Shown here one piece after another: positions 1 to 64,000 of a stretch of DNA of 64,000 nt. The notes beneath the pieces are model-generated. The model worked only from the letters and a program-made list of their open reading frames with translations. It searched no databases and was not told the origin of the DNA. Numbering within the stretch: position 1 is the stretch's first letter; every line of letters starts with the position of its first letter. The translations under genes and the position numbers were made by a program. The DNA is taken from assembly GCA_025965475.1 (NCBI GenBank), contig JAOPWV010000077.1, forward strand, positions 4,313 through 68,312, in the 5' to 3' direction. Source of the DNA: Frankiales bacterium (lineage in GTDB: Bacteria > Actinomycetota > Actinomycetes > Mycobacteriales > SCTD01).

Positions 1-516
1 GGGCTGCACCCGGTCAACCTCGGCCGGCTGGCGCTCGGCATGCCGGGCCCGGTGCCGTGCACGCCGGCGGGCATCGAGGCGCTGCTGGCGCACCACGGGA
101 TCTCGATCGCCGGCCGGGAGGTCTGCATCCTCGGGCGCGGTACGACGCTGGGCCGGCCGCTCGCGCTGCTGCTCACGCAGAAGCGGCCGACCGCGAACGC
201 CGCCGTGACCGTCGTGCACACCGGCGTCCCGAACTGGGGCGACTACACCCGCCGGGCCGAGATCGTCGTCGCGGCCGCCGGGGTGCCGGGGATCCTGCAG
301 CCCGAGCACGTCACGCCGGGTGCGGTCGTCGTGGGCGGCGGCGTCCGGTACGAGGGGCGCCGGCTGCTGCCGGACGTCGACGAGTCGGTGGCGGAGGTGG
401 CCGGGGCCATCACGCCGCGGGTCGGCGGGGTCGGCCCGACCACCGTGGCGATGTTGCTCCGCAACTGCGTCGAGGCCGCCGAACGCCGCCACGCTCCCGC
501 CCCCACTCCCGCGTGA
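1..516 (+). CDS. folD: Bifunctional methylenetetrahydrofolate dehydrogenase/cyclohydrolase FolD, C-terminal part (5' end outside window)
   Basis: Frame 1 is open from base 1 to TGA at 514-516. The translation GLHPVNLGRLALGMPGPVPCTPAGI...ILGRGTTLGRPLALLL...PRVGGVGPTTVAMLL matches conserved FolD motifs. Confidence 0.9.
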   Translation, partial: GLHPVNLGRLALGMPGPVPCTPAGIEALLAHHGISIAGREVCILGRGTTLGRPLALLLTQKRPTANAAVTVVHTGVPNWGDYTRRAEIVVAAAGVPGILQPEHVTPGAVVVGGGVRYEGRRLLPDVDESVAEVAGAITPRVGGVGPTTVAMLLRNCVEAAERRHAPAPTPA

Positions 517-563
517 TCATGGGATTGCTGGGCCCCTCGGCCTAGCAATCCCATGATCACGCG
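510..563. terminator. Bidirectional hairpin between convergent folD and FHA-LuxR genes
   Basis: Perfect 20-bp inverted repeat cgcgtgatcatgggattgct (510-529) / agcaatcccatgatcacgcg (544-563) with a 14-nt loop. The left arm contains the folD stop codon. No U-tract, as is common in high-GC actinobacteria. Confidence 0.55.
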
Positions 564-575
564 TGAAGAGGGCGG

Positions 576-1190
576 TCAGCCGGCGCGGCGGACGTCGGCG
601 TCGCCGTCGGTCGGCAGCGGACGGACCACGCCGGCGCTGATGACCTCGTTGGCGAGCCGGGCCCGGCGGTTGATCCCCTCGGCGATCCGGAACTTCTGGT
701 AGAGGCGCAGCAGGTGCTGCTTCACGGCCGCCTCCGTGACCACGAGCTCCTCGGCGATGTCGCGGGCCGTGGCAGGCGCGACGAAGGCGTCCTGCTGGAG
801 CGCGGGGCGGCAGAGCGCGGTCAGGACCTCGAGCTCGCGCCGGGTCAGGTCGGGCGCGGAGATGCGCCGCAGCTCAACGGTGTCGTCCGAGTCGGGCTGG
901 GCGAGGATGCCGCCGACCCGCGTCCGGGCCATGCCGAACGACAGCACGTCCCCGTCAGCGAGGACGCGCCGGCCGATGGGCCGGCCGTTGACGCGCGTGC
1001 CGTTGATCGACAACCCCAGGTCGGACACGTACACGTGATCGCCGCGGCGGATGATCTCCGCGTGCAGGCGCGAGACGCTCGGGTCCTCGAGGGCGATGTC
1101 CACTCCTGCGCCACGACCGACGGTCGTCAGGTCACCGGCCAGCGGGAACACTTGACCGGTGTCCTCGAGGCGGAGATGGGGCGTGTCCAC
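576..1190 (-). CDS. FHA domain / LuxR-type HTH fusion transcriptional regulator
   Basis: 204 aa. N-terminal FHA signature (TTVGRGAGVDIALEDPSVSRLHAEI...VYVSDLGLSINGTRVNG). C-terminal LuxR/GerE HTH (LTRRELEVLTAL...TARDIAEELVVTEAAVKQHLLRLYQKF). Confidence 0.85.
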   Translation of the reverse strand: MDTPHLRLEDTGQVFPLAGDLTTVGRGAGVDIALEDPSVSRLHAEIIRRGDHVYVSDLGLSINGTRVNGRPIGRRVLADGDVLSFGMARTRVGGILAQPDSDDTVELRRISAPDLTRRELEVLTALCRPALQQDAFVAPATARDIAEELVVTEAAVKQHLLRLYQKFRIAEGINRRARLANEVISAGVVRPLPTDGDADVRRAG

Positions 1191-1216
1191 GGGGCCTCCT
1201 CCTCGGCGTCGGGGGG

Positions 1217-1232
1217 TGTGCGACGGGTCACA
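1217..1232. promoter_or_regulatory. Candidate CRP/GlxR-type operator (TGTGC-N6-TCACA)
   Basis: tgtgcgacgggtcaca matches 9 of 10 half-site positions of TGTGA-N6-TCACA. It lies in the divergent region between the FHA-LuxR gene (start 1190, minus) and the DUF3017/mdh genes (start 1341, plus). Confidence 0.35.
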
Positions 1233-1340
1233 GGCGCTGGGGTCACAACGGCCTGTCCTCCCCGTCGTTCCCCCGTGGCCTGTGCATCACACCCGGGCTA
1301 GGGTCGGGACCGTGAGTGACCCAGCGGGGCCGGCAGTGAC

Positions 1341-1601
1341 GTGCCGGCGGTGAAGGAGCTGCCGACCCTCGCCGTACTGGTCGTGGTGGCGATCGGCTTG
1401 GCGGTCGTGGTGTTCATCGACTGGCAGCCCGGGGCCTTCGTGATCGGCTTGGCGCTGCTGCTCGCGGCCGGCCTCCGCCTGACGCTGCGGGAGCGGCAGG
1501 CCGGCTTCCTCGTCGTACGCAGCCGGGGCTTCGACGCCGCCGTCCTGCTGGTCCTCGGCTTCGTGCTCATCGCGCTGGCCAACACCATCCCGCGGGCCTG
1601 A
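1341..1601 (+). CDS. Small integral membrane protein (DUF3017-like)
   Basis: 86 aa with a GTG start and three hydrophobic segments. Its position between folD and mdh is the usual place for this family in actinobacteria. Confidence 0.7.
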   Translation: MPAVKELPTLAVLVVVAIGLAVVVFIDWQPGAFVIGLALLLAAGLRLTLRERQAGFLVVRSRGFDAAVLLVLGFVLIALANTIPRA

Positions 1602-1658
1602 CCCGCGCGCCCCGCCCGCCACCGGGCGGACCGGGTGCCTCTCGTAGGCTGGCGCTGA

Positions 1659-2687
<1,029 letters not shown>

Positions 2688-2722
2688 CGTCCCGTCCAGA
2701 CCACCACGAGGAGTCCCGCCGC

Positions 2723-3940
2723 ATGGCGAAGATCAAGGTTGCAAACCCCATCGTCGAGATGGACGGCGACGAGATGACCCGGATCATCTGGTCCTTCATC
2801 AAGGACAAGCTGATCCTGCCGTACCTCGACGTCGATCTGAAGTACTACGACCTGTCGATCGAGAACCGCGACGCGACCGACGACCAGGTCACCGTGGATT
2901 CGGCCGAGGCCACCAAGAAGTTCGGCGTCGCCGTGAAGTGCGCGACCATCACTCCGGACGAGGCCCGGGTCGAGGAGTTCGGCCTGAAGAAGATGTGGAA
3001 GTCGCCGAACGGCACGATCCGCAACATCCTCGGCGGTGTCATCTTCCGGGAGCCGATCGTCATCTCGAACGTCCCGCGGCTGGTTCCGGGCTGGACGAAG
3101 CCGATCATCATCGGGCGCCACGCCTTCGGGGACCAGTACCGCGCCACCGACATGGTCGTCCCCGGCAAGGGCCGGCTGACGCTGACCTTCACGCCGGAGG
3201 ACGGCTCGGCGCCGATCGAGCACAACGTGTTCGACTTCCCCGGCGGCGGCGTCGCGATGGCGATGTACAACCTCGACGACTCGATCCGCGACTTCGCGCG
3301 GGCCTCGATGCGTTACGGCCTCGACCGCGGCGTTCCGGTCTACCTCTCGACCAAGAACACGATCATGAAGGCCTACGACGGTCGCTTCAAGGACCTCTTC
3401 GCCGAGGTCTTCGAGAGCGAGTTCAAGGCCGAGTTCGAGGCCGCCGGCATCACCTACGAGCACCGCCTCATCGACGACATGGTGGCGTCCGCCATGAAGT
3501 GGGAGGGCGGCTACGTCTGGGCGTGCAAGAACTACGACGGCGACGTCCAGTCCGACACGGTGGCCCAGGGCTTCGGCTCGCTCGGCCTCATGACGTCGGT
3601 CCTCATGACGCCGGACGGCAGGACGGTCGAGGCCGAGGCGGCCCACGGCACGGTGACCCGCCACTACCGCGAGCACCAGAAGGGCAACAAGACCTCGACC
3701 AACCCGATCGCCTCGATCTTCGCCTGGACCCGCGGGCTCGACTACCGCGGCCGGATGGACGGCACCCCCGAGGTCTCGCAGTTCGCGCAGACCCTCGAGC
3801 GGGTCTGCGTGGAGACCGTCGAGAGCGGCAAGATGACCAAGGACCTGGCCCTGCTCATCAGCCGGGACGCCCCGTGGCTCACCACCGAGGAGTTCCTCGA
3901 CGCCATCGACGAGAACCTCCGGAAGGCCATGTCCTCCTGA
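2723..3940 (+). CDS. icd: NADP-dependent isocitrate dehydrogenase (eukaryote-like homodimeric type)
   Basis: 405 aa. [23 protein letters not shown]...[15 protein letters not shown]...[14 protein letters not shown] is a near-textbook IDH1/2-type sequence. Confidence 0.95.
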
Positions 3941-3967
3941 GGTCAGCCTGAGCTATCCGTCCGTCGT

Positions 3968-3999
3968 ACGAAGGCCGCGCCGCCCGGCGCGGCCTTCGT
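3968..3999 (+). terminator. GC-rich stem-loop downstream of icd
   Basis: acgaaggccgcgcc / ggcgcggccttcgt form a 14-bp perfect stem with a 4-nt loop, 28 nt after the icd stop. Confidence 0.55.
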
Positions 4000-4120
4000 G
4001 CCGTCCGGGGCCGGTCACCGCGCGCTCCCCACCGCCCGGAACCGCCCGTTTTCGCCGCACGCTGCACGCGGCACTACGCTGCATTGCCGTGGAGCCTCCG
4101 AGTACCAGCGTCCCTGCGTC

Positions 4121-5452
4121 ATGACCGACATCCTGGTCAGCTCAGGGATCATCGTCCTGCTCATCATGTTCGGGGCCATCTTCGTGGCCAGCGAGATCGC
4201 CCTCGTCTCCCTGCGCGAGAGCCAGGTCAAGGGCCTCGCCGAGCAGGGGAAGCGGGGCCGGCGGGTCGCCGGGCTGGCGTCCTCGCCGAACCGCTTCCTC
4301 GCCACCGTGCAGCTCGTCGTGACCGCGGCGGGGTTCCTCTCCGCGGCCTTCGGTGAGGCCCGGCTGTCCAGTCACCTGGCACCCGCCCTGGAACGCGCTG
4401 GCCTGTCGCACGGCCTCGCGGACGTCGTCTCGCTGATCATCATCACGCTGATCATCAGCTACTTCGCCATCGTTGCCGGTGAGCTGGTTCCCAAGCGGCT
4501 GGCCCTGCAGCGGGCCGAGAAGACCGCCCTGCTGCTCGCGCCGATCGTCGACCGGGTGGCCCGCATCAGCCGGCCCGCGATCTGGCTGCTGTCCAGGAGC
4601 ACCGACGTGCTCGTCCGCCTGTTCGGCGGTGACCCCGGCGCACAGCGCGAGGCCATCACCGAGGAGGAGCTGCGCGGCCTGGTCGCCTCGCACGAGTCGC
4701 TCAGCAAGGACGAGCGCAAGCTCATCGACGAGGTCTTCGCGGCCGGCGAGCGCCAGCTGCGTGAGGTGATGATCCCGCGCACCGAGGTCGCCTTCCTCGA
4801 GGCGTCGATGCCGGTGGCCCGGGCGCAGAAGCTCACCGCCGACGCGCCGCACTCCCGCTACCCGGTGACGCGGGACTCCCAGGACGACGTGATCGGCTTC
4901 CTGCACGTCCGCGACCTGATGATGCCCGTCGCCAGGGCCCGGACCACGAAGGTCGCCGACATCACCCGCGACGTGAAGCTGCTCCCGGGCACCAAGAGGG
5001 TCCTGCCGGCGATGTCGGAGATGCGCCGTGAGGGCCACCACCTCGCGATCGTCATCGACGAGTACGGCGGCACCGCGGGCATCGTCACGCTCGAAGACCT
5101 CATCGAGGAGGTCATCGGCGACATCCGCGACGAGTACGACGTGGACAGCAGCGACCCGCTGCGCGTCGCAGGCGAGAACATCGAGGCGGACGGCATGCTC
5201 AACCTCGACGAGGTCTACGAGCAGACCGGGGTCCGGCTGCCCGAGGGGCCCTACGAGACGCTCGCCGGCTACGTCATGGCGGCGCTCGGCCACCTGCCGC
5301 GTCCCGGCGAGGCGGTCGAGGCGGACGGCCACCGGCTCACCGTGACCGAGTTGGACGGACGCCGCGTCTCCCGGGTGCGCGTCGACCCGGTGGTCTCCGA
5401 CGAGGATCTCGACAAGCACCTCGACCAGCTCGACAAGCAGGAGGTCTCGTGA
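4121..5452 (+). CDS. Hemolysin-family / CNNM (DUF21)-CBS-CorC_HlyC membrane protein, putative divalent-cation efflux
   Basis: The ORF track starts at 3998. I prefer the ATG at 4121 (MTDILVSSGIIVLLIMFGAIFVASEIALVS, a typical DUF21 N-terminus). The CBS pair and CorC C-terminal domain follow. Confidence 0.85.
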   Translation: MTDILVSSGIIVLLIMFGAIFVASEIALVSLRESQVKGLAEQGKRGRRVAGLASSPNRFLATVQLVVTAAGFLSAAFGEARLSSHLAPALERAGLSHGLADVVSLIIITLIISYFAIVAGELVPKRLALQRAEKTALLLAPIVDRVARISRPAIWLLSRSTDVLVRLFGGDPGAQREAITEEELRGLVASHESLSKDERKLIDEVFAAGERQLREVMIPRTEVAFLEASMPVARAQKLTADAPHSRYPVTRDSQDDVIGFLHVRDLMMPVARARTTKVADITRDVKLLPGTKRVLPAMSEMRREGHHLAIVIDEYGGTAGIVTLEDLIEEVIGDIRDEYDVDSSDPLRVAGENIEADGMLNLDEVYEQTGVRLPEGPYETLAGYVMAALGHLPRPGEAVEADGHRLTVTELDGRRVSRVRVDPVVSDEDLDKHLDQLDKQEVS

Positions 5453-5946
5453 GCAAGGACCTGCAGGCGCGGGTGGACATCCCGGCGTCCGTCGCGGACG
5501 TCGTGGCGCTGCGCACCAGCGAACGCTGGGTCACGCTCAAGGCCGACCGGCTCGGTGACGGCAGTGTGCTCGTGAGCCGCGAGGAACGGCCCGACGGCGG
5601 CGTGGACCTGGCCGTCTCCCGGGAGCTCCCGGACGGTGTGCCGGGCTTCCTGGAGCGCTTCCTGCCCAAGGACGGCCGCGTCGTCCAGCACGAGTCCTGG
5701 GGGCCGGCCGACGGCGCCGGGATCGTTCGCGGTACCTGGTCGGTGGAGATCGACGGCGCGCCCGCGAAGATCGGCGGCACCGGTTCCCTCGAGCCCGCGG
5801 GCACCGGCAGCCTCCAGCTCGTGGAGGGCACCGTGAAGGTGTCCATCCCGCTCATCGGTGGCAAGGCGGAGTCGTTCCTCGTGGACGTCGTCCAGAAGCT
5901 GTTGGCCACCGAGGACGCCCTGCTGGCGGAGACGCTCGCAGGGTGA
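5449..5946 (+). CDS. DUF2505/SRPBCC-like protein of unknown function
   Basis: 165 aa. The GTG start overlaps the upstream stop (GTGA). Codon bias matches the neighbours. Confidence 0.65.
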
Positions 5947-6971
5947 GCGCCGCGGTGGTCGGAAGTGGCAGGATGGACGGCATGTCGCGCCCCCGTGTCC
6001 TGTCCGGGATCCAGCCGACGGGGAGCGGCAAGCACCTCGGCAACTACCTGGGCGCGGTCCGGCACTGGGCCGCCATGCAGGACGAGAACGAGTGCTTCTT
6101 CTTCCTTGCCGACCTGCACGCGCTGACGGTGACGCCGGAACCGGCCGAGCTGCGCACCCGGACCCGCGCCACGACCGCCGAGCTGCTCGCGATGGGCGTC
6201 GACCCCGCACGCAGCGCCCTGTTCGCCCAGAGTCACGTCCCGGAGCACGCCGAGCTGGCGTGGGTCCTGGGTTGCCTGACGGGCTTCGGCGAGGCCAGCC
6301 GGATGACGCAGTTCAAGGACAAGGGCGGCGGCAACGTCGGCCTGTTCACCTACCCGGTCCTGCAGGCGGCCGACATCCTGCTCTACCAGCCGCAGTCGGT
6401 GCCGGTCGGTGAGGACCAGCGCCAGCACCTCGAGCTCACCCGCGACCTCGCGCAGCGCTTCAACAGCCGCTACGGGCACACGTTCACCGTCCCGGCGCCG
6501 TACGTCCAGCGGGCCGCCGAGCGCATCAAGGACCTGGCCGACCCCGACGCGAAGATGAGCACCAGCCGCGGCGGGCCGGGCACCCTGTGGGTCGTCGACG
6601 AGCCGAAGGCCCTCACCAAGAAGATCAAGAGTGCGGTCACCGACACCGGCCGCGAGGTCGTCTACGACGTCGCCGCCAAGCCCGGCATCAGCAACCTGCT
6701 GACCATCCTCTCGGTCGCGACCGGCAAGGGCGTCGAGGAGCTCGAGGCGGCGTACGACGGCAAGGGCTACGGCGACTTCAAGGCCGATGTCGCGGAGGCC
6801 GTGGTCGAGCTGTTCGCGCCGATCCGGGAGCGGTACGCCGCGCTCATCGCCGACCCCGGCCACCTCGACGACGTCCTGGCCGACGGCGCGGCCCGCGCCC
6901 GGGAGGTCGCCGCGACCACGATGGCGACGGTCCGCGATCGGATCGGGCTGCTGCCCCCGCGGGCAGGCTGA
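5943..6971 (+). CDS. trpS: Tryptophan--tRNA ligase
   Basis: [21 protein letters not shown] (HIGH-like region) and a KMSTS motif. The GTG at 5943 overlaps the upstream stop. Alternative ATG starts lie at 5973 and 5982. Confidence 0.93.
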
Positions 6972-7534
6972 TGCCGCGTCGCGACATCGGAGTGGCGATC
7001 GGGCTCCCCGAACCGATCCACTCCGAGCTTCAGGGCTGGCGTGAACGGCTGGGCGATCCGAACGCCTCGTCCATCCCGCCCCACGTGACGCTCCTGCCTC
7101 CTACGGGGCTGGATGACGAGGTGCTCCCGGACGTCGAGGAGTATCTGCGCGAGGTGGCCGCCAGCGAGCGGCCCTTCGAGATCCACCTGCGCGGGTCGTC
7201 GACCTTCCGGCCCGTCTCGCCGGTCGTCTTCGTCCCGCTCGCCGTCGGCATCAGCGCCTGCGAGCTGCTGGAGAGCAAGGTGCGCTCCGGCCCGCTGGCG
7301 CGGCCGCTGAACTTCCCGTACCACCCGCACGTCACCGTCGCGCACGACCTGGCGGAGCCGCAGCTGGACCGGGCGTTCCGCGAGCTGGCGACGTACGACG
7401 CCCGGTTCGAGGTCTGGGGCTTCACCATGTTCGAGCAGGGCCGGGACAAGGTGTGGCGCCCGCAGCGCGACTTCCCCTTCGGCAGGGGCGGACTCCCGGG
7501 CCCGGCGACACCGGGGGATGCCGCCGCGCTCTGA
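6971..7534 (+). CDS. 2H-phosphoesterase (LigT-like 2'-5' RNA ligase family) protein
   Basis: Two H-x-T motifs (PPHVTLLPP and HPHVTVAHD) in a 187-aa protein. The ATG overlaps the trpS stop. Confidence 0.8.
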   Translation: MPRRDIGVAIGLPEPIHSELQGWRERLGDPNASSIPPHVTLLPPTGLDDEVLPDVEEYLREVAASERPFEIHLRGSSTFRPVSPVVFVPLAVGISACELLESKVRSGPLARPLNFPYHPHVTVAHDLAEPQLDRAFRELATYDARFEVWGFTMFEQGRDKVWRPQRDFPFGRGGLPGPATPGDAAAL

Positions 7535-7550
7535 GGGGTAGGGCACGCGC

Positions 7551-8780
7551 GTGTCCCCGATCAGCCAGGCCAAGAACGCGTTCGCCACCGCCAGGAAGCG
7601 GTGGCCCCTCCTCGACCACGTGATCCGCATGTACGGTCGCTACCAGGCCGACGGCGGGGACCGGCTGGCGGCGGCGGTGACCTTCTACTGGTTCCTGTCG
7701 CTGTTCCCCATCCTGCTGCTCGCCATCTCGCTGCTCGGGTACGTGTACGGCGACACAGCGCCCGCACACGTCCAGAGCGCCCTGGGCGGCTACCTGCCCC
7801 CGCAGCTGGTCGAGACCATCGGGACGACGCTCCAGGACGCGAAGGGCAAGGCCGGCGTCATCGGCCTGGTCGGCCTGCTGCTGTCCGGGCTGGGCTGGAT
7901 CGACGGGCTGCGCGCCGCGATCCGCAGCGTCTGGCACCAGAACGTGCAGGCGGGCAATATCGTCACGCAGAAGCTCGCCGACATCGTCGCGCTCCTGGGG
8001 CTGTTCGCGACCGTCGGCGCGTCGGTGGCTGTCACCGGCGCCGCCACCGCGGCCACCGGCTGGGTGCTGCGCCTGCTGGGGCTGGCGGAGACGACGGCGG
8101 CCGGCGTCTTCACCCAGGTGCTGACCTACCTGCTCGCCGGCGTCGTCGACGTCGCGCTGTTCCTCTACCTGTTCACCCGTCTGCCGCGGGTCAAGACGCC
8201 GCTGCGCCGGGTCCTGCGTGCCGCCGTCTTCGGGGCGGTCGGCTTCGAGATCCTCAAGATCGCCGGCGCGTTCTACGTCGCGCGGACGACCACGAACGGG
8301 AAGGCGACGTACGGGACGTTCGCCGTCGTCGTCGGTCTGCTGCTCTTCCTGAACCTGGTGTCCCGCCTGATACTGCTGGCGGCGGCGTACGCCGTGACCG
8401 CCCCCGGCGACAGCGACGTCGCGCCGTCCGGGACGGCGGACAAGGAGCAGGCGCGCAAGGCCGGCATCCCGGAGGAGTACGCCGACAGCGACCCCGGCGA
8501 GCCGGCGGTGCTCTACGACGACGGGGCCCCCACGCCGCTGCGCGCCGCCGTCCAGGGCCGGACGCCGCCTCAGCACGAAGCGACGCAGGACGAAGCGACC
8601 GAGCGCGATCGGGATCCGGACGCGGAGCCCGTTCCCGAGCCGGCCCCGAGAACCGGGCCGAAGCCGGAACACGAGGCGTCGGTACGCAGCGCGGGACGAG
8701 CCGGGCTGGTCGCGATGGGCGCGGTCCTGGCTGGGGTCACGGTCTACGCGCTGCGCACCGTTCGGCAGCTGCGCCGCTGA
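7551..8780 (+). CDS. YihY/BrkB family membrane protein with long acidic C-terminal tail
   Basis: 409 aa. RLAAAVTFYWFLSLFPILLLAISLLG is typical of YihY. About 120 residues of Pro/Glu/Asp-rich tail and a terminal hydrophobic helix follow. Confidence 0.85.
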   Translation: MSPISQAKNAFATARKRWPLLDHVIRMYGRYQADGGDRLAAAVTFYWFLSLFPILLLAISLLGYVYGDTAPAHVQSALGGYLPPQLVETIGTTLQDAKGKAGVIGLVGLLLSGLGWIDGLRAAIRSVWHQNVQAGNIVTQKLADIVALLGLFATVGASVAVTGAATAATGWVLRLLGLAETTAAGVFTQVLTYLLAGVVDVALFLYLFTRLPRVKTPLRRVLRAAVFGAVGFEILKIAGAFYVARTTTNGKATYGTFAVVVGLLLFLNLVSRLILLAAAYAVTAPGDSDVAPSGTADKEQARKAGIPEEYADSDPGEPAVLYDDGAPTPLRAAVQGRTPPQHEATQDEATERDRDPDAEPVPEPAPRTGPKPEHEASVRSAGRAGLVAMGAVLAGVTVYALRTVRQLRR

Positions 8781-8787
8781 GCAGCCG

Positions 8788-9894
8788 CTAGAACCGCGGC
8801 AGGCCGATCCGGTGCGAACGCCGTGACCGGCGCGCGCGACGCCGGCGTACGACGGTGGCGGCGGCCGCCAGCAGACCCGCCGCGGCGACCGTGAGGGGGA
8901 GCGGTACGACGTCCTGCCGGTTGGTCGTGTGCGCGGCGGCCGGTTGGATCCGCGCGCGCTGAGCGGCCCCGTCCGCCTGCCGTGTGACGTCGACCGGATC
9001 CTGCAGCCGGCCGATCGGGGTGACGCCGGCCTTCTGTGCGGCGAAGCCCCAGTCGAGCAGTGCCACCAACTCCGGCCAGATCCTGGGCTGGGCGTGCATC
9101 TCGGTGACGATCAGGGTGTGCCCGCCGCGGGTGGCCGCCCCGATGTACGTCGCGCCGGCGGCGGCGGTGTAGCCGTTCTTGATGCCGATCGCGCCGTCGT
9201 AGTTCCACAGCAGCTTGTCGTGGGTCGCGATCGCCAGCGGCTTGCCCATCTTGCCGATGATCGAGGAGTTCTTGGTCTTCACGTAGTCCCGGAAGTCGGG
9301 CAGCTTCATCGCCGCCCGGCCGATCAGGGCCAGGTCGTACGCCGTGCTCAGCTGCCCGGGCGCGTCCAGGCCGCTCGGGTTGACCGCGTAGGTGTCGTCG
9401 GCCCGGACGCGGCGCGCCTCGTCGTTCATCAGCCGGGCGGCGGCGGCCTGGCCGCCGACGGCGCTGGCCAGGGTGTTGGCCGCGTCGTTGCCGGACGTCA
9501 TCAGCAGCGCCCGGAACAGCTGGTAGATCGGGTAGTTGACCTTCTCGACCAGGCCGACCCGGCTGCCGTCGACGTTGACGTCGTTGAACGTCGGTGCCGC
9601 CGTGGCGTACTTGTCCAGCCGCGGGATGAGCGCGAGCGACGTGAGCACCTTCAGCGTGCTGGCCGGCAGCAGCCGGTGGTGCGCATCCTTGGCGGCCAGG
9701 ATCTCGCCGGTGTCCATGTCGGCCACCAGCCAGGAGGTCCCGGTGAGCGTCGTCGGCAGCGGCGGGGCTCCCGCGGCGGCGACGGTCCCGGCCCCCGGAA
9801 CCGGGCGTTCGTCGGCTACGGCGGGGCCCGCACCGAGAGCCACGGTCAGCAGGGCAGCCGGAAGCAACGCCAGCAGGCGCGGGGGAGTCCGCAT
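8788..9894 (-). CDS. D-alanyl-D-alanine carboxypeptidase (S11 penicillin-binding protein)
   Basis: Taken from inside the merged 8788..10833 ORF. Start MRTPPRLLALLPAALL (signal peptide), then the SxxK motif PASTLKVLT, the SGN motif and the KNGYT (KTG-like) motif, with a C-terminal TM anchor. Confidence 0.9.
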   Translation of the reverse strand: MRTPPRLLALLPAALLTVALGAGPAVADERPVPGAGTVAAAGAPPLPTTLTGTSWLVADMDTGEILAAKDAHHRLLPASTLKVLTSLALIPRLDKYATAAPTFNDVNVDGSRVGLVEKVNYPIYQLFRALLMTSGNDAANTLASAVGGQAAAARLMNDEARRVRADDTYAVNPSGLDAPGQLSTAYDLALIGRAAMKLPDFRDYVKTKNSSIIGKMGKPLAIATHDKLLWNYDGAIGIKNGYTAAAGATYIGAATRGGHTLIVTEMHAQPRIWPELVALLDWGFAAQKAGVTPIGRLQDPVDVTRQADGAAQRARIQPAAAHTTNRQDVVPLPLTVAAAGLLAAAATVVRRRRARRSRRSHRIGLPRF

Positions 9895-9951
9895 GGTGAT
9901 CCGAACGTACCCGACAGGACGCCGTCGGGAGGTTAGGACAGACTGTCCGGT

Positions 9952-10176
9952 GTGGTGCTCACCCGCCGTACTGCGGCCTTCCTCCTCGCCGCCGGGATCT
10001 TCCAGTGGATCGTCTGGCCGACCTTCCTGAAGAACATCTGGGCCGACCCGCGCTCGTTCGACCACGGCCCGACCGGGTTCCTGATCGTGCACGCGGTCCT
10101 CACGGCCGCCTCGCTGGCGCTGGGGACGGCCCTGCTCGTGCTCGGCGCCCGCGGCCTGCGCCGCACCCGCCGGTAG
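9952..10176 (+). CDS. Small membrane protein (SCO4848-like)
   Basis: 74 aa with two TM segments and a GTG start. Conserved position beside the sdh operon in actinomycetes (recalled from memory). Confidence 0.6.
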   Translation: MVLTRRTAAFLLAAGIFQWIVWPTFLKNIWADPRSFDHGPTGFLIVHAVLTAASLALGTALLVLGARGLRRTRR

Positions 10177-10181
10177 AACGG

Positions 10182-10218
10182 CGAGAGGCCGCCGGCCCTC
10201 GCGGGCGGCGGCCTCTCG
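10182..10218. terminator. Bidirectional GC-rich hairpin between convergent genes
   Basis: cgagaggccgccg (10182-10194) pairs with cggcggcctctcg (10206-10218) in a 13-bp perfect stem. It sits between the small membrane gene and sdhB. Confidence 0.5.
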
Positions 10219-10256
10219 GCGGTGCAGGTGTCCTTCGGCGGTGCGGGTGACTGCCG

Positions 10257-11015
10257 TCAGCCGCGGCGGAAGATCAGCGCACGCTTGACCTCCTGGATCG
10301 CCTTCGTGACCTCGATGCCGCGCGGGCAGGCGTCGGTGCAGTTGAAGGTCGTCCGGCAGCGCCAGACGCCCTCCTTGTCGTTGAGGATCTCCAGCCGCTC
10401 GTCGGCGCCGTCGTCGCGGCTGTCGAAGATGAAACGGTGGGCGTTGACGATCGCCGCCGGGCCGAAGTAGCTCTCGTCGTTCCAGAACACCGGGCAGGAC
10501 GTCGTGCACGCCGCGCACAGGATGCACTTGGTCGTGTCGTCGAACCGGGCCCGGTCCTCGGCGGACTGCAGCCGCTCGCGGGTGGGCTCGCGGCCGTCGG
10601 CGATGAGGAACGGCTTCACCGAGCGGTAGGCCTCGAAGAACGGCTCCATGTCGACGATGAGGTCCTTGAGGACCGGCAGGCCCTTGATGGGCTCGACGAG
10701 GATCTCGTCGCCCAGGTCCTTCACCAGCACCTTGCAGGCCAGCCGGTTGACGCCGTTGATGCGCATCGCGTCGGAACCGCAGACGCCGTGCGCGCACGAG
10801 CGGCGGAACGTCAGCGAGCCGTCCTGGTACCACTTGATCTGGTGCAGGGCGTCCAGCAGACGGTCGCCCTTCTCGACAGGCACCTCGAAGGACTGCCAGT
10901 TGGGCTCGGCGTCGACCTCCGGGTCGAAGCGCCGGACCTTGACCGTGACGGTGCGCAGGTGGTCGGCGACGTCGCCGGACGGGCCCGGCACGGGACGCTC
11001 TTCGGTGACGGTCAT
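10257..11015 (-). CDS. sdhB: Succinate dehydrogenase iron-sulfur subunit
   Basis: 252 aa with three Cys clusters: CAHGVCGSDAM, CILCAACTTSCP and CRTTFNCTDACP. Confidence 0.95.
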   Translation of the reverse strand: MTVTEERPVPGPSGDVADHLRTVTVKVRRFDPEVDAEPNWQSFEVPVEKGDRLLDALHQIKWYQDGSLTFRRSCAHGVCGSDAMRINGVNRLACKVLVKDLGDEILVEPIKGLPVLKDLIVDMEPFFEAYRSVKPFLIADGREPTRERLQSAEDRARFDDTTKCILCAACTTSCPVFWNDESYFGPAAIVNAHRFIFDSRDDGADERLEILNDKEGVWRCRTTFNCTDACPRGIEVTKAIQEVKRALIFRRG

Positions 11016-12778
11016 CAGTACTTGCGCTCCATCGGCTTGTAGCGGGTCTCCACGACCGGCTTGTAGTCCAGGCGGATCTCGGCCTGCAGCCCCTCGCCCA
11101 CCCGGTACGCCATCGTGTGGCGCATGAAGTTGATGTCGTCGCGGACGGGATAGTCCTCGCGGAAGTGCCCGCCGCGCGACTCGTTGCGCGCCTTGGCCGA
11201 CACCACGAGCGCCTCGGCGAGGTCGAGCAGGAAGCCGAGCTCGACGGCCTCGAGCAACTCGGTGTTGTACCGCGAGCCGCGGTCGGAGATGCCCACGCGC
11301 TGGTAGCGCTCCTTGAGCCCGGCGATGTCGACCTCGGCCTGCTTCAGCGTGGCCTCGGTCCGGTAGACCATCGCGTTGGTGTCCATCGACTCCTGCAGGG
11401 CCTTGCGGATGGCCGCGACACTCTCGGTGCCACCGCCGTCGCGCAGCCGCTGCAGCATCTCGCGGACGGTCCGGGACGGGTCCTCCGGCAGCTCGACGTA
11501 GTCGTGGCTGTTGGCGTACGCAGCCGCCGACAGGCCCCCACGCCGGCCGAACACGTTGATGTCGAGCAGCGAGTTCGTGCCGAGGCGGTTCGCGCCGTGC
11601 ACCGAGACGCAGGCGACCTCGCCGGCGGCGAACAGGCCGGGAACGATGTCGGTGTTGTTGGCGAGCACCTGGGCGTCGATGTTCGTCGGCACGCCGCCCA
11701 TGGCGTAGTGCGCCGTCGGCTGGATCGGGATCGGGTCCGTGTACGGCTCGATGCCGAGGTAGGTGCGGGCGAACTCGGTGATGTCCGGGAGCTTGGCGTC
11801 GAGCTGCTCCGGCGGCAGGTGCGTCAGGTCGAGGTAGACGTGGTCGCCCTCGGGACCGCAGCCACGACCCTGCCGGATCTCGGTGTAGATGGCGCGGGAG
11901 ACGACGTCGCGGGAGGCGAGGTCCTTCATCACCGGCGCGTAGCGCTCCATGAAGCGCTCGCCGTCCTTGTTGCGCAGGATGCCGCCCTCACCGCGGGCGC
12001 CCTCGGTGAGCAGGATGCCCATCTTCCAGATGCCCGTCGGGTGGAACTGGAAGAACTCCATGTCCTCGAGCGGGAGGCCCTTGCGGTACACGATGCCCAT
12101 GCCGTCACCGGTGAGGGTGTGCGCGTTGGACGTGACCTTGAAGACCTTGCCGAAACCGCCGCTGGCGAACAGCACGGACTTGGCCTGGAAGACGTGGATG
12201 TCACCCGTCGCCAGCTCGTACGCCACGACACCGCTGGTGGTGCGGACGCCGTCGACGTCGGTCAGCGCGAGGTCGAGGACGTAGAACTCGTTGAAGAAGT
12301 CGATGTCCTCCTTGACGCACTGCTGGTACAGCGTCTGGAGGATCATGTGGCCGGTCCGGTCCGCCGCGAAGCAGGCGCGGCGTACGGCGGCCTCACCGTG
12401 GTTGCGGGTGTGGCCACCGAACCGGCGCTGGTCGATCCGGCCCTCGGGCGTGCGGTTGAACGGCAGGCCCATCTTCTCGAGGTCGAGGACCGCGTCGATG
12501 GCCTCCTTGCACATGACCTCGGCGGCGTCCTGGTCGACGAGGTAGTCGCCGCCCTTGACGGTGTCGAAGACGTGCCACTCCCAGTTGTCCTCCTCGACGT
12601 TGGCGAGGGCGGCACACATGCCGCCCTGCGCCGCGCCGGTGTGGGACCGGGTCGGGTACAGCTTGGTCAGCACGGCCGTCCGGCTGCGCTTGCCGGCCTC
12701 GAGAGCCGCACGCATGCCGGCGCCGCCGGCGCCGACGATGACCGTGTCGTACTTGTGGAACTGCACGTTCCCACTCAC
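11015..12778 (-). CDS. sdhA: Succinate dehydrogenase flavoprotein subunit
   Basis: 587 aa. DTVIVGAGGAGMRAA FAD fold, the RSHTGAAQGG covalent-FAD His region, and HGANRLGTNSL. Confidence 0.95.
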   Translation of the reverse strand: MSGNVQFHKYDTVIVGAGGAGMRAALEAGKRSRTAVLTKLYPTRSHTGAAQGGMCAALANVEEDNWEWHVFDTVKGGDYLVDQDAAEVMCKEAIDAVLDLEKMGLPFNRTPEGRIDQRRFGGHTRNHGEAAVRRACFAADRTGHMILQTLYQQCVKEDIDFFNEFYVLDLALTDVDGVRTTSGVVAYELATGDIHVFQAKSVLFASGGFGKVFKVTSNAHTLTGDGMGIVYRKGLPLEDMEFFQFHPTGIWKMGILLTEGARGEGGILRNKDGERFMERYAPVMKDLASRDVVSRAIYTEIRQGRGCGPEGDHVYLDLTHLPPEQLDAKLPDITEFARTYLGIEPYTDPIPIQPTAHYAMGGVPTNIDAQVLANNTDIVPGLFAAGEVACVSVHGANRLGTNSLLDINVFGRRGGLSAAAYANSHDYVELPEDPSRTVREMLQRLRDGGGTESVAAIRKALQESMDTNAMVYRTEATLKQAEVDIAGLKERYQRVGISDRGSRYNTELLEAVELGFLLDLAEALVVSAKARNESRGGHFREDYPVRDDINFMRHTMAYRVGEGLQAEIRLDYKPVVETRYKPMERKY

Positions 12779-12788
12779 GGGTCGGCTC

Positions 12789-13241
12789 CTAGCTCAGGTT
12801 CGGGTCGAACGTGAAGATGACGAGCGTGCCGAGCAGCAGCACGAAGAACGTGGAGGTGTAGAGCAGCATCTTCAGCCAGAAGCGGGTGCCGTCGCGCTCC
12901 GCGTAGTCGTTGATGATGACGCGCAGGCCGTTGGTGCCGTGCAGCTCGGCGAGCCACAGCGTCGCCAGGTCCCAGGTGCGCCAGAACGGTGATGCCCAGC
13001 GACCGGCGACGAACGCGAAGTTCACCCGCTGCACGCCGCCGTCGAGGATGTTCATGATGAGCAGGTGGCCGAGCACGAGGACCAGCAGCAGCAGGCCGGA
13101 CATGCGCATGAAGATCCACGCGTACATCTCGAAGTTGCTGCGCGAACGGCCACGGGCCGGGCGCTGCCGGCGGGTGCGCGGCGGCGCGATGACCGGGCGT
13201 TCGTCGGGGCCGCCGGTGACGGTGACGACGGGGGCGGTCAC
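12789..13241 (-). CDS. sdhD: Succinate dehydrogenase hydrophobic membrane anchor subunit
   Basis: Trimmed from ORF 12789..13586 to the GTG at 13241, which overlaps the sdhC stop (GTGA). Three TM helices. Confidence 0.8.
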   Translation of the reverse strand: MTAPVVTVTGGPDERPVIAPPRTRRQRPARGRSRSNFEMYAWIFMRMSGLLLLVLVLGHLLIMNILDGGVQRVNFAFVAGRWASPFWRTWDLATLWLAELHGTNGLRVIINDYAERDGTRFWLKMLLYTSTFFVLLLGTLVIFTFDPNLS

Positions 13242-13633
13242 GACGCACTCCCGAAGATCGCCTCGACGGTGTGCTTGAGCATGAAGTAGGCGCCCGGCAC
13301 CATGACCACGATGAACACCGCGACGATCGCCCAGGTCATCTGACGCTGGAAGCGCGCGCCCTTGTCCCAGAAGTCGATCGCCATGACCCGCAGGCCGTTC
13401 AGCGCGTGGAACAGCACCGCGCCGACGAGCCCGAGCTCCATGACGTTGACCAGCGGGGTCTTGTAGGTGTCGATCACGCGGTCGTAGCTGTCCGCGGACA
13501 CGCGCACGAGGGCTGTGTCGAGGACGTGCGCGAACAGGAAGAAGAAGATCAGGACGCCGGTGACGCGATGCGCCACCCAGGACCACATGCCTTCACGGCC
13601 GCGGTACAGCGTTCCTGCCGGTGCCTTCGGCAT
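13238..13633 (-). CDS. sdhC: Succinate dehydrogenase cytochrome b subunit
   Basis: 131 aa. WSWVAHRVTGVLIFFFLFAHV is typical of SdhC, and this is the first gene of sdhCDAB. Confidence 0.9.
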   Translation of the reverse strand: MPKAPAGTLYRGREGMWSWVAHRVTGVLIFFFLFAHVLDTALVRVSADSYDRVIDTYKTPLVNVMELGLVGAVLFHALNGLRVMAIDFWDKGARFQRQMTWAIVAVFIVVMVPGAYFMLKHTVEAIFGSAS

Positions 13634-13733
13634 GCCGGTGCGCCTCCAGGAGAAGAAGGAGCCGGGCAGATGCCCGACCGGCTCATGCTAACGACGGTGG
13701 ATCAGCCGGGCACCTCCGCATGGGGCCTGATCC

Positions 13734-13749
13734 TGTGAACAAGGTCACG
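13734..13749. promoter_or_regulatory. Candidate CRP/GlxR-type operator upstream of sdhC (TGTGA-N6-TCACg)
   Basis: tgtgaacaaggtcacg matches 9 of 10 half-site positions of TGTGA-N6-TCACA. The site is centred about 108 nt upstream of the sdhC start codon. Confidence 0.45.
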
Positions 13750-13753
13750 CCTG

Positions 13754-15379
13754 TCAGGCGCTGCTGGCCGGCCGGAACGCCGCTGCCATCCTCTCGAAGT
13801 CCGCCCGGGCGGCGGGCCAGTCGTCGCTGGTGTGGGTCTGGAAGTACAGCGAGTAACCGCGGCCGTTGACGACGAACACCCGGTTCAGCACGCGCAGGGA
13901 TGCCCCGCCCGAGGAGTACGTGAACTCCCAGTCCGCGGCGGGAAAGCCGTGGAAGGTCGTCGCGGTGATGGCGATCTCCTTGTAGGCGGCGTGCGTGCGG
14001 GCGAAGGCGGCGGCCTGGTTGCGGCGGTCCTGCACCGGATCGCTCCGGCCGTTCGGGGTGGTGGAGACGCGCAGCAGCCGTCGGGTGGCCGGGTCCTTGT
14101 ACTCCGGGTCGCCGGTGAAGGTGCCCGGGGCGTAGGCGGCGGGGACCGCGGCAGTCCAGCCGGCCGGGCCGCTGTAGGTCTGCCACCCTGCGGGCGTCGC
14201 GGAGCTGCCGGCGGCCGACGGGGACGCGGGCGGCGCGGCGCTCGTCCTGTCGCCGGCCCCTCCGGCTGTCGTGGCGGGATGGTCATCGCTGCGCAGCATC
14301 GTGGAAACGGCCACGCCGACTGCGGCGACGACGGCGAGCGCGATCCCGGTCAGTACCAGCGGGGTCCGCGAGCGGTGCGCGCCGCGGCCGACCGCCCTCG
14401 CCGGCTGAGCCGGAACGGCGGCGGACTTCTCCTGCCGGACCTCCTCGCGGACGTCCTCGAGCCCGAGCGCCGTGGTCTGCTCCGACCGGCGTACCCCCGC
14501 CGGCACCGGCACCGGCACCGGCGCCGACGCGACGGACGTGACCGGTGCCGAGCGGAGCACCTGCTCCAGCCGTCGCCGGGCCTCGGCCGCGTCGATCCGC
14601 AGTTCCGGGTCGCGCACGAGCAGCCCCTCCAGGAGCGGCACGAGTGGACCGGAGGCGACGAAGGGGGCGTGCTCCCCGGCGACGACGGCCGTCAGCGTCG
14701 ACAGCGGTTCGCCCTTGTCGTACGGGGGGCGCCCCTCGACGGCGGCGAACAGCGTGGCGCCCAGGCACCACAGGTCCGACGCCGGGCCGGGCTGCTGGCC
14801 GCGGGCCCGCTCCGGCGCGATGTAGGACGGCGAGCCGAGGAGCAGTCCGGTGGAGGTGAGGCTGGAGTCGCCGGTGAACGTGGCGATCCCGAAGTCGGTG
14901 AGGACGACGCGGCCCTCCGCCCCCTGGCGAGGAGGCGCTATCAGGACGTTCCCGGGTTTCACGTCGCGGTGGACGATGCCCTGCGCGTGGGCCGCCTCCA
15001 GCGCGCCGAGGACGGCGAGCCCGATGTGGGCCGCCACCCGCGGGCTCAGCGGACCGTCTGTGCGGATGATCTCGGACAGCGTGCGGGCCTCGACGAGTTC
15101 CATGACGAGGTACGGGACGCCGTCCTCCTCGACGACGTCGTACACGGTGACCGCGCTCGGGTGGTCCAGCCGGGCGGCGGCGCGGGCCTCCCGGCGGGTG
15201 CGTTCGCGAAGGACCTCCCGCTCGTCGTCCGAGACGCCGTTGGGGAAGCTGACCTCCTTGACCGCCACGTCACGTCCCAGCACGACGTCCTGGGCACGCC
15301 ACACGGTGCCCATGCCGCCTGATCCCAGGCGGGTGAGCAGCGTGTAGCGGCCGGCCACGGTTCTGCGGTCCTCGCCCAC
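13754..15379 (-). CDS. Serine/threonine protein kinase with one TM helix and an uncharacterised extracellular C-terminal domain
   Basis: 541 aa. [11 protein letters not shown]...[16 protein letters not shown] and DFG motifs. A Pro/Ala linker, a TM helix ([18 protein letters not shown]) and a C-terminal domain of about 150 aa follow. Confidence 0.92.
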
Positions 15380-15475
15380 GCAAGCGCCCTACCCAGGACG
15401 CCGGCCGCATCACCCTCGTACCTGCGCCCTAGGCTCGGCACGCTCACAGGTACCAACCGCATCGAGGGGCAGACC

Positions 15476-17056
15476 ATGGCGCGCGAGTCGGAGTCCGGGT
15501 TCGAGATCGCACCGGTGTACGGGCCGGGGGACGTCGCGCCCGGCCTGGAGGAGCGGCTCGGCGAGCCGGGCAGCTACCCGTACACCCGGGGCGTCTACCC
15601 GACGATGTACACCGGCCGTCCGTGGACGATGCGGCAGTACGCCGGGTTCGGTACCGCCCAGGAGTCCAACGAGCGCTACCGGCACCTGGTCGAGCAGGGG
15701 ACCGGCGGCCTGTCCGTCGCGTTCGACCTGCCGACGCAGATGGGTTACGACTCCGACGACCCGATCGCCCACGGCGAGGTCGGCAAGGTCGGCGTGGCCA
15801 TCGACTCGCTCGACGACATGCGCATCCTGTTCGACCAGATCCCGCTCGACCAGGTGTCGACGTCGATGACCATCAACGCCCCGGCCGCGGTGTTGCTCGT
15901 GCTCTACCAGCTGGTCGGCGAGGAGCAGGGCGTCGACCCCTCGCAGTTGACCGGCACGATCCAGAACGACGTGCTCAAGGAGTACATCGCCCGCGGCACC
16001 TACATCTACCCGCCCCAGCAGTCGCTGCGGCTGATCACCGACATCTTCCGGTACTGCAAGGCGGAGATCCCGCGCTGGAACACGATCTCGATCTCCGGCT
16101 ACCACATGGCCGAGGCCGGCGCGACGCCCGCGCAGGAGATCGCGTTCACCCTCGCGGACGGGATCGAGTACGTCCGCGCGGCCGTGGCGACCGGGCAGGA
16201 CGTCGACGAGTTCGCGCCCCGGCTGGCCTTCTTCTTCGTGAGCCGCACGACGATCCTCGAGGAGGTGGCGAAGTTCCGCGCCGCCCGGCGGATCTGGGCC
16301 GACGTGATGAAGAACGAGTTCGGCGCGAAGGACCCGAAGTCGCACATGCTGCGTTTCCACACCCAGACGGCGGGGGTGCAGCTGACCGCGCAGCAGCCGG
16401 AGGTCAACCTCATCCGGGTCGCCGTCCAGGGGCTGGCCGCCGTCCTGGGTGGCACCCAGTCGCTGCACACGAACTCCTACGACGAGGCGATCGCGCTGCC
16501 GACGGTCAAGGCGGCCACGCTCGCGCTGCGCACCCAGCAGGTGCTGGCGTACGAGACCGACGTGACGGCGACGGTCGACCCGTTCGCGGGCTCGTACGTG
16601 GTCGAGGCGATGACCGACGAGGTGGAGGCGGCGGCCCGCGCGCTCATGGGCCGGGTCGAGGAGATGGGCGGCGCGGTGGCCGCCATCGAGAAGGGCTTCC
16701 AGAAGAGCGAGATCGAGCGGTCGGCGTACGACGTCACCAAGGGCATCGACAGCGGCGAGCGCGTCGTGGTCGGCGTGAACCGCTACCAGTCCAAGCAGGA
16801 GGAGCGGTACGAGCCGCTGCGCGTCAACCCGACGATCGAGCAGGACCAGCGCGACCGGCTGGCCGACCTGCGGGCGCGGCGCGACAACGACGCGGTGCAG
16901 CGGGCGCTCGCCGACCTGAAGAAGGCGGCGGCGACGCCGAGCGAGAACGTGCTCTACCCGATGCGCGAGGCCCTCAGGGAGCTCGCGACGGTCGGCGAGG
17001 TGTGCGGCGCGCTGCGCGAGGTGTGGGGGGTCTACAGCCCCCAGGAGTTCTTCTGA
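15476..17056 (+). CDS. Methylmalonyl-CoA mutase family catalytic (substrate-binding barrel) subunit, no B12-binding domain
   Basis: 526 aa. [33 protein letters not shown]...[17 protein letters not shown]...[20 protein letters not shown]. The protein ends before any DxHxxG cobalamin domain. Confidence 0.9.
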
Positions 17057-17114
17057 CCCGGGTCTTCTGGCACAGTGGTCCTGGGGGGACTTTCTCAGTC
17101 CTGGAGGGCTTTTC

Positions 17115-17297
17115 GTGGTCTCGGTGCTCATTGCCGCAGTGGTCGTCGTGGTCCTCGTGCTGGTCGGGGCGCCGTTGCTCCGTCGCCGTGGCAGGCCGGA
17201 CGAGGTCGACCGCTTTTCGAACGCCCGCTCGCTGACCACCACCTGGTCGAAGGGCGACGCGCCCAAGCCGGTCGCGCCCGAGCGCACGGACGACTGA
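17115..17297 (+). CDS. Hypothetical small membrane protein
   Basis: 60 aa. N-terminal TM helix (VSVLIAAVVVVVLVLVGAPLL) followed by a charged tail. No recognisable family. Confidence 0.4.
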   Translation: MVSVLIAAVVVVVLVLVGAPLLRRRGRPDEVDRFSNARSLTTTWSKGDAPKPVAPERTDD

Positions 17298-17328
17298 GCG
17301 GCCGGGTGCCCGGCCGGACCGGGCCGGG

Positions 17329-18027
17329 GTGGTGACGCCGTTCGGCTTCGCGCACCGCGGCGCCAGCGCCCACGCGCCCGAGAACACCCTGCCGGCGTTC
17401 CGGCTCGCCCTCGATCTGGGCGCCCCGGGTCTCGAGAGCGACGTGTGGCTGACGGCGGACGGTGTGCCGGTCCTGCATCACGGCGGCCGGCTGCGCCGCC
17501 GGCCGATCGACCGCATCGCCTCGGACGACCTGCCCGGCCGGCTGCCGCGGCTGTCGGAGCTGTTCGCCGCGTGCGGCACCGAGTACGACCTGTCGCTGGA
17601 CATCCGGGACCGGGGGGCCGCCGAGGTCGTCCTCGCCGTCGCGCGGGCGGCGGGCCACGATCCGTCCCGGCTGTGGCTGGTGGGCGGCGGGCTGGCGGGC
17701 TCGGGCTGGCGTGAGGTGGATCCGGACGTCCGGCTCGTCTCGGGAACACACCCGGCTGATCTGGCAGGGGGCAACTGGTCCGAGCACCTCGAGCGGTTCC
17801 GGGAGGCCGGCGGGGGAGCCGTGAACCTGCGCAGGCGCCGGTGGACGCGGCCGCTCGTCGACAGCGTGCACGCGGCCGGGCTGCTGGCCTTCGGGTGGGA
17901 CGCACAGACCACCCGCCGGATCCGGGGCCTGCTGGACCTGGGCTGCGACGCCGTCTACAGCGACCACGTCGACCGGATGGTCGCCGTCCTCCGCAGTTGG
18001 TCGGCGCAGACCGAAGGCCGTCGGTAG
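17329..18027 (+). CDS. Glycerophosphodiester phosphodiesterase family protein
   Basis: 232 aa with the GDPD signature FAHRGASAHAPENTLPAF...ESDVWLTADGVPVLHH. Confidence 0.85.
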   Translation: MVTPFGFAHRGASAHAPENTLPAFRLALDLGAPGLESDVWLTADGVPVLHHGGRLRRRPIDRIASDDLPGRLPRLSELFAACGTEYDLSLDIRDRGAAEVVLAVARAAGHDPSRLWLVGGGLAGSGWREVDPDVRLVSGTHPADLAGGNWSEHLERFREAGGGAVNLRRRRWTRPLVDSVHAAGLLAFGWDAQTTRRIRGLLDLGCDAVYSDHVDRMVAVLRSWSAQTEGRR

Positions 18028-18036
18028 GGTCGAGGA

Positions 18037-19227
18037 GTGCAGATTCCGTTCGAGTCCTCCGCACGCTCGAGCCTGGGCATCGAGTGGGAACTCGAGCTGG
18101 TGGACCGCGAGACCCGCCAGCTGCGTTCGGGTGCCTCGGAGATCCTCGGGCGGATGGCGCCGGACGGCGAGGAGCACCCCAAGGCCAAGCACGAACTGCT
18201 CGAGTGCTGCATCGAGGTCATCACCGGTGTCTGCGGGACGGTGGACGAGGCGCTGGCCGACCTGGCCGGCACGATCGCCGAGGTGACCGAGCACGCGGAC
18301 CGGCTCGGGCTCGGGCTGATGTGCTCGGGATCGCACCCGACGACGGACCCGATGACGCAGCAGATCAGCCCGAAGCCGCGGTATGCCGAGCTCGTGGAGC
18401 AGATGCAGTGGCTCGCCCGGCAGCTGCAGATCTTCGGGGTCCACGTGCACGTCGGGGTGCGCTCGCCCGACAAGGCGATCCCCATCGTGAACGCGCTGAC
18501 GGCGTACATCCCGCACTTCCTCGCGCTGTCGGCCTCGTCGCCGTACTGGATCGGCAACGACACCGGCCTCGCGTCCGCGCGCTCGAAGGTGTTCGAGCAG
18601 CTCCCGACGGCCGGCCTGCCGTATCAGCTGTCGGGCTGGCCGCAGTTCGAGGAGTACATGGAGACGCTGATCTCCACCAAGACCATCGGCTCGATCAAGG
18701 AGGTCTGGTGGGACATCCGTCCGCACCCGACCTACGGGACGGTCGAGCTGCGCATCTGTGACGGGCTGCCGACGCTCGGCGAGGTCGGCATGGTCGCCGC
18801 GCTCTCGCACTGCCTCGTCGACATGTTCGACCGCGAGATCGACAAGGGCTACACGCTGCCGACGCCGAAGGGCTGGGTGATCCGCGAGAACAAGTGGCGG
18901 GCCGCGCGCTACGGCCTCGACGCCGAGGTCATCTCCGGGGAGCAGGACAGCACGATGCCGCTGCGGGAGTCGCTGGCCGAGCTGGTCAGTGAGCTCGGCC
19001 CGACCGCGGACCGGCTGGGTTGCAGCGAGCAGCTGGCGCTCGTCCAGCAGGTCGTCGACGGGGGCGCGTCGTACCAGCGGCAGCGGGCCGTCGCCGCGGC
19101 CAGCGGTGGGGACCTGACCGCGGTGGTGGACAGCCTGCTGCAGGAGTTCACGACGAACACGCGCACGTCGCTGCCGACGCTGCAGCCGCCGGTCGGGGCG
19201 CCCGCGGCGCCGGGTGCCGCGTCATGA
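18037..19227 (+). CDS. Carboxylate-amine ligase, glutamate--cysteine ligase family 2 (YbdK-like)
   Basis: 396 aa. SLGIEWELELVD...HELLECCIEVITG...GVHVHVGV is typical of the GCS2 family. Confidence 0.88.
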   Translation: MQIPFESSARSSLGIEWELELVDRETRQLRSGASEILGRMAPDGEEHPKAKHELLECCIEVITGVCGTVDEALADLAGTIAEVTEHADRLGLGLMCSGSHPTTDPMTQQISPKPRYAELVEQMQWLARQLQIFGVHVHVGVRSPDKAIPIVNALTAYIPHFLALSASSPYWIGNDTGLASARSKVFEQLPTAGLPYQLSGWPQFEEYMETLISTKTIGSIKEVWWDIRPHPTYGTVELRICDGLPTLGEVGMVAALSHCLVDMFDREIDKGYTLPTPKGWVIRENKWRAARYGLDAEVISGEQDSTMPLRESLAELVSELGPTADRLGCSEQLALVQQVVDGGASYQRQRAVAAASGGDLTAVVDSLLQEFTTNTRTSLPTLQPPVGAPAAPGAAS

Positions 19228-20411
19228 CGAGCGCCGGACCACAGATCGCCGATGCCTGGCTGGCGAGTCACGAGGCCGAGCTGTCCGTCGTACGCCGGAG
19301 GCTGCACGCGCACCCCGAGCTCAGCCGCCGGGAGTACGAGACCACCGCCCTGCTGGTCGACCGGCTCGAGCAGGCTGGGCTGTCGCCCAAGGTGCTGGAC
19401 GCCGGAACCGGCCTCGTCTGCGACGTCGGCACGGGGGACGGCCCGGTCGTCGTGCTGCGTGCCGACATCGACGCGCTGCCGCTGACCGACGAGAAGGACG
19501 TGTCCTACCGGTCCCAGGTCCCCGGTGTCTGCCATGCCTGCGGGCACGACGTGCACACCGCCGTGCTGCTCGGGGCCGGACTCGCGCTGGCCGCGGTCGC
19601 CGACCGGCTCCCGGGGCGGGTGCGCCTGGTCTTCCAGCCGGCCGAGGAGCTCATGCCCGGCGGCGCGCTCGACGTCGTCGCCCAGGGCTGGATCAAGGAC
19701 GCGTCGGCCATCTTCGGCCTGCACTGCGACCCGACGCTCGAGGTCGGCCGGATCGGGCTGAAGGCGGGCGCGATCACCGCAGCCGCGGACTCGGTCGAGG
19801 TCCGCCTGACCGGCCCAGGCGGCCACACGTCGCGCCCGCACAACACCGTCGATCTCGTGCACGCGCTGGCCACGGTCGCCACCGGCCTGCCCGACGCGCT
19901 GTCCCGGCTGGTCGACCCGCGGGCCGGCCTGTGCCTGGTCTGGGGTCATGTGTCCGCGGGGGTGGCGCGCAACGCGATCCCCCGGGAGGGGGTGCTTCAG
20001 GGCACCCTGCGGGTGCTCGACACGTCCGCCTGGCAGGCGGCGCCCGACCTGGTCCGCCGGGTCGTGGACGGCCTCGTGGCGCCGTACGGCGCGCGGGCCG
20101 ACGTCACCTACGAGCGCGGCGTTCCGCCGGTGGTCAACGACGTGGCGGCCACGGCGCTGTTCGCGGCGGCGGTGGAGGCGGCCCTCGGCCCCGGCGCCGC
20201 GGTGCCGACCGTGCAGTCGCTGGGGGGCGAGGACTTCTCCTGGTACCTCGAGCACGTACCCGGCGCGATGGCCCGCCTCGGTGTGCGGCCGCCCGGGCTG
20301 GACCGCCCGCTGGACCTGCACCAGGGGATGTTCGACGTGGACGAGGCGGCGCTGGCCGTGGGCGTGCGTGTCCTGGTGACGGCCGCGGTGGCCGCGCTGA
20401 CCGCGTCCTGA
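19224..20411 (+). CDS. M20D-family amidohydrolase (N-acyl-amino-acid / hippurate hydrolase-like)
   Basis: The ATG at 19224 overlaps the ybdK stop (ATGA). RRRLHAHPELSRREYETT...CHACGHDVHTA...GGEDFSWY motifs. Confidence 0.88.
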   Translation: MTSAGPQIADAWLASHEAELSVVRRRLHAHPELSRREYETTALLVDRLEQAGLSPKVLDAGTGLVCDVGTGDGPVVVLRADIDALPLTDEKDVSYRSQVPGVCHACGHDVHTAVLLGAGLALAAVADRLPGRVRLVFQPAEELMPGGALDVVAQGWIKDASAIFGLHCDPTLEVGRIGLKAGAITAAADSVEVRLTGPGGHTSRPHNTVDLVHALATVATGLPDALSRLVDPRAGLCLVWGHVSAGVARNAIPREGVLQGTLRVLDTSAWQAAPDLVRRVVDGLVAPYGARADVTYERGVPPVVNDVAATALFAAAVEAALGPGAAVPTVQSLGGEDFSWYLEHVPGAMARLGVRPPGLDRPLDLHQGMFDVDEAALAVGVRVLVTAAVAALTAS

Positions 20412-20435
20412 CCGGCCGCTCCTAGGCTGCGCCGC

Positions 20436-21434
20436 ATGCGCCCTGCTCCCCGCGCCGCCCCGCCGGGCTGGCAGGTCTGGACCGCGCTCGGGATCGTCTA
20501 CGTCGTCTGGGGTTCGACCTACCTCGCCATCCGGTACGTCGTCGGGTCGCTGCCCCCGATGTTCTCGGCCTGCACCCGGTTCGCGCTGGCCGGCCTGGTC
20601 CTCGCCACCTTCCTCGCCGTACGCCACCGGCCCGGTGCCTGGCGGGCGACCCGCCGGCAGTGGCTCAACGCCGGGCTGATCGGGGTGATGCTCCTGTGCG
20701 GCGGCAACGGCGGGGTGACGCTGGCCGAGGACCGCGGGCTGCCATCGGGGCTCACGGCGCTGCTCGTGGCCGCCGTACCGCTCTGGGTGGTGCTGCTGCG
20801 GCTGCTCGACGGCGACCGGCCGGCCCGGCGCACGCTCATCGGGGTGGGTATCGGCTTCGTCGGGCTGGCGGTGCTGCTCGGCCCCGGCGCGCGGCCGTCC
20901 GCCGTGAGCGCCGGCGCGGCGGCGCTGGTGCTGGGTTCGAGCCTGCTGTGGGCGGCCGGGTCGTACCTCGCCACCCGCCTGGAGCTGCCCGCCGAGCCGC
21001 TCCTGGCGACGGTGGCCCAGATGGCCGGCGGGGCGATCGGTTTCGCGCTGATCGGGTCGATCCGGCACGAGACGCTCGATCCCGCGCATGTGCAGACCTC
21101 CTCGCTCGTGGCGCTGGCCTACCTGGTCGTGTTCGGCTCCGTCGTGGCCTTCACGGCGTACTCCTGGCTGCTGGGCGTGGCGCCGGTGTCCAAGGTCGCG
21201 ACCTACGCGTACGTGAACCCGGTGGTGGCGGTGCTGCTGGGATCACTGTTCGTCGGCGAGACGGTCACCGGGACGGCCCTTTTCGGCGGCGCCCTGACCC
21301 TGCTCGCGGTCGCCGTCGTGGTGTCGGAGGAGGGGCGACGGCGCGGGGACCTGCCGCTGGAGGTGCCGGCCGATGCGCCGGTGGCTCAGACCCCCGACGA
21401 CGTACAGGGGCGCGAACGCAGCTCGAGGACGTAG
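20436..21434 (+). CDS. EamA/DMT-family transporter
   Basis: 332 aa, about 10 TM helices. VVWGSTYLAIRY marks the start of the duplicated EamA domains. Confidence 0.85.
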   Translation: MRPAPRAAPPGWQVWTALGIVYVVWGSTYLAIRYVVGSLPPMFSACTRFALAGLVLATFLAVRHRPGAWRATRRQWLNAGLIGVMLLCGGNGGVTLAEDRGLPSGLTALLVAAVPLWVVLLRLLDGDRPARRTLIGVGIGFVGLAVLLGPGARPSAVSAGAAALVLGSSLLWAAGSYLATRLELPAEPLLATVAQMAGGAIGFALIGSIRHETLDPAHVQTSSLVALAYLVVFGSVVAFTAYSWLLGVAPVSKVATYAYVNPVVAVLLGSLFVGETVTGTALFGGALTLLAVAVVVSEEGRRRGDLPLEVPADAPVAQTPDDVQGRERSSRT

Positions 21435-21838
21435 TCGTCCGGGGCGCCGGCCGCCTCGGCCGCGGCGGCCAGGACGCCGAGATAGCGCGCGGAGGGGAGG
21501 CCGCCCTCGTAGCCGTTCAGCACGTAGACCCAGGCCAGGCGCTCGTCGTCGAGGGTGTGCACGCGCACGCGCAGCTTGCGGTACAGCCCGTTGTCGGCGC
21601 CCTCCCAGGCGTCGAGCTGGCGGACGTCGCCGTCGGTCAGGTCGTAGAGCGCGACGAACACGTGCTCGCCGGGAGCCTCGACCAGCGTCGCCAGGGCGCC
21701 CTCCCAGCCCAGGTCCTCGCCGCCGAACGTCAGCCGCCAGCCCTCGATCCAACCGGTTCCCGCAAGCGGCGAGTGGGGGCACCGCTCGTGCATCTGGGTG
21801 GGGTCACAGTTGCTGCCATACGCGGCATAGAGCGCCAT
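21386..21838 (-). CDS. Gamma-glutamylcyclotransferase (AIG2/GGCT-like) family protein
   Basis: 150 aa. The MALYAAYGSNCDPTQMHERCP start (YGSN motif) is typical of the GGCT fold. Its 3' end overlaps the EamA gene by 49 nt (convergent). Confidence 0.8.
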   Translation of the reverse strand: MALYAAYGSNCDPTQMHERCPHSPLAGTGWIEGWRLTFGGEDLGWEGALATLVEAPGEHVFVALYDLTDGDVRQLDAWEGADNGLYRKLRVRVHTLDDERLAWVYVLNGYEGGLPSARYLGVLAAAAEAAGAPDDYVLELRSRPCTSSGV

Positions 21839-21879
21839 GCGCCGGAGACTAGCCGGGCCCGGAATGGGACCATGTACCC

Positions 21880-23253
21880 GTGACTCGCATCGCGATCGTC
21901 GGAGGCGGCCCGGCCGGCTACGAGGCGGCCCTGGTGGCTGTGCAGCTCGGCGCGACCGTGACCGTCGTCGAACGCGACGGCGTCGGCGGCCAGTGCGTGC
22001 TGGCCGACTGCGTGCCCTCCAAGACGTTCATCGCCACGAGCGAGGCGATGACGGAGTTGTCCGAGGCGGACCGCGTCGGCGTGCACGCCGGCGAGGTCGT
22101 CTCGGTGCGCACCCCGGAGGTGCACGCCCGCGTCAAGGCGCTCGCGCTCGCGCAGTCGGCGGACATCAGCCGCAGCCTCGGCCGGGCCGGCGTCCAGGTC
22201 CTGCTCGGCAGCGCGTGCCTCAAGGGCGGCGGCAAGGTCGAGGTGACGGGCGAGGACGGCGAGCAGCAGCTGCTGGAGGCCGACGTCATCCTGCTCGCGA
22301 CGGGTGCGCACCCTCGCGTCGTGCCGGGCGCCGAGCCCGACGGCGAGCGGATCCTCGACTGGCGCCAGCTCTACGACCTGCCGGAGCTGCCCGAGCGGCT
22401 GGTGGTCGTCGGCTCGGGTGTCACCGGTGCCGAGTTCGCCAGCGCGTACCTCGCGATGGGCTCACAGGTCTCCCTCGTCTCCAGCCGCGAGCGCGTGCTC
22501 CCCGGCGAGGACAGCGACGCCGCAGAGGTGCTGCAGGCCGTGTTCGAGCGCCGCGGGATGAACGTCGTGCGCGGACGCGCGGCCGGTGTGGAGCGGACCG
22601 CCGACGGCGTCGTCGTACGCCTGACCGACGGCTCGACCGTCGAGGGCAGCCACGCGCTGATGACCGTCGGGTCGATCCCGAACACCGACGACCTGGGGCT
22701 CGAGAACGCCGGCGTGACGCTGACCGAGGGCGGGTTCGTCCAGGTCGACCGGGTGTCGCGGACGACCGCGCCCGGGATCTACGCCGCCGGCGACTGCACG
22801 GGCGTGCTGATGCTCGCGTCGGTCGCGGCGATGCAGGGCCGGATCGCAATGTGGCACGCGCTCGGCGAGGCGGTCGCCCCGATGCGTCTCGGCACGGTGG
22901 CGGCGAACGTGTTCACCGACCCGGAGGTCGCCTCCGTCGGGGTGACGCAGAAGCAGGTGGAGTCGGGCACCGTGCAGGCGCAGGGCGTGCGGCTGCCGCT
23001 CGCGACCAACGCCCGCGCGAAGATGCAGGGGATCACCGACGGCTTCGTGAAGCTGTTCTGCCGCCCCGGCTCCGGGACGATCGTCGGCGGCGTCGTCGTC
23101 GCCCCCAAGGCGAGCGAGCTGATCCTGGCGGTGTCGCTGGCGGTCCAGAACGGCTTGACGGTGGACCAGGTCGCCCACACGTTCGCGATCTACCCGTCGC
23201 TGTCCGGCTCGCTCACGGAGGCGGCCCGCCAGCTCATGCTGCACGAGTCCTGA
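21880..23253 (+). CDS. Pyridine nucleotide-disulfide oxidoreductase, dihydrolipoyl dehydrogenase-like (NAD(P)H-quinone dehydrogenase type)
   Basis: 457 aa. IVGGGPAGYEAA FAD motif, redox-active GGQCVLADCVPSK, and a C-terminal dimerisation domain. Confidence 0.88.
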   Translation: MTRIAIVGGGPAGYEAALVAVQLGATVTVVERDGVGGQCVLADCVPSKTFIATSEAMTELSEADRVGVHAGEVVSVRTPEVHARVKALALAQSADISRSLGRAGVQVLLGSACLKGGGKVEVTGEDGEQQLLEADVILLATGAHPRVVPGAEPDGERILDWRQLYDLPELPERLVVVGSGVTGAEFASAYLAMGSQVSLVSSRERVLPGEDSDAAEVLQAVFERRGMNVVRGRAAGVERTADGVVVRLTDGSTVEGSHALMTVGSIPNTDDLGLENAGVTLTEGGFVQVDRVSRTTAPGIYAAGDCTGVLMLASVAAMQGRIAMWHALGEAVAPMRLGTVAANVFTDPEVASVGVTQKQVESGTVQAQGVRLPLATNARAKMQGITDGFVKLFCRPGSGTIVGGVVVAPKASELILAVSLAVQNGLTVDQVAHTFAIYPSLSGSLTEAARQLMLHES

Positions 23254-23311
23254 GCCGCGGTACCGCTACCTGCCGCGGGTCAGCACCTGTCCCCGCGCCG
23301 CACCATCCCGC

Positions 23312-23354
23312 TGCGTCCGGCTGATCGTGGCTCAGGAGCCACCGTTGCCCGGAC
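23312..23354. repeat. 43-bp palindromic element, copy 1
   Basis: tgcgtccggctgatcgtggctcaggagccaccgttgcccggac is identical to the sequence at 23386-23428. Internal inverted repeats: gtccgg/ccggac and gtggc/gccac. Confidence 0.85.
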
Positions 23355-23385
23355 ACAGCCCGATCCGGTCGCCGCGCTAGGGCGT

Positions 23386-23428
23386 TGCGTCCGGCTGATC
23401 GTGGCTCAGGAGCCACCGTTGCCCGGAC
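23386..23428. repeat. 43-bp palindromic element, copy 2
   Basis: Perfect copy, 74 bp downstream of copy 1. Here the outer stem extends to 9 bp (tgcgtccgg / ccggacgca, ending at 23431). gcccggac (23421-23428) can also pair with gtccgggc (23439-23446). Confidence 0.85.
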
Positions 23429-23455
23429 GCAAGCACTTGTCCGGGCGCGGGTCGG

Positions 23456-25201
23456 TCAGTCCTTGATCTCGCAGATGACGGCGCCGCTGGTCACGGTCTC
23501 GCCGACGGCGGCGGCCAGCCCCGTGACGGTGCCGGCCTTGTGCGCGTTCAGCGGCTGCTCCATCTTCATCGCCTCGAGCACGACGATGAGGTCGCCCGCG
23601 GCGACAGTCGCGCCGTCCTCGACGGCGACCTTCACGATGGTGCCCTGCATCGGCGAGGTCAGCGTGTCGCCGGAGGCCTGCGCCGCGCCCCCGCCGCCGC
23701 CGGCCTTGCGCGGCGCGTTCTTCTTGCGGGCCGGACCGGACGGGGCGCCGAGACCGGCGGGCAGGGTGACCTCGAGCCGCTTGCCCCCGACCTCCACGAC
23801 GACCGTCTCGCGCGGCTCGGTCTCCTCCGCGTCGGCCTCGCCGCCGGCGTACGGCGGGATGTCGTTGTCGAACTCGGTCTCGATCCAGCGGTTGTGCACC
23901 GAGAACGGCTCGGCGGTGAAAGCCGGGTCCTGGACCACCTTGCGGTGGAAGGGGATCAGCGTGGCCATCCCCTCCACCTCCATCTCGGCGAGCGCGCGGG
24001 CCGAGCGCTCCAGCGCCTCCTGGCGGGTGGCGCCGGTCACGATCAGCTTGGCGAGCAGCGAGTCGAAGGCGCCACCGATGACCGAGCCGGACTCGACGCC
24101 GCTGTCGACGCGTACGCCGGGGCCGAGCGGGGGGACGAGCCGGGTGACCGTGCCCGGTGCGGGCAGGAACCCGCGGCCCGGGTCCTCGCCGTTGATGCGG
24201 AACTCGAACGCGTGCCCGCGCGGCTGCGGGTCGCCGAAGGACAGCTCGAGGCCGTCGGCGATGCGGAACTGCTCGCGCACCAGGTCGACGCCGGTGGTCT
24301 CCTCGGTGACCGGGTGCTCCACCTGCAGGCGGGTGTTGACCTCGAGGAAGGAGATGAGGCCGTCCTGCGCGACGAGGAACTCGCACGTGCCGGCGCCGAC
24401 GTAGTTCGCCTCCCGGATGATCTTCTTGGAGGCGTCGTACAGGGTCGCGAGCTGCTCGTCGGTCAGGAAGGGCGCGGGCGCCTCCTCCACGACCTTCTGG
24501 TAGCGGCGCTGCAGCGAGCAGTCGCGGGTACCCACGACGACCACGTTGCCGTGGCTGTCGGCGAGCACCTGGGTCTCGACGTGGCGCGGCTTGTCCAGGT
24601 AGCGCTCGACGAAGCACTCGCCCCGGCCGAAGGCGGCGACGGCCTCGCGGACGGCCGACTCGTACAGCTCCGGGATCTCCTCCATCGTGCGGGCGATCTT
24701 CAGCCCGCGGCCACCACCGCCGAAGGCGGCCTTGATGGCGACAGGGACGCCGTACTCCTCGGCGAACGCGATGACCTCGTCGACGCCCTTCACGGGGTCG
24801 GCGGTCCCGGGCGCAAGCGGGGCACCGATCTTCAGCGCGATGTGCCGCGCGGTGGTCTTGTCGCCGAGCGCGGCGATCGCCTCGGGCGACGGGCCGATCC
24901 AGGTCACGCCCGCGTCGATGACCGCCTGCGCGAACTCGGCGTTCTCCGAGAGGAACCCGTAGCCGGGGTGGACGGCGTCGGCACCGGACTGCTTGACCGC
25001 GTCGAGGACCTTGTCGATGCGCAGGTACGAGTCGCCGGGAGTGGTCCCGCCCAGCGCGATGGCCTCGTCGGCGACGCGGACGTGCAGCGCATCGAGGTCG
25101 GGCTCTGCGTAGACCGCGACCGACTGCAGTCCGGCATCTCGGCAGGCACGGGCGACACGGACGGCGATCTCGCCACGGTTGGCGATCAGGACCTTCTGCA
25201 C
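23456..25201 (-). CDS. accA: Acetyl/propionyl-CoA carboxylase alpha subunit (biotin carboxylase + BCCP)
   Basis: 581 aa. [20 protein letters not shown], an ATP-grasp region, and a C-terminal biotinyl domain with the EAMKME motif. Confidence 0.93.
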
Positions 25202-25286
25202 GGTGGCCGGTCTCCGCAGGTCTCGGGGGGCTCCTACCGGGTCCGGGGGATCCGGGGGGAGAGCGCCGAGGAGGCGCGTCCGGAGC

Positions 25287-25997
25287 CTAGCGAGGGCGCT
25301 GCGCAGCTGTGTCGGCCGGTAGGTCGGCCGGTAGGTCGGCCGCTGGCCCGGCCGGTGCGCAGGGCGGCAGCGCCACCGAGCCCGGACTGCGGTCCTCGGC
25401 GTTCCCCGCGGCGGTCACCACCAGGCCGATGGCGACCCCGATGGTCCACGCGGTGAGGTGGCCGAGGTCGGTGAACGTGTCGGACACGGCCAGGCGGGCG
25501 ACCAGCAGCAGCGTCCCGGCGAGGACCCAACGGAGCCGGTGCTCGGGGCGGCGGGCGGTGAGAACGCCGAGCACCGCGGCGACGCCGTAGCTGACGCCGA
25601 CGTCGGGCTGCTGGGCGATCGACCGGTCGAGCTGGTGGTGGGCGATGCCGGTGGCGAGCAGCACCGCCACGAACAGCGTCGCCCCGACGTGACCGAAGAC
25701 CGCGACGACGAGTGTGGCGAGCCGGCCGACCCAGCGCTGCGCGGCGCCGTAGGCGACGACCAGCGGGGCCAGGACCCACAGGCCGGCGGGCGTGGCGACG
25801 ACGAACGCGCTCAGTCCGAGCACGAACAGCGGGCGCTGACGCAGGTTCGCGAGGTTGGTGCTGCTGTCCAGGACCAGCTGGTGGCCGTGCGCGGCCGGCA
25901 GCGCGGAGATCGCGACGGCGATCACCAGGACGACGACGGCGTACCCGACGGCCAGGTCGCGGCCGGCCAGGGCCCGGCGGACGCGAGTGCCCTGCAT
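25287..25997 (-). CDS. Polytopic membrane protein (rhomboid-like fold possible), unknown function
   Basis: About 236 aa from MQGTRV, with 6-7 TM helices. The C-terminal [11 protein letters not shown] is encoded by a tandem 12-bp repeat at 25311-25342. Confidence 0.6.
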
Positions 25998-26004
25998 GCC
26001 TGAC

Positions 26005-26228
26005 CTACCGGGGCAGCCCGGAGGCCCGCCAGGCACCCGGCCCGTGCGGCAGGTGGCCGCGCAGCGTCGGGATCGACCACAGCGAGCGGGGCGCGGGGGC
26101 CGGCTCCTCGTCGGCCCCCCGGGCGAGGAGCACCGTGACCACCGCGGCCAGCTCCTCGGCCGTGGGCTCGCCGCGCACGACCCGCAGGATCGGGCGGGAC
26201 GGCTGCTCCGGGGTGGCGCCGGCGTCCG

Positions 26229-26232
<4 letters not shown>
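26005..26232 (-). CDS. Acyl-CoA carboxylase epsilon subunit
   Basis: 75 aa. The GTG overlaps the pccB stop (GTGA). [22 protein letters not shown] is the hallmark of actinobacterial AccE/PccE peptides. Confidence 0.8.
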
Positions 26233-27833
<1,601 letters not shown>

Positions 27834-27873
27834 GCGGCGGAGGCTACTCGGCGGTTCTGGCACTCTGCTGAGG

Positions 27874-28641
27874 GTGTACGACGACCTCGCGCGGCCGCCC
27901 CTTCGTCCCGCCTCCCTGAACCGGGCGCTGGCGTCGGACGGGTGGCGGGTCGAGGTGCTGCCGGAGACGGAGTCCACGAACGCCGTCGTGGCCGGGCGCG
28001 CCCGCGCGGGCGAGCCGGCGGGCCTGGTCGTCGTCGCCGAACAGCAGACCGCGGGACGCGGGCGTCTCGGCCGGTCGTGGGTCTCGCCGCCCCGGGCCGG
28101 CCTCACGTTCTCGGTGCTCCTGCGGCCGACCCTGCCGCTGGCCCACTGGGGCTGGGTGCCGCTGCTGAGCGGCCTCGCGGTCGCCCGTGCGCTGCGTGGG
28201 CAGACCGGCCTGGACGCGCTGCTCAAGTGGCCGAACGACGTCCTCGTGTCCGGCCGGAAGGTGTGCGGCGTGCTCGCCGAGGTCGCGGCCCCCGGGGCGG
28301 CGGTGGTCGGCATCGGGCTCAACGTCACGACCCGGCGCGAGGAGCTGCCGCACGACGGGGCCAGCTCGCTGCAGCTGGAGGGCTCCGGCACGACCGATCG
28401 CGACACGATCCTGCGCGCGGTGCTGCGCGAGCTGTCGGCCGTGACGGCTGACGACGCGGCCGCGCGGGCCGACTACCGGCGGCTGTGCGCCACCCTCGGC
28501 GCGCCGGTCCGCGTCGAACTGCCCGCGGGACCCCCCGTCATCGGCACCGCCGACGGGGTGGACGACGACGGACGGCTCATCGTCGACGGGACGCCGTACG
28601 GCGCCGGCGACGTGGTGCACCTGCGACCCGCCACGCCCTGA
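27874..28641 (+). CDS. birA: Biotin--[acetyl-CoA-carboxylase] ligase
   Basis: ETESTNAVV...[15 protein letters not shown]...LKWPNDVL...KVCGVLAE motifs. The start is uncertain: GTG 27874 is chosen, with CTG 27868 as an alternative. Confidence 0.88.
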
Positions 28642-28684
28642 CGCGGGCTCCCGGTGGCGGGTGGTCTGAGCCACACTGGGGATC

Positions 28685-29200
28685 ATGGCGTTCCCCGCGA
28701 AACTGCTGGCCGAGGACGAGCGGCTGGTGCTCGACCTGCACCCGCACTGGAAGGCGCTCGTCAGCCCGGCGGTGACGCTGGTCCTGGTGCTGGGCGCCGC
28801 CGGGTTCGCCGCCGCCGCGCTGCCCGAGGGCAGGTACCAGGGCTGGGGCCGGCTCGGCGTGGTCGTCGTGGCGGTCGCCCTGCTCGGGGCGTACGCGCTG
28901 CGGCCGTTCCTGCGGTGGGTCACGACGCACTTCGTGGTCACCGACCGGCGGGTGCTGGTGCGCACCGGGATCCTGGCCCGCACCGGCCGCGACGTGCCGC
29001 TGTCGCGGATCAACGACATCACGTTCAGCCACACGCTGCTCGAGCGCATGCTCGGCTGCGGGACGCTCGTCGTCGAGTCGGCAGGGGAACGCGGGCAGGT
29101 CGTGCTGCACGAGGTGCCGGCCGTCGAGAGCGTGCAGCGACGGCTCTACGACCTCGTCGAGCGGACGGACGAGCGGATGCGCGGGTTCAGGGCGGAGTGA
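28685..29200 (+). CDS. Bacterial PH-domain (bPH_2/YdbS-like) membrane protein
   Basis: 171 aa. Two TM helices are followed by VVTDRRVLVRTGILARTGRDVPLSRINDITF...GTLVVES. Confidence 0.8.
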   Translation: MAFPAKLLAEDERLVLDLHPHWKALVSPAVTLVLVLGAAGFAAAALPEGRYQGWGRLGVVVVAVALLGAYALRPFLRWVTTHFVVTDRRVLVRTGILARTGRDVPLSRINDITFSHTLLERMLGCGTLVVESAGERGQVVLHEVPAVESVQRRLYDLVERTDERMRGFRAE

Positions 29201-29507
29201 GCCGGTCCCGCCGGCCGAGCACCTCACCGTCGACGATCCGGTCCGGGTCGAACGGCGGCCAGTCGCCCTGTGGAGGGCGGACCCGCTCGTAGACGTCGGT
29301 CTGCCGGCGGGCTCCGGCCTGCTCACCCGGTCCACCGGCGTTCACGCCGATGCCGGAGAGCACCGCCACGAGCCCGGCGGCGACGCAGACCGCGGCGGCC
29401 GCCGCCCCGGAGGGCATGACGAAGGCCGACAGGACGAAGGCGAGCAGGGCCACCGCGCGCAGGGAGAGGTAGGTCACCTGCCTACGGCCCATCCGGCGCA
29501 TGCCCAC
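29187..29507 (-). CDS. Small membrane protein (DUF3099-like)
   Basis: 106 aa with two TM helices and a basic N-terminus. Convergent with the PH-domain gene, overlapping it by 14 nt. Confidence 0.55.
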   Translation of the reverse strand: MGMRRMGRRQVTYLSLRAVALLAFVLSAFVMPSGAAAAAVCVAAGLVAVLSGIGVNAGGPGEQAGARRQTDVYERVRPPQGDWPPFDPDRIVDGEVLGRRDRLTPP

Positions 29508-29568
29508 GACGGTACGCCGATCACGGGCACCGGGCAGGCCGTCTCTGCCGCCCCGTTAGCCTGCGCGC

Positions 29569-30537
29569 ATGGGGGCTGACCGCCAGGAGCTCGCGGGTCT
29601 CGACGAGGCGCTGCTGGGCGCGCCCTGCACCCTGACCCGCGACGAGGTGACGGCCCGGGCGGGCGTGGGCACCGACGAGGCGCGGGCGGTCTGGGCGGCC
29701 ATGGGCTTCGCCGAGGTGCCGCCGGACGAGCGGGTGTTCACCGAGCGGGACGTCGAGGCGCTGCGGACGGCGTTCGCCCTGCGCGCCACCGGCCTGGTGG
29801 ACCCCGACACCCTGCTCGTGCTGGCCCGGGCGATGGGCCAGGGCCTCGCCCGGCTCGCGGAGGCGCAGGTCGAGGTGTTCCGCGGCCAGGCCGACGGGAT
29901 GACGGTCGAGCAGGCGTACGAGGCGGCGACGGCTGCGGCGGACGACGTGGTGCCCGGGCTGGAACGGCTGCTGGTGCACGTGTGGCGGCGCCAGTTCGCC
30001 GCGGCCACCGAGCGGTCCCTGGCCACCCTCACCGTCGGGCATCCGGTGCTGGCGGTCGGGTTCGTCGACCTGGTCGGCTTCACCCAGACCAGCCGGGAGT
30101 ACGACGCCGGGCAGCTGCAGCGACTGCTGGAGCGGTTCGAGCGCGAGACGTCGCTGCGCGTCACCGCCTGCGGTGGCCGCGTGATCAAGATGCTCGGCGA
30201 CGAGGTGCTGTACGTGACCGACGACGTGGCCGGGGCCGCGGAGGTCGCGCTCGAGACGGTGGCGCTGCACGAGCAGGACGACTCGCTGCCCGAGGTGCGC
30301 GCCGGCGTGGCCCTGGGCCCGGTGCTGGCCAGGCTGGGCGACGTGTTCGGCGAACCGGTCAATCTTGCCAGCCGGCTGACCACGGAGGCGCGGCCCAGCA
30401 GCGTGCTCGTCGACCGGGTGGCGGCCGACGCGCTGCGGGACGACCCGGCGTACGAGCTGGTCCGGCTCAAGCACCGGTCGGTCCGCGGTTACCGCGCGCT
30501 GCGTCCGTACCTGCTCCGCAGGGCCGCCGCGTCGTAG
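29569..30537 (+). CDS. Class III adenylate/guanylate cyclase domain protein
   Basis: 322 aa. The C-terminal CHD has VGFVDLVGFT and GRVIKMLGDEVLYV. The N-terminal helical region of about 150 aa is uncharacterised. Confidence 0.88.
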   Translation: MGADRQELAGLDEALLGAPCTLTRDEVTARAGVGTDEARAVWAAMGFAEVPPDERVFTERDVEALRTAFALRATGLVDPDTLLVLARAMGQGLARLAEAQVEVFRGQADGMTVEQAYEAATAAADDVVPGLERLLVHVWRRQFAAATERSLATLTVGHPVLAVGFVDLVGFTQTSREYDAGQLQRLLERFERETSLRVTACGGRVIKMLGDEVLYVTDDVAGAAEVALETVALHEQDDSLPEVRAGVALGPVLARLGDVFGEPVNLASRLTTEARPSSVLVDRVAADALRDDPAYELVRLKHRSVRGYRALRPYLLRRAAAS

Positions 30538-30547
30538 CCTGGCGCGC

Positions 30548-31459
30548 ATGAGCGATCTGCCGGAGCGGATCAGCCTGCGCGAGGTGGGTCCCCGCGACGG
30601 GCTGCAGAACGAAGCGCCCGTCCCGACGGCCGCCAAGGTCGCCCTCATCGACGCGCTGTCCCGGACCGGCGTGGGCCGGATCGAGGCCGTCTCCTTCGTG
30701 CACCCGAAGGCGATCCCGTCGATGGCCGACGCCGCCGAGGTGTGGGTCGCGGTCGAGAAGTCCGACGCCGTCCGCTACTCCGCGCTGGTGCCCAACCTGC
30801 GCGGTGCCCAGCGTGCCCTGGACGCGGGCTTCCGGGAGATCGAGGTCGTCGTGTCGGCGTCGGACACGCACAACCGCAAGAACGTCAACCGGTCCACCGA
30901 GGAGTCGCTGGACGACATCGCCGTCCTGTTGCAGGCGGCCCACGACGCGGGTGCCATCTGTCAGGTCGTCGTGTCGACGGCGTTCGGCTGCCCCTACGAG
31001 GGCGACGTGCCGGTGCAGCGGGTGCTCGATGTCGCGGCGCGCGCGCTGGCGGACGGCGCGGACAGCCTGTCGTACGGCGACACCACCGGGATGGCCACGC
31101 CGTCCCGCGTCACCGCCCTCGTCGGCGCGACCCGCATGCGCCTGCCGGACGCGGACCTGAACCTGCACTTCCACAACACCCGCGGCACCGGGCTCGCCAA
31201 CGTGCTGGCCGCGCTGCAGCTCGGCATCGTCGACTACGACGCCTCGGTGGGCGGCCTCGGCGGCTGCCCGTACGCGCCCGGTGCGACCGGCAACGTCTGC
31301 ACGGAGGACCTGGTGCACATGGTCGAGGACATGGGGGTCGACACCGGCGTCGACCTCGACGCGCTGCTCGACGCGGCCCGCGAGGCCGAGCGCCTGGTCG
31401 GACGCACCCTGCCGTCCCAGGTGCTCCGTGCGGGACCCCGCACCCGGCTCGCCACCTGA
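30548..31459 (+). CDS. Hydroxymethylglutaryl-CoA lyase
   Basis: 303 aa. VGPRDGLQNE, EAVSFVHPKAIP, HFHNTRGTGLAN and GLGGCPYAPGATGN motifs. Confidence 0.92.
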   Translation: MSDLPERISLREVGPRDGLQNEAPVPTAAKVALIDALSRTGVGRIEAVSFVHPKAIPSMADAAEVWVAVEKSDAVRYSALVPNLRGAQRALDAGFREIEVVVSASDTHNRKNVNRSTEESLDDIAVLLQAAHDAGAICQVVVSTAFGCPYEGDVPVQRVLDVAARALADGADSLSYGDTTGMATPSRVTALVGATRMRLPDADLNLHFHNTRGTGLANVLAALQLGIVDYDASVGGLGGCPYAPGATGNVCTEDLVHMVEDMGVDTGVDLDALLDAAREAERLVGRTLPSQVLRAGPRTRLAT

Positions 31460-31515
31460 GCCAGCCATGCTGAACGGCACGTCCCTGACCCGCACGTACT
31501 CGTAGAGGAGCACAC

Positions 31516-32016
31516 ATGGCACTGACCGATCTCGACGTCGAAACCCTGCAGGGCGAGCGCACCACGCTCGGTGCGCTGACCGGCGGCCGCGCCGCTCTGG
31601 TCGTCAACGTCGCCTCGAAGTGCGGGCTCACGCCGCAGTACACGGGGCTCGAGCAGCTGCACGAGGAGCTGGCGGACCGCGGCTTCACCGTCCTCGGCGT
31701 GCCCTCCAACCAGTTCGGCGGCCAGGAGCCCGGGTCCGCCGACGAGATCGCGGAGTTCTGCTCGGCGACGTACGGCGTGACGTTCCCGATGCTGGCCAAG
31801 ACCGACGTGAACGGACCCGACCGGCACCCGCTGTTCGACACGCTGACGACGCAGCCGGATGCGGCCGGCGAGACCGGTGACGTGCGGTGGAACTTCGAGA
31901 AGTGGGTGCTGTCGCGCGACGGCGAGGTGCTGGCCCGCTTCCACCCGAAGACCGAGCCGTCCGACCCGGCGCTGCGCGAGGCCCTCGAGCGCGCCCTGAG
32001 CCCTGAGCGGCGCTAA
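31516..32016 (+). CDS. Glutathione peroxidase family protein (Cys-type)
   Basis: 166 aa. VNVASKCGLTPQY with a TGC Cys codon at 31621 (not TGA), LGVPSNQFGGQEPG, and WNFEKWV. Confidence 0.92.
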   Translation: MALTDLDVETLQGERTTLGALTGGRAALVVNVASKCGLTPQYTGLEQLHEELADRGFTVLGVPSNQFGGQEPGSADEIAEFCSATYGVTFPMLAKTDVNGPDRHPLFDTLTTQPDAAGETGDVRWNFEKWVLSRDGEVLARFHPKTEPSDPALREALERALSPERR

Positions 32017-32702
32017 GGCGCCAGTGCCAGCCGCAGGACCTGCTCGGCCGACCGGCGGTCCCCGGCCCAGCGCAGCCGGGGGTCGCCGGGGTCGAGCCGG
32101 TGCCACAACAGGAGCAGCAGGAGCTCGGCCGGTGCCGTGACGGTTGCGACCGGGTCGCCGTCGCCCAGGATCCAGGCGCCCGGCCCGTCGAGCGCCCGCA
32201 GCTCAAGGCCGACGGACGGAGCGGCGGTGCGGCCGAGCTCGATCTGCCGCGGCGCGAGCAGCTCGACGACCTCGGCCACGCCGTCCGCGGCCAGGGCCGG
32301 GTCGATGCCCGACGGCTCACCGACGGCCTGCTCCGCGTCCCACCGGTGCACGACCGTCTCGAGCGCCTGCCGGCGTACCCAGAACCCGGCCGTGCGGTCC
32401 GCCGTGAACGACCAGCAGGACGCGGACGGATCGGCCGTGGACAGGGCCGCCAGCAGGTCGTCGGCGCCGTCGGCGAACCAGGCCGCGAGGTCGTCGGCGC
32501 CGTCAGGGGCCGACTGCCCCTGCCGCTCCCCGGTGCTGACGATCAGGGTCGCCCAGCGGTGCACGCTGCCGAGGTGCAGCGTCAGGTCGCGCACCGACCA
32601 GCCGGGGCAGCCGGCCACCGGCTCGGTGAGCTCGGCGCGGGCGAGGACGCCGAGGACGGCGTCCGCGTCCCGGCGCAGGTGCTGCAGGTGATCCACCGTC
32701 AT
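32013..32702 (-). CDS. Maleylpyruvate isomerase family mycothiol-dependent enzyme (DinB-like, TIGR03083-type)
   Basis: 229 aa. The N-terminus CPGWSVRDLTLHLGSVHRW is typical of the family. Confidence 0.8.
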   Translation of the reverse strand: MTVDHLQHLRRDADAVLGVLARAELTEPVAGCPGWSVRDLTLHLGSVHRWATLIVSTGERQGQSAPDGADDLAAWFADGADDLLAALSTADPSASCWSFTADRTAGFWVRRQALETVVHRWDAEQAVGEPSGIDPALAADGVAEVVELLAPRQIELGRTAAPSVGLELRALDGPGAWILGDGDPVATVTAPAELLLLLLWHRLDPGDPRLRWAGDRRSAEQVLRLALAP

Positions 32703-32712
32703 CGATCCACCG

Positions 32713-33918
32713 TCATCCCGATCTCCTGGCCGCGACCCGCGCCACGACGAACAGCCCGGCGCCGGACAGTACGCCGAGCAGCAGGCAGCCGCCCCACAAC
32801 GCGTTCTCGCCCAGCCGGTCGAGGGTGGCCGTGCCGAGCGCAGGACCGACGAAAGCGGCGACGCCGTACGACAGCCCGTACATCCCCATGTAGCGACCGC
32901 GCAGGTGGGGCGGCGCGATGCTCGCGATGAGCGCCCCGAGCTGGCCGGCGCCGACGAGCTCGCCGAGCGTCCACACCGTGACCGCGGCGAGGTGGGTGGG
33001 CAGGGTGTCCGCGAAGGCCGTCAGGGCGAGACCGGCGCCGATCACGACGCCGCTGGCCAGGAGCAGCGGAGCGCGGCCGCGGCGGCCGAGCGCACCCAGC
33101 AGCAACGGCTGCAGCAGGACGATCAGCACGCAGTTCAGGCTGATGGCGATGCCGTACCCCCTGGTGCCCAGGCCGTCGGCCGTGATCGCCAGGGGCAGCG
33201 TGAAGAAGGCCTGCAGGTAGGCCACGCTCTGCAGGACCACGGATGCCACCAGCAGGAGCATCAGCCGGTCCCGGGCCACGTCCCGCAGCCTGCCGGGCTC
33301 GCGGTGGTGCTGCGGGCGGGTCTCCGGCACGCCGCGCAGGATGACCGCCGCGAAGACCAGCGAGGTGGCGGCGTCGCCGAGGAACAGCAGCCAGTAGCCG
33401 TGGTCGGCCAGGAGTCCGGCCAGCAGGGTGGCGACCGCGAAGCCCAGGTTGATCGCCCAGAACAGCAGGGCGTACGCCCGCGGCCGGTGCTTCTCGTCGA
33501 CCAGGTCGGCGATGGCGGCCTGCGAGGCCGGCCGGTACAGGTCGGCCGAGATCCCGTAGACGAAGACCGCCAGGCACAGCAGCGGCAGGCTGGTCGCTGC
33601 CCCGACCAGGACCAGGGTGGTGGCGGCGGCCACGAGCCCGCCGACCATGGTGCGCCGGCGCCCGACCCGGTCGGCCAGGACCCCACCGACGGGCTGGCTG
33701 ATCGCCAGCCCGAGCCCGTGGGCGGACAGCACCAGACCGGCCTGCGAGATCGACAGGCCGCGGGTGCGGGTGAGGTACAGGACCAGGAACGGGGCCACGA
33801 AGGCGCCGAGCCGGTTGACGAGGGCCCCGGTCCACAGCGCCCAGAACGCGCGGGGCAGGCCCCCGACCCGCGTCTCCCACCGGCCCGGCAGAGCCTCGGT
33901 GGGGGCGGGGATGTTCAT
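32713..33918 (-). CDS. MFS transporter
   Basis: Trimmed from the merged ORF 32713..35523 to the ATG at 33918 (MNIPAPTE). GGVLADRVGRRRTM is MFS motif A. About 12 TM helices. Confidence 0.88.
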   Translation of the reverse strand: MNIPAPTEALPGRWETRVGGLPRAFWALWTGALVNRLGAFVAPFLVLYLTRTRGLSISQAGLVLSAHGLGLAISQPVGGVLADRVGRRRTMVGGLVAAATTLVLVGAATSLPLLCLAVFVYGISADLYRPASQAAIADLVDEKHRPRAYALLFWAINLGFAVATLLAGLLADHGYWLLFLGDAATSLVFAAVILRGVPETRPQHHREPGRLRDVARDRLMLLLVASVVLQSVAYLQAFFTLPLAITADGLGTRGYGIAISLNCVLIVLLQPLLLGALGRRGRAPLLLASGVVIGAGLALTAFADTLPTHLAAVTVWTLGELVGAGQLGALIASIAPPHLRGRYMGMYGLSYGVAAFVGPALGTATLDRLGENALWGGCLLLGVLSGAGLFVVARVAARRSG

Positions 33919-33996
33919 GTTGTCGAGGTTGCCACGGCTGTCAGCCGGTTTGCGGTCGTTGGGCGCCTGGCCGTAGAGGTGGCAGGCTCCGGCGGC

Positions 33997-35541
33997 GTGA
34001 CGACTGACGCGACGGCCGACCCGGGCCATGCCCACCTGTCCGACCTGCGGGCCCTGGTCGAGAAGGGTGGGGCGGAGAAGTACCACGACGCCAACACCGC
34101 CAAAGGCAAGCTGTTCGCCCGCGACCGGGTGGCGCTGCTCGTCGACGCGGGCTCGTTCGTCGAGGACGGCCTGTACGCCAACGCGCTGGCCGGTGACCTG
34201 CCCGCGGACGGCGTGATGACCGGGACGGCGACCGTCGACGGCCGCCCCGTCTGCGTGATGGCCAACGACTCGACGGTCAAGGCCGGCTCGTGGGGCGCCC
34301 GCACCGTGGAGAAGATCATCCGGATCATCGAGACGGCGTACCGGACCGGCGTCCCGATGGTGTGGCTCGTCGACTCGGCGGGCGCGCGCATCACGGACCA
34401 GGTCGACCTGTTCCCGGGGCGCCGCGGGGCCGGCCGGATCTTCCACACGCAGGTCCGTGCCAGCGGGTCGATCCCTCAGGTGTGCGCCCTGTTCGGGCCG
34501 TCGGCAGCCGGGGGTGCCTACATCCCGGCGTTCTGCGACGTCGTGATCATGGTCGAGGGCAACGCATCGATGTACCTCGGCTCGGACCGCATGGTGGAGA
34601 TGGTCACCGGCGAGAAGACGACGCTGGAGGCGATGGGCGGTGCCAAGGTGCACTGCAGCGAGAGCGGCGTCGGGCACTTCCTGGTCAAGACCGAGCAGGA
34701 CGCGCTCGCGACCGTCCGGCGCTACCTGTCGTACTTCCCGTCGAACTGGGAGCAGCCCGCGCCCGAGGCGGCCCCGGCTCCCGCCAGGGACGTCGACCTG
34801 CGGGCGCTCGTGCCGGTGAGCGAGCGGCAGGCGTTCGACATGCGCCGCTACATCGCCGGGCTGGTCGACGAGGGCTCGTGGCTCGAGGTGCAGGCCCTGT
34901 GGGCCAGGGAGTTGACGGTCGGCTACGGGCGGCTCGACGGCAGGGTCGTCGGCGTCGTCGCCAACAACCCGATGTTCAAGGGCGGGGTGCTGTTCACCGA
35001 CAGCGCCGACAAGGCGGCCCGCTTCATCCAGACCTGCGACGCGTTCAACATCCCGCTGCTGTTCCTGTCCGACGTACCCGGCTTCATGGTCGGCTCGGTC
35101 GTCGAGAAGCAGGGCATCATCCGGCACGGCGCCAAGATGATCAGCGCGGTCAGCGAGGCGACGGTCCCGAAGATCAGCGTCATCGTGCGCAAGGCCTACG
35201 GCGCCGGGCTCTACGCCATGGCCGGACCGGGTTTCGAGCCGGATGCCGTGCTCGCGCTGCCGACCGCGAAGATCGCCGTGATGGGGGCGGAGGCGGCGGT
35301 CAACGCCGTGTACGCCAACAAGATCGCCGCGTTGCCGGAGGGCGAGCGGGAGGCGTTCGTCGCGGCCAAGCGGACCGAGTACGAGGTGGACATCGACATC
35401 GTGCGGCTCGCCAGCGAGCTGGTCGTCGACGGGCTCGTCGAGCCGGAGGACCTGCGGGACCAGCTGATCCGGCGCTACGCCGGGCTGCGCGGCAAGGACC
35501 GGACGTTCTCGCGCCGGCGCCACGGGATCACGCCCGTCTGA
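33997..35541 (+). CDS. Acyl-CoA carboxylase carboxyltransferase subunit (methylcrotonyl-CoA carboxylase beta-like)
   Basis: From the 32905..35541 frame. AKGKLFARDRVALLVDAGSF...VMANDSTVKAGSWG...FLSDVPGFMVG. The start is GTG 33997, or GTG 33979. Confidence 0.9.
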   Translation: MTTDATADPGHAHLSDLRALVEKGGAEKYHDANTAKGKLFARDRVALLVDAGSFVEDGLYANALAGDLPADGVMTGTATVDGRPVCVMANDSTVKAGSWGARTVEKIIRIIETAYRTGVPMVWLVDSAGARITDQVDLFPGRRGAGRIFHTQVRASGSIPQVCALFGPSAAGGAYIPAFCDVVIMVEGNASMYLGSDRMVEMVTGEKTTLEAMGGAKVHCSESGVGHFLVKTEQDALATVRRYLSYFPSNWEQPAPEAAPAPARDVDLRALVPVSERQAFDMRRYIAGLVDEGSWLEVQALWARELTVGYGRLDGRVVGVVANNPMFKGGVLFTDSADKAARFIQTCDAFNIPLLFLSDVPGFMVGSVVEKQGIIRHGAKMISAVSEATVPKISVIVRKAYGAGLYAMAGPGFEPDAVLALPTAKIAVMGAEAAVNAVYANKIAALPEGEREAFVAAKRTEYEVDIDIVRLASELVVDGLVEPEDLRDQLIRRYAGLRGKDRTFSRRRHGITPV

Positions 35542-35544
35542 GGT

Positions 35545-36093
35545 CTACAGACGCGTGGAGGCGATGGTGCCGTCCTCCACATCCTCCAGGGCGGCGGCGG
35601 CGGCAGGGTCGCCGTCGGCGGCAGCGCCCTGGACGGACTCCGGGGCGGCCCACACGAACCGCCGGTAGGACCAGAAGCGGAACGTCGTGCCGAGCACCAG
35701 CCCGACGCCGTTGGCCGAGATGTTGTCGGCGAGCTTGCTGTCGAGCCCGAGGACGTAGTGCGAGATCGCGAGGCAGCCGACCGCGATCACCAGGCCGATG
35801 GCGTTGAGGACGAAGAACATCGTGTACTCGCGCCGCACGCTGCTGCGCTGGCGGTGCCGGAACGACCAGGCCCGGTTGAGGAAGAAGGCCATCGTCGCGG
35901 CGACGATCGTCGAGAGGATCTTCGCGGTGACAGGCTTGCCGGTCGTGTGCAGCAGCAGGTTGAACAGGCCGATGTCGACGACGAAGGAGGCGGCCCCGAC
36001 GGTGCCGAACTTGGCCAGCTCGTGGAACGCCGCGCGCAGCCGTACCTCGAGGGACCGCAGGAGGCTGGGGCGCCCGGGCGCGGTCGTGGACAT
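35545..36093 (-). CDS. GtrA-family membrane protein
   Basis: About 182 aa from MSTTAPG. ELAKFGTVGAASFVVDIGLFNLL and FLNRAWSFR are GtrA hallmarks. An alternative start lies at 36114. Confidence 0.82.
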   Translation of the reverse strand: MSTTAPGRPSLLRSLEVRLRAAFHELAKFGTVGAASFVVDIGLFNLLLHTTGKPVTAKILSTIVAATMAFFLNRAWSFRHRQRSSVRREYTMFFVLNAIGLVIAVGCLAISHYVLGLDSKLADNISANGVGLVLGTTFRFWSYRRFVWAAPESVQGAAADGDPAAAAALEDVEDGTIASTRL

Positions 36094-36120
36094 CGGATCA
36101 GAATAGCGGCGCATGGGAGC

Positions 36121-37314
36121 ATGGCCCCAGCCCCGTTTCGCGGCCCCGGACTGGAGGACGACGTGCTCGACACCCGGCTCACCGAGGAGCAGGAGCAGCT
36201 GCGCAAGACCGTCGAGTCCTTCGCCCGAGAGGTCGTCGCTCCCGTCGCCGCACACCATGACGCGACCAAGACGTTCCCGTACGACGTCGTGCAGCAGATG
36301 GGTCAGATGGGGCTTTTCGGGCTGCCGTTCCCGGAGGCGTACGGCGGGATGGGCGGTGACTACTTCGCGCTGTGCCTGGCCCTGGAGGAGCTCGGGCGGG
36401 TCGACCAGTCGGTGGCCATCACGCTGGAGGCCGGTGTCTCCCTCGGCGCCATGCCGGTGTTCCGCTTCGGGACCGAGGAGCAGAAGCAGGAGTGGTTGCC
36501 GCGGCTGTGCTCGGCTGAGGTGCTCGGGGCGTTCGGGCTGACCGAGCCGGGCGCCGGGAGCGACGCCGGCGGTACCCGGACGACCGCGAAGCTCGTCGAG
36601 GGGCAGTGGGTCATCAACGGTTCCAAGGCGTTCATCACCAACTCGGGCACGGGCATCACCCGGCTGGTGACGGTGACCGCCGTGACGGCCGAGCAGCCGG
36701 GCGGCCGCAAGGAGATCAGTGCGATCCTGGTGCCGGTCCCCACTCCCGGGTTCACCGCCGAACCGCCGTACAACAAGGTCGGGTGGAACGCCTCGGACAC
36801 CCATCCGCTGACCTTCGACGACGTGCGCGTGCCGGAGCAGAACCTGCTCGGCGAGCGCGGCCGGGGCTACGCGAACTTCCTGCAGATCCTCGACGAGGGC
36901 CGCATCGCGATCGCCGCGCTGTCGGTCGGCGCCGCGCAGGGTTGCGTCGACGAGAGCGTGAAGTACGCCAAGGAGCGCGAGGCGTTCGGCCGCCCGATCG
37001 GGCAGAACCAGGCCATCGCCTTCAAGATCGCCGAGATGGAGGCGCGGGCCCACGTCGCGCGGTGTACCTACTACGACGCTGCCGCCAGGATGCTGGCCGG
37101 TCTGCCGTTCAAGAAGCAGGCGGCGATCGCCAAGCTGGTGTCCTCGAACGCCGCGATGGACAACGCCCGCGACGCCACGCAGATCCATGGGGGCTACGGG
37201 TTCATGAACGACTATCCGGTCGCCCGGCACTACCGCGACTCGAAGATCCTCGAGATCGGCGAGGGGACCAGCGAGGTCCAGAAGATGCTCATCGCACGGG
37301 AGCTGGGGCTGTGA
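36121..37314 (+). CDS. Acyl-CoA dehydrogenase (isovaleryl/short-branched-chain type)
   Basis: 397 aa from the ATG at 36121. GLTEPGAGSDAGG, the IHGGYGFMNDYP...RDSKILEIGEGTSEVQ tail. Confidence 0.9.
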   Translation: MAPAPFRGPGLEDDVLDTRLTEEQEQLRKTVESFAREVVAPVAAHHDATKTFPYDVVQQMGQMGLFGLPFPEAYGGMGGDYFALCLALEELGRVDQSVAITLEAGVSLGAMPVFRFGTEEQKQEWLPRLCSAEVLGAFGLTEPGAGSDAGGTRTTAKLVEGQWVINGSKAFITNSGTGITRLVTVTAVTAEQPGGRKEISAILVPVPTPGFTAEPPYNKVGWNASDTHPLTFDDVRVPEQNLLGERGRGYANFLQILDEGRIAIAALSVGAAQGCVDESVKYAKEREAFGRPIGQNQAIAFKIAEMEARAHVARCTYYDAAARMLAGLPFKKQAAIAKLVSSNAAMDNARDATQIHGGYGFMNDYPVARHYRDSKILEIGEGTSEVQKMLIARELGL

Positions 37315-38108
37315 GCCAGGCTCTCCCTGTCACCGAAGGAGACGCAGTGCCTGACCGCTGGCTCGAGTTCGACGGGCTGGTCAACGTCCGGGACGTGGGC
37401 GGGCTGCCGACCGCCGACGGCGCGAAGACGGCGCCTGGCGTGCTGCTGCGCTCGGACAACCTGCAGGGCCTGAGCGAGCGGGACGTGCGCCGGCTCGTGG
37501 ACGAGTTCGGGCTGCAGACCGTCCTGGATCTGCGTACGCCGGGCGAGATCGCGGGCGAAGGACCCGGGCCGCTGCACGCGCGCGAGGTCCGGCACGTCGC
37601 CCTCAACCTGATCCCGCACTGGGACCCGCGCGAGCCGGATGCCGCCGACCGGATCGTCCCGCACGAGAAGCGCGAGGCGGGCGACCTGTCGCACCACTAC
37701 GTCGGGTATCTCGAGGAGGCGCCGGAGAACGTCGTGCAGGCGCTGCGCCTGCTGGCCGACCCGGCCACCGGTCCCGCGGTCGTGCACTGCGCGGCCGGCA
37801 AGGACCGCACCGGTGTCGTGGTCGCGCTGGCGCTCCTCGTGGCCGGTGTCCCCCGCGACGAGGTCGTCGCGGACTACGCGCTGACCGACCAGCGGATCGC
37901 GGCGATCCGCGCCCGGCTGGAGGCCTCGCCGACGTACGCCGACGACATGCGGCACCGCACCCTCGACGACATGCGGCCGCACGCGCTGTCCATGTGGCAC
38001 TTCCTCGACCGCCTCGACGAGCGCGGCGGGCTGGAGGCCTGGCTGGAGCGGCACGGGTTCGCGGCCGCCGAGCAGGCCGCGCTGCGGGCCAGGTTGACGG
38101 CGGCGTGA
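37311..38108 (+). CDS. Tyrosine-protein phosphatase (Y_phosphatase3 family)
   Basis: The GTG overlaps the ACAD stop. The catalytic loop is VHCAAGKDRTG (CX5R(T/S)). NVRDVGGL is typical of the N-terminus. Confidence 0.82.
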   Translation: MSQALPVTEGDAVPDRWLEFDGLVNVRDVGGLPTADGAKTAPGVLLRSDNLQGLSERDVRRLVDEFGLQTVLDLRTPGEIAGEGPGPLHAREVRHVALNLIPHWDPREPDAADRIVPHEKREAGDLSHHYVGYLEEAPENVVQALRLLADPATGPAVVHCAAGKDRTGVVVALALLVAGVPRDEVVADYALTDQRIAAIRARLEASPTYADDMRHRTLDDMRPHALSMWHFLDRLDERGGLEAWLERHGFAAAEQAALRARLTAA

Positions 38109-39265
38109 CGATCCGCGGCGCGATGGGCCTGCCGGTCGTCGGCATGGTCGGCGGCGGTCAGCTCTCCCGGATGACCCATCAGGCGGCGATCGCCCTCGGC
38201 CTGTCGCTGCGGGTGCTCGCCGACGCGACGCACGACAGCGCGGCGCTGGTCGCCAACGGCGTCGTGCTCGGCGAGCACACCTCGCTGGCGGATCTGCGGT
38301 CGTTCGCCGCCGACTGCGAGGTCGTGACCTTCGACCACGAGCACGTCCCCGGCGAGCTCATCGAGGCGCTCGAGGCCGACGGCGTGCAGGTCTACCCCAG
38401 CTCGGCGGCCCTGCGGCATGCGCAGGACAAGCTGGTGATGCGCGAGCGGCTGGCCGGTCTGGGTGCGCCGGTGCCGCCGTTCTGCCCGATCGCGACCCTC
38501 GCGGACGTCGAGGGCTTCGGGCGGCACGTCGGCTGGCCGCTGGTCCTCAAGGCGGCCACCGGCGGCTACGACGGCAAGGGTGTCTGGGTGGTGCGGACGC
38601 CCGAGGAGGCCGCCGAGATCATCAGTTCCGGCGTACGCCTGATGGCCGAGCAGCTCGTGCCGCTCCAGCGCGAGCTCGCCGCGGTGGTGGCGCGCTCGCC
38701 GTACGGCCAGGCGGCGGCGTGGCCGGTCGTGGAGACGGTCCAGGAGGACGGGATGTGCGTCGAGGTCGTGGCGCCCGCGCCGGGGCTGTCGGAGGAGCGG
38801 GCCCTCGAGGCCCAGGGGCTGGCGCTGCGTCTCGCGCAGGAGCTTGACGTGGTGGGCGTGCTCGCCGTCGAGCTGTTCGAGACCGCCGACGGACTGCTGG
38901 TCAACGAGCTGGCGATGCGGCCGCACAACTCCGCGCACTGGACGATCGAGGGCTCACGGACCTCCCAGTTCGAGCAGCACCTGCGGGCGGTGCTCGACTA
39001 CCCGCTCGGCACCACGCAGCTGACCGCGCCCTGGGTCGTGATGGCCAACGTGCTGGGCGGGCCGGACGCGGAGGGCTTCGACGAGCGGCTGCACATGCTG
39101 TTCGCCAAGGACCCGTCGCTGAAGGTGCACCTGTACGGCAAGGAGGTCCGGCCCGGCCGCAAGATCGGGCACGTGACCGCGCTCGCGGCGCCGGGGGAGG
39201 GCCTGGACGACGTACGACGGCGCGCCCGGGAGGGTGCGGACCATCTGAGGGGCGGAACAGCGTGA
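38105..39265 (+). CDS. purK: 5-(carboxyamino)imidazole ribonucleotide synthase
   Basis: [13 protein letters not shown], an ATP-grasp region, [14 protein letters not shown]. The GTG at 38105 overlaps the upstream stop, and an alternative ATG lies at 38123. Confidence 0.92.
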
Positions 39266-39756
39266 TCGTCGGGATCGTCATGGGCAGCGACTCGGACTGG
39301 CCGGTCATGCAGGGCGCGTCGGAGGCGCTGACGGAGTTCGACGTCTCCCACGAGGTACGGGTCGTCTCCGCCCACCGGACTCCGCGCGACATGCTCGACT
39401 GGGCGGCGGCCGCGGCCGGTCGCGGGTTACGGGTGGTCATCGCCGGGGCCGGCGGCGCGGCGCACCTGCCGGGCATGGTCGCGTCGATGACGCCACTGCC
39501 GGTGATCGGCGTACCCGTCCCGCTCAAGCACCTCGACGGCATGGACTCGCTCCTGTCGATCGTGCAGATGCCGGCGGGTGTCCCCGTCGCGACGGTCGGG
39601 GTCGCGGGCGCGCGCAACGCGGGCCTGCTCGCGGTGCGGATCCTGGCCGCGTCGGACGAGGGGCTGCGCAAACGTATGGAGGCGTTCCAGGCCGAGCTGG
39701 CCGACAGTGCCCGCGCGAAGGACGCGGCCCTGCAGGAGCGGCTACGCGGCAGTTGA
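39262..39756 (+). CDS. purE: 5-(carboxyamino)imidazole ribonucleotide mutase
   Basis: 164 aa. [13 protein letters not shown]...VSAHRTP...[13 protein letters not shown]. Confidence 0.95.
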
Positions 39757-39928
39757 GCGGCTGAGCAGTCGCGCGACGCTCTCGCGCGCGGCCGCGTCGT
39801 GCAGGCCGCTGGTCACCGTGGCCAGGTCCAGTACCGGGCACGGCGGAACCAGGACGCTCAGCGGGTCCGGGTGGTCCTCCATGGGCCCATGATCGACCGG
39901 AGAGCCCGCCTCCTGAGCGTTCTCCGCC

Positions 39929-40330
39929 TCACTGTGGTGACAGTGGGCCGTGCGCGCCCCATTCGATCTTCGGGCAGACGTTCATGACGACGTCCAGCCC
40001 CGCGTTGCGGGCCCGCTCGGCGGCGTCGTCGTCGACCACGCCGAGCTGCATCCAGACCGCCTTGGCGCCGACCGCGACGGCCTGGTCGACGAGCGGCCCG
40101 ACGAGTTCCGAGCGCACGAAGCAGTCGACGACGTCGACGGGGAACGGGATCTCGGCGAGCGTCGCGTAGCCCTGCTCGCCGTGTACGACGGGAGCCGTCG
40201 GGTGCACCGGAACGATCCGCTTGCCCTGGGCCTGCAGGAAGGCGGCGACCCCGTACGCCGCCCGGCTCGTGTCGTTGGACAGCCCCACGACCGCCCAGGT
40301 ACCCATGGCCAGCTGGCTCGCGACAGTCAT
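39929..40330 (-). CDS. CoA-binding domain protein (YccU-like)
   Basis: 133 aa from MTVASQLAMGTWAVVGLSND...VPVHP...VDVVDCFVRSE...GAKAVWMQLG. Confidence 0.82.
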   Translation of the reverse strand: MTVASQLAMGTWAVVGLSNDTSRAAYGVAAFLQAQGKRIVPVHPTAPVVHGEQGYATLAEIPFPVDVVDCFVRSELVGPLVDQAVAVGAKAVWMQLGVVDDDAAERARNAGLDVVMNVCPKIEWGAHGPLSPQ

Positions 40331-40383
40331 GGGCCCGACACTAGGCGGCGGGGCGGGGCGGGGTCCGGGCGGCGGGGCCGAGA

Positions 40384-41721
40384 TCAGGGGCGGCCGAGGG
40401 CGCGGTAGGTCCAGCCGGCCTGGCGCCAGGCGACCGGGTCGAGGGCGTTGCGGCCGTCGAGGATGTTGCGGCCGGCGACGACCTCGGACAGGGTCGCCGG
40501 GTCCATCTCCCGGAACTCCGACCACTCGGTCAGGTGCAGGACGAGGTCGGCGCCTCGGGCGGCCTCGACCGCCGAGCTGCGGTAGCCGAGCTCGGGGTGC
40601 TGGACCTTGGCGTTCTCCATCGCCGCCGGGTCGTACACGCACACCGCGGCGCCCTGGCGCTGGATCGTGGCCGCCACGTCGAGGGCAGGGCTGTCGCGGA
40701 TGTCGTCGCTGTTCGGCTTGAAGGCGGCGCCGAGGACGGCGACCTTCATCCCGCCGAACGAGCCCCCCGCAACCTCGCGGGCGAGTTCGACCATCCGGGT
40801 CCGCCGGCGCAGGTTGATCGCGTCGACCTCCTTGAGGAACGACAGCGCCTGGTCGACGCCGAGCTCCCCGGCCCGGGCCATGAACGCGCGGATGTCCTTG
40901 GGCAGGCAGCCGCCGCCGAAGCCGAGCCCGGCGTGCAGGAACCGTCCGCCGATTCGGCTGTCGTACGACAGCGCCTTGCTCAGCAGGGTCACGTCCCCGC
41001 CGACCGCCTCGCAGACCTCGGCCATCGCGTTGATGAAGGAGATCTTGGTGGCGAGGAACGCGTTGGCCGCGACCTTCACGAGCTGCGCCGTGGCGAAGTC
41101 GGTCACGACGACGGGGGTCGGCAGGTCGATCACCGGCGCGAAGGCCGCGCGCAGCTTGGCCTCGGCCTGCTCGGACCGCACGCCGAACACCAGCCGGTCG
41201 GGGGTGAGGGTGTCCTCGACCGCGAAGCCTTCGCGCAGGAACTCGGGGTTCCAGGTCAGCTCGACGCCCACGGCCGTCGCGTCCCGCTCGAGCTGGGCGG
41301 CGAGGCGCTCCGCCGTCCCGGCCGGCACCGTCGACTTGCCCGCCACGAGCGCACCGTCGCGCAGGTGCGGGAGCAGGGCGGTGAACGCGGCGTCGACGTA
41401 GACCATGTCGGCCGCCATCTCGCCCTTCTTCTGCGGCGTGCCGACGCACAGGAAGTGCACGTCCCCGAAGGCGCCCACCTCCGCGTACGACGTGGTGAAG
41501 CGCAGCCGGCCGGAGTCGAGGTTCTTCTGCAGGAGCTCCGGCAGCCCGGGCTCGAAGAACGGCACCTCACCGTTGTTGAGCCGGTCGACCTTGCTCCGGT
41601 CCACGTCGAGCCCGAGCACCTCGAAGCCGAGTTCGGCCATGCACACGGCGTGGGTGGCACCGAGGTAGCCGGTCCCGATCACGGTCAGGCGGGGCCGGGT
41701 GGCGACGGAGGGCGAGCTCAT
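40384..41721 (-). CDS. UDP-glucose 6-dehydrogenase family protein
   Basis: LTVIGTGYLGATHAVCMAELG, GFGGGCLPKD (catalytic Cys). I prefer the ATG at 41721 over the ORF-track start at 41829. Confidence 0.9.
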   Translation of the reverse strand: MSSPSVATRPRLTVIGTGYLGATHAVCMAELGFEVLGLDVDRSKVDRLNNGEVPFFEPGLPELLQKNLDSGRLRFTTSYAEVGAFGDVHFLCVGTPQKKGEMAADMVYVDAAFTALLPHLRDGALVAGKSTVPAGTAERLAAQLERDATAVGVELTWNPEFLREGFAVEDTLTPDRLVFGVRSEQAEAKLRAAFAPVIDLPTPVVVTDFATAQLVKVAANAFLATKISFINAMAEVCEAVGGDVTLLSKALSYDSRIGGRFLHAGLGFGGGCLPKDIRAFMARAGELGVDQALSFLKEVDAINLRRRTRMVELAREVAGGSFGGMKVAVLGAAFKPNSDDIRDSPALDVAATIQRQGAAVCVYDPAAMENAKVQHPELGYRSSAVEAARGADLVLHLTEWSEFREMDPATLSEVVAGRNILDGRNALDPVAWRQAGWTYRALGRP

Positions 41722-41785
41722 GAGGCTGGAGCGTAGTGGGGCCATGGCAGTCAGTCGCCGCGCCGCGCGTCTTACCATTCCCGGC

Positions 41786-42952
41786 ATGGCCGATGTCACG
41801 GATTCGTCGTACGCGCTGTACTCCCTCACCGAGGAGCACGAGCTCCTGCGCCAGGCGGTGCGTCAGCTCGCCGAGGACAAGATCGCCCCGCGGGCGGCGG
41901 AGATCGACGAGACGGCCGAGTACCCGTGGGACGTGCACGAGGCCATCAAGCAGGCCGACCTGCTGGCGATCCACGTGCCGGAGGCGTACGGCGGCGCCGG
42001 GGCCGACCGGATCGCGCACAGCATCGTCGTGGAGGAGATTGCCCGGGTCTGCGCGTCGAGCTCGCTCATCGTGGCCGGCAACAAGCTCGGGACGATGGGG
42101 CTGATCCTGTCCGGCTCGGAGGACCTCAAAGCGCGCTACCTGCCGCTCGTGGCCCGGGGCGAGGCGACGTTCTCCTACGCGCTCAGTGAGCGCGAGGCAG
42201 GCTCGGACGCTGCGTCCATGCGCACCCGCGCGGTCCGCGACGGCGACTCGTACGTCCTCAACGGCACGAAGTGCTGGATCACCGGGGCCGGCGTCAACAC
42301 GCACTACACGGTGATGGTGAGCACCGACCCCAGCAAGGGCGCGAAGGGTGTTTCGGCGTTCGTCGTGCACGCCGACGACCCCGGCTTCTCGGTCGGCACG
42401 AAGGAGCGCAAGCTCGGCATCAAGGGTTCCCCGACCTGCGAGATCTACTTCGAGGACTGCCGCATCCCGGCGGACCGGATGATCGGCGAGGAGGGCACCG
42501 GGTTCGTCACGGCGCTCAAGACCCTCGACCACACCCGGTCGATGATCGGCGCCCAGGCCGTCGGCATCGCGCAGGGTGCGCTCGACGCGGCGGTGGCGTA
42601 CGTCAAGGAGCGCCAGCAGTTCGGCAAGGCCGTCGCCGAGTTCCAGGGCGTCCAGTTCATGATCGCGGACATGGCGATGAAGGTCGCTGCCGCGCGCACC
42701 CTGGTCTACGCGGCGAACGCCAGCGCCGAGCGCGGCGACAAGGATCTGACCTTCCTGTCCAGCGCGTCGAAGACCTTCGCGTCGGACACGGCGATGGAGG
42801 TCACCACGGACGCCGTCCAGTTGTTCGGCGGCTACGGCTACACCAAGGACTTCCCGGTCGAGCGGATGATGCGCGACGCGAAGATCACCCAGATCTACGA
42901 GGGCACCAACCAGATCCAGCGCATGGTGATGGCACGGCAGATCCTGAAGTAG
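41786..42952 (+). CDS. Acyl-CoA dehydrogenase (short/medium-chain type)
   Basis: 388 aa from MADVTDSSYALYSLTEEHELLRQ. ALSEREAGSDAASM, QLFGGYGYTKDFPVERMMRDAKITQIYEGTNQIQ. Confidence 0.92.
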   Translation: MADVTDSSYALYSLTEEHELLRQAVRQLAEDKIAPRAAEIDETAEYPWDVHEAIKQADLLAIHVPEAYGGAGADRIAHSIVVEEIARVCASSSLIVAGNKLGTMGLILSGSEDLKARYLPLVARGEATFSYALSEREAGSDAASMRTRAVRDGDSYVLNGTKCWITGAGVNTHYTVMVSTDPSKGAKGVSAFVVHADDPGFSVGTKERKLGIKGSPTCEIYFEDCRIPADRMIGEEGTGFVTALKTLDHTRSMIGAQAVGIAQGALDAAVAYVKERQQFGKAVAEFQGVQFMIADMAMKVAAARTLVYAANASAERGDKDLTFLSSASKTFASDTAMEVTTDAVQLFGGYGYTKDFPVERMMRDAKITQIYEGTNQIQRMVMARQILK

Positions 42953-43071
42953 CCCTGCTCCGCCTACGCCACGGGCGGAGGTTGCGGTGGGGTGCCCGTG
43001 GTGCTGCTCGCAACGTCCGCACGTGCAGGCGGGACGAGGCCGGGAGGGCGGACACTGTGGTGGGTGAGGGG

Positions 43072-43701
43072 CTAGAGCAACCCCTTGCTCCGGGCCAGTT
43101 GGAGCTGGGTGAAGACGAACTGGCGGATGCGGTCACCGTCGGAGATCCGGACGCCGGTGAACCGCAGACTCACGTCAGCCGGTTCCTCTTTGGCTCCTGG
43201 CCTCACGCGGACCGCGTGCGCGGCCAGGGTCAGCGGCGCGCCGACGTCCAGGTCGACGTTCATGGTGCGCCCCGGGGCCAGCTCCGGCCAGTCGGGCACG
43301 CGACAACGCAACCCGCCCTCGCTGATGTCCACCGCGACGGCGGCGTAGCTGTTCTCCTCGTGATGTAGCACGAGGGGAAGCAGGATGTCGGTGCGCACGA
43401 ACGCACGCCGCTGGCGTCTGGCGGGAGTTCCCCTGAGCTGGACGTGCCAGGTCGGCGACGGCGGAGGGGTCACCTTCGCGATGGTCACCGGCACCTCCAG
43501 GAGCCCTCCCGTTCCGCGCCAGACCATGAGGCCGGTCATGCCCACCGGAGGAAGGACGTAGCGGCCTGTCGCATCCGTCGGTGCCTCGAGCCCCAGGCCC
43601 TCATCGGTCACGGCAGTCACCGCCGCGACGAACGTATCGGCAGGCTCGTCCAACGTGATGTCGACGAGGTCGCGCACATCGACGAACTTCACTATGGACA
43701 C
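43072..43701 (-). CDS. PilZ-domain c-di-GMP receptor, YcgR-like two-domain architecture
   Basis: 209 aa with a GTG start. RRQRRAFVR (RxxxR) and DISEGGLRC (DxSxxG) motifs follow an N-terminal beta-rich domain of about 95 aa. It has noticeably more A/T-ending codons than its neighbours. Confidence 0.8.
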   Translation of the reverse strand: MSIVKFVDVRDLVDITLDEPADTFVAAVTAVTDEGLGLEAPTDATGRYVLPPVGMTGLMVWRGTGGLLEVPVTIAKVTPPPSPTWHVQLRGTPARRQRRAFVRTDILLPLVLHHEENSYAAVAVDISEGGLRCRVPDWPELAPGRTMNVDLDVGAPLTLAAHAVRVRPGAKEEPADVSLRFTGVRISDGDRIRQFVFTQLQLARSKGLL

Positions 43702-43743
43702 GGACGCACGCTAAGTCGCGTGGCTCGTCTTCGTGATCATTGA

Positions 43744-43917
43744 GACGCCGAAGCTGCCGTGTGTCGTGTCACATTCGCCGGACCACGGGCCCGCGATCCG
43801 CGTTTCGGCACTGCCACAGCAGCAGACGACGCCATCGCCGAGTCACGGCGTACGTCCGAGGACCTCGCGCGGATGAGCAGCGGACTCCAGGAGCTGGTCT
43901 CCCGCTTCCGCTACTGA
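43744..43917 (+). pseudogene. Relic of a methyl-accepting chemotaxis protein C-terminus
   Basis: Frame-1 translation ...GTATAADDAIAESRRTSEDLARMSSGLQELVSRFRY* resembles the conserved extreme C-terminus of MCP signalling domains (…ASEELSxQAEQLQxLVxRFRL). A stop at 43741 and the divergent PilZ gene leave no room for the rest of an MCP. Confidence 0.5.
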
Positions 43918-43954
43918 CACCTCGCCGGGTGCGGTCGCGTACCCGCCGGGCATA

Positions 43955-44509
43955 GTGCCGGGCATGTACGAGTATCGCCCGCCGGCGTCGGTGGGTTCCC
44001 TGGACCCGAAGCCGAACGCAGCGGCCCGCACGACGCTGAGCCGGATCATGACGACGACCGACACCAACCTGCACGGCAACGTGCACGGCGGCGTGATCAT
44101 GAAGCTGGTGGACGACGTCGGCGGGGCCGTCGCGGCCCGGCACTCCGGGGGCCGGGCCGTGACCGTCTCCATGGACGAGATGGTCTTCCTGGTGCCGGTC
44201 AACGTCGGCGACCTCGTCCACGCGCATGCCCAGGTCAACTGGACCGGGCGCAGCTCGATGGAGGTCGGGGTCCGCGTCGTGTCGGAGCGCTGGGACGACA
44301 GCTCGACGCCGACGGTGCACACCGGGTCGGCGTACCTCGTCTACGTCGCACTCGACGAGGGCGGCAACCCCCGTGCGGTGCCGCCGGTCGTGCCGGAGAC
44401 ACCGAAGGACCGTCAGCGGTACCGGGAGGCGGAGATCCGCCGGCAGACCCGGCTGGCCCGGCGCGAGGCGATCCTGCGGCTGCGCGAGCAGGAGTCGGAC
44501 GAGCGCTAG
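43955..44509 (+). CDS. Acyl-CoA thioesterase (hotdog fold, YciA-like)
   Basis: 184 aa. TNLHGNVHGGVIMKLVDDVGG...VTVSMDEMVFLVPVNVGDLV. An alternative ATG lies at 43964. Confidence 0.85.
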   Translation: MPGMYEYRPPASVGSLDPKPNAAARTTLSRIMTTTDTNLHGNVHGGVIMKLVDDVGGAVAARHSGGRAVTVSMDEMVFLVPVNVGDLVHAHAQVNWTGRSSMEVGVRVVSERWDDSSTPTVHTGSAYLVYVALDEGGNPRAVPPVVPETPKDRQRYREAEIRRQTRLARREAILRLREQESDER

Positions 44510-44522
44510 GCAGAAGGCCTGG

Positions 44523-45230
44523 CTAGGGCTTGGGCGCCAGTCGCCGCAGCCCCGCCACGTCCACTCCTGCCGTGAGCGTGACCCGCTCGGCGGCCGCCAC
44601 GGCGGCAGCGTCCCCCTCGCGCAGCAGCACCAGGCTTGCGCCGGCGGCCAGTGCCGTCAGCAGCACCGACGCGCCCAGGGGGTCGCCCGGGACCAGGCTG
44701 GTGAGCAGCCGGTCGCCGCGACCGACCCCGTCCAGGAGGCGGACCGGCCGGCCGCCGGCCTCGACCACCGGAGCGGCCGGCCGCGGGCCGCCGTAGTGGT
44801 CGGCGTACGACGGAACCTCGCGGGCGTAGTCGAGCACCGAGCCCGGCAGGTCGCCCGCCGGGGCGCCCAGAGGGTGACCGGACAACGCGAGGACGTCATC
44901 CACCCCGGCGTCCAGTGCCGCCTCGGCGTCCTGCGCGGCGACGAAGGCCGCGCCGCAGCCGGCCAGGTCACCGGCGTCCTCGACCAGGACGACGGTCGCG
45001 CCCGTGGCCGCGCCGGCGAGCAGCAGCGCCACCGTCTGCCAGTGCAGCGGCAGGAGCAGGCCGACCCGGTCCGGGCGCCCGAGCGCGTCGACGAGCAGGT
45101 TGGCGGACTTGGCCACCCAGTTGGCGGTGGTCGCGCCGGACAGCTCGACCCGCCCCGGCCCGTCGTACAGGGTCAGGAGGGGTTGCGCGGGATCCCGGTC
45201 ACCGGCCAGTCCGCCGGTGAGCTCGGTCAG
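44523..45230 (-). CDS. TIGR03089-family protein (acyl-adenylate-enzyme-like remnant fold, conserved next to LCP)
   Basis: LLTLYDGPGRVELSGATTANWVAKSANLL is typical of the family. There is no ATG/GTG/TTG near the expected N-terminus. The best candidate start is the CTG at 45230, overlapping the LCP stop (CTGA). Confidence 0.7.
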   Translation of the reverse strand: MTELTGGLAGDRDPAQPLLTLYDGPGRVELSGATTANWVAKSANLLVDALGRPDRVGLLLPLHWQTVALLLAGAATGATVVLVEDAGDLAGCGAAFVAAQDAEAALDAGVDDVLALSGHPLGAPAGDLPGSVLDYAREVPSYADHYGGPRPAAPVVEAGGRPVRLLDGVGRGDRLLTSLVPGDPLGASVLLTALAAGASLVLLREGDAAAVAAAERVTLTAGVDVAGLRRLAPKP

Positions 45231-46894
45231 GGTGCGCAGGGGTCGTCCAGGGCGGTGCTGACCTTCGGCGGCGTGCTCGCGGTCGCGCTGGAGGTGCCGG
45301 TCGGGGTGCCGCTCAGGGTGACCGCCTGCGCCGCGGTGTACGACGTGCCGAGCACGACCTGCAGGACGTTGCCCAGCGCCGGGTCGGACTGCAGGGCGGC
45401 GCCCGGGATGGCGGCGGCCAGGGTACGTGCCGAGTCGGCCTTGGTCGGGCCGTACGACACGATCGTGCCCGTGGCGCCGGACCCGCGGGTCTGCGGGTCG
45501 CCGACCACCTGGAAGCCGAGCTGGCCCAGCTCGCCGGCCGCGCGGCGGCCCAGGCCGTTGATGCCGGAGCCGTTGTAGACCTGCACGCGGATCGCGGAGG
45601 GCGGCACGATCAGGCCGGCGGGCGCGGTGCTGGCGGACGCCTTCGGGGCCGGCGTGCCCGGCGCGATGTCCTGGCGGATCTCGGAGAACAGTTCGTCGTT
45701 CTTGGTTTTGTCGAGCAGCACGACCGAGCCGAGGCCAGGCAGGTAGCCGTCGATGGTGCTGACGTGGACCGTCGTGAAGATGACGTTGCCGGCGCCGAGG
45801 TTGCGCATCCGCAGGGCCAGCGAGCGCATGGTGCCGAAGTCGAGGTTCTCGTCGGCTTGCAGCGACGCCGTGGCGACGTTGAGGAACCCGTTGAGCTTGA
45901 ACGGGTTGGCCAGCGTGCCGGCCGAGAGCACCTTGCGCACCATGGCGCCGATGAACTGCTGCTGCCGTTTGATCCGGTCGATGTCGCCGTTGGCCAGGCC
46001 CTTGCGCTGCCGGACGAAGGACAGGGCGACCGCGCCGCTGATGTGGTGCTTGCCCGCGGTGAGGTTGATGCCCGAGTCGTGCTCGACCGCCGGCTTGGAC
46101 AGACACACGTCGACGCCGCCGAGCTTGTCGACCATCGACTGGAAGCCCTGGAAGTCCACCTGCAGGTAGTGGTCGATCTGTACGCCGGTGAACTGCTGCA
46201 CGGTGGCGATGAGCAGTTTGGGGCCGCCCGTGGCGAACGCGGAGTTGATCCGGTCCTGGCGGGCGTTGTGGACCTTCCCGGTCGTGGGGTCGGTGAACTC
46301 AGGGATGTCCACGATCGAGTCGCGCGGGAAGCTGACCAGCTGCACCTTGTCGCTGTTTCCGCCGTACAGGTGCGCGAGGATCACGGTGTCCGAACGCTGC
46401 CCGGTCACGAACGTGGCGCCGGAGCCCTGCACGCCCTGGCCGGCCTTGAGGTTGCCGCGGCTGTCGGAGCCGACGATGAGGAAGTTCTGCGCGTTGTTCG
46501 GCGCGGCGGCAACCGGCTGCTGGCCCGGCAGGGTGCCGAGGATGCCCTTGAGCTTGGTGATGTTGCCCTCGTAGTGGCCGACGAGGAAGTACCCGGTGAC
46601 CGCGACGGCCAGCACGCTGATCGAGGCCAGCACGGCGATCCACGAGAGCACCCGGGCGGCGCGGCGGTGGCGCTTGCCCTTGGGACCCTCCGGGGCGACC
46701 TGCCGCGTCGGAGGCCGCAGCGGCGGACGGGGCGACGCGTGACGCCCGGGCGTGCCCGGCGGGCGCGGCGGGACGCCGCCGCGACCACGCGGGTCGAGGT
46801 GGGGCGGCAGTGGTCGGGGCGACGGCGGGTACGGCTCGGAGGACGGCTGCGACGGGTTGCTTCCGCCCGCCCTCCAGTCCCGTGGGTCGCTCAC
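45227..46894 (-). CDS. LytR-CpsA-Psr (LCP) family glycopolymer ligase with C-terminal LytR_C domain
   Basis: 555 aa. Pro-rich cytoplasmic N-terminus, one TM helix, NFLIVGSDSR...RSDTVILAHL...SFPRDS core, and a C-terminal LytR_C-like region. Confidence 0.9.
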   Translation of the reverse strand: MSDPRDWRAGGSNPSQPSSEPYPPSPRPLPPHLDPRGRGGVPPRPPGTPGRHASPRPPLRPPTRQVAPEGPKGKRHRRAARVLSWIAVLASISVLAVAVTGYFLVGHYEGNITKLKGILGTLPGQQPVAAAPNNAQNFLIVGSDSRGNLKAGQGVQGSGATFVTGQRSDTVILAHLYGGNSDKVQLVSFPRDSIVDIPEFTDPTTGKVHNARQDRINSAFATGGPKLLIATVQQFTGVQIDHYLQVDFQGFQSMVDKLGGVDVCLSKPAVEHDSGINLTAGKHHISGAVALSFVRQRKGLANGDIDRIKRQQQFIGAMVRKVLSAGTLANPFKLNGFLNVATASLQADENLDFGTMRSLALRMRNLGAGNVIFTTVHVSTIDGYLPGLGSVVLLDKTKNDELFSEIRQDIAPGTPAPKASASTAPAGLIVPPSAIRVQVYNGSGINGLGRRAAGELGQLGFQVVGDPQTRGSGATGTIVSYGPTKADSARTLAAAIPGAALQSDPALGNVLQVVLGTSYTAAQAVTLSGTPTGTSSATASTPPKVSTALDDPCAP

Positions 46895-47033
46895 CGGCAG
46901 TGCTCTCCTCGTGTCGGGGTCTCATCCCGAGGACGTGCGATAGCGCGGCAGGGTTCCCTCAGCGCGCACCCCAGGTTACCGGGGGTGACCTGAGGTGGCG
47001 CTGTGCCGCGCCAGGGCGGCTAACCTGCGGCGC

Positions 47034-48098
47034 ATGAAGGCACTGGTCCTGTCCGGTGGCGCCGGCACGCGTCTGCGCCCCATCACCCACACGAGCGCCA
47101 AGCAGCTGGTCCCGGTCGCGAACAAGCCGGTGCTGTTCTACGGCCTCGAGGCGATCCGCGATGCGGGGGTCACGGACGTCGGCATCATCGTCGGCGACAC
47201 GGCCGCCGAGATCGAGGCCGCGGTCGGCGACGGCAGCGCGCTCGGGATCCGGGTGACCTACATCCGCCAGGAGGCACCCCTCGGGCTGGCGCACTGCGTG
47301 CTCATCGCCCGTGACTTCCTCGGCGACGACGACTTCGTCATGTACCTCGGCGACAACTTCATCATCGGCGGCATCACCGAGCTCGTCGCGGAGTTCCAGG
47401 CCGAGCGGTACGACGCCCAGATCCTGCTGACCCGCGTCGACAACCCGTCGCAGTTCGGCGTCGCGGAGCTCGGGCCCGACGGGCAGGTCTGCACGCTCGT
47501 CGAGAAGCCCCAGGAGCCCAAGAGCGACCTGGCCCTGGTCGGCGTCTACATGTTCACGCCGGTGATCCACGACGCCGTCATGGCGATCAAGCCGTCCGGG
47601 CGGGGCGAGCTGGAGATCACCGACGCCATCCAGTGGCTGATCGACGAGGGCAGGACCGTCAGCCCGCACCTGGTCACCGGCTACTGGAAGGACACCGGCC
47701 GGCTCGAGGACATGCTCGAGTGCAACCGCAAGGTGCTCGAGTCGCTCGAGCCGTCGGTGCGCGGGACGGTCGACGCCGAGTCCCGGGTGATCGGCCGGGT
47801 GGTCGTCGAGGAGGGCGCCGTCATCGAGCGGTCCACGGTCCGGGGGCCGGCGATCATCGGCCGCGACACGGTCATCCGCGACACGTACGTCGGCCCGTTC
47901 ACGTCGATCTACTTCGGGTGCACCCTCGAGGACACCGAGATCGAGCACTCCATCGTGCTGGAGCAGTCGACGATCCGGGGCGTCCGCCGGATCGAGGACT
48001 CGCTGATCGGCAAGGAGGTGGAGGTCGCCCCGTCGTCCGCCCGCCCGCGGGCGCACCGGCTCATGCTCGGCGACCACTCCAAGGTCTCCATCGCCTGA
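47034..48098 (+). CDS. rmlA: Glucose-1-phosphate thymidylyltransferase (long form)
   Basis: MKALVLSGGAGTRLRPITHTSAKQLVPVANKP, with a left-handed beta-helix C-terminal half. 354 aa from the ATG at 47034. Confidence 0.9.
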   Translation: MKALVLSGGAGTRLRPITHTSAKQLVPVANKPVLFYGLEAIRDAGVTDVGIIVGDTAAEIEAAVGDGSALGIRVTYIRQEAPLGLAHCVLIARDFLGDDDFVMYLGDNFIIGGITELVAEFQAERYDAQILLTRVDNPSQFGVAELGPDGQVCTLVEKPQEPKSDLALVGVYMFTPVIHDAVMAIKPSGRGELEITDAIQWLIDEGRTVSPHLVTGYWKDTGRLEDMLECNRKVLESLEPSVRGTVDAESRVIGRVVVEEGAVIERSTVRGPAIIGRDTVIRDTYVGPFTSIYFGCTLEDTEIEHSIVLEQSTIRGVRRIEDSLIGKEVEVAPSSARPRAHRLMLGDHSKVSIA

Positions 48099-48128
48099 GC
48101 GCACTGCGATCTCTGGGATACTGAGCCG

Positions 48129-49115
48129 ATGCGTGTCTTCGTGACCGGCGGCGCCGGCTTCATCGGGTCCCACTTCGTGCGTCAGCTGCTGACTGACGCC
48201 TACCCGGCGTACGCGGGCGCCGAGGTGACCGTCTACGACAAGCTCACCTATGCCGGGAACCTCGAGAACCTCGTGCCGGTGGCCGACTCGCCGCGGTACC
48301 GGTTCGTGCAGGGCGACATCGTCGACGGTGCCCAGCTCGACAAGGAGCTGCCCGGTCACGACCTGGTCGTCAACTTCGCCGCCGAGACCCACGTCGACCG
48401 GTCCATCACCGGCGCGCAGGACTTCGTCGTCACCAACGTGCTCGGCGCGCAGACCCTGTTCGACGCCTGCCTGCGCAACGGGATCCCGCGGGTCGTGCAG
48501 ATCGGCACCGACGAGGTCTACGGCTCGATCTCCGCGGGCTCGTGGACCGAGAACGAGCCGCTGCTGCCGAACTCGCCGTACTCCGCCGCGAAGGCGGGCG
48601 CGGAGCTGCTCGCCCGCGCGTACGCCGTGACGTACGGGCTCAACATCTCGACGACGCGCTGCTCCAACAACTACGGGCCGTACCACTTCCCGGAGAAGGT
48701 CATCCCGCTGTTCGTGACCAACCTCATCGACGGCAAGAAGGTGCCGCTGTACGGCGAGGGGCTCAACGTCCGCGACTGGCTGCACGTCGACGACCACTGC
48801 CGCGGCATCGCACTGGTCGCCGAGAAGGGCGACAAGGGCGAGAGCTACAACATCGGCGGTGGCCGCGAGCTGTCCAACCGGGAGCTCACCGAGGCGCTGC
48901 TCGCGGCCTTCGGGGTCGGCTGGGAGATGGTCGAGCACGTCGAGGACCGCAAGGGCCACGACCTGCGCTACTCGGTGGACCACTCGAAGCTCGGCGCCAT
49001 GGGCTACGCGCCGCAGCACACCTTCGAGGACGGGCTGGCGGAGACGATCGCCTGGTTCCGCGCCAACGAGGCCTGGTGGCGGCCGCTCAAGGAGAAGGCG
49101 GCGCTCGGCTCGTGA
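48129..49115 (+). CDS. rmlB: dTDP-glucose 4,6-dehydratase
   Basis: 328 aa. VTGGAGFIGSHF, TDEVYG, YSAAKAG (YxxxK). Confidence 0.95.
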   Translation: MRVFVTGGAGFIGSHFVRQLLTDAYPAYAGAEVTVYDKLTYAGNLENLVPVADSPRYRFVQGDIVDGAQLDKELPGHDLVVNFAAETHVDRSITGAQDFVVTNVLGAQTLFDACLRNGIPRVVQIGTDEVYGSISAGSWTENEPLLPNSPYSAAKAGAELLARAYAVTYGLNISTTRCSNNYGPYHFPEKVIPLFVTNLIDGKKVPLYGEGLNVRDWLHVDDHCRGIALVAEKGDKGESYNIGGGRELSNRELTEALLAAFGVGWEMVEHVEDRKGHDLRYSVDHSKLGAMGYAPQHTFEDGLAETIAWFRANEAWWRPLKEKAALGS

Positions 49116-50017
49116 GCCTCGCCCTCCTCGTCACCGGGGCCGGCGGACAGCTGGGCAGCGACCTGCTCGAGGCGGTCCGGACCTCGCGGGACGTCTTCGC
49201 CCGGGGGCTCCTGCGCAAGGACCTCGAGCTCACCGACCCGGCAGCCGTGCAGGACATGCTCCTGGGCTGGGAGCGGATCGTGCGCGCCGACAACCCCGAG
49301 CACCGGCTCGTCGTCATCAACGCGGCGGCCTACACGGCCGTCGACGCGGCGGAGACCGACGAGGACATGGCGTACGCCGTGAACGCCACCGCACCCGCGT
49401 TGCTCGCGGCGTCCTGCGCCCGCATCGGCGCCCGGCTCGTGCACGTCAGCACCGACTACGTGTTCCCCGGTGACGCCGCCCGGCCGTACGAGGTCGGCGA
49501 CCCGACCGGCCCGAAGAGCGCCTACGGGCGCACCAAGCTGGCCGGTGAGCTGGCGGTCCGCGAGATCCTGCCCGACGCGTCCCACGTGGTGCGCACGGCG
49601 TGGGTGTACGGCGCCACCGGGCAGAACTTCGTCAAGACGATGGTCCGGCTGGAGAAGGAACGCGAGACGGTCAGCGTGGTCGACGACCAGCGCGGCTCGC
49701 CCACCTGGTCACGGGACCTGGCGAACGGGCTGCTCGCCCTTGCCGGCTCGGACGCACCGGCCGGGACCTACCACGCGACGAACGCGGGCGACACCACCTG
49801 GCACGGGTTCACCCGCGCCGTCTTCGAGGAGCTGGGCGCCGACCCGGGGCGGGTGCTCGCCACGACGACCGACGCGTTCCCGCGGCCCGCGCCCCGCCCG
49901 GCATACAGCGTGCTGTCGCCGAGCGCCTGGGAGCAGGCCGGTCTGCCGCCGCTGCAGGGTTGGCGGGAGGCCCTCGCCGAGGCGTTCAGCACCTCAGGGA
50001 CGGCGCTGCGCGGCTGA
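49112..50017 (+). CDS. rmlD: dTDP-4-dehydrorhamnose reductase
   Basis: The GTG overlaps the rmlB stop. LLVTGAGGQLG, STDYVFPG, YGRTKLAGE. Confidence 0.88.
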   Translation: MSLALLVTGAGGQLGSDLLEAVRTSRDVFARGLLRKDLELTDPAAVQDMLLGWERIVRADNPEHRLVVINAAAYTAVDAAETDEDMAYAVNATAPALLAASCARIGARLVHVSTDYVFPGDAARPYEVGDPTGPKSAYGRTKLAGELAVREILPDASHVVRTAWVYGATGQNFVKTMVRLEKERETVSVVDDQRGSPTWSRDLANGLLALAGSDAPAGTYHATNAGDTTWHGFTRAVFEELGADPGRVLATTTDAFPRPAPRPAYSVLSPSAWEQAGLPPLQGWREALAEAFSTSGTALRG

Positions 50018-50029
50018 CGCCGCCGGACG

Positions 50030-51208
50030 TCAGCGCCGGCGGCCGAGCAGGCGGCGCAGCCCGCGCAGCAGCCGCATCGCCAGGTGGGCACGCTCGTCGA
50101 GGGTGCGCACCAGCACCGGCCGCAGCGCGACCCGCCGGTCGAGGAGCGCGGCCTTCTCGTCCGTGGTGCGGTGCAGGTCGGCCAGCAGGTGGCTGTTGTG
50201 CATCCGGAGCGTCTCGAGCTCCTGGGTCAGCTGCTGCAGGACGGTGAGCGGGTAGTACCGGCCCTCCGCGGCCGCGGCCGCCTGCTCGCGGGCCTCCTCC
50301 TCGCGCGCCCACGCGGCGAGGGTGTCCTGCTCGTCGAGGACGGCCTTCATCGGGTGACCCCAGAAGAAGGCGAACAGCGTCCGGTCGGGGTCCTCCGTCG
50401 TCCACGCCTCGTCGGCGGCGAGGACCTGCTCGACGACGGCGTCCCGCTCCGGGCCCGGGGTCCCGTGCACCGCGCTGTTGAACGACAGGACCGGGTAGGC
50501 GAGGGCGCCCCCGATCGGGTTGAGCTCCTCGAGCCGGAAGTACCGCCGGACCGTGTCGAGGATCAGCTCGGAGTGGATCGCCTCGGTCGGGTCGCCGGCC
50601 AGCATGGTCGGCAGGTGCGGGTAGTTCGGGGCGGAGCGGAACGCCTCCGGCAGCTGCTCGACGAGTTCCTGCGCGGCCTGCCACTGCGCATACCCGTACT
50701 GGTTGCGGTGCGGCCCGACGTAGTCGACGGAGGCGAAGACGCCGTCCGCCGGCAGCACCTCGCAGACCCGCCTGAGCACCTTGTCGAGGTAGGCGATGTG
50801 GTGCGCGGCGGCGAAGTTGACGACGAGGTCGTAGCCGTCCTCGGGCAGGTCGGCGGTGTTGATGTCGCGGGCGTAGTAGCGCGCGGGCAGGCCCGCGACG
50901 GCCGCCGCCTTGCGCGCCTGGTCGAGCAGCTCGTCGGAGATGTCGGTGCCGACCGCCTCCTCGACGATCCCCGCCTCGAGCAGCTGACGCTCCACCCAGC
51001 CGTTGCCGCAGTTCAGGAACAGCGCCTTGCGGAACGTCCGCCCGCCGGTGACGTCCTTGAGGTGGGTGTACCAGTCGGTGTCCGGCTTGCCGGTGGCGCG
51101 ACGTTCGATGTACGCCGCCACCTGCGGGAGGTCGTTCCAGTAGCCGCCGCCGTAGTACACCGACGAGTCCTGGGCGACGGTGTAGCTGCGGGTGTCCGGT
51201 TCGGCCAT
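50030..51208 (-). CDS. Class I SAM-dependent methyltransferase with ~100-aa C-terminal coiled-coil and basic amphipathic terminus (WbdD-like candidate)
   Basis: 392 aa. The FLNCGNGWVER...GTDIS...DLVVNF Rossmann methyltransferase core is followed by heptad-like EEEAREQAAAAAE...LQQLTQELETLRMHNSHLLADLHRTTDEKAALLDRR and a terminal LLRGLRRLLGRRR. Confidence 0.8.
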   Translation of the reverse strand: MAEPDTRSYTVAQDSSVYYGGGYWNDLPQVAAYIERRATGKPDTDWYTHLKDVTGGRTFRKALFLNCGNGWVERQLLEAGIVEEAVGTDISDELLDQARKAAAVAGLPARYYARDINTADLPEDGYDLVVNFAAAHHIAYLDKVLRRVCEVLPADGVFASVDYVGPHRNQYGYAQWQAAQELVEQLPEAFRSAPNYPHLPTMLAGDPTEAIHSELILDTVRRYFRLEELNPIGGALAYPVLSFNSAVHGTPGPERDAVVEQVLAADEAWTTEDPDRTLFAFFWGHPMKAVLDEQDTLAAWAREEEAREQAAAAAEGRYYPLTVLQQLTQELETLRMHNSHLLADLHRTTDEKAALLDRRVALRPVLVRTLDERAHLAMRLLRGLRRLLGRRR

Positions 51209-51272
51209 GGACGCACGCTACCGGCGCAGGTGCGGTCGAGCGGCCACCACGACGGTGCCGCCGGAGGTGGCC

Positions 51273-51587
51273 TCACTGCGCCGTCGGCGGCCCGGAGGTC
51301 TGCGACCTGGCGCGCCGGTTCCACAGGGTGACGGCGCCGAGCGCGACCCCGAGGCCCGCCCCGACCGACGCCGCGAGGAAGGGGAGGGCCATGCCGGTGT
51401 GCTGCGGCGCATACAGGAAGGCGAGCGGGAACGACAGCACGATGCCGACGACGAGCCCGCCCAGTGCCGCGACGCCCAGGAAGAAGAGCACCGCGAGGGG
51501 CTTGCCGCCGCGCGGGACCGGGACGTCGCCGGTCAGCACGCCGCGGTCCAGCTGGCGGAGCCACGGTTGGACGCGCATGTTCGGCAT
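51273..51587 (-). CDS. Hypothetical membrane protein
   Basis: 104 aa with 2-3 TM helices and codon bias like the neighbours. No family recognised. Confidence 0.5.
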   Translation of the reverse strand: MPNMRVQPWLRQLDRGVLTGDVPVPRGGKPLAVLFFLGVAALGGLVVGIVLSFPLAFLYAPQHTGMALPFLAASVGAGLGVALGAVTLWNRRARSQTSGPPTAQ

Positions 51588-51633
51588 CTTCTACCGCCGT
51601 GGGCCGGTTGGACAGCGATGCGTCAGCTCGTCG

Positions 51634-52200
51634 TCAGCGCAGGCCCTGGACGATCAGCAGCAGTCCGAAGACGACGAACGCGGCGGCTGCGCCGTACTTG
51701 ATGACCCGCTCCGGCAGGTGCTTGCCCAGCAGGGCGCCGACGAGGATCGCCAGCGCATCGGCTGCCACCATGCCGACGGTGCTGCCGAGCCAGGTGCCCA
51801 GCCAGCCCTCGCGGGTCGCCAGCGTGACCGTGGCGAGCATGGTCTTGTCGCCCAGCTCGGCGAGGAAGAAGGCGACCGCGACCGCGACGATGGCGTTGCG
51901 CGTCGTACGGCTCGCCTTCGCCTGCTCCTCCTCGTCGAGGCTGTCGCCGCGCAGCGTCCAGGCCGCGAACGCGAGGAAGGCCACGCCGGCGAGGACCGCG
52001 ATCGGCTTGGTCGGCAGCGCGGTGCCCACGACCACGCCCAGGCCGACCGAAGCCAGGTGCACGACGGCGGTGGCGACGGTGATGCCGATCAGCACGTGCA
52101 GGATCTTGAAGCGGGTGGCGAACGTCATGGCCATCAACTGGCTCTTGTCGCCGAGCTCCGCCAGGAAGATGACTCCGGTGCTGAGCAGGAAGGCGTACAT
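51634..52200 (-). CDS. GDT1/TMEM165 (UPF0016) family cation (Mn2+/Ca2+) transporter
   Basis: 188 aa from MYAFLLSTG (ATG at 52200). It has two E-x-G-D-K-(S/T) motifs, LAELGDKSQL and LAELGDKTML. The ORF-track start at 52368 would run through the riboswitch. Confidence 0.88.
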   Translation of the reverse strand: MYAFLLSTGVIFLAELGDKSQLMAMTFATRFKILHVLIGITVATAVVHLASVGLGVVVGTALPTKPIAVLAGVAFLAFAAWTLRGDSLDEEEQAKASRTTRNAIVAVAVAFFLAELGDKTMLATVTLATREGWLGTWLGSTVGMVAADALAILVGALLGKHLPERVIKYGAAAAFVVFGLLLIVQGLR

Positions 52201-52285
52201 CTGCGGGGGTGTCCTGTCCGCCCGGCCGCAGCACCCGTCAGAGGACGCCTTCGACCAGGCACGTCTCGATGAGTGGGTGCCGGTC

Positions 52286-52386
52286 GAAGGTCTCGTCCGC
52301 CTGCCGACGTGAATCGGCGGGCTGCCGGCACCGGGTTCCCGCGGGAACCAGCATGTCGATGCCGGCATTGAGGACTACTCCCCTTC
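52286..52386 (-). promoter_or_regulatory. yybP-ykoY (Mn2+) riboswitch aptamer
   Basis: Minus-strand RNA: GAAGGGGAGUAGUCCUCAAU-[GCCGGCA-UCGACAUGCU-GGUUCCCGCGGGAACC-CGG-UGCCGGC]-AGC-[CCGCCGAUUCACGUCGGCAGG]-CGGACGAGACCUUC. It has the conserved GGGGAGUAG, the UCGNCA.../CGG internal loop, and GAGACCUUC closing P1 with GAAGG. A 14-bp hairpin at 52248-52290 re-uses CCUUC and would serve as the expression platform. Confidence 0.8.
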
Positions 52387-52502
52387 GCGCAAGATCGTAG
52401 CGGCTCGCCCCCCGGGCTCCCCTTTGTGGAACGTCCACAGCACCAGGGTGCTGAGGAAGTTCCGAAAGCCCGTGGGAGGAGGGAGGCGGGCAGACTGGTG
52501 CG

Positions 52503-52952
52503 ATGCCGTTGTGGGGGGAGTACGCGCCGAGCAGCGAGCAGTGGGTGCGCGACGAGGTGGAGCACTACGAGCGCACCGACGGGACCGCGTGGGGCGACCG
52601 GCCGGTCGTCGTCCTCACCAGCCGTGGTGCCGTCTCCGGCAAGCTCCGCAAGACGCCGTTGATGCGCGTCGAGCACAAGGGGATCTACGCCGCTGTGGCC
52701 TCGATGGCGGGCGCGGGCAGCCACCCGGCCTGGTACCACAACGTGCTCGCCGAGCCGCGGGTCGAGCTGCAGGACGGCCCGCGCCGGCAGGACATGATCG
52801 CCCGGGAGCTGTCCGGCCCGGAGCGGGCGGCCTGGTGGTCGCGCGCCTGCACGGTCTTCCCGTCGTACGTGGACTACCAGAGCAGGACCCGGCGCCGGAT
52901 CCCGGTGTTTCTGCTGGAGCCGCTGCCTCAGGAGCCCAGCGCGAGCCGGTAG
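52503..52952 (+). CDS. Deazaflavin (F420)-dependent nitroreductase family oxidoreductase (Ddn/DUF385-like)
   Basis: 149 aa. LTSRGAVSGKLRKTPLM...GSHPAWYHNVLAEPRVELQ...IPVFLLEP. Confidence 0.85.
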   Translation: MPLWGEYAPSSEQWVRDEVEHYERTDGTAWGDRPVVVLTSRGAVSGKLRKTPLMRVEHKGIYAAVASMAGAGSHPAWYHNVLAEPRVELQDGPRRQDMIARELSGPERAAWWSRACTVFPSYVDYQSRTRRRIPVFLLEPLPQEPSASR

Positions 52953-53992
52953 GCCTGCCGGGTCAGCTCGGCGCACCGCTCCCAGGTGAACTGTGCGGCA
53001 TGCCGGCGCCGGGCCCGCGGGTCGCCCGGGTCGCCCAGCACCCGTTCCAGGGCGGCGGCGAAGGCGGCGGGGGAGCCCTGCTCGGCGTACGACGTGACCG
53101 TGCCGCCGACCTCGCGCAGCACCGGCAGGTCGCTTGCGACCACGGGCGTGCCGGCCGCCAGCGCCTCGACGACCGGGATGCCGAATCCCTCGTCGCGGCT
53201 GGGCAGGACGAGCGCCGAGGCGCCCGCGACGACGGCGCGCAGGCGCTCGTCGTCCAGGAACCCGGGGGTGACGCAACCGGAGACGTCCACCTGCTCGCCC
53301 CAGCCCGTGGGCCCCACCAGGACGAGCGGAGGCGCGTCGGGGAGGAGCCGGTGCGCGGCGAGCAGCGTGCCCAGGTCCTTGCGTGGCTCGAGGGTCCCGA
53401 CGAAGACGAGGTACGACGGGGGCAGCCCGAGCGACGCGCGCAGGGCCTCGTCGGGCGGTGCGGCGGTGTACCACTCGGGGTCCACGCCGAGCGGCGTCAC
53501 GACGATCGGGGCGCGGACGTCGTACTCCTCGCGCACCTGCTCGGCGACCGCGGTGCTCGGCGTGATCACGACCGACGCGCGGCGCAGCGACCGGGGGACG
53601 AGCGTGCGGTAGCGGGCGCTGGCACTGCTGACGGTCTCGGGCATCCGCAGGTACGACAGGTCGTGGATGGTCACGACCCCGGCGGCGCGGCGCAGCGGCG
53701 GGAGCACGAAGTTGGTGGCGTGGAAGACGTCCAGCTTGCCGGCGAGCAGCTCGACGGGCGGCCACTCGACCCGGGCCCAGGCCTCCTGGAGGCCGCGGGC
53801 CGGCGCCGGTCGGGCGGCCACCCGGACGCCTTCGGGTACGACGGCCGGCAGCGCCTCGCGGCCGCGGAAGGTGAACGCCGTGGCCACGAGCTCGTCGTCG
53901 TGTGCGGCCAGCGCCCGCAGCAGCGCGAGGGTGTAGCGGCCGACCCCGGTCCTGTTGCCCAGCAGCGGGGTGGCGTCGAGCCCGATCCGCAT
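52928..53992 (-). CDS. GT4-family (GT-B) glycosyltransferase
   Basis: 354 aa from MRIGLDATPLLGNRTGVGRY, ending with PSRDEGFGIPVVEALAAGTPVV (E-x7-E). Confidence 0.88.
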   Translation of the reverse strand: MRIGLDATPLLGNRTGVGRYTLALLRALAAHDDELVATAFTFRGREALPAVVPEGVRVAARPAPARGLQEAWARVEWPPVELLAGKLDVFHATNFVLPPLRRAAGVVTIHDLSYLRMPETVSSASARYRTLVPRSLRRASVVITPSTAVAEQVREEYDVRAPIVVTPLGVDPEWYTAAPPDEALRASLGLPPSYLVFVGTLEPRKDLGTLLAAHRLLPDAPPLVLVGPTGWGEQVDVSGCVTPGFLDDERLRAVVAGASALVLPSRDEGFGIPVVEALAAGTPVVASDLPVLREVGGTVTSYAEQGSPAAFAAALERVLGDPGDPRARRRHAAQFTWERCAELTRQAYRLALGS

Positions 53993-54002
53993 GGCCGCCA
54001 CG

Positions 54003-55559
54003 TCAGTCGAGCAGCCGGTGCTTGTCGACGATGTCGTGCCACCGGTCGGCGAAGGCGTCCTCGCTGTACTCCTGCGCGCGGTGGGTCGCTGCGGCGGACA
54101 GGCGCGCGCGCAGGTGCTCGTCCTCGGCGACCTCCGCGGTGCGGGCCAGCAGCTGGGCCGGCGTCGTCCACCGGAAACCGTCGACGTTCTCGCGCACGAT
54201 CTCCTTCTGCCCGGCTCGGTCGATGACGACGGGCACGCAGCCACCGGCCATCGCCTCGACGGTCGTCATGCCGAAGTGCTCGTTGGCCCAGGGCGTCTTG
54301 TGCTCGTCCTCGCTGTAGCCGGTGGCGGACCAGAACACCGACGACGTCGACAGCAGCTGCTCGACGAGCTTGCGCGGGACGTTGGCGATCACCTCGACCG
54401 GCAGGCCGGCGCCGGCGGCCCGCACCTGGTCGACGTAGTTCTGCTGTGAGTCCTCCATGCCGCCGAGGACGTACATCCGCCAGTCCCGCGGGATGACCCC
54501 GGACCGGATGCCCTCGGCGAAGAACTGCACCATCTCGAGCTGGCGCTTGGCGTGGCCGAGGCCGGGCGAGAAGAACCGGCCCACGGTGATGACGGCCTTC
54601 TCGCGCTCCGGCGCGGGATGCAGCCGCTGGACCTGGATGGGCGGGAACAGCAGTTCGGCCTCGGTCTTCCACAGCTGCTGGATGTAGCCCCGGGTGTATT
54701 CGCTGTTGGCCATCACCGTGTCGTAGCCCTCGAGGAACGACAGGTTCCGCGGGTCGCGCATGAGCCACGGGAAGCGCTGCGCCACCCGGGCCCGCGGGCC
54801 GTAGTGGCCGCCCTCCAGGCGCATCCGGCTCACCGCGACGCCCAGCCGGCGCCGGTCGTCGCCGCCCGGGGAGAACGTCTCGGTCCGGAAGTGCAGCTCG
54901 GTGCCCCGGACGGAGGCCGGGAAGTCCAGATGGTGCGTGGTGAACTGCGAGCCCACCTCGATCTCGGCGAGCACGTGGCCCTGCTCGTCGCCGATGGTCA
55001 GCACCCGGGGCTCCGGCATGCCGGGGCCGCCGAGCTCCATCCGGATGCGCCGGGCCTTCGCGTCGGGCGACAGCGTCAGGACCGCGTCCTCCGTGGTCCA
55101 GGCCCACTGCCGCAGCCGACCGCCCTCGGGGGGGAACCAGCCGACCCCGTAGTCGACCCCGCCGGTGTGCGCGCGCAGCAGCGGCCCGAGGTTCCGGGTG
55201 GCGGCTCGCCGCCAGGGCGACAGGTCGGCGTCGAACGGCGTCGGGAAGTAGCAGAGGTACGCCGCGTGCCTGGCCCTCGGCCGCAGCCGGCTGGTGTACG
55301 TCCCGTTGACGAACAGGTCGTACTCCTCGGACACCGCGGCCAGGTGCAGGTCGCCGCGGTCCGGCTCGACACGCAGGGTGCACCGCGACAGGTCGAGGCC
55401 GAGGTGGTCGGCGAGCTCGTCCTTGTCGACCTCGGTGTGGCCGATGAGGTCGACCTGGACGCCGTCCTGGGACAGCACTTCGGCGATCATCCCGGAGTGG
55501 CGTTCGCCGCCACCCTGGCTGTGCCAGAAGCGGTCGTAGATCGCGGCCCGCTTGGTCAT
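54003..55559 (-). CDS. Glycosyltransferase with GT4-type C-terminal half and uncharacterised N-terminal ~250 aa
   Basis: 518 aa from MTKRAAIYDRFWHSQGGGERH. The C-terminal EHFGMTTVEAMAGGCVPVV motif is present. The ATG overlaps the upstream GT2 stop (ATGA). Confidence 0.85.
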   Translation of the reverse strand: MTKRAAIYDRFWHSQGGGERHSGMIAEVLSQDGVQVDLIGHTEVDKDELADHLGLDLSRCTLRVEPDRGDLHLAAVSEEYDLFVNGTYTSRLRPRARHAAYLCYFPTPFDADLSPWRRAATRNLGPLLRAHTGGVDYGVGWFPPEGGRLRQWAWTTEDAVLTLSPDAKARRIRMELGGPGMPEPRVLTIGDEQGHVLAEIEVGSQFTTHHLDFPASVRGTELHFRTETFSPGGDDRRRLGVAVSRMRLEGGHYGPRARVAQRFPWLMRDPRNLSFLEGYDTVMANSEYTRGYIQQLWKTEAELLFPPIQVQRLHPAPEREKAVITVGRFFSPGLGHAKRQLEMVQFFAEGIRSGVIPRDWRMYVLGGMEDSQQNYVDQVRAAGAGLPVEVIANVPRKLVEQLLSTSSVFWSATGYSEDEHKTPWANEHFGMTTVEAMAGGCVPVVIDRAGQKEIVRENVDGFRWTTPAQLLARTAEVAEDEHLRARLSAAATHRAQEYSEDAFADRWHDIVDKHRLLD

Positions 55560-56902
55560 CGGGTCGCCACCAGCCACTCCTCGAGCCGCCGGCGCGACAC
55601 GACGGACTGCCGTGCGAGGGCCCGGCGCTTGAGGATCATGACGGGTAAGAGTCGCAGGAACGACGCGAGCACCTTCAACCGCATGAGGGTCGGCCGGACG
55701 GCGGGCCGGCTGCGTGCCTTGAGGGACTGCCGCACGCTGCGCAGCGCGATGGACCCCGTCGTCAGCGGGTAGCGCAGGACCTCCCTGACCGCGAACCGCA
55801 GGCTCGCGTCCTTCACCAGCATCAGCAGGCGGTTGCGGTCGGTGTGGAAGACGAACGTCGGGGACCATTCGACGCTGCTGGCCGAGTGGATGTGCCGGAC
55901 GACGGCCTTGGGCTCGTAGCGGATCGACCAGCCCGCCGCGCGCAGCCGCCACGACAGGTCGGTGTCCTCGTAGTACAGGAAGAAGTCGTCGTCGAACCAG
56001 TCAGCCTGGCGGCCGGCCTCGGTGCGGAAAGCGACCGCGCAGCCGCACAGTGCGAAGACCTCGGTGGGCTCGTCGTACTGACCGGTGTCGACGTCCTGGT
56101 AGCCGCGGTCGGCGCCGTAGCCGGCGGTCAGGACGATGCTGCCGACGTTGTTGACGACGTCCACGACCGGTACGCCGGCCGGCACCTCGACGGTGTGCTC
56201 CGCCGGTACTGCCGTGACCGGCAGGGTGGCCGCGCCGCCGTCCCAGGACAGGGTGGCGGTCTTCTCGCGCTCGCCGGCCCAGCGGACCGAGATGCGGACC
56301 GGCCCGGCTGCGTCCGGCAGCGGGACCAGCAGCTCGCCCTCCGGACGTGCCCAGCGGAACCGGCCCTCGCCGCTGCCCTCCGGTCCCCAGGTGAGCCGCT
56401 CCATGAGAACCCGCTCGGTGACGTCCTCGTCGCCGACACGGATCCGGAACAACTGCAGCCCGAGGTCGCGGGGGTCGTGCGGGCCGGGGGAGAAGCCGGT
56501 GGTCTGCAGGCGCAGCCGCAGGAACCGCGGCTGGAAGACCACCTTGCTCGTCACGGCGGCGAGCCGCTCGTTGCCCGGCTCCTCCAGCGGGGCGAGCAGT
56601 TTCTCCAGCCAGTCGGGCTCGGGGGTCGCGTCGTTGTTGAGCAGAACGGCATACGGCGTCGTGATCTGACGCAGCGCGGTGTTGTTGCCGCCGGCGAAGC
56701 CGAGGTTCTCGCTGTTGCGCAGGATCCGGACGTCCGGGTACTCGCGTTCGAGCAGGGCCACCGACCCGTCCGCCGAGGCGTTGTCGACGACCCACACGTC
56801 GAACGGCGCACCGGTCTGCTGGCGGGCCAGCGCGTCCAGGCAGGGCCGAAGCAGGCGCTCGCCGTTCCAGTTGACGATGACGACGGTGGCGCGCGGCGTC
56901 AT
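55556..56902 (-). CDS. GT2-family glycosyltransferase (rhamnosyltransferase-like) with internal insertion
   Basis: 448 aa. VVIVNWNGERLLRPCLDAL...VVDNASADGS...LLNNDA, with an insert of about 150 aa before the CGCAVAFR...ED(T)DLSWR region. Confidence 0.88.
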   Translation of the reverse strand: MTPRATVVIVNWNGERLLRPCLDALARQQTGAPFDVWVVDNASADGSVALLEREYPDVRILRNSENLGFAGGNNTALRQITTPYAVLLNNDATPEPDWLEKLLAPLEEPGNERLAAVTSKVVFQPRFLRLRLQTTGFSPGPHDPRDLGLQLFRIRVGDEDVTERVLMERLTWGPEGSGEGRFRWARPEGELLVPLPDAAGPVRISVRWAGEREKTATLSWDGGAATLPVTAVPAEHTVEVPAGVPVVDVVNNVGSIVLTAGYGADRGYQDVDTGQYDEPTEVFALCGCAVAFRTEAGRQADWFDDDFFLYYEDTDLSWRLRAAGWSIRYEPKAVVRHIHSASSVEWSPTFVFHTDRNRLLMLVKDASLRFAVREVLRYPLTTGSIALRSVRQSLKARSRPAVRPTLMRLKVLASFLRLLPVMILKRRALARQSVVSRRRLEEWLVATR

Positions 56903-58098
56903 GCGGCCCCGCTCCGGGGCAGGACCGCGCTCGTGGCCGGTACGGCGAGGATGCCCGGCAGGTCGCCGCCGCGGCCCTTCACGGCCTCGTCGAACCGGGC
57001 CACCGCAAGCGGGTAGCCGGTCTCCGGGTCCTCGACCTGGACGGCGAGGATGAACGAGCCGTTCAGGGCCGGGGCGTGCTCGACCACGAACTCGACCGTG
57101 TAACGGCCGGGCACGGCCGGCACGCCCTGCCCGGGTGGGGTCCGCATCGAGAAGATCGGGATGTCACCGGCGCCGACGAGCACGACGATCACGTCGCCGG
57201 CGAACACGTCGGCGGCAGCGAGCACCTCGACCTCGACGCAGACGTGCAGCGGCTGCCCGGCGAGCACCTCCGCCGTACGCGGGCCGCCAGCGGTCAGCGA
57301 CGGGATCGCGGCGTGCACGTACGCGCCGCGCGGCTCGGGGGCGGGCGGCTCGCCGACCGGCCGGTCGGTGCCGAGGATCTTGCGCAGCGTGCCGACGGCG
57401 TACGACGGGTCGCCGTCGTACTGCACGCGGCCGTGGTCCACGACGATGCCGCGCGTGCACAGCTGCTCGACGAGGTCGAGCGCGTGCGTGACGAACAGGA
57501 TGGTCTTGCCGGCCTGCTGGAACTCGGTGATCTTCGCGAGGCACTTGCGGGCGAAGGCCTCGTCCCCGACCGCGAGGACCTCGTCGACGAGCAGGACGTC
57601 CGGGTCGACGTGCACGGCGATGGAGAAGGCCAGCTTGACGTACTCACCGGACGAGTAGTGCTTCACCGGGTCGTCGATGCGCTCGCCCTGCTCGGAGAAC
57701 TCGACGATCGAGTCGAGGAGCCCGTCGACCTCCTTGCGCGACAGCCCCAGCAGGGCCGCGTTGAGGTAGACGTTCTCCCGGCCGGTCAGCTCGCCGTTGA
57801 AGCCGGCGCCGAGTTCGAGCAGGGAGGCGATCCGGCCCTCCACCTGCACCTCGCCGGAGGTCGCCCGCAGGATGCCGGCGAGCACCTTGAGCAGCGTGGA
57901 CTTGCCGGCGCCGTTGGGCCCGATGAGCCCGACGGTCTCGCCCTGCCCCACCGTGATGTCGACGTCGCGCAGCGCCCAGAACTCGCCCTCCGTCACGGCC
58001 TTGCGCCGCACGATGCGCTCCTTGAGCGACGTCGCCCGCTGCTTGTGCGTGACGAAGCGCTTGGAGACGCCCCGCGCGCTGATGACCGGCTGCGTCAC
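56899..58098 (-). CDS. Polysaccharide ABC exporter ATP-binding protein (Wzt/TagH-like) with ~150-aa C-terminal extra domain
   Basis: The GTG at 58098 overlaps the permease stop. Walker A GPNGAGKST, signature YSSGEYVKL, Walker B LLVDEVLAVGD. A beta-rich C-terminal domain follows (residues ~250-399). Confidence 0.9.
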   Translation of the reverse strand: MTQPVISARGVSKRFVTHKQRATSLKERIVRRKAVTEGEFWALRDVDITVGQGETVGLIGPNGAGKSTLLKVLAGILRATSGEVQVEGRIASLLELGAGFNGELTGRENVYLNAALLGLSRKEVDGLLDSIVEFSEQGERIDDPVKHYSSGEYVKLAFSIAVHVDPDVLLVDEVLAVGDEAFARKCLAKITEFQQAGKTILFVTHALDLVEQLCTRGIVVDHGRVQYDGDPSYAVGTLRKILGTDRPVGEPPAPEPRGAYVHAAIPSLTAGGPRTAEVLAGQPLHVCVEVEVLAAADVFAGDVIVVLVGAGDIPIFSMRTPPGQGVPAVPGRYTVEFVVEHAPALNGSFILAVQVEDPETGYPLAVARFDEAVKGRGGDLPGILAVPATSAVLPRSGAA

Positions 58099-59006
58099 AG
58101 CTCTTCCGCGAAGTCCGCCTGCATCCGGGTGAACACCCGGCGCGCGAACAGGAAGAGCAGCCCGGCGATGACGAACCCGATCGCCAGGTTGCGCAGGTAG
58201 AAGGCGTAGCCGGGATCGGCCAGGGCGTGGCCGATGGCGTGGGGTGGCTTGGTGTTGACGTAGCCGTCCTTGACGAAGATGGCCCGCTGGAAGGTCGTCA
58301 CGACCGTGGCCATCGGGTTGAGGAAGTACGCCCAGAACAGGTGGTACTGGTCGAGCTTGTCCTTCACCAGTGTCGAGGTGTAGAGGATCGGGTTGAGCCA
58401 GAACCAGACCAGCAGGGCGATCTCGACGGCGTGCGCGGTGTCGCGGTACCGGACGTTCAGCGCCGAGACCAGGTAGCTGAAGGCGGTCGAGAACAGCAGG
58501 AGCAGCGCCAGCGCCGGGACGATGAGCAGGAAGGCCGGGCTGAAGTCGTGCCGGAAGATCGTGGTGACGAGCAGCAGAACGACCAGCTGCAGGACGAAGT
58601 GCACGAGGGCATAGCCGACCGCCGACAGCGGCAGGACCTGGAGCGGGAAGCGCACCTTCTTCACCAGACCGGCGTTGCCGACGACGGTGCCGGACGCGGT
58701 CGACACCGCGGCGGAGAAGGCCGTCCAGGGCAGCAGGCCGCACATCAGGAAGATGGCGAAACCCGGGACGCCGTTGTTGAGCACCACGCCGAAGATCAGG
58801 TAGTAGATGCCCATGAGCAGCAGCGGATTGGCCAGGCTCCACGCGAAGCCGAGCACGGACCCCTGGTACTTGACCTTCAGGTCCTTGCGCACGAGCTGAC
58901 TGAGCAGCTCCCAGCTGACCCGGCTCTGCGCCCGGGCGCGGCGGCGCGCCAGTTCGCTCCGGTCGCCGAGCGGTGGGACGGCCGCGCCAGGAGCCTCAGT
59001 GGCCAC
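58095..59006 (-). CDS. ABC-2 type polysaccharide exporter permease (Wzm/TagG-like)
   Basis: 303 aa. VRKDLKVKYQGSVLGFAWSLANPLL is the hallmark start of Wzm/TagG. 6 TM helices. Confidence 0.9.
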   Translation of the reverse strand: MATEAPGAAVPPLGDRSELARRRARAQSRVSWELLSQLVRKDLKVKYQGSVLGFAWSLANPLLLMGIYYLIFGVVLNNGVPGFAIFLMCGLLPWTAFSAAVSTASGTVVGNAGLVKKVRFPLQVLPLSAVGYALVHFVLQLVVLLLVTTIFRHDFSPAFLLIVPALALLLLFSTAFSYLVSALNVRYRDTAHAVEIALLVWFWLNPILYTSTLVKDKLDQYHLFWAYFLNPMATVVTTFQRAIFVKDGYVNTKPPHAIGHALADPGYAFYLRNLAIGFVIAGLLFLFARRVFTRMQADFAEEL

Positions 59007-59149
59007 GCGGGTCAGCCTCCAGGGCGTCTATCCGGGGTGCCGTCCGGCAGGACAGCCGGAGCGGGCAGCAGGCGCACGAGCCGGTCGCCGGGCTTGCCGT
59101 GGAGCATAACCAGGCGTTCGCGCCGCGGCCGGTCGCTACCCTTTGCGCC

Positions 59150-61240
59150 GTGACCTCGACGCTGGCCGGTCCCACCTCGTCCGGCGCACTCGGGGACGAG
59201 GCGCCCGCCGCCGACCACCGGGTCCTGACCGGTACCGATCTGCTCGCCGGTGGTGCGGTGCTGGCCGTGGCGCTGCTCGCCTGGGCGAGCCTGGTGCTGG
59301 CCCATCTGGGGGTCCACTCGCTTGCCGGTGCCGTCGGCCTCGGCCTCGCGATGCTCGGCGTGGTCGGGGTGCTGGCCGTGCTGGCCAGTCGCCGGCACAG
59401 GGTGCGCGTGGCCGCGGACCCGGCCGGGATCGTGGTGGCGGTCCTGTGTGCCGCGGTCGCCGCGGCCCTGACCTTCCCGGGCTTCTCCTACGGCGTGACC
59501 GACAAGGATCCCGGCGGCTACGTCGCGCACGCGGTCGAGATCGCGCACAGCGGCGACTACACGTTCACCGATCCCCTGCTCGCCGATCGCCTGCCGAACG
59601 GCCAGCCCCTCGACGTGCAGTTGGCTTCGCCGGGCGCCCGGTTCCCCGGCGTGTGGATCAAGGACGCGCCCACCGGCAAGATCGTTCCGCAGTTCTACCA
59701 CCTGTGGCCCGCCCTGCTGGCGACCGCGTACGACGTCGGCGGGTACGACGGGATCCGCTTCGCCGTACCGCTGATGGGCGTCCTCGCGGTGCTCCTGCTG
59801 GTCGCCCTCCTGCGGCGGCTGGGCGATGCCGTCGCCGGTCCGACGGCGGGGCTCGTCGCCGCGGGGGCAGGCGGATTGCTGCTCGCGACGAACATGCTGC
59901 AGGTCTGGCAGGCGCGGTACCCCACGACAGAGGTCCTGGCGGAGGCGCTGTACCTCGCCTCCCTGCTCGGCATCGTCATCGCCCTGCAGACCGGGTGGCG
60001 ACCCGCCGCCGGCCTGGCCGGGCTGTTCGTCGGCATCGGCTGGCTCAACCGCGCGGATGCCCTCCTGCTGGTCCTGCTCTCGGTCGGCGTGGGCGCCGCT
60101 CTGCTCGCGACCCGGCGCTGGGACAGCCGGGCGACCTGGTACGCCGCCGGCCTCGCCGTCGTCGTGCCGCACGCCGTGCTCCAGGCGTACGACCTCGCCC
60201 GGTTCTACACGCTCGGCAACAACGTCCCGACCCTGTCCACGGTCGTCGCGGTCACCGTCGGGCTGTTCGCGGCCGCGCTGGTCTGCCGGCTCCTCCTCCG
60301 CCGGCCGATCGCCTGGCTGCTGGGGCTGCTGGAGCACCGCTCCACCCAGGTCGTGGCGGGGCTCGTGGTCCTGGTGGGAGCCACCGGGCTGATGGCGCTC
60401 GGGTTCCTGCGGGCCCGGCTCTTCGGCGCCGACTACTTCCTCTACAACGGCGCGAGCGTCCGCTCGTACGACGAGCAGATCCTGACCCGGCTGGCCTGGT
60501 TCTTCACCGTGCCGGGGTTCGTCCTCATGCTGCTCGGGCTCGCCGTGGTGGCTGTCCGGCGGTGGAGCGGCGCGGTCTGGGCCGTCGTCGTCCCGTCGCT
60601 GCTGCTGTTCGCCGTCTACGCGTACACCGCCAAGAACTCCACGCGGCTGCTGTGGTGGACGCGTCGCTACGTCCCGACCGTCCTGCCCGGGATCCTGGTG
60701 CTCGTCGCGCTCGCCCTCGCGTTCGCGTTCGTCTGGCGGTTCCGCGGGCGCGCGGTCCTGCGCGTGCCGTCCGTGCTGGCGCTGGTCGCGTTGGTCGCCG
60801 TCTTCCTCTCCCAGTCCTGGCCGCTGCGGGCGCACGACGAGTGGAAGGGCTCCCTCGAGATCTCCCAGCAGATCGCCGACCTGTCCGGTCACGCCCGTGG
60901 CGTCTACCTCTGGGAGTACCAGCCCTGCTGCAACGGCACGACCCAGCTGTTCGCGACCCCGGTGTGGCTCGCCCACGGCGAGCTGTCGGTGCTGCTGCCC
61001 CTGGCCGTCGAGAACCGCACCCCGATCGTCAAGGAGTACGCCGCCCACTTCACGGGCGAGCCGCTGTTCATCGTGGCCGGCAAGAGCGGCCTGCCCGCCG
61101 GTCTCGATCCCGCCAGCGTCACGCAGGTCGCGCACATCACCGCGGCCCTGCCGATGTGGGACGAGAGCGACACCGAACGGCCGTCGAAGGCACGCCGGGT
61201 CCCGGTCGAGCTCCGGGTCTGGCGCGTCAACGGCACGTGA
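59150..61240 (+). CDS. Large polytopic membrane protein, possible GT-C fold glycosyltransferase (ArnT/PMT-like)
   Basis: 696 aa from the GTG at 59150, taken from inside the merged ORFs. About 12-14 TM helices. The first loop carries VTDKDPGGY. A soluble C-terminal domain of about 130 aa follows. Confidence 0.75.
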   Translation: MTSTLAGPTSSGALGDEAPAADHRVLTGTDLLAGGAVLAVALLAWASLVLAHLGVHSLAGAVGLGLAMLGVVGVLAVLASRRHRVRVAADPAGIVVAVLCAAVAAALTFPGFSYGVTDKDPGGYVAHAVEIAHSGDYTFTDPLLADRLPNGQPLDVQLASPGARFPGVWIKDAPTGKIVPQFYHLWPALLATAYDVGGYDGIRFAVPLMGVLAVLLLVALLRRLGDAVAGPTAGLVAAGAGGLLLATNMLQVWQARYPTTEVLAEALYLASLLGIVIALQTGWRPAAGLAGLFVGIGWLNRADALLLVLLSVGVGAALLATRRWDSRATWYAAGLAVVVPHAVLQAYDLARFYTLGNNVPTLSTVVAVTVGLFAAALVCRLLLRRPIAWLLGLLEHRSTQVVAGLVVLVGATGLMALGFLRARLFGADYFLYNGASVRSYDEQILTRLAWFFTVPGFVLMLLGLAVVAVRRWSGAVWAVVVPSLLLFAVYAYTAKNSTRLLWWTRRYVPTVLPGILVLVALALAFAFVWRFRGRAVLRVPSVLALVALVAVFLSQSWPLRAHDEWKGSLEISQQIADLSGHARGVYLWEYQPCCNGTTQLFATPVWLAHGELSVLLPLAVENRTPIVKEYAAHFTGEPLFIVAGKSGLPAGLDPASVTQVAHITAALPMWDESDTERPSKARRVPVELRVWRVNGT

Positions 61241-62943
61241 CGTCCCTCCTCCGGCCGCTCCTGGCCCGCTGGTACGCCCCGCTCGTCTACCTCCTGCTCG
61301 CCCTCGTCGGCCACGCGCAGGCCCTTCGTTCGCTCGGCGGCACGACCCGCTGTGCCTGCCGGGACGCGCCCGAGACGGACTGGTTCCTCGGCTGGACCCC
61401 GTACGCCGTGCTGCACGGCCACGCGCCGTGGACCAGTGCCCACCTCGCGGCCCCCGAGGGCGTGAACCTCATGTGGAACACGCTCATGCCGCTACCCGGG
61501 CTGCTCATGACGCCGGTGACGCTGCTGGCCGGACCGCTCGCCACCCACACCCTGCTGGCCGTCCTCGGTATGACGCTGTCGGCCACCGCGATGTGGTGGG
61601 TGGCCGGCCGGTGGGTGCCCTGGGGGCCGGCCCGGTTCGTCGCCGGGCTGCTCTACGGGTTCTCCCCGTACCTCGTCGGCCAGGCGACCGACCACCTGCA
61701 TCTGTCCCTCGTCGCGCTGCCGCCGCTCGTGCTGCTCTGCCTCGACGAGCTGCTGGTGCGCCAGCGTCGTCGCGCGCTGCTCGCGGGGTCGCTGCTCGGG
61801 CTGCTGGCCCTGGCCCAGTTGCTGACGGCCGAGGAGGTCCTCGCCTCGATGTTCGTCGTCTGCGTCGCCGGCCTCGCGGTACTGCTCGCCCAGCAGTGGC
61901 GCCGCCTCGACCGGGGACGGGTCCGGCACGCCGCCGTCGGCCTGAGCGCCGCCGCCGGGGTGCTGGTCGTGGGCGCTGCCTGGCCGCTGGGCGTGCAGTT
62001 CTTCGGGCCGCGGCGGCTCAGCGGACCGGCGACCGGTGCGGCGCCGTTCGCGGCGGACCTGCTCGGCGCCGTCGTGCCCGGCCCGCACCAGCTGCTGGGC
62101 CTCCAGTCGATCGCGTCCTGGGGCGGCGGCCCGACGGAGAACGGCAGCTACCTCGGCATCCCGCTCCTGCTCCTGCTCGCCGCTCTCGCGTGGCGCCTGC
62201 GGTCCGTCGCCGTCGTGCGGTTCGCGACCGTGCTCGGAGCCGTCACCCTGGTGCTCTCGCTCGGCGAACGCCTGCACGTCGCCGGGACGGCGTACGGCCT
62301 GCCGCTGCCCTTCGCCGCGGTCGCGGCGCTGCCCGTGCTGCACGACCTGGCGGCGGTGCGGTTCTCCCTCTACGTCGCGCTGTTCGCGGCGCTCGTCGCC
62401 GCCGTCGGAGTGGACCGCCTGCACGCCTCCGGTGCGCTGCGCCGTCGTCCCGGGCTGGCCGTCGTGGCGACCCTCGCCGTGGCCGTGCCGCTGTTGCCCG
62501 CCTGGCCGTACGCGTACCAGGACGCGCGGACGCCGGCGTACTTCACGACCGCCACCGTCGAGCGCGTGCCCGAGGGGGCGCTGGCCCTGACCTACCCCGT
62601 GCCGCGGTTCCCGACGAGCGCACCGATGGCGTGGCAGGCGGTGGCCGGCTACCGCTACCGGTCGGTCGGCGGCTACGTCATCACCCCCGACGCGCAGGGC
62701 CACGGCACGTTCACCGGCGGGGTCACCCTCTGGGAACGGACGGTCCTGCACGCCGCCGTCGGGCGACCGATGCGGCTGACGCCCCGGCTGAGCAGCCGGC
62801 TCGCGGCGGAGATCGCCCGGCTGCGCGTGCGGGCGGTGCTCGTCGCGGACACCCGGGGCTCCGCGGAGGTGGTGCGGCTCGTGACCGCCGTCCTGGGGCG
62901 GCCGGGGGAGCACGCCGGCGGCGTGACCGCCTGGTACCTCTAG
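61237..62943 (+). CDS. Polytopic membrane protein of unknown family with C-terminal extracytoplasmic domain
   Basis: 568 aa. The GTG at 61237 overlaps the upstream stop (GTGA). About 11 TM helices and a C-terminal soluble region of about 140 aa. No motif I can name. Confidence 0.7.
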
Positions 62944-63578
62944 TGCCAGCTGTCGGCGCGGCCGACGACCTTCGCGGGTACGCCCGCGACGACCGCGCCG
63001 GCCGGGACGTCCTTCGTGACGACCGCGCCCGCGGCGACGACAGCGCCGTCGCCGATCGTGACGCCCTTGAGGATGATCGCGCGGGTGCCGACCCAGACCC
63101 GGTCGCCGATCACCACCGGCGCGGCGGACGGCTGCTCGACGCCGTCGACGGTGAGGGCGTGGAAGTCGTTGTCGAGCACCTGGACGTCCCAGCTGAACGT
63201 GCAGGCGGCACCGATCGTCACGGCCTGGGCGCAGAGGATCTTCGTGCCCAGCCCGTTGACGTTGGTCGCATGACCGATCTGCAGCCGGCCGCCGTCGACC
63301 ACGACGCGGATGCCGCGCTGCAGGGAGACGACGCCCTCGCAGTGGAAGGTGGCCCCCTCCCGCACCCGGACGACCGAGGTGTCGCCTTCGCTGGTGAGGC
63401 CGAACGGCCCGAGGCCGATGCGCAGCGCACCGCCGGGGGACACGGTGATGCGGTCGGCGCCGTCCAGCACGGTGTCGGAGCCGATCCAGATCGCGCGCCT
63501 GGCCAGTACCCGATGGCGGAGCACGCCGCCGTAGAAGGCGCGGGCGGAGGTCTCCTTCGCCCCGCGCAGGGACGTCAT
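62940..63578 (-). CDS. Hexapeptide-repeat (LbH) O-acyltransferase
   Basis: 212 aa from MTSLRGAK. The C-terminus [49 protein letters not shown] is a classic hexapeptide acetyltransferase sequence. Confidence 0.85.
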
Positions 63579-63703
63579 GGCGCGGCGGTAGCCACGGAAC
63601 TCGGCAGCGGGCACGGGTAGCAGGCTAGGGCGCGGCCCGCCGGGCCGGGCGTCCGGCGCGGCTAGGATCGGCGTACCGCCTGCCAGCCCGGGAGTCCCCT
63701 GTC

Positions 63704-64000
63704 GTGACCGCGCCTGTCCGCACGTCCGCCCAGAAGGCCGCCAAGAAGGCGGCCCCCTCACGCCCCGCCGCCGCCCGCCTCGCCGCGGCGGCGGCGGAGA
63801 TCGTCGAGCTCGACGAACAGGTTGACGTCACCGTCGTCCTGCCCTGCTTCAACGAGGTCGGGCACGTCGAGGAGGAGATCGTCCGCATCGCCGCGGCCCT
63901 CGACGCCAGCGGCTACACGTACGACCTGGACGTGTACGACGACTGCTCGACCGACGGCACCCGCGAGCTGCTCAAGGACATCAGCGAGTCCGGCCGCTTC
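63704..64000 (+). CDS. GT2-family glycosyltransferase (polyprenol-phosphate sugar synthase-like), N-terminal part; 3' end outside window
   Basis: Not in the ORF track because it runs off the window end. My translation from the GTG at 63704: [19 protein letters not shown]...[20 protein letters not shown]...[14 protein letters not shown]. Confidence 0.75.

Follow-up and report, generated by a model that had tools for sequence, protein, structure and literature searches.

A MotI-like two-barrel PilZ protein encoded in a lineage-specific insertion in a Frankiales bacterium

Introduction

MotI of B. subtilis (also YpfA or DgrA; PDB 5vx6) is a PilZNR-PilZ protein with a chain of 216 residues that serves as a c-di-GMP-dependent clutch by binding MotA, and YcgR of E. 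coli (5y6f) and PP4397 of P. putida (2gjg, 3kyf) are flagellar brakes in which a PilZN domain is combined with the PilZ domain. Neither ycgR in E. coli nor motI in B. subtilis lies in the flagellar operons, both genes being located away from them. The two-barrel fold class to which these receptors belong also includes MrkH of Klebsiella (5kgo), a transcription factor, and PlzA of Borreliella (7mie), which binds nucleic acid. In actinomycetes, c-di-GMP signalling is understood mainly through the Streptomyces effectors BldD and RsiG, which are not PilZ proteins, and an experimentally characterised PilZ-type receptor from an actinomycete was not found in the literature consulted on c-di-GMP signalling. 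Galperin and Chou (2019) define the second c-di-GMP motif of PilZ domains as [D/N]hSxxG and describe PilZN as having additional helices (10.1101/814665). They further describe actinomycete PilZ proteins with an unrecognised six-stranded N-terminal domain under the tentative name "PilZN5"; Geodermatophilus obscurus is said to have two such PilZN5-PilZ proteins, and experimental data on the type are not given (10.1101/814665).

Here, a PilZ gene from the metagenome-assembled genome of an uncultured Frankiales bacterium is compared with these systems. It lies in a 64-kb stretch of DNA that is called the window below; the coordinates of the gene, of the parts of its product and of its immediate surroundings are collected in Table 1.

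Table 1. Positions within the window of the PilZ gene, the segments of its product and the adjoining features.
Feature	Position	Strand	Basis
PilZ gene	43072..43701	minus	GTG start, 209 aa; ORF present; AF2 pLDDT 93.9
N-terminal six-stranded beta-barrel, residues 1-93	43423..43701	minus	AF2 model, PilZNR matches of relatives, conservation
Inter-domain linker with RxxxR motif, Q97-R98-R99-A-F-V-R103	43393..43413	minus	sequence, conservation, alignment to MotI
PilZ beta-barrel and C-terminal alpha-helix, residues 97-197	43111..43413	minus	Pfam PF07238, AF2 model
Second c-di-GMP motif, D125-I-S127-E-G-G130 ([D/N]hSxxG)	43312..43329	minus	sequence, conservation
Upstream segment of about 80 nt common to the gene and its 80% homolog	43702..43785	minus	alignment with L010 660-742
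Insert of 1002 bp (PilZ gene and both intergenic flanks)	42953..43954	no strand	synteny of related loci
Acyl-CoA dehydrogenase (ACAD)	41699-42952	plus	Pfam/NCBIfam
4HBT/YciA-like thioesterase	43955-44509	plus	Pfam/NCBIfam

Domain architecture

The protein corresponds exactly to the deposited record GenBank MCW2724482.1, "PilZ protein [Frankiales bacterium]"; it is a recognisable and already annotated PilZ protein, and current knowledge is not challenged by it. An earlier reading of the DNA without database searches (the sequence-only reading) had pointed to an ORF of 209 residues carrying the c-di-GMP motifs RRQRRAFVR and DISEGG, and both motifs are indeed read there, the first as residues 95-103 with its core R99-A-F-V-R103 encoded at 43393-43407. 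The HMM search proposed in that reading gave a match to Pfam PilZ (PF07238), whose gathering score is 22.5, at 59.5 bits, spanning residues 97-197 and model positions 1-101 of 102, and since the match starts only at residue 97, the N-terminal region of about 95 residues that had been marked off in front of the motifs is borne out as well. The Pfam scan found no domain besides PilZ in the 209-residue protein, and NCBIfam returned a PilZ-type paralog domain alone, below threshold. The N-terminal domain is acidic, with a pI of 4.5, and the whole protein has a pI of 6.1.

The AF2 model built on the family alignment (pLDDT 93.9) comprises a barrel at residues 12-89, the linker, a second barrel at 104-182 and a helix at 186-205. 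Its N-terminal domain is all beta, with strands at 12-17, 23-31, 36-39, 56-63, 66-78 and 84-89, and Foldseek superposes its PilZ part on those of BcsA, Alg44 and MapZ. When the full-length family profile was compared with the PDB, MotI/YpfA (5vx6) was found at E 1.8e-14 and PP4397 and YcgR at E 2e-8 each, and in the profile the linker motif aligns with QRRQYVR of MotI. MotI is also the top match of Foldseek against the PDB (5vx6_A, E 4.4e-13, 209 aligned columns, with a TM-score of 0.55 that possibly results from a differing orientation of the domains), followed by PlzD, MrkH, PP4397 and YcgR (the latter two at E about 1e-8) and then PlzA. The two-barrel xPilZ-PilZ architecture is established, and in sequence and fold the window protein shows all the features by which the PilZ family is recognised. 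It is very probably a PilZ-class c-di-GMP receptor.

As to the kind of N-terminal barrel, a PilZN domain as in YcgR is excluded: PF07317, for which a search had likewise been proposed, gave no match to the window protein or to a single one of the 109 relatives. PilZNR (PF12945) gave no match to the window protein, whether searched whole or as the N-domain fragment; among the isolated N-domains of relatives, it matched 20 of 52, with a best E-value of 8e-9. A profile of these 52 N-domains had no significant match in the PDB and did not find MotI, and hhalign of the N-domain profile with the N-domain of MotI was marginal (E 0.029, probability 1.7%), since the domain is too divergent to be matched at the sequence level by itself. 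Its assignment is based on the fold and on the Pfam matches of the relatives, and by these the nearest type of the window protein is MotI/PilZNR. The YcgR-like architecture suggested in the sequence-only reading thus holds for the two-barrel layout, which both the profile and Foldseek recover, but not for the N-domain, which is a divergent PilZNR/MotI-like one rather than PilZN.

Distribution and conservation of the family

A word-indexed search yielded five relatives, and an exhaustive search yielded 349 cluster representatives at E <= 1e-3. Of these, 67 passed E <= 1e-10 and 7 passed E <= 1e-30; with few exceptions, the representatives are 200-230 residues long and matched over the full length. 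A scan of GTDB genomes gave nothing close, the best relative there having 33% identity. The family alignment and the conservation analysis comprise 109 relatives from the exhaustive search, all of which match Pfam PilZ and 27 of which match PilZNR. Among them, R99, R103 and G130 are invariant, while W61, W85, Q97, R98, D125, E128, F181 and R193 are each conserved in 90% or more. The homologs at 98%, 80% and 68% identity all have an intact reading frame. A neighbour-joining tree places the closer relatives (35-80% identity) in a clade of their own, apart from the flagellum-linked members of the family, and this clade, to which the window protein belongs, has retained the two c-di-GMP motifs and the tryptophans of the N-domain in full. 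The two tryptophans, W61 and W85, lie in the N-terminal barrel and are absent from the MotI alignment; they may be the mark of an actinomycete xPilZ type or may contact the ligand or the second barrel. They also occur in the flagellum-linked sequences of L001, L004 and L006.

The sources of the relatives at 35-47% identity are contigs of actinomycete appearance and Micromonosporaceae. Homologs with 40-42% identity occur in the cultured Krasilnikovia cinnamomea (GCA_004217545.1; 42%, locus L101) and in Krasilnikovia sp. MM14-A1004. Overall, the family was seen in Acidothermaceae, Acidimicrobiales, Micromonosporaceae and Frankiales-type MAGs. The remark in the sequence-only reading that PilZ receptors are uncommon in many actinomycete lineages is fair for Streptomyces venezuelae, which has no PilZ proteins (PMC4151990), but the family does exist in the groups just named.

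An inserted gene with atypical codon usage

The gene stands out by its third codon positions. By a manual count, the sequence-only reading had arrived at roughly 30 codons ending in A or T, far more than in the flanking genes, and the actual number is 31 of 209, where about 10 would be expected at the background rate. The resulting GC3 of 0.852 compares with a mean of 0.952 (sd 0.029) for 52 other window ORFs, each taken over its final 210 codons; with z = -3.4 and a binomial P of 3e-8 for 31 or more such codons, the gene is atypical among the window ORFs, on which the proposed GC3 comparison was run. A single ORF in the window has a lower GC3, and that one is an antisense artefact in which GC1 exceeds GC3. 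The codons ATA, AGA, CTA, AAA, ACT, CCT, GAT and GGA are 5-40 times over-represented in the PilZ gene. By contrast with GC3, its GC1 of 0.72 and GC2 of 0.48 are typical of the window, and its overall GC of about 68-70% is close to the 72% of the host. The flanking intergenic DNA had been described as visibly less GC-rich too, which could not be upheld: the 3' intergenic stretch (42953-43071) has a GC content of 74.8%, above the window mean of 72%, and the 5' stretch (43702-43954) has 67.2%, which deviates by no more than about 1.4 sd from the mean of those window stretches in which no gene was called (72.5%, sd 3.7%). Since these flanks are not clearly atypical, the unusual composition is that of the gene itself and not of a wider pocket. 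Nor is low GC3 a trait of the family, because the distant homologs have a GC3 like that of their neighbours.

The location of the gene between an acyl-CoA dehydrogenase and a thioesterase gene, as first described, was confirmed by identification of both flanks, and the insert in which it lies sits in an otherwise conserved block of purK, purE, UDP-glucose dehydrogenase, ACAD, thioesterase and LCP genes. A metagenome homolog with 98% identity has the same neighbours as the window gene. A scan of metagenomes with the thioesterase produced 80 loci (L014-L093; 63-73% identity), in none of which tblastn or a family-profile hmmsearch detected a family member. An ACAD gene lies upstream on the same strand in 23 loci, and the gap between it and the thioesterase gene measures 72 bp or less in eight of these. 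The ACAD-thioesterase junction is variable, the rest of the 23 loci holding unrelated inserts of 0.6-5 kb, often with an LCP gene. From the eight close junctions and the lack of a PilZ gene in all 80 loci, it follows that 42953-43954 is a lineage-specific insert at a variable junction. The homolog with 80% identity (L010) has a different context, being flanked by an FtsX-like permease and by a luciferase-like monooxygenase, the latter read from its translation. In the alignment of the window with L010, homology comprises the ORF and about 80 nt upstream of it and ends directly after the stop codon.

Within the shared upstream segment are the palindrome TGATCA and a hexamer of the form TANNNT, which reads TAGCGT in the window and TAGCCT in L010 and ends 6 nt before the GTG; no Shine-Dalgarno sequence was seen upstream of this start codon. 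The segment is probably the gene's own promoter and would give rise to a leaderless mRNA. Scans of 42800-44100 for the sigma-70 consensus and for intrinsic terminators returned nothing; across the window, no regulatory RNA or riboswitch was found with Rfam at gathering thresholds, and tRNAs are likewise lacking.

As regards origin only, the gene could also be native and have been relocated within its genome, its low GC3 being due to low expression and hence weak codon selection. GC1, GC2 and overall GC content are in line with this, as is the actinomycete or Micromonosporaceae provenance of the relatives at 35-47% identity. We nevertheless regard a native origin as doubtful, considering that a GC3 close to 0.85 is seen in no other genuine gene of the 64-kb window, that the low value is not shared by the family and that the boundaries of the cassette are sharp.

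Between the window gene and the 80% homolog, dN/dS is 0.43 (dS 0.26), and 13 positions with A/T-ending codons are common to both. The 98% homolog differs from the window gene by four non-synonymous and no synonymous changes, and the adjacent ACAD gene shows one difference in about 1.2 kb. Because of the synteny indel, the differing context of the 80% homolog, the dN/dS of about 0.43 and the 4:0 ratio of changes, an acquisition or relocation of the gene is supported, together with a purifying selection that would be relaxed, yet not absent; horizontal acquisition or relaxed selection had already been suspected from codon usage, and the synteny indel, the L010 context and the dN/dS now lend substance to this suspicion. 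The elevated dN/dS could indicate a changed function or a decaying one. In the second case, the gene would be a transferred passenger that has no partner in its host and drifts towards loss, with a product that may still bind c-di-GMP but produces no output. The lineage-specific insertion, the un-ameliorated codon usage with its 13 shared positions, the exclusively non-synonymous changes beside a nearly unchanged ACAD gene and the small number of close relatives (the seven representatives at E <= 1e-30) would all suit such a passenger. Yet the frame is intact down to 68% identity, dN/dS is below 1, the clade has lost neither of the c-di-GMP motifs nor the tryptophans of the N-domain and the promoter-like upstream region is conserved, and decay is for these reasons an improbable explanation.

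Flagellar and non-flagellar surroundings

Among the ORFs of the 64-kb window that were read or scanned, there are no flagellar, pilus, cellulose, alginate, GGDEF or EAL genes, in agreement with the earlier description of the PilZ gene as an orphan lacking the first four of these in the window. Two second-messenger and signalling genes elsewhere in the window, one for an adenylate cyclase of class III that has an Ad_Cy_reg domain (29569-30537) and one for an FHA and LuxR-type regulator (576-1190), are unrelated to c-di-GMP.

The accompanying statement that the partner of the protein is unknown was too strong, as distant family members (25-33% identity) are found inside flagellar operons. This applies to all five two-domain relatives in reference genomes for which the neighbours could be read. 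In two Acidimicrobiales MAGs (L001 and L003), the PilZ gene comes after the genes for FlhA (FHIPEP, E 1e-249) and for an FlhF-like protein, which was called by eye and has no Pfam match. In three further MAGs (L004, L006 and L008), two of them Acidothermaceae and the other an uncultured member of the Actinomycetes, it follows a sigma factor gene and FlbD, with FlgN on the opposite strand; the cluster of sigma factor, FlbD and FlgN was checked by Pfam on L004 and FlbD also on L006 and L008, the remainder being taken from the translations. The module formed by the FliA/WhiG-like sigma factor, FlbD, PilZ and the opposite-strand FlgN occupies L004 2883-5551, L006 7573-10378 and L008 7680-10426, and would amount to a second c-di-GMP input beside a sigma-28-like gene. 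Flagellar genes are absent, on the other hand, from all nine contexts of the closer relatives with 35-98% identity (the window, L009, L010, L012, L094, L095, L096, L100 and L101). This split between flagellar and non-flagellar surroundings is not decisive, since ycgR of E. coli and motI of B. subtilis are themselves unlinked to flagellar operons.

The surroundings of the clade members have features of their own. Components of partner-switching systems lie near several of the relatives (L096 4554-7070, L101 522-6689 and L095 14390-14746): P0010 has a gene for a GAF-SpoIIE-HATPase_c_2 protein directly downstream, and four STAS, one SpoIIE and one HATPase_c_2 protein are encoded near the Krasilnikovia homolog. 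As these families are abundant in actinomycetes, their proximity may be due to chance. In the window, a cell-wall glycopolymer cluster extends over 45227-63761 with genes for an LCP transferase, an RmlA-like nucleotidyltransferase, RmlB, RmlD, a methyltransferase, an ABC ATPase and permease, a PMT_2-like membrane protein, a hexapeptide acetyltransferase and three glycosyltransferases, of which two look like GT4 and one like GT2 by eye from their translations. Within 61241-62939, GC3-based calling leaves 1.7 kb without a convincing ORF, and the long minus-strand ORF at 61492-62913 looks like an antisense artefact (GC1 of 0.96 above a GC3 of 0.79, no Pfam match). A conserved link between the PilZ gene and the glycopolymer cluster was considered and rejected, the 80% homolog and the relatives at 35-47% identity being located in unrelated contexts.

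These contexts bear on a different reading of the function, according to which the clade (35% identity or more) has become detached from the flagellar system and passes the c-di-GMP signal to another partner. Candidates would be the synthesis of envelope glycopolymers, partner switching through a STAS/SpoIIE/anti-sigma module and nucleic acid, the last on the model of MrkH and PlzA. We entertain such a repurposed receptor only tentatively. It would explain why all known contexts of the clade are non-flagellar and variable and why the clade stands apart from the flagellum-linked members in the tree. The window gene is 1.5 kb away from the LCP, rhamnose, glycosyltransferase and ABC cluster, P0015 adjoins a teichoic-acid Glyphos_transf gene, and the SpoIIE-type neighbours of P0010 and of the Krasilnikovia homolog would accord with a partner-switching target; the spores of Krasilnikovia are reportedly non-motile, and the fold is common to MrkH and PlzA. 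However, no neighbour recurs convincingly, the STAS and SpoIIE genes are very abundant in actinomycetes, and a brake role is compatible with the observed contexts in view of the equally unlinked ycgR and motI. Moreover, the low pI of the N-domain and of the whole protein gives no hint of DNA binding, and the W61/W85 signature is shared by flagellum-linked family members.

Discussion

The explanation to which we incline, with a confidence that slightly exceeds an even chance, is that of a MotI-like c-di-GMP switch which likely acts on the flagellar motor and whose gene was inserted at its present site. The protein would be a stand-alone cytoplasmic xPilZ-PilZ receptor in which the RxxxR linker connects a degenerate N-terminal PilZ-like barrel with a canonical PilZ barrel. 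By analogy to MotI, YcgR and PP4397, an intercalated c-di-GMP dimer would be clamped by R98, R99 and R103 of the linker and by D125, S127 and G130 of the barrel, and, as homology suggests, its binding would draw the two barrels together and create a surface for a partner protein. The likeliest partner would be the flagellar motor, either the stator protein MotA or the rotor protein FliG, so that high c-di-GMP levels would slow or disengage rotation. The motor as the target is about as probable as not and presupposes a flagellated host; many of the lineages filed under Frankiales are flagellated. On the genomic side, the gene and the roughly 80 nt upstream that belong to it were inserted in this lineage into the conserved purE / UDP-glucose dehydrogenase / ACAD / thioesterase / LCP block; the gene retains a foreign-looking codon bias and evolves under relaxed but not absent purifying selection. 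Against the explanation speak the nine non-flagellar contexts at 35-98% identity, the 64-kb window without flagellar genes, the N-domain that does not reach PilZNR and whose profile does not find MotI, the elevated dN/dS with its two possible meanings and the fact that proteins of the same fold, MrkH and PlzA, do other jobs.

The gene reveals a family of MotI-like two-barrel receptors in Frankiales-type and Micromonosporaceae lineages, a family that is found partly inside and partly outside flagellar operons and whose gene can move as a small cassette. What makes it modestly interesting is how cleanly a cassette-like insertion can be traced, along with the split between flagellar and non-flagellar members, which raises the question of a brake versus a repurposed receptor. 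A more far-reaching proposal, which we consider rather unlikely, is that the relatives at 35-80% identity from Frankiales-type MAGs, Krasilnikovia and soil metagenomes make up a distinct actinomycete clade of MotI-like receptors that is uncoupled from flagella, moves between sites as a self-contained leaderless cassette and couples c-di-GMP to a target outside motility. If this were true, the target might be, for example, envelope glycopolymer assembly or a partner-switching sigma-factor module, and the clade would supply a PilZ-type effector where reliance on receptors of the BldD and RsiG type has been assumed.

In comparison with the known systems, the window protein shares with YcgR and PP4397 the two-barrel type of c-di-GMP receptor and the RxxxR motif in the linker, whereas the extra helices of the YcgR PilZN domain have no counterpart in its N-domain, which is all beta in the AF2 model. 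It falls into the same two-barrel fold class as MrkH and PlzA, to which its fold matches are weaker than to MotI, and it differs from this transcription factor and this nucleic acid-binding protein in not being basic (pI 6.1). With MotI, it has in common the two barrels, the QRRxxVR linker motif, the xxSxGG motif and a similar chain length; the two proteins are only 18% identical, and the window protein differs in an N-domain that fails the PilZNR model and carries W61 and W85, as well as in its actinomycete host. The PilZN5-PilZ proteins are, as far as their published description goes, likewise actinomycete-restricted xPilZ-PilZ proteins of roughly 200-250 residues with an N-domain that escapes the Pfam models PilZN and PilZNR, and going by this description, the window protein is possibly a member of the PilZN5 type of Galperin and Chou.

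Follow-up and report, generated by a model that had tools for sequence, protein, structure and literature searches.

The closest described relatives of the sequence considered here are the C-terminal helices of actinobacterial-type methyl-accepting chemotaxis proteins (MCPs; Pfam PF00015), which end ...ELARMSxELQxLVxRF(R/T)Y immediately before the stop codon. In a 64,000-nucleotide stretch of Frankiales DNA (hereafter the window), a short open reading frame shares with MCP tails both the LARMSxxLQxLVxRFRY motif and an end point at the stop codon, and its last 35 residues are identical at 17 positions to each of five actinobacterial MCPs (P0083, P0107, P0038, P0016 and P0012). Unlike those proteins, it carries no hairpin tip, methylation helices, HAMP, transmembrane or sensor parts. 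Because every other defining part was tested for and is absent, we class the fragment, from its sequence, as homologous to MCP C-termini yet not an MCP, and as belonging to the ordinary class of truncated gene remnants. Like bacterial pseudogene fragments, it is homologous to part of a functional family, is missing the 5′ region and start, shows no protein-level constraint between strains and is left uncalled by gene finders; set against typical gene remnants there is nothing unusual about it, short as it is (105 nt) and free of frameshifts and internal stops. The PilZ-domain gene beside it resembles the YcgR-type c-di-GMP receptors in having RRxxxR and DxSxxG motifs, and one relative (P0002) is labelled YcgR by JGI; unlike YcgR, its N-terminal domain has no match to Pfam PilZNR, which is matched only in a distant relative (P0004) and there below the cutoff (E=2.6e-4, 21.5 versus 23 bits).

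We interpret positions 43810-43917 of the window as a dead, non-functional 3′ fragment of an actinobacterial-type MCP gene, truncated at its 5′ side by a rearrangement and joined to the upstream region of the PilZ gene (Table 1), and we assign this reading a probability of about 0.9. The finding carries little weight beyond annotation: it shows that this uncultured actinobacterial lineage, or a DNA donor to it, once had an MCP gene of the Nocardioides, Cellulomonas and Mycobacteriales type, and the fragment marks a rearrangement breakpoint beside the gene of a PilZ c-di-GMP receptor, in a gap between two conserved genes that is variable in content across Actinomycetota. A literature search brought up nothing bearing on the MCP fragment.

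Table 1. Features of the locus, in window coordinates.
Feature	Position	Strand	Description or evidence
Acyl-CoA dehydrogenase (ACAD) gene, convergent with PilZ	41699..42952	+	Pfam Acyl-CoA_dh N, M and C domains
PilZ-domain gene, 209 aa	43072..43701	-	Pfam PilZ E=4.4e-16
PilZ upstream region common to relatives' PilZ loci	43702..43773	-	Local alignment with L004
5′ part of the stop-to-stop ORF, including GTG 43759	43744..43809	+	No MCP homology, no coding signature
Junction segment	43774..43809	.	Between PilZ upstream region and MCP remnant; contains the palindrome
MCP gene 3′ remnant	43810..43917	+	35 codons TATAADDAIAESRRTSEDLARMSSGLQELVSRFRY and native TGA; confident core 43831-43917
Spacer, remnant stop to thioesterase start codon, 46 nt	43918..43963	+	Sequence
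4HBT/YciA-like acyl-CoA thioesterase gene	43964..44509	+	Pfam 4HBT E=7.8e-20; called as 181 aa in L001 and L002

Similarity of the fragment to chemoreceptor C-termini

Frame 1, from the stop that ends at 43743 to the TGA at 43915-43917, reads DAEAAVCRVTFAGPRARDPRFGTATAADDAIAESRRTSEDLARMSSGLQELVSRFRY followed by the stop (in-frame translation of 43702-43917), exactly as an earlier note on this DNA had given it; the stretch is 174 bases long and has 57 codons from stop to stop. The same note had recognised the conserved end of MCP signalling domains in the last ~35 residues. We retrieved MCPs with a query that could not itself supply that tail, a 115-residue consensus of the actinobacterial MCP hairpin region that deliberately ended before the tail. 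This query returned 7,775 proteins; the best 120 of the 7,775 all carry PF00015, and among these 120, most of those named by their source are called methyl-accepting chemotaxis proteins, from Nocardioides, Cellulomonas, Actinotalea, Paractinoplanes and Mycobacteriales MAGs. The retrieved actinobacterial MCPs end ...DLARMSxELQxLVGRFRY, as illustrated by the C-termini SGSLARMSAELQELVGRFRY (P0083), ATDLARMGSELQALVGRFRY (P0022) and VGELARMSSELQSAVSRFRY (P0038); RFRY is among the commonest endings in the set and Y is the commonest last residue.

The 93 MCPs with a tail of canonical length supplied two tail HMMs, one of their last 32 and one of their last 40 alignment columns, which were searched against all six-frame stop-to-stop segments of at least 15 aa. 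The ORF is the sole match of the 32-residue model, both in the window (124,004 six-frame residues; 40.4 bits, E=1.1e-11, next best 4.6 bits) and once 160 related high-GC loci are added to it (2.52 million six-frame residues; E=2.5e-10, next best 10.7 bits). By BLASTP, it aligns to P0083 with 17 of 28 residues identical (61%, 38 bits), co-terminally at the last residue of both. The remnant averages 11.4 identities in 35 against real tails, which average 11.8 in 35 among themselves; on the tail profile it scores 42 bits against a real-tail median of 49.7, and 20% of real tails score below it. At the DNA level it agrees at 67 of 108 positions with the 3′ end of the MCP gene on L166, a Mycobacteriales MAG contig. 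On these comparisons (the tail-HMM scores, the co-terminal BLASTP match and the tail-like level of identity), we regard the derivation of the last ~35 codons from an actinobacterial MCP C-terminus as established, with homology beyond chance, and the reading of these residues in the earlier note is upheld.

General-purpose searches were silent. The 57-aa peptide has zero matches in Pfam (including MCPsignal), NCBIfam and PDB even at E<=10, and zero in a word-indexed collection of 5.8 billion proteins; tblastn against plasmids gave one match, at E=8, with no annotated feature beneath it. An exhaustive HMMER scan of 1.84 billion representatives returned 3 matches, all of them giant Calx-beta/Ig repeat proteins, which we rejected as compositional (residues 4-43 were matched in 5 to 8 stretches each). 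Such silence is expected, because a 35-residue terminal helix is too short for these searches, and given it the MCP assignment rests on the profile built in this analysis. The case is also a useful check on method: the earlier note had rightly recognised a motif of 35 residues on which Pfam, NCBIfam, PDB and both of the very large protein searches said nothing.

The similarity is significant, colinear and co-terminal with the C-terminal helix, and it is confined to it. Of a 68-position MCP profile, only positions 34-68, its last 35, align, to 43810-43914 with the stop codon directly after, and the same profile finds no MCP homology upstream of 43810 in any frame. Codon-position GC is 0.67/0.50/0.90 over 43825-43914, as is typical of genuine genes in this window (72% GC), and 0.78/0.74/0.52 over 43744-43824, which has no coding signature. 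We take the robust core of the remnant to be 43831-43914, with an extension back to 43810 likely. A regular-expression search for the MCP hairpin motif (…NAxIEAARAGExGRGFAVVAxEVRxLA…) found none in the six frames of the 64-kb window, Pfam assigned the ORF to no family at E<=10, and a four-helix bundle of ~250 or more residues together with sensor, transmembrane and HAMP parts is impossible in 57 codons. The start of the PilZ gene lies 43 nt upstream of the ORF on the opposite strand. The earlier note had argued that the preceding ~250 residues cannot exist beside a divergent PilZ gene beginning at 43701; the gene is where it was placed, and with 57 codons between stops and neither hairpin nor MCP homology upstream in any frame, those residues are absent.

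The PilZ gene, the junction and the history of the locus

The PilZ protein combines a ~95-residue N-terminal domain with a C-terminal PilZ domain, and its c-di-GMP-binding motifs, as read from the translation, are intact (RRxxxR as RRAFVR, DxSxxG as DISEGG). Against the relatives L004 and L005 its dN/dS is 0.25-0.43. With the motifs present and this long-term ratio, the gene looks functional. As separate observations, a long-term dN/dS of 0.25-0.43 is fairly high for a functional gene, and the comparison with the near-identical strain contig L003 gives 4 non-synonymous and 0 synonymous changes. The family is rare: five relatives exist in the whole 5.8-billion-protein collection, and the PilZ query has zero matches in GTDB genomes. 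A TANNNT -10-like hexamer (TAGCGT, 43708-43713) lies 6 nt before the PilZ start codon, and its position is kept in the alignment as TAGCCT in L004 and TACTCT in L005; at that distance from the start it suggests that the PilZ transcript is probably leaderless.

In L004 (1-2069), whose PilZ ortholog is 80% identical, the order is the C-terminus of an FtsX-like permease, 87 nt, PilZ and a luciferase-like monooxygenase gene, with the permease gene upstream of PilZ and on the same strand. Homology between the window and L004 covers PilZ and the 72 nt upstream of it, to 43773, and then ends (local alignment of window 43699-43773 with L004 671-745, score 63). A hint in the multiple alignment of a relic of the FtsX-gene 3′ end beside PilZ was rejected, as its local alignment score was 23 against 20.3±2.8 for shuffled sequence, and neither the ACAD-PilZ spacer nor the remnant-thioesterase spacer has homology above shuffled controls to L004, L005, L021 or L052. 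Between the end of the PilZ-locus homology and the start of the MCP similarity, these alignments establish a rearrangement breakpoint at ~43774-43830.

Several smaller features fall at or near this junction. A GC-rich palindrome, CGGACCACGGGCCCGCGATCCG, occupies 43779-43800, exactly within the junction that separates the MCP remnant from the PilZ upstream region; a substitution in the strain contig L002 falls inside it (43786), and it could be an operator, a hairpin or a product of chance. A weak inverted repeat around PilZ and its conserved upstream region (42994-43007 with 43777-43790, 12 of 14 positions complementary) was discarded as no better than eight other pairs in 1.3 kb; its right arm begins 4 nt past the end of the L004 homology. 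Compared with L003, the ~1.0 kb of PilZ and its spacers (42953-43975) contain 19 substitutions, 8 of them in the 119-nt ACAD-PilZ spacer, against 5 substitutions and one 24-nt indel in the ~2.7 kb of 40229-42952 (UDP-glucose dehydrogenase gene, UDPGDH, ACAD gene and ~150 nt past the UDPGDH stop). A recombination tract could account for the contrast of 19 with 5, as could strong constraint on synonymous sites in the flank.

Under our preferred reading, a rearrangement with its breakpoint between 43774 and about 43830 would have taken away all of the MCP gene that lay 5′ of its last ~35 codons, including the sensor, the transmembrane and HAMP region, the methylation helices and the signalling hairpin. 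What was left would then have been joined to the upstream region of a PilZ gene and, having no start of its own, would encode nothing functional and drift neutrally. We infer the truncation event, and with it this order of steps, as no relative with an intact MCP at the site was found.

To place the locus in context we used 160 thioesterase-anchored loci from genomes and metagenomes, the best thioesterase identity among them being 73%. From Streptomyces through to Frankiaceae MAGs the genes keep the order UDPGDH(-)/ACAD(+)/.../thioesterase(+)/LCP(-), and the gap between ACAD and thioesterase genes varies: about 75 nt in the MAG contigs L021 (5925-6000) and L052 (5930-6000), where the two are directly adjacent, ~2.7 kb in many Streptomyces, and about 3 kb in the Frankiaceae MAG contig L009 (223-3251), whose large gap ORFs resemble, by eye, a secreted protease, a large uncharacterised protein and an ECF-type sigma factor. 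Neither the MCP hairpin motif nor a PilZ gene occurs near the thioesterase gene in any of the 160 loci, a weak negative given that all are distant (identity <=73%). The 34 larger window ORFs scanned with Pfam include no che or fla genes; the window is a housekeeping and cell-wall region, with FolD-, malate/lactate dehydrogenase-, isocitrate dehydrogenase-, succinate dehydrogenase-, methylmalonyl-CoA mutase- and carboxyltransferase-type proteins alongside dTDP-sugar and cell-wall glycosyl genes (Pfam).

The earlier note had seen the locus as the deletion scar of a chemotaxis and motility island, with the PilZ gene as surviving neighbour, and had proposed the ACAD and thioesterase flanks as the place to look for retained che and fla genes. 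With no che, fla or MCP gene at the syntenic site in relatives or in the scanned window ORFs, no PilZ gene in any of the 160 loci and the L004 PilZ gene in another neighbourhood, that comparison did not bear the idea out, and the motility-island narrative is unproven. A link of this PilZ gene to flagella would draw on a database label and on the sub-threshold YcgR N-domain match in a distant relative. Should the complete genome prove to be without che and fla genes, the fragment would count as a small fossil of a motility since lost.

As for the MCPs whose tails are most similar, their genes head che operons or, in another case, lie among unrelated genes, and none is beside a thioesterase or PilZ gene. 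Those of P0083 and P0107, from Mycobacteriales MAGs, head che operons with cheB, cheR, cheY and cheX, which are absent around the remnant. As an aside, the Mycobacteriales MAG contigs L166 (1-5256) and L170 (1-4216) both have a che operon of MCP, cheB, cheR, cheY, cheX and cheY, followed by a conserved protein of 147-160 aa for which no Pfam hit is recorded; L166 additionally has a 321-aa protein without a Pfam hit between MCP and cheB.

Three histories could lead to this arrangement, and the available relatives cannot decide between them. In the first, the idea of the earlier note, which is possible but tentative, a divergent PilZ gene and an intact MCP gene (possibly with further che and fla genes) stood between ACAD and thioesterase genes, and a single deletion, running from the PilZ-MCP intergenic region to codon ~N-35 of the MCP gene, left the tail. 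The tail reads away from PilZ and its own stop lies 46 nt before the thioesterase gene, the PilZ upstream region is intact, and the JGI name "flagellar brake protein YcgR" on a close PilZ relative, with the weak YcgR N-domain in a distant one, would be compatible with motility. Against this stand the lack of che and fla genes in the Pfam scan and of the hairpin motif in six frames, the 0 of 160 thioesterase-anchored loci with MCP or PilZ nearby, the che operons of the most similar-tailed MCPs (cheB-cheR-cheY-cheX), which have no counterpart here, and the FtsX-like permease gene preceding PilZ in L004, which would require an extra rearrangement.

In the second history, likewise tentative, a cassette of ~0.7-0.8 kb comprising PilZ and its 72-nt upstream region, inserted in inverted orientation, replaced all but the last ~35 codons of a plus-strand MCP gene resident between ACAD and thioesterase genes. 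One event would then account both for the point where similarity to the PilZ locus stops (43773) and for the shortening of the MCP gene at ~43810, one fewer than in-situ deletion needs given L004, where PilZ has another context; the adjacency of ACAD and thioesterase genes in L021 and L052, the variability of the gap elsewhere and the greater strain divergence of 42953-43975 relative to its flanks (19 versus 5 substitutions) are also in keeping with it. It has no mobile-element signature in its favour, however, the only flanking inverted repeat being at chance level; no L004 homology is detectable downstream of PilZ, and no relative has an MCP gene in the gap. Because PilZ lies elsewhere in L004 and the homology ends 72 nt upstream of it, a rearrangement that moved PilZ is no less likely than a plain deletion in situ.

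The third history, which we find doubtful, makes the fragment filler DNA: ~100 nt of MCP tail that came from an MCP gene at some other place in the same genome, or in a different one, and were captured in the course of illegitimate recombination or break repair. Unrelated sequence at both ends and the lack of synteny for an MCP gene at the site would fit, but the exact end at the native stop and the frame kept throughout are what a resident gene truncated at its 5′ side should leave, and would be coincidental for filler.

Coding status of the fragment

The region is carried by three near-identical contigs (L001, L002 and L003), and the ORF is open in all four copies, with no gene call in the fragment in any of the three. 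Relative to L003 it has 5 substitutions (43813, 43838, 43840, 43847 and 43861), 5 of 5 non-synonymous (A>T, A>D, E>Q, R>P and D>N) and 0 synonymous, a small sample that is unremarkable under neutrality; L002 brings one further substitution in the ORF, R>G. Over the same comparison with L003, UDPGDH shows 4 changes in 1.4 kb, all of them synonymous, and ACAD a single change in 1.2 kb. The L003 copy of the remnant scores 10 bits lower on the MCP profile. These counts show no purifying selection on the peptide; as they comprise five or six substitutions among near-identical strains, weak constraint could still be present. No homologous small protein exists in the 5.8 billion clusters, and the scan of 1.84 billion representatives gave spurious matches only. 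The changes being all non-synonymous and no small homologue being found, we favour a decaying remnant over a live gene, one that is presumably untranslated and drifting neutrally. It is probably recent, since it has kept its reading frame, native stop and codon-position GC pattern, with no frameshift or internal stop in 105 nt.

The earlier note had allowed that the GTG at 43759 might still give a 52-aa peptide. That start does open a 52-aa ORF in the ORF list (43759-43917), and a live small gene would be either this protein or a 14-aa peptide from the ATG at 43873, acting as a free MCP C-terminal helix. We consider this very improbable. The open frame in 4 of 4 copies and the identity of the last 17 codons among strains speak for it, yet at ~3% divergence a run of 17 codons without change is to be expected, every strain difference is non-synonymous, with R>P among them, the first half of the ORF lacks a coding GC pattern, inspection by eye shows no Shine-Dalgarno-like sequence before the GTG, and gene callers skip the region in three assemblies. 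The short ORF as a conserved independent gene in relatives, which the note had named as a finding that would overturn its reading, was looked for in both protein searches; neither contained a homologous short protein.

It is similarly improbable that the remnant has been kept for a function, whether as a peptide mimicking a chemoreceptor helix or as formerly coding DNA recruited as promoter or leader of the thioesterase gene. In the latter case the thioesterase gene would have lost co-transcription with ACAD when the oppositely oriented PilZ gene arrived.

Least credible is a chance likeness, in which GC-rich non-coding DNA with an alanine- and arginine-rich translation happens to resemble a coiled-coil motif: silent standard libraries and the purely compositional matches of the exhaustive HMMER scan would suit it, but the six-frame HMM test in compositionally matched DNA (E=2.5e-10, a 30-bit gap to the best background), the co-terminal fit to the profile with the stop next to it and a codon GC3 of 0.90 effectively refute it.

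Other observations in the window

The window organism has no close relative among GTDB species representatives. For its thioesterase the best identity in the metagenome collection is 73%, and Frankiaceae MAGs reach 68-69%. The spacer 43918-43963 has no terminator or promoter consensus and no Rfam match, and the Rfam and promoter/terminator scans of 42900-44100 returned zero signals. Strain L003 lacks 24 G-rich nucleotides (GGCGGCGGGGCGGGGCGGGGTCCG, 40344-40367) that lie just past the UDP-glucose dehydrogenase gene at its 3′ end. Between the thioesterase and LCP genes, a 197-aa gene (44523-45116, minus strand), which bears only a faint resemblance to AMP-binding enzymes, belongs to the TIGR03089 family (E=1e-31).

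Follow-up and report, generated by a model that had tools for sequence, protein, structure and literature searches.

The window analysed here, a 64,000-nucleotide stretch of a Frankiales bacterium contig (JAOPWV010000077.1, positions 4,313 to 68,312), carries on the minus strand at 50030..51208 an open reading frame of 392 aa with an ATG start, whose GC content at the three codon positions (0.74/0.45/0.97) is typical of genuine genes in DNA of 72% GC. It encodes a methyltransferase, the only one found at 19-64 kb of the window, and is convergent with rmlD, 12 bp separating the two stop codons. The genes rmlA (long form), rmlB and rmlD for dTDP-rhamnose synthesis (46995..50017, plus strand) were all assigned above NCBIfam cutoffs (TIGR01208, 478 bits; TIGR01181, 410 bits; and TIGR01214, 289 bits respectively), and no rmlC was seen at the rml locus. 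A ManB-type guanylyltransferase was considered for the 367-aa RmlA and rejected, since NCBIfam identifies the protein as a true long-form RmlA. Beyond the rml genes lie an LCP (LytR-CpsA-Psr) glycopolymer-to-peptidoglycan ligase (45227..46894, minus strand; PF03816, PF13399, TIGR00350) and a further open reading frame (44523-45116, minus strand).

On the other side of the methyltransferase gene, an operon with overlapping stop and start codons brings a permease, an ATPase and glycosyltransferases together on the minus strand in the order wzm-wzt-GT2-GT1-GT4: the Wzm ABC-2 permease (58095..59006; PF01061), the 399-aa Wzt ABC-transporter ATPase (56899..58098; PF00005), and glycosyltransferases of the GT2 (448 aa, 55556..56902; Pfam), GT1 (~524 aa, 54003..55577; Pfam) and GT4 (52928..54001; Pfam and NCBIfam) types. 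Divergent from wzm is the gene of a 755-aa polytopic, GT-C-like membrane protein with a weak PMT_2 match and ~12 TM-like segments (58973..61240, plus strand); another open reading frame lies on the plus strand at 61237-62943. The sequence-only reading had set the methyltransferase gene between rmlABD and Wzm/Wzt; rmlABD does adjoin it and the exporter does lie ~5.7 kb away on the other side, but three genes intervene before the exporter operon, encoding a 104-aa membrane protein, GDT1 and, on the opposite strand, an F420H2-dependent quinone reductase. The GDT1 and 104-aa genes lie upstream of the methyltransferase gene and apparently share its direction of transcription, the gaps measuring 46 and 64 bp, and a promoter and terminator scan around the latter was uninformative in this GC-rich DNA. 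No other non-GT cytoplasmic tailoring enzyme is encoded in the locus.

The gene product is a class I SAM methyltransferase of an uncharacterised family. Pfam places the domain at residues 65-181 (Methyltransf_25/11/31, E 1e-12 to 3e-11) with scores that all exceed the cutoffs (PF13649, 49 bits; PF08241, 48 bits; PF13847, 43.8 bits), and the AF2 model (pLDDT 93.7, pTM 0.87) has the seven-stranded fold. Its Rossmann-like SAM-binding core (residues ~58-172; 50693..51037, minus strand), delimited by Pfam, invariant columns and PDB alignments, aligns with YcgJ, RebM and AtmM, and the columns invariant in an alignment of 112 sequences are motif I (NCGNG, 66-70), H136-H137 and D162. The rest of the catalytic fold (~173-292; 50333..50692, minus strand), about half of it, is specific to the family; it was recognized from alignments and model secondary structure and is marked by the invariant motifs HRNQ 167-170, DPTE 206-209, H212, E214, R222-Y223, G233-G234 and D266. 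A methyltransferase core had been proposed earlier at residues ~60-200; the domain is there, but its extent was underestimated, as the catalytic fold of the model reaches ~292 and includes strands 224-233 and 279-286. No TM segment is predicted in the protein.

The closest solved folds are those of the sugar O-methyltransferases AtmM and RebM (Foldseek E ~1e-11; TM 0.38-0.59), which are detectable by sequence as well (phmmer, and the family profile against the PDB). Both (RebM, 3bus; AtmM, 6uv6) resemble the candidate in their class I fold, in methylating sugar hydroxyls and in a His-His motif after strand 4, invariant here as H136-H137. The region holding this pair and D162 aligns to both enzymes and may correspond to the catalytic His-His/Asp arrangement of such enzymes. 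They differ in being soluble natural-product tailoring enzymes of ~270 aa, without the N-terminal extension, the HRNQ and DPTE motifs or the C-terminal helices of the candidate.

Behind the catalytic fold the model places three helices (294-313, 323-357 and 362-391) rather than the single heptad-bearing stretch of ~100 residues suggested earlier, and heptads are found in 323-357 only. The first helix, with its G-x-Y-Y-P turn (50249..50332, minus strand; alignment and AF2), is without heptad pattern and has several invariant or nearly invariant residues (W300, E304, R307, E308, Y318, Y319). The 35-residue helix 323-357 (50138..50242, minus strand; AF2 pLDDT ~94) is a candidate for a short coiled coil, with an a/d register of L324, L327, L331, L334, N338, L341, L345, T348, K352 and L355 that amounts to 4-5 leucine-zipper-like heptads and puts Asn338 at an a position. 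A heptad shuffle test on the C-terminal region gave p ~0.07 and is weak because the region is Leu-rich; conservation across the family is better evidence, the a/d pattern being kept across the 112 relatives with a hydrophobic occupancy of 0.8-0.98 at seven positions. Among the 13 locus proteins, a heptad-patterned helix was found in the methyltransferase only. The last helix (362-392, ..LLRGLRRLLGRRR; 50033..50125, minus strand) is basic and amphipathic, as the sequence-only reading had recognized: the C-terminus ...AMRLLRGLRRLLGRRR has a hydrophobic moment of 0.55-0.59 and a net charge of +6/+7 over its last 18 residues, and 93% of the 112 relatives retain a charge of at least +4 there. This helix is predicted from its sequence to be a membrane-surface anchor, in silico a counterpart of the membrane-associating amphipathic C-terminus of WbdD.

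Catalytic domain, helical region and basic amphipathic C-terminus follow one another in the same order in WbdD, and the protein had accordingly been called WbdD-like, after an enzyme that caps O8/O9a polymannose chains and sets their length as a molecular ruler. As a statement of kinship, the name has to be given up. WbdD is not among the phmmer matches of the methyltransferase against the PDB at E<=10 and is missing from the best 50 Foldseek matches, and the family profile reaches it at E 0.03-0.06 (15.6-16.6 bits, rank ~52) over profile positions 58-138 only, that is, on the SAM-binding segment; the relationship goes no further than the class I fold. The ruler reading fares no better, since the ~250-residue C-terminal region of WbdD includes a trimeric coil of ~20 nm (~200 Å) (PMC3482155, PMC5082667), whereas helix 323-357, the sole heptad-patterned helix of the 392-aa protein, would span at most ~5 nm (~52 Å); no extended ~200 Å coiled-coil spacer was found. 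Relatives do vary in tail length (51-126 aa), and one of them (P0027) has a helical region ~21 residues longer, as might be expected if spacer length set the modal chain length. Against this, the heptad helix has kept its sequence in both Actinomycetota and Bacteroidota, which one would not expect of a mere spacer, and the compact, confident monomer model suits helices that pack against the protein or one another, not a free stalk. We therefore regard a WbdD homologue acting as a coiled-coil ruler as highly improbable.

The Wzt ATPase does carry the extra C-terminal domain that had been noted for it, ~154 aa past the NBD (56899..57360, minus strand). Pfam gives no match of this domain to PF14524 (Wzt_C) at E<=10, while hhalign relates it to PF14524-type domains with 76% probability (E 2e-5). 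Its AF2 model (pLDDT 90.3) is a beta-sandwich whose best Foldseek matches are 6o14, 8dky, 2r5o and 5hno (TM 0.59-0.65, E 1e-4), the runners-up, RhoGDI/NPC2-type sandwiches, trailing the Wzt carbohydrate-binding domains (CBDs) only slightly. Among these best matches, 8dky is a Wzt CBD bound to a 3-O-methyl-mannose cap. These structures, CBDs of the Aquifex aeolicus, E. coli O9a and Raoultella O12 Wzt proteins, are sandwiches of the same size directly after the NBD, and sequence identity between solved Wzt CBDs and the domain in the window is 15-17%. By its best matches, the domain is probably a divergent, Pfam-invisible domain of the cap-binding type. A word-based search with it returned 2 proteins, and an alignment query at least 135 homologous Wzt proteins of the Actinomycetota type, in none of which Pfam labels the domain; Trp residues conserved in this subfamily are missing from the window's own copy. 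CBD-bearing Wzt proteins have been tied to the need for a chain-terminal cap (PMC9445017), and the CBD-like domain of the window's Wzt would imply a cap.

Set beside characterized systems, the locus bears a functional analogy to WbdD. Like the WbdD of E. coli O8/O9a (Klebsiella O5/O3), the candidate is a cytoplasmic methyltransferase with a coiled-coil-type helix and a C-terminal region that probably associates with the membrane; wzm and wzt are encoded alongside, Wzt has a domain probably of the cap-binding type, and methylation at the non-reducing end is proposed to stop polymerization and license export (PMC3482155, PMC11231755, PMC9445017). The short conserved heptad helix, the basic C-terminus and the setting among rmlABD, LCP and three glycosyltransferases all speak for the analogy, in which termination, as opposed to in-chain methylation, is the presumed element. 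Unlike WbdD, the candidate has no kinase domain and no specific sequence or structural kinship to it, its host is an actinobacterium, and the polymer would reach peptidoglycan via LCP, not lipid A-core. Kinship is not a prerequisite for such a role: ORF6 of Klebsiella pneumoniae O7, a methyl-type terminator of a rhamnose-containing, ABC-transporter-dependent glycan, is unrelated in sequence to WbdD and yet has a coiled coil, C-terminal coiled coils being a consistent feature of terminators (PMC11231755). Compared by description, ORF6 is a methyltransferase-kinase with a coiled coil and two GT2 modules and the candidate a stand-alone 392-aa enzyme. A 'WbdD' has also been named in the TET operon of P. 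syringae (PMC7820976).

A word search gave at least 861 relatives of the methyltransferase, and at E<=1e-30 the family counts 405 representative clusters. The 80 loci are all from MAGs, and no cultured organism was seen to carry a close relative; neighbourhood counts refer to the 59 long loci and alignment statistics to 112 relatives. A wzm gene lies within 10 kb in 20 of the 59 long loci (34%), and within ~200 bp in six, and 15 of these 20 have a Wzt with a ~150-aa extension. The closest relatives with long contigs (L001, L086) are flanked by wzm-wzt-GT genes and by rmlD-rmlB-LCP, and in L003 the gene adjoins, and is divergent from, wzm-wzt, there with a PF14524-matching Wzt_C domain. Family-linked Wzt proteins in three loci (L013, L080, L083) lack any extension, so the family shows no strict dependence on a CBD. 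Full-length orthologues of the GT2 occur in L001, L087 and L005 at 27-69% identity (19/59 long loci overall), and those of the GT1, found in 11/59, adjoin the methyltransferase in L001 and L005. The GT1 (~520 aa) and GT2 (~445 aa) form a pair recurrently linked to the methyltransferase family in several phyla. In WbdD the C-terminal region trimerizes and recruits the polymerase WbdA, and dosage or coil length alters the modal chain length; for the candidate, the linkage to this pair is at most an indirect hint of a comparable recruitment.

Given this distribution, it appears improbable that the gene product methylates small molecules, lipids or proteins and that the gene sits beside a glycan locus by chance, perhaps as a partner of GDT1 or the small membrane protein. 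Pfam and NCBIfam matches that are generic or below threshold (BioC, UbiG, PDIM methyltransferase) and the natural-product enzymes among its structural neighbours would suit such a role, as would the apparently common direction of transcription with the GDT1 and 104-aa genes and the many Acidimicrobiaceae members that adjoin enolase, ppx and mazG, a housekeeping context. Linkage to wzm/wzt, rml and the GT pair, however, recurs in Actinomycetota, Bacteroidota, Eremiobacterota and Gammaproteobacteria, far above the ~1% that we roughly estimate, without computation, for a random 20-kb window; one family member (P0371) is fused to a GT2; and the pairing with GDT1 and the small protein was not seen in L001, L003, L005, L086 or L087.

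The main rival is in-chain tailoring, in which internal residues of the repeat unit would be methylated while termination and export licensing fell to a cap sugar added by a glycosyltransferase, or no cap existed. We consider it rather unlikely, although the neighbourhoods lend it some weight: many relatives lie in GT-rich clusters with wzm/wzt not nearby (e.g. L087), some linked Wzt proteins are without a CBD, and related clusters (L001, L003) hold up to four methyltransferases while tandem MT-MT fusions also exist, as would be expected of tailoring enzymes. There is also precedent in PA5457/PA5459 of P. aeruginosa, locus methyltransferases that resemble WbdD and need not be chain-length regulators of its type (PMC3560663). 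What tells against in-chain tailoring is the cap that the CBD-like domain of the window's Wzt would imply, the position of the methyltransferase as the locus's only non-GT cytoplasmic tailoring enzyme, and its tail of candidate coiled coil and predicted membrane anchor, a combination that is a terminator hallmark.

We give moderate credence to the protein being a peripheral-membrane SAM-dependent sugar O-methyltransferase of ABC-transporter-dependent glycan assembly, with sugar substrate and membrane binding both presumed. That it acts specifically as the cap-forming terminator of such a wall glycan is plausible by analogy, and we place this reading close to even. Under the cap model, the GT2, GT1 and GT4 would use dTDP-rhamnose supplied by RmlABD to build, on the cytoplasmic side of the membrane, a rhamnose-containing polymer attached to a polyprenyl carrier. 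The basic amphipathic helix would hold the methyltransferase at the membrane, probably as an oligomer formed through the short heptad helix, and the enzyme would methylate a hydroxyl group on the sugar at the non-reducing end. The terminal methyl would block elongation and be bound by the Wzt C-terminal domain, licensing export through Wzm/Wzt, after which the LCP enzyme would join the polymer to peptidoglycan. The cap model is favoured by the tail with its candidate coiled coil, a feature typical of terminators (PMC11231755), and by the CBD-like domain of Wzt, since CBD-bearing transporters require a cap (PMC9445017). The nearest solved folds, those of sugar O-methyltransferases, the lack of any second methyltransferase found at 19-64 kb, the recurrent wzm-wzt and rml neighbourhood and the GT2 fusion speak for it as well. 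It is weakened by the three unrelated genes, one of them on the opposite strand, that stand between the gene and the exporter operon, by the 66% of long loci with no wzm within 10 kb together with a 61%-identical relative (P0025) near which neither wzm nor wzt was found, and by the missing Trp residues in the window's CBD. With up to four methyltransferases in related clusters, the one that caps is not singled out there, and one of the glycosyltransferases might instead supply a sugar as the cap.

How chains are terminated and licensed for export is well understood in a handful of Gram-negative O antigens and, to our knowledge, essentially unexplored for actinobacterial wall glycopolymers. A literature search found no paper on a system like the proposed one in Actinomycetota, in keeping with the earlier suggestion that this coupling is uncharacterized there. 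More tentatively, the relatives may constitute an unrecognized, phylum-spanning family of compact terminators, in which the methyltransferase is joined to a 4-heptad coil and a basic anchor and works with a polymerase pair of its own, GT2 and GT1, and, in Actinomycetota, with a Pfam-invisible Wzt cap-binding subfamily. If so, methyl-cap-licensed ABC export, documented in the literature consulted for lipopolysaccharide O antigens, would extend to LCP-attached wall polysaccharides of Gram-positive actinobacteria. The ~400 representative clusters would then offer a sequence marker for cap-dependent pathways in uncultured Actinomycetota, Eremiobacterota, Chloroflexota and Bacteroidota, the Wzt domain would be a second, unannotated cap-binding subfamily, and the protein would be a minimal architecture for asking how much coiled coil terminators need. 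Were the family merely to tailor chains internally, the gain would be that a widespread 'SAM-dependent methyltransferase' is better annotated. The 755-aa membrane protein encoded divergently from wzm is 61% identical to a 683-aa protein of the Frankiales MAG L001, where its gene lies 24 bp upstream of the methyltransferase gene.

The glycan locus, called from third-position GC and profile searches, extends from ~45.2 to 63.6 kb of the window. It begins with an LCP ligase (45227-46894, -) and a long-form rmlA, rmlB and rmlD (46995-50017, +), all three above their NCBIfam equivalog cutoffs; the window showed no rmlC. The locus's only methyltransferase (50030-51208, -) is convergent with rmlD, and an operon of wzm-wzt-GT2-GT1-GT4 runs from 59006 down to 52928 (-). 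Between them (51273-52952) lie a 104-aa two-TM protein with no homologous families and a GDT1-family cation transporter, both on the methyltransferase strand (gaps in this three-gene run of 64 and 46 bp), and, oppositely oriented, an F420H2-dependent quinone reductase. Because of these three intervening genes, one of them on the other strand, the methyltransferase is near the exporter operon, not inside it; its placement between rmlABD and Wzm/Wzt in the sequence-only reading is right as to both flanks, but passes over the insertion, which the related loci L001 and L086 do not have. Two large polytopic membrane proteins encoded divergently from wzm (58973-62943, +), one of 755 aa that is GT-C-like and has a weak PMT_2 match, the other of 568 aa and matching no family, may be GT-C-type extracytoplasmic glycan modifiers. 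The locus also holds a hexapeptide acyltransferase.

The methyltransferase is a genuine ORF of 392 codons with an ATG start and codon-position GC of 0.74/0.45/0.97 (window GC 72%). Pfam matched only generic class I SAM-methyltransferase models (residues 65-181), and no NCBIfam model scored above its curated cutoff. AlphaFold2, run on 112 relatives, gives a confident model (pLDDT 93.7, pTM 0.87), in which the catalytic fold, correctly recognized from sequence as that of a methyltransferase but delimited there to ~60-200, reaches ~residue 292. Three helices follow in the model (294-313, 323-357 and 362-391). The first, together with the G-x-Y-Y-P turn after it, carries invariant W300, E304, R307, E308 and Y318 and has no heptad pattern. 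The second shows a leucine-zipper-like register (L324, L327, L331, L334, N338, L341, L345, T348, K352, L355); shuffling of this Leu-rich stretch gives weak support (p ~0.07), but the a/d pattern is kept family-wide, seven a/d positions having a hydrophobic occupancy of 0.8-0.98 against 0.1-0.45 for most other positions. No other protein of the locus has a proline/glycine-free heptad helix (score 0.65 versus ≤0.28 for the other twelve). Since the helices are separate, the proposed ~100 residues of heptad periodicity are an overstatement, with a heptad register present only in 323-357. The strongly basic amphipathic C-terminus was well observed: over the last 18 residues the hydrophobic moment is 0.55-0.59 and the net charge +6/+7, and 93% of the 112 relatives carry at least +4 there. 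A search for a transmembrane segment in the protein found none.

The extra C-terminal domain noticed on Wzt (56899-57360, -) is present. Pfam Wzt_C (PF14524) does not match it even at E ≤ 10, while profile-profile comparison with PF14524-positive Wzt domains of related loci gives 76% probability and E 2e-5 over 109/154 columns. The domain is shared by at least 135 Wzt-like ATPases of ~400 aa from Frankiales/Mycobacteriales-type MAGs, which form a subfamily; none has a Pfam label on this domain, and several are encoded on the contigs of methyltransferase relatives. Its AlphaFold2 model is all-beta (pLDDT 90.3), and the top PDB matches are solved Wzt carbohydrate-binding domains (TM 0.59-0.65): 6o14 and 8dky from A. 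aeolicus, 2r5o from E. coli O9a and 5hno, which binds a Kdo cap; 8dky holds bound 3-O-methyl-mannose. The models thus indicate that a Pfam-invisible Wzt subfamily probably folds like the solved cap-binding domains. Where the subfamily conserves Trp (GAGDIPVW.., FWVRSG), the window protein has F and K. In another actinomycetotal MAG, Wzt (L010, 16283-18448, -) continues for 477 aa beyond the NBD, with a window-type C-domain and ~320 further residues.

The methyltransferase family is large, with at least 861 matches by word search; an exhaustive search gave 7675 at E ≤ 1e-3 and, at E ≤ 1e-30, 405 representative clusters. The 80 loci retrieved from species-representative genomes all belong to MAGs; these are Actinomycetota (Frankiales, Mycobacteriales, many Acidimicrobiia) as well as Eremiobacterota, Chloroflexota, Bacteroidota, a Calothrix, Acidobacteriota, Desulfobacterales and Gammaproteobacteria. 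The window arrangement is kept in the closest relatives with long contigs: in L001 (Frankiales) LCP, rmlB/D, GTs and wzm/wzt surround the gene, which sits 24 bp downstream of a 61%-identical orthologue of the 755-aa membrane protein, and in L086 (69% identity) it is placed between wzm-wzt-GTs and rmlD-rmlB-rmlA-LCP. In L003 it adjoins a divergent wzm-wzt whose Wzt has a PF14524 domain, and in a Bacteroidota MAG it sits in a GT/RgpF/wzm-wzt cluster with an extension-free Wzt. With a Wzm HMM run on six-frame ORFs of the 59 loci that are 15 kb or longer, wzm was found ≤10 kb from the methyltransferase in 20 (within ~200 bp in six); Wzt in these 20 has an extension of ~150 aa in 15, ~82 aa in two and none in three. 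Full-length orthologues of GT2 (~445 aa) and of a GT1-type protein (~520 aa, only the C-terminal ~170 residues matching GT1 models) occur in the window (54003-56902, -), L001 (6467-7804, 11151-12713), L005 (7051-9965) and L087 (5815-8678) at 27-69% identity, and recur in 19/59 and 11/59 loci respectively. This recurrence suggests a conserved three-gene polymerase/tailoring module of GT2, GT1-type protein and methyltransferase in Actinomycetota and Bacteroidota. In ~10 Acidimicrobiaceae loci, L024 (13158-14417, -, ~2.7 kb from the family member) and ~9 others, we observed a protein of 420 aa that matches Methyltransf_24 weakly and combines a coiled-coil region of ~110 residues with an SSSWRLTAPLR motif and a basic tail; its architecture is closer to that of WbdD, the E. 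coli O8/O9a chain terminator, than is that of the window methyltransferase, and the window has no homologue.

That the window protein is itself a WbdD homologue working as a ruler is very unlikely. WbdD-like descent was rejected on three counts: a phmmer search of all PDB sequences matched YcgJ, RebM, AtmM and others, with WbdD absent at E ≤ 10; a family profile made from 112 members reached WbdD at E = 0.03 (16.6 bits), through the SAM-binding segment alone and behind ~fifty other methyltransferases; and a Foldseek search of the PDB with the model placed the sugar O-methyltransferases AtmM and RebM on top (E ~1e-11), with WbdD outside the top fifty. As to the molecular-ruler idea, the heptad helix is 35 residues long and its sequence is recognizably kept between Actinomycetota and Bacteroidota (QELETLRMHNSHLLADLH versus LELEELRMGNSHLKSDLH), a conservation that is not like that of a pure spacer; the idea is therefore not supported.

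Evidence for a terminator-like working is better than for WbdD descent, and the Wzt extension is the key test. Wzt with a carbohydrate-binding domain is the mark of the pathway's cap-dependent branch, where a terminal modification halts elongation and licenses export (PMC9445017). The most likely reading, which we hold at about even confidence, is a cap-forming O-methyltransferase for a Wzt-recognized, Wzm/Wzt-exported and LCP-attached rhamnose-containing polymer. The enzyme, at the cytoplasmic membrane face, would methylate the non-reducing end of the lipid-linked polymer; the capped product would be recognized by the Wzt C-domain and exported by Wzm/Wzt, and an LCP enzyme would then join it to peptidoglycan. 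The main rival, in-chain methylation of the same polymer, is possible, if doubtful; family members fused to a second methyltransferase, DUF4214, GT2 (+DUF4214) or once radical-SAM/SPASM (P0244, P0281, P0366, P0371, P0381, P0347) fit glycan tailoring and are not specific for termination. An unrelated substrate is unlikely. The evidence from gene neighbourhoods is limited by 34/59 long loci, mostly Acidimicrobiaceae, with none of the wzm, GT2 or GT1-type genes nearby and the methyltransferase beside enolase, ppx and mazG, and by a 61%-identical relative with PBP, GT87, ino1 and murJ as neighbours. Our literature search found no description of cap-dependent ABC export or of a terminator in Actinomycetota, so the claim that this coupling is uncharacterized there stands as far as checked; the concept is a well-known Gram-negative paradigm, extended here to another type of cell envelope and to a new family of enzymes.

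Left of the glycan locus, the window from 19 to 45 kb is all general metabolism. We take its gene order (19000-45000) to recall the conserved mycobacterial region around Rv3264c-Rv3285, presumably sharing acyl-CoA carboxylase subunits, purK-purE, acyl-CoA dehydrogenases, GtrA, UDP-glucose dehydrogenase and LCP-rml; on that view the glycan genes would be an addition to a conserved core cell-wall locus. A PilZ-domain protein of the c-di-GMP receptor family (43072-43701, -) is encoded ~1.5 kb outside the glycan locus, on its LCP side, and a 197-aa protein without family matches (44523-45116, -) directly adjoins the LCP gene.

What the first reader, a model, noticed from the sequence alone, without database searches (positions are those of the whole stretch)
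56899..59006. Wzm/Wzt exporter whose ATPase carries an extra ~150-aa C-terminal domain (possible glycan-cap reader)
After a complete ABC ATPase (Walker A, signature and Walker B all visible), Wzt continues for about 150 residues. This tail is rich in beta-type Val/Gly alternation (...LHVCVEVEVLAAADVFAGDVIVVLVGAGDIPIFSMRTPP...YTVEFVVEHAPALNGSFILAVQVEDPETGYP...).

In Gram-negative O-antigen systems such C-terminal Wzt domains are carbohydrate-binding modules that recognise the chain-terminating residue. Simple TagH or RfbB-type exporters of Gram-positive rhamnopolysaccharides lack them.

The gene is translationally coupled on both sides, with GTGA at 58095-58098 and a 4-nt overlap at 56899-56902.
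Basis: partly seen in the sequence, partly recalled or inferred. Interest (0 to 1): 0.6.

Follow-up and report, generated by a model that had tools for sequence, protein, structure and literature searches.

The report
Wzt exporter ATPase with divergent glycan-binding tail
The ATPase of a wall-polysaccharide ABC exporter in an uncultured Frankiales-like actinobacterium ends in a real, conserved beta-sandwich domain whose closest structural matches are the known cap-reading domains of O-antigen exporters. This is a divergent, so far unannotated example of a known device, not a new kind of system.

Summary
On the minus strand, wzm (59006..58095) and wzt (58098..56899) overlap by GTGA. The wzt stop overlaps the ATG of a GT2 gene (ATGA). 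Wzt is 399 aa: a complete Wzt/TagH-type ATPase (aa 1-243), a Pro-rich linker, and a 156-aa tail.

The tail has no Pfam or NCBIfam hit, even at E 10. It is nevertheless kept at 150-182 aa in the 120 orthologues listed, where named from Frankiales/Mycobacteriales MAGs. AlphaFold models it as an all-beta domain (pLDDT 84). Its best PDB matches are the Aquifex Wzt carbohydrate-binding domain (TM about 0.6) and the E. coli O9a one. Three distant family members hit Pfam Wzt_C below threshold. I read the tail as a divergent Wzt-type carbohydrate-binding domain.

The surroundings fit an L-rhamnose wall glycan: rmlA/B/D, three glycosyltransferases and an LCP ligase. There is also a 392-aa methyltransferase with long C-terminal helices, a plausible chain terminator. 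Cap reading itself is inferred, not shown.

Gram-positive precedent exists: the Geobacillus S-layer rhamnan has a 2-O-methyl cap. I rate this a new member of a known kind, of modest interest.

The parts
58095..59006 (-). wzm: ABC-2 permease, 303 aa from the longest ORF. The true start may lie slightly further in.
   Evidence: Pfam ABC2_membrane E 3e-16. Below-cut-off NCBIfam match to the galactan Wzm/RfbD permease, E 4e-22. Stop overlaps the wzt start, GTGA. 52-83% identical homologue adjacent to wzt in 23 of the related loci.
57370..58098 (-). wzt nucleotide-binding domain, aa 1-243. Walker A 60-68, signature YSSGE 148-152, Walker B 169-173, H-loop His205, C-terminal hinge-helix equivalent 231-243.
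   Evidence: Pfam ABC_tran E 1.6e-19. phmmer to Aquifex Wzt 6amx/7k2t/8dku E 5e-64 to 3e-63 over query 11-242, and to TagH/TarH. Motif positions.
57325..57369 (-). Pro-rich linker TDRPVGEPPAPEPRG, aa 244-258.
   Evidence: Low model confidence (pLDDT 57 for model residues 1-10, 79 for 11-20) and no secondary structure before model residue 16. Poorly conserved in orthologues after the conserved TD.P start.
56917..57324 (-). All-beta C-terminal domain, aa 259-394: a divergent Wzt-type carbohydrate-binding domain. Nine predicted strands. Conserved motif VGAGDIPIF at aa 308-316 (57151-57177).
   Evidence: AlphaFold2 pLDDT 84.4, pTM 0.79. Foldseek top hits are Wzt CBDs 6o14, 8dky, 7k2t, 8dl0, 2r5o. 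Conserved in the 120 listed orthologues. Sub-threshold Wzt_C hits in 3 of 29 family members.
56899..56916 (-). Last five residues (RSGAA) and the TGA stop, which overlaps the ATG of the GT2 gene (ATGA 56899-56902).
   Evidence: Model residues 154-156 have pLDDT below 50.
55556..56902 (-). GT2 glycosyltransferase, 448 aa, with a beta-rich insert of about 150 aa between the two halves of the catalytic domain. Translationally coupled to wzt.
   Evidence: Pfam Glycos_transf_2 at aa 6-112 and Glyco_trans_2_3 at 275-339. 54-76% identical homologue directly after wzt in 23 of the related loci, and further downstream in L002.
54003..55559 (-). GT4-type glycosyltransferase, 518 aa. ATG overlaps the GT2 stop (ATGA).
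   Evidence: Pfam Glycos_transf_1 at aa 327-502 of the 527-aa translation submitted. Start and overlap. Conserved synteny.
52928..53992 (-). GT4 glycosyltransferase, about 354 aa, last gene of the wzm-wzt-GT operon.
   Evidence: Pfam Glyco_transf_4 and Glycos_transf_1. Start. Homologues in 16 of the related loci.
50030..51208 (-). Candidate chain terminator: 392-aa class I SAM methyltransferase with a C-terminal helical extension and a basic amphipathic end (LAMRLLRGLRRLLGRRR).
   Evidence: Pfam Methyltransf_25/11/31 at aa 68-184. AlphaFold2 pLDDT 89 with core 59-286, then helices 294-313, 323-357 and 362-389. Top Foldseek hits are the sugar O-methyltransferases AtmM and RebM. Homologues within 10 kb of tail-bearing wzt in L001, L002 and L025.
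46995..50017 (+). rmlA (long form), rmlB and rmlD: dTDP-L-rhamnose pathway genes. rmlC is not in the window.
   Evidence: NCBIfam rmlA_long 478 bits (cut-off 320) and dTDP_gluc_dehyt 410 bits (cut-off 365). rmlD 299 bits (cut-off 224).
45227..46894 (-). LCP (LytR-CpsA-Psr) glycopolymer-to-peptidoglycan ligase.
   Evidence: Pfam LytR_cpsA_psr E 1.5e-48 and LytR_C. NCBIfam LCP domain 154 bits (cut-off 62).

Best explanation
The wzm-wzt pair is a Wzm/Wzt-type ABC exporter for a polyprenol-linked, rhamnose-containing cell-wall polysaccharide of an uncultured Frankiales/Mycobacteriales-like actinobacterium.

Wzt has three parts. Residues 1-243 form a standard Wzt/TagH ATPase that ends in the equivalent of the Aquifex hinge helix. 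Residues 244-258 are a Pro-rich linker. Residues 259-394 form a beta-sandwich that is a divergent homologue of the Wzt carbohydrate-binding domain.

By analogy with E. coli O8/O9a, K. pneumoniae O12 and Aquifex aeolicus, the domain most likely binds the modified non-reducing end of the finished glycan. The likeliest modification is an O-methylated sugar. That would let only terminated chains be exported, after which an LCP enzyme attaches them to peptidoglycan.

Shown: gene structure, ATPase family, conservation of the tail, its predicted fold and its best structural matches, and the gene content of the locus.

Inferred: carbohydrate binding, the identity of the cap, coupling of termination to export, and dimerisation.
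For: - ATPase family: E 5e-64 to 3e-63 to Aquifex Wzt, aligned up to residue 242, exactly where that protein's hinge helix ends and its linker and CBD begin (PMC9445017).
- Fold: confident all-beta model of the tail (pLDDT 84.4, pTM 0.79).
- Structural matches: the best PDB matches are Wzt CBDs from two organisms (6o14, 8dky, 7k2t, 8dl0, 2r5o; TM 0.52-0.65), ahead of generic Ig-like sandwiches.
- Sequence bridge: the tail profile finds P0029 at E 4.6e-8, and the P0029 tail hits Pfam Wzt_C at E 4.5e-5. Wzt_C is the family most often hit among 29 tails.
- Evolutionary pattern: the tail is retained in all 120 listed orthologues but evolves faster than the ATPase (49% against 82% mean identity). 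That is the pattern expected of a specificity domain.
- Locus content: rmlA/B/D, three glycosyltransferases coupled to wzt, and an LCP ligase.
- Candidate terminator: a methyltransferase carrying about 95 aa of long C-terminal helices and a basic amphipathic end. PMC11231755 describes this as the hallmark architecture of chain terminators.
- Related loci: 9 of those lacking that enzyme carry a different methyltransferase next to the glycosyltransferase block.
- Precedent: the Gram-positive Geobacillus L-rhamnan has a 2-O-methyl cap and overlapping wzm/wzt/wsaE genes (PMC2943079).
Against: - No Pfam Wzt_C hit for this protein at E up to 10, and no sequence match to any solved CBD, even with a 29-sequence profile.
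- The structural match is moderate: TM about 0.6, rmsd 4-5 A, 14-16% identity. RhoGDI and NPC2 beta-sandwiches follow closely.
- The fold was predicted from only four sequences.
- No cap chemistry is known for this glycan.
- The 392-aa methyltransferase lies about 5.7 kb from wzt, in a different transcription unit.
- Its helical tail is far shorter than the WbdD coiled coil.
- Its fold hits are generic class I methyltransferases, not WbdD.
- Its presence does not track tail similarity. In L002 the methyltransferase is 73% identical but the tail only 44%.
- L005 and L008 show no methyltransferase in the regions I scanned.
Confidence: 0.6

Rival explanations
1. The tail is a Wzt-CBD-like sandwich that binds the glycan backbone or the lipid-linked primer and merely helps recruit substrate. 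There is no obligatory cap and no coupling of termination to export. Methylation in the locus would decorate the repeat unit, not terminate the chain.
For: - No terminator can be assigned with confidence. The methyltransferase type differs between related loci (392-aa type or 297-aa type) and its presence does not follow tail similarity.
- The K. pneumoniae O1 system shows that terminal groups can be dispensable for export (PMC11231755).
Against: - In every terminated system that PMC11231755 reviews, a CBM on Wzt binds the terminal group. The characterised actinobacterial galactan Wzt is 273 aa, and no extra C-terminal domain is described for it (PMC13649706).
- The fast-evolving but always retained tail fits an epitope-specific reader.
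Confidence: 0.22
2. The tail is a regulatory or protein-interaction beta domain, like the C-terminal domains of MalK-type or TOBE-type ABC ATPases. It would dimerise the ATPase or dock the glycosyltransferase complex without binding carbohydrate.
For: - C-terminal beta domains with regulatory roles exist on other ABC ATPases (general knowledge).
- Generic Ig-like sandwiches such as RhoGDI and NPC2 score almost as well as Wzt CBDs.
- wzt is translationally coupled to three glycosyltransferase genes.
Against: - No MalK, TOBE or other transport-associated regulatory domain appears among the top 50 structural hits or in Pfam.
- The only family hit repeatedly by tails is Wzt_C.
Confidence: 0.13
3. 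The extension is an artefact: read-through or a frameshift fusion in GC-rich DNA, or a disordered tail with no function.
For: Long spurious ORFs are common at 72% G+C. No database domain is assigned to the tail.
Against: - Same frame and same length class in all 120 listed orthologues and 26 genome loci.
- Conserved motifs and a confident folded model.
- The stop codon is precisely coupled to the next gene.
Confidence: 0.02

Closest known systems
Aquifex aeolicus WzmWzt O-antigen exporter (PDB 7k2t, 8dl0; CBD 6o14, 8dky)
   Same: - Same ATPase family (E about 1e-63, aligned to the end of the hinge helix).
- Same architecture: ATPase, short linker, then a C-terminal beta domain of about 140 aa.
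- The CBD is the best structural match to the tail.
- Its glycan is rhamnose-rich with mannose and carries 3-O-methyl caps (PMC9445017). That is comparable to the rhamnose pathway plus methyltransferases found here.
   Different: - Only 14-16% identity in the tail, and no detectable sequence match.
- The binding-pocket residues (Trp362, His355, Val380 in Aquifex) could not be mapped.
- The host here is a monoderm actinobacterium, and the glycan probably goes to peptidoglycan through an LCP enzyme, not to lipid A-core.
E. coli O9a/O8 (= K. pneumoniae O3/O5) Wzt with WbdD terminator (CBD 2r5o)
   Same: - A C-terminal CBD on Wzt is structurally matched by the tail (E 3e-3, TM 0.54).
- The terminator is a methyltransferase followed by a helical ruler and a membrane-associated amphipathic helix (PMC11231755). 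The 392-aa methyltransferase here resembles that layout.
   Different: - No kinase module.
- The helical extension here is only about 95 aa.
- The methyltransferase is not a detectable WbdD relative.
- The polymer is probably rhamnose-based, not polymannose.
Geobacillus stearothermophilus NRS 2004/3a S-layer glycan system (Wzm/Wzt, WsaE)
   Same: - Gram-positive host.
- L-rhamnan built from dTDP-rhamnose.
- Chain ended by O-methylation, and Wzt predicted to bind the methylated end.
- wzm, wzt and the next transferase gene have overlapping stop and start codons (PMC2943079).
   Different: - There the methyltransferase is a domain of the polymerising rhamnosyltransferase WsaE, and the glycan is transferred to an S-layer protein.
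- Here the methyltransferase is a separate protein, and an LCP ligase points to attachment to peptidoglycan.
- No sequence comparison with the Geobacillus Wzt could be made with these tools.
Mycobacterium tuberculosis galactan exporter Wzm/Wzt (Rv3783/Rv3781; PDB 9qfx and related)
   Same: Actinobacterial lipid-linked wall-polysaccharide exporter. The ATPase matches at E 5e-42, and NCBIfam's galactan Wzt and Wzm models match below their cut-offs.
   Different: The mycobacterial Wzt has 273 residues and no extra C-terminal domain is described for it. Substrate recognition is assigned to Wzm and the ATPase helical domain (PMC13649706).

Membership tests
Wzm/Wzt (TagG/TagH) class of polysaccharide ABC exporters | ATPase with Walker A, signature, Walker B and H-loop, homologous to characterised Wzt/TagH | tested here: met
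   Motifs located. E 5e-64 to Aquifex Wzt and 2.6e-59 to TagH. The NCBIfam TagH and galactan Wzt equivalogs match but below their cut-offs, so this is not an equivalog of either.
Wzm/Wzt (TagG/TagH) class of polysaccharide ABC exporters | Adjacent ABC-2 type permease gene | tested here: met
   Pfam ABC2_membrane E 3e-16. The wzm stop overlaps the wzt start.
Wzm/Wzt (TagG/TagH) class of polysaccharide ABC exporters | Located in a glycan-biosynthesis locus | tested here: met
   Three glycosyltransferases, rmlA/B/D, LCP ligase, methyltransferase and acetyltransferase.
Wzt C-terminal carbohydrate-binding domain (Pfam PF14524, Wzt_C) | Sequence match to the Pfam model at or above its gathering score (30.4 bits) | tested here: not met
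   No hit for the window tail at E up to 10. None of the 120 listed orthologues has PF14524 precomputed. Only 3 of 29 family tails hit, all sub-threshold, the best at 23.9 bits and E 4.5e-5.
Wzt C-terminal carbohydrate-binding domain (Pfam PF14524, Wzt_C) | Fused to the C-terminus of the Wzt ATPase, after the hinge helix and a short linker | tested here: met
   The alignment with full-length Aquifex Wzt ends at query 242 / chain 237. A Pro-rich linker and then the folded domain follow.
Wzt C-terminal carbohydrate-binding domain (Pfam PF14524, Wzt_C) | Jelly-roll/beta-sandwich fold superimposable on solved CBDs | tested here: met
Wzt C-terminal carbohydrate-binding domain (Pfam PF14524, Wzt_C) | Dimer stabilised by exchange of the C-terminal beta-strands | not testable with these tools
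   Only monomer prediction is offered. A conserved C-terminal strand (LPGILAVP, model residues 146-151) preceded by a lower-confidence loop is compatible with exchange but proves nothing.
Wzt C-terminal carbohydrate-binding domain (Pfam PF14524, Wzt_C) | Binds the non-reducing terminal modification and is required for export | not testable with these tools
   Needs binding and export assays. Pocket residues could not be mapped because model coordinates and superpositions are not exposed.
Polymerase-terminator (chain-termination-coupled) ABC pathway | A terminating enzyme with a coiled-coil molecular ruler encoded in the locus | tested here: inconclusive
   The 392-aa methyltransferase has predicted helices at 294-313, 323-357 and 362-389 and a basic amphipathic end. 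No coiled-coil predictor was available. It resembles generic class I or sugar O-methyltransferases, not WbdD. Homologues lie within 10 kb of wzt in only 3 related loci, and 9 others carry a different methyltransferase without such helices.
Bacillus subtilis TagH-type long extension (membrane-spanning C-terminal region) | Transmembrane segment and extracytoplasmic domain after the ATPase | tested here: not met
   The tail is 156 aa and is modelled as a soluble all-beta domain with no helix. The match to the 549-position TagH model covers only profile positions 10-227. The feature itself is stated from general knowledge.

The most novel reading that the evidence does not exclude
An uncultured Frankiales/Mycobacteriales lineage uses a sequence-divergent subfamily of Wzt carbohydrate-binding domains, invisible to Pfam Wzt_C, to impose cap-dependent quality control and chain-length control on an LCP-attached wall rhamnan. 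That would be the first termination-coupled export of a peptidoglycan-linked actinobacterial polysaccharide. Related loci swap the methyltransferase type and insert extra transferases while the tail diverges. This would make the lineage a natural series for studying how cap and reader co-evolve.
Probability: 0.3. Interest if true: 0.5.

Novelty: new member of a known kind. Interest (0 to 1): 0.3.

Why it matters
**Annotation.** The 120 orthologues listed are labelled only as "ABC-2 type transport system ATP-binding protein" with PF00005. About 40% of each protein is a conserved domain with no assigned family. Adding these tails to the Wzt_C seed alignment would extend the family's reach into Actinomycetota.

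**Biology.** A reader domain on the exporter predicts that this wall glycan has a defined terminal cap and a regulated chain length. For actinobacteria, the one characterised model reviewed here, the mycobacterial galactan exporter, has a 273-aa Wzt for which no such domain is described. The organisms are uncultured, so testing needs heterologous expression.

**Limits.** The principle, a CBD on Wzt that reads a terminator, has been established since 2005-2007. It is already predicted for a Gram-positive S-layer rhamnan and is described as widespread. A specialist would not be surprised.

Tried and rejected
- **Direct family searches of the tail.** Pfam and NCBIfam gave nothing, even at E 10.
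- **Sequence searches against PDB.** I tried a 4-sequence profile, a 29-sequence profile, and the most Wzt_C-like relative (P0029). All returned only noise and no Wzt CBD.
- **Word-indexed homologue search with the tail alone.** It returned only 3 fragments. That under-reported the family, because the full-length query then listed 120 orthologues. I therefore rejected the first impression that the tail is nearly unique.
- **Exhaustive profile search.** It gave only 44 representatives at 50% clustering. The family is real but narrow.
- **Genome scan with the 29-sequence alignment.** An 8-sequence alignment worked.
- **WbdD-like fold for the 392-aa methyltransferase.** Rejected. Top hits are generic class I or sugar O-methyltransferases.
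- **Tail divergence tracking methyltransferase type.** Not supported.
- **A second copy of the tail domain inside the inserts of the GT2 or GT4 proteins.** Rejected. The tail HMM hits only Wzt in the six-frame translation of the window.
- **Mann et al. 2019 (Glycobiology 29:822).** This survey of CBMs on ABC transporters is not held in the library. Its taxonomic coverage could not be checked.


Full report
**1. What is in the sequence**

The window is 70-75% G+C throughout. On the minus strand there is a chain of five tightly packed genes:
- wzm, 59006..58095
- wzt, 58098..56899
- a GT2 glycosyltransferase, 56902..55556
- a GT4-type transferase of 518 aa, 55559..54003
- a second GT4, 53992..52928

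The first three junctions are 4-nt overlaps: GTGA, ATGA and ATGA. The last junction is a 10-nt gap.

The 647-aa ORF listed mechanically for wzt includes out-of-frame read-through of wzm. The real product starts at the GTG at 58098 and is 399 aa. More distant full-length relatives start at the same aligned position.

**2. The ATPase part**

The motifs are in place:
- Walker A GPNGAGKST, aa 60-68
- signature YSSGE, aa 148-152
- Walker B LLVDE, aa 169-173
- H-loop His205 (my own count)

The best sequence matches among solved structures are the Aquifex aeolicus O-antigen Wzt (E 5e-64 to 3e-63) and the TagH/TarH teichoic-acid ATPases. The alignment to full-length Aquifex Wzt stops at query residue 242, chain residue 237. 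In that protein the hinge helix is residues 226-240, and the linker to the carbohydrate-binding domain is 241-249 (PMC9445017).

NCBIfam's TagH and galactan Wzt equivalog models match but stay far below their cut-offs. This is therefore a Wzt/TagH-class ATPase, not an orthologue of a named one. Wzm is an ABC-2 permease.

**3. The tail is real**

Residues 244-399 have no Pfam or NCBIfam match at E up to 1 or up to 10.

A word-indexed search with the tail alone found only three fragments. This turned out to be a sensitivity limit. The full-length protein returns 120 listed orthologues, 61-99% identical and mostly about 400 aa. Those that carry a source name come from Frankiales, Mycobacteriales or unclassified Actinomycetota MAGs. 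None carries PF14524.

In an alignment of these orthologues:
- the tail is always present, at 150-182 aa
- the ATPase averages 82% identity to the window protein, the tail only 49%
- the motif (V/M)GAGDIP(I/V)(F/W) is conserved, as are several Gly and Pro positions

An exhaustive profile search of 1.84 billion cluster representatives found only 44 at E up to 1e-3. A pattern scan of 185,579 species genomes found 26 loci, every one a MAG. The domain family is narrow and restricted to uncultured actinobacteria.

**4. What the tail is**

AlphaFold2 on a four-sequence alignment gives a confident all-beta domain of nine strands, with mean pLDDT 84.4 and pTM 0.79. A flexible Pro-rich linker precedes it.

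Foldseek against 350,542 PDB chains ranks these first:
- the isolated Aquifex Wzt carbohydrate-binding domain, apo and bound to 3-O-methyl-mannose (6o14, 8dky; E 7e-4, TM 0.58-0.65)
- full-length Aquifex WzmWzt (7k2t, 8dl0, 8dne)
- the E. coli O9a Wzt C-terminal domain (2r5o; E 3e-3, TM 0.54)

Generic Ig-like sandwiches (RhoGDI, NPC2) follow closely. Taken alone, the structural evidence is therefore moderate.

Two things raise it. The matching domains occupy the same position in the same protein family. There is also a transitive sequence link. The tail profile detects P0029 at E 4.6e-8, and the P0029 tail hits Pfam Wzt_C at E 4.5e-5 over profile positions 10-110 of 143. P0032 hits at E 0.029 over positions 7-142. 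Among 29 diverse tails, Wzt_C is the family hit most often, by 3 members.

I conclude that the tail is a divergent homologue of the Wzt carbohydrate-binding domain, lying outside the current reach of the Pfam model. No transmembrane helix or MalK/TOBE-like domain is indicated.

**5. Context and likely mechanism**

The neighbourhood encodes:
- rmlA (long form), rmlB and rmlD, all above NCBIfam cut-offs
- an LCP glycopolymer ligase
- a 392-aa SAM methyltransferase
- a hexapeptide acetyltransferase and two large polytopic membrane proteins with a weak GT-C-type (PMT_2) signal

The block acetyltransferase / two membrane proteins <> wzm-wzt-GT2-GT4-...-GT4 is conserved across the related loci. This points to a rhamnose-containing polymer built on a lipid carrier in the cytoplasm, exported by Wzm/Wzt and attached to peptidoglycan.

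In the characterised systems, a Wzt CBD binds a terminal methyl, phosphomethyl or Kdo cap. Only terminated chains are exported, and the terminator carries a coiled-coil ruler (PMC11231755, PMC9445017).

The 392-aa methyltransferase is modelled at pLDDT 89. It has a class I core (aa 59-286) followed by helices 294-313, 323-357 and 362-389, and it ends in LAMRLLRGLRRLLGRRR. This resembles a small version of the WbdD layout. Its best fold matches are the sugar O-methyltransferases AtmM and RebM, but these are generic class I hits.

Homologues sit within 10 kb of tail-bearing wzt in L001, L002 and L025. Matching contig lengths suggest co-location on three further contigs; this is an inference. Nine other loci instead carry a different 297-aa methyltransferase directly after the last GT4. 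Eight loci carry an inserted 308-318-aa protein of unknown function, and extra GT2 pieces were seen in the inserts I scanned.

Methylation is thus a recurrent feature of these loci, which fits a methyl cap. The pairing is not clean, however. L002 has the closest 392-aa methyltransferase (73%) but a tail only 44% identical. The conserved acetyltransferase is an alternative source of a terminal group.

**6. Comparison with what is known**

- The architecture and likely mechanism match the Wzt CBD systems of E. coli O8/O9a, K. pneumoniae O12 and Aquifex.
- The closest biological parallel is Gram-positive. The Geobacillus stearothermophilus S-layer poly-L-rhamnan is ended by 2-O-methylation, its Wzt is predicted to bind the methylated end, and wzm, wzt and wsaE have overlapping codons (PMC2943079).
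- The termination strategy is described as widespread across bacteria and glycan classes (PMC11231755, citing Mann et al. 2019, which I could not read).
- The characterised actinobacterial exporter, for mycobacterial galactan, has a 273-residue Wzt with no such domain described (PMC13649706).

What is new is limited. This is a sequence-divergent, unannotated subfamily in an uncultured lineage, probably serving a peptidoglycan-linked wall glycan.

**7. Verdict**

I rate it a new member of a known kind, with interest 0.3.

Noticed in passing
window 55556-56902 (-): The GT2 glycosyltransferase coupled to wzt has its catalytic domain split. Pfam matches aa 6-112 and 275-339, separated by a beta-rich insert of about 150 aa with no family match. 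The whole protein is 54-76% identical in 24 of the related loci. The insert is not related to the Wzt tail.
   Followed up: partly
window 54003-55559 (-): The 518-aa GT4-type transferase has about 320 N-terminal residues without any Pfam hit. These include a beta-rich stretch (…RRLGVAVSRMRLEG…) where a normal GT4 N-domain would be much shorter. This may be another inserted module.
   Followed up: no
window 50030-51208 (-): A 392-aa class I methyltransferase with three long C-terminal helices and a basic amphipathic end. Its family is large, with 861 proteins at E up to 1e-10. Most members are 370-445 aa, and the C-terminal region varies in length. One member is labelled as an O-antigen biosynthesis protein.
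   Followed up: partly
window 58973-61240 (+) and 61240-62943 (+): Two large polytopic membrane proteins, transcribed divergently from wzm, show only weak PMT_2 (GT-C) and TgpA_N signals and no NCBIfam match. They are conserved next to wzm in most related loci. The longest ORF of the first overlaps the wzm start by 34 nt, so its true start is probably further downstream.
   Followed up: partly
window 46995-50017 (+): rmlA (long form), rmlB and rmlD form an operon in which the rmlB stop overlaps the rmlD start (GTGA). rmlC was not found in the window. My first GC3-based gene screen missed rmlD because its stop-to-stop frame runs on from within rmlB.
   Followed up: yes
window 57643-57657 (-), Wzt aa 148-152: The ABC signature reads YSSGE in 118 of 121 aligned sequences of this clade. 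More distant tail-bearing relatives read YSSGM. The consequence is unknown.
   Followed up: partly
L004, L006, L009, L012, L013, L014, L020, L022, L029 (e.g. L014:19089-19979): Related loci that lack the 392-aa methyltransferase carry a different 297-aa methyltransferase with an N-terminal CxxC…CxxC motif, directly after the last GT4. Eight loci (L001, L005, L008, L012, L013, L014, L020, L022) have a conserved 308-318-aa protein of unknown function inserted between the two GT4 genes, and extra GT2 pieces lie in the inserts scanned (L005, L022). The window has none of these.
   Followed up: partly
window 62940-63827 (-): A hexapeptide-repeat O-acetyltransferase (WbbJ/WcaF-like) is conserved near the exporter in most related loci at 57-82% identity. 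It could decorate the glycan or supply an alternative terminal group.
   Followed up: no
window 21853-44509: The region upstream of the glycan locus is ordinary metabolism. It encodes acyl-CoA carboxylase subunits, an HMG-CoA-lyase-like protein, an acyl-CoA dehydrogenase, a thioesterase, an adenylate cyclase and a UDP-glucose dehydrogenase (40387-41862, minus strand).
   Followed up: partly
P0022, P0043 (public protein calls): Two database proteins that matched the tail profile are chimeric or frame-shifted gene calls. Each joins a tail fragment to a stretch with a methyltransferase motif (VLELxCGRG). This suggests that a methyltransferase gene directly follows wzt in those more distant genomes.
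   Followed up: no
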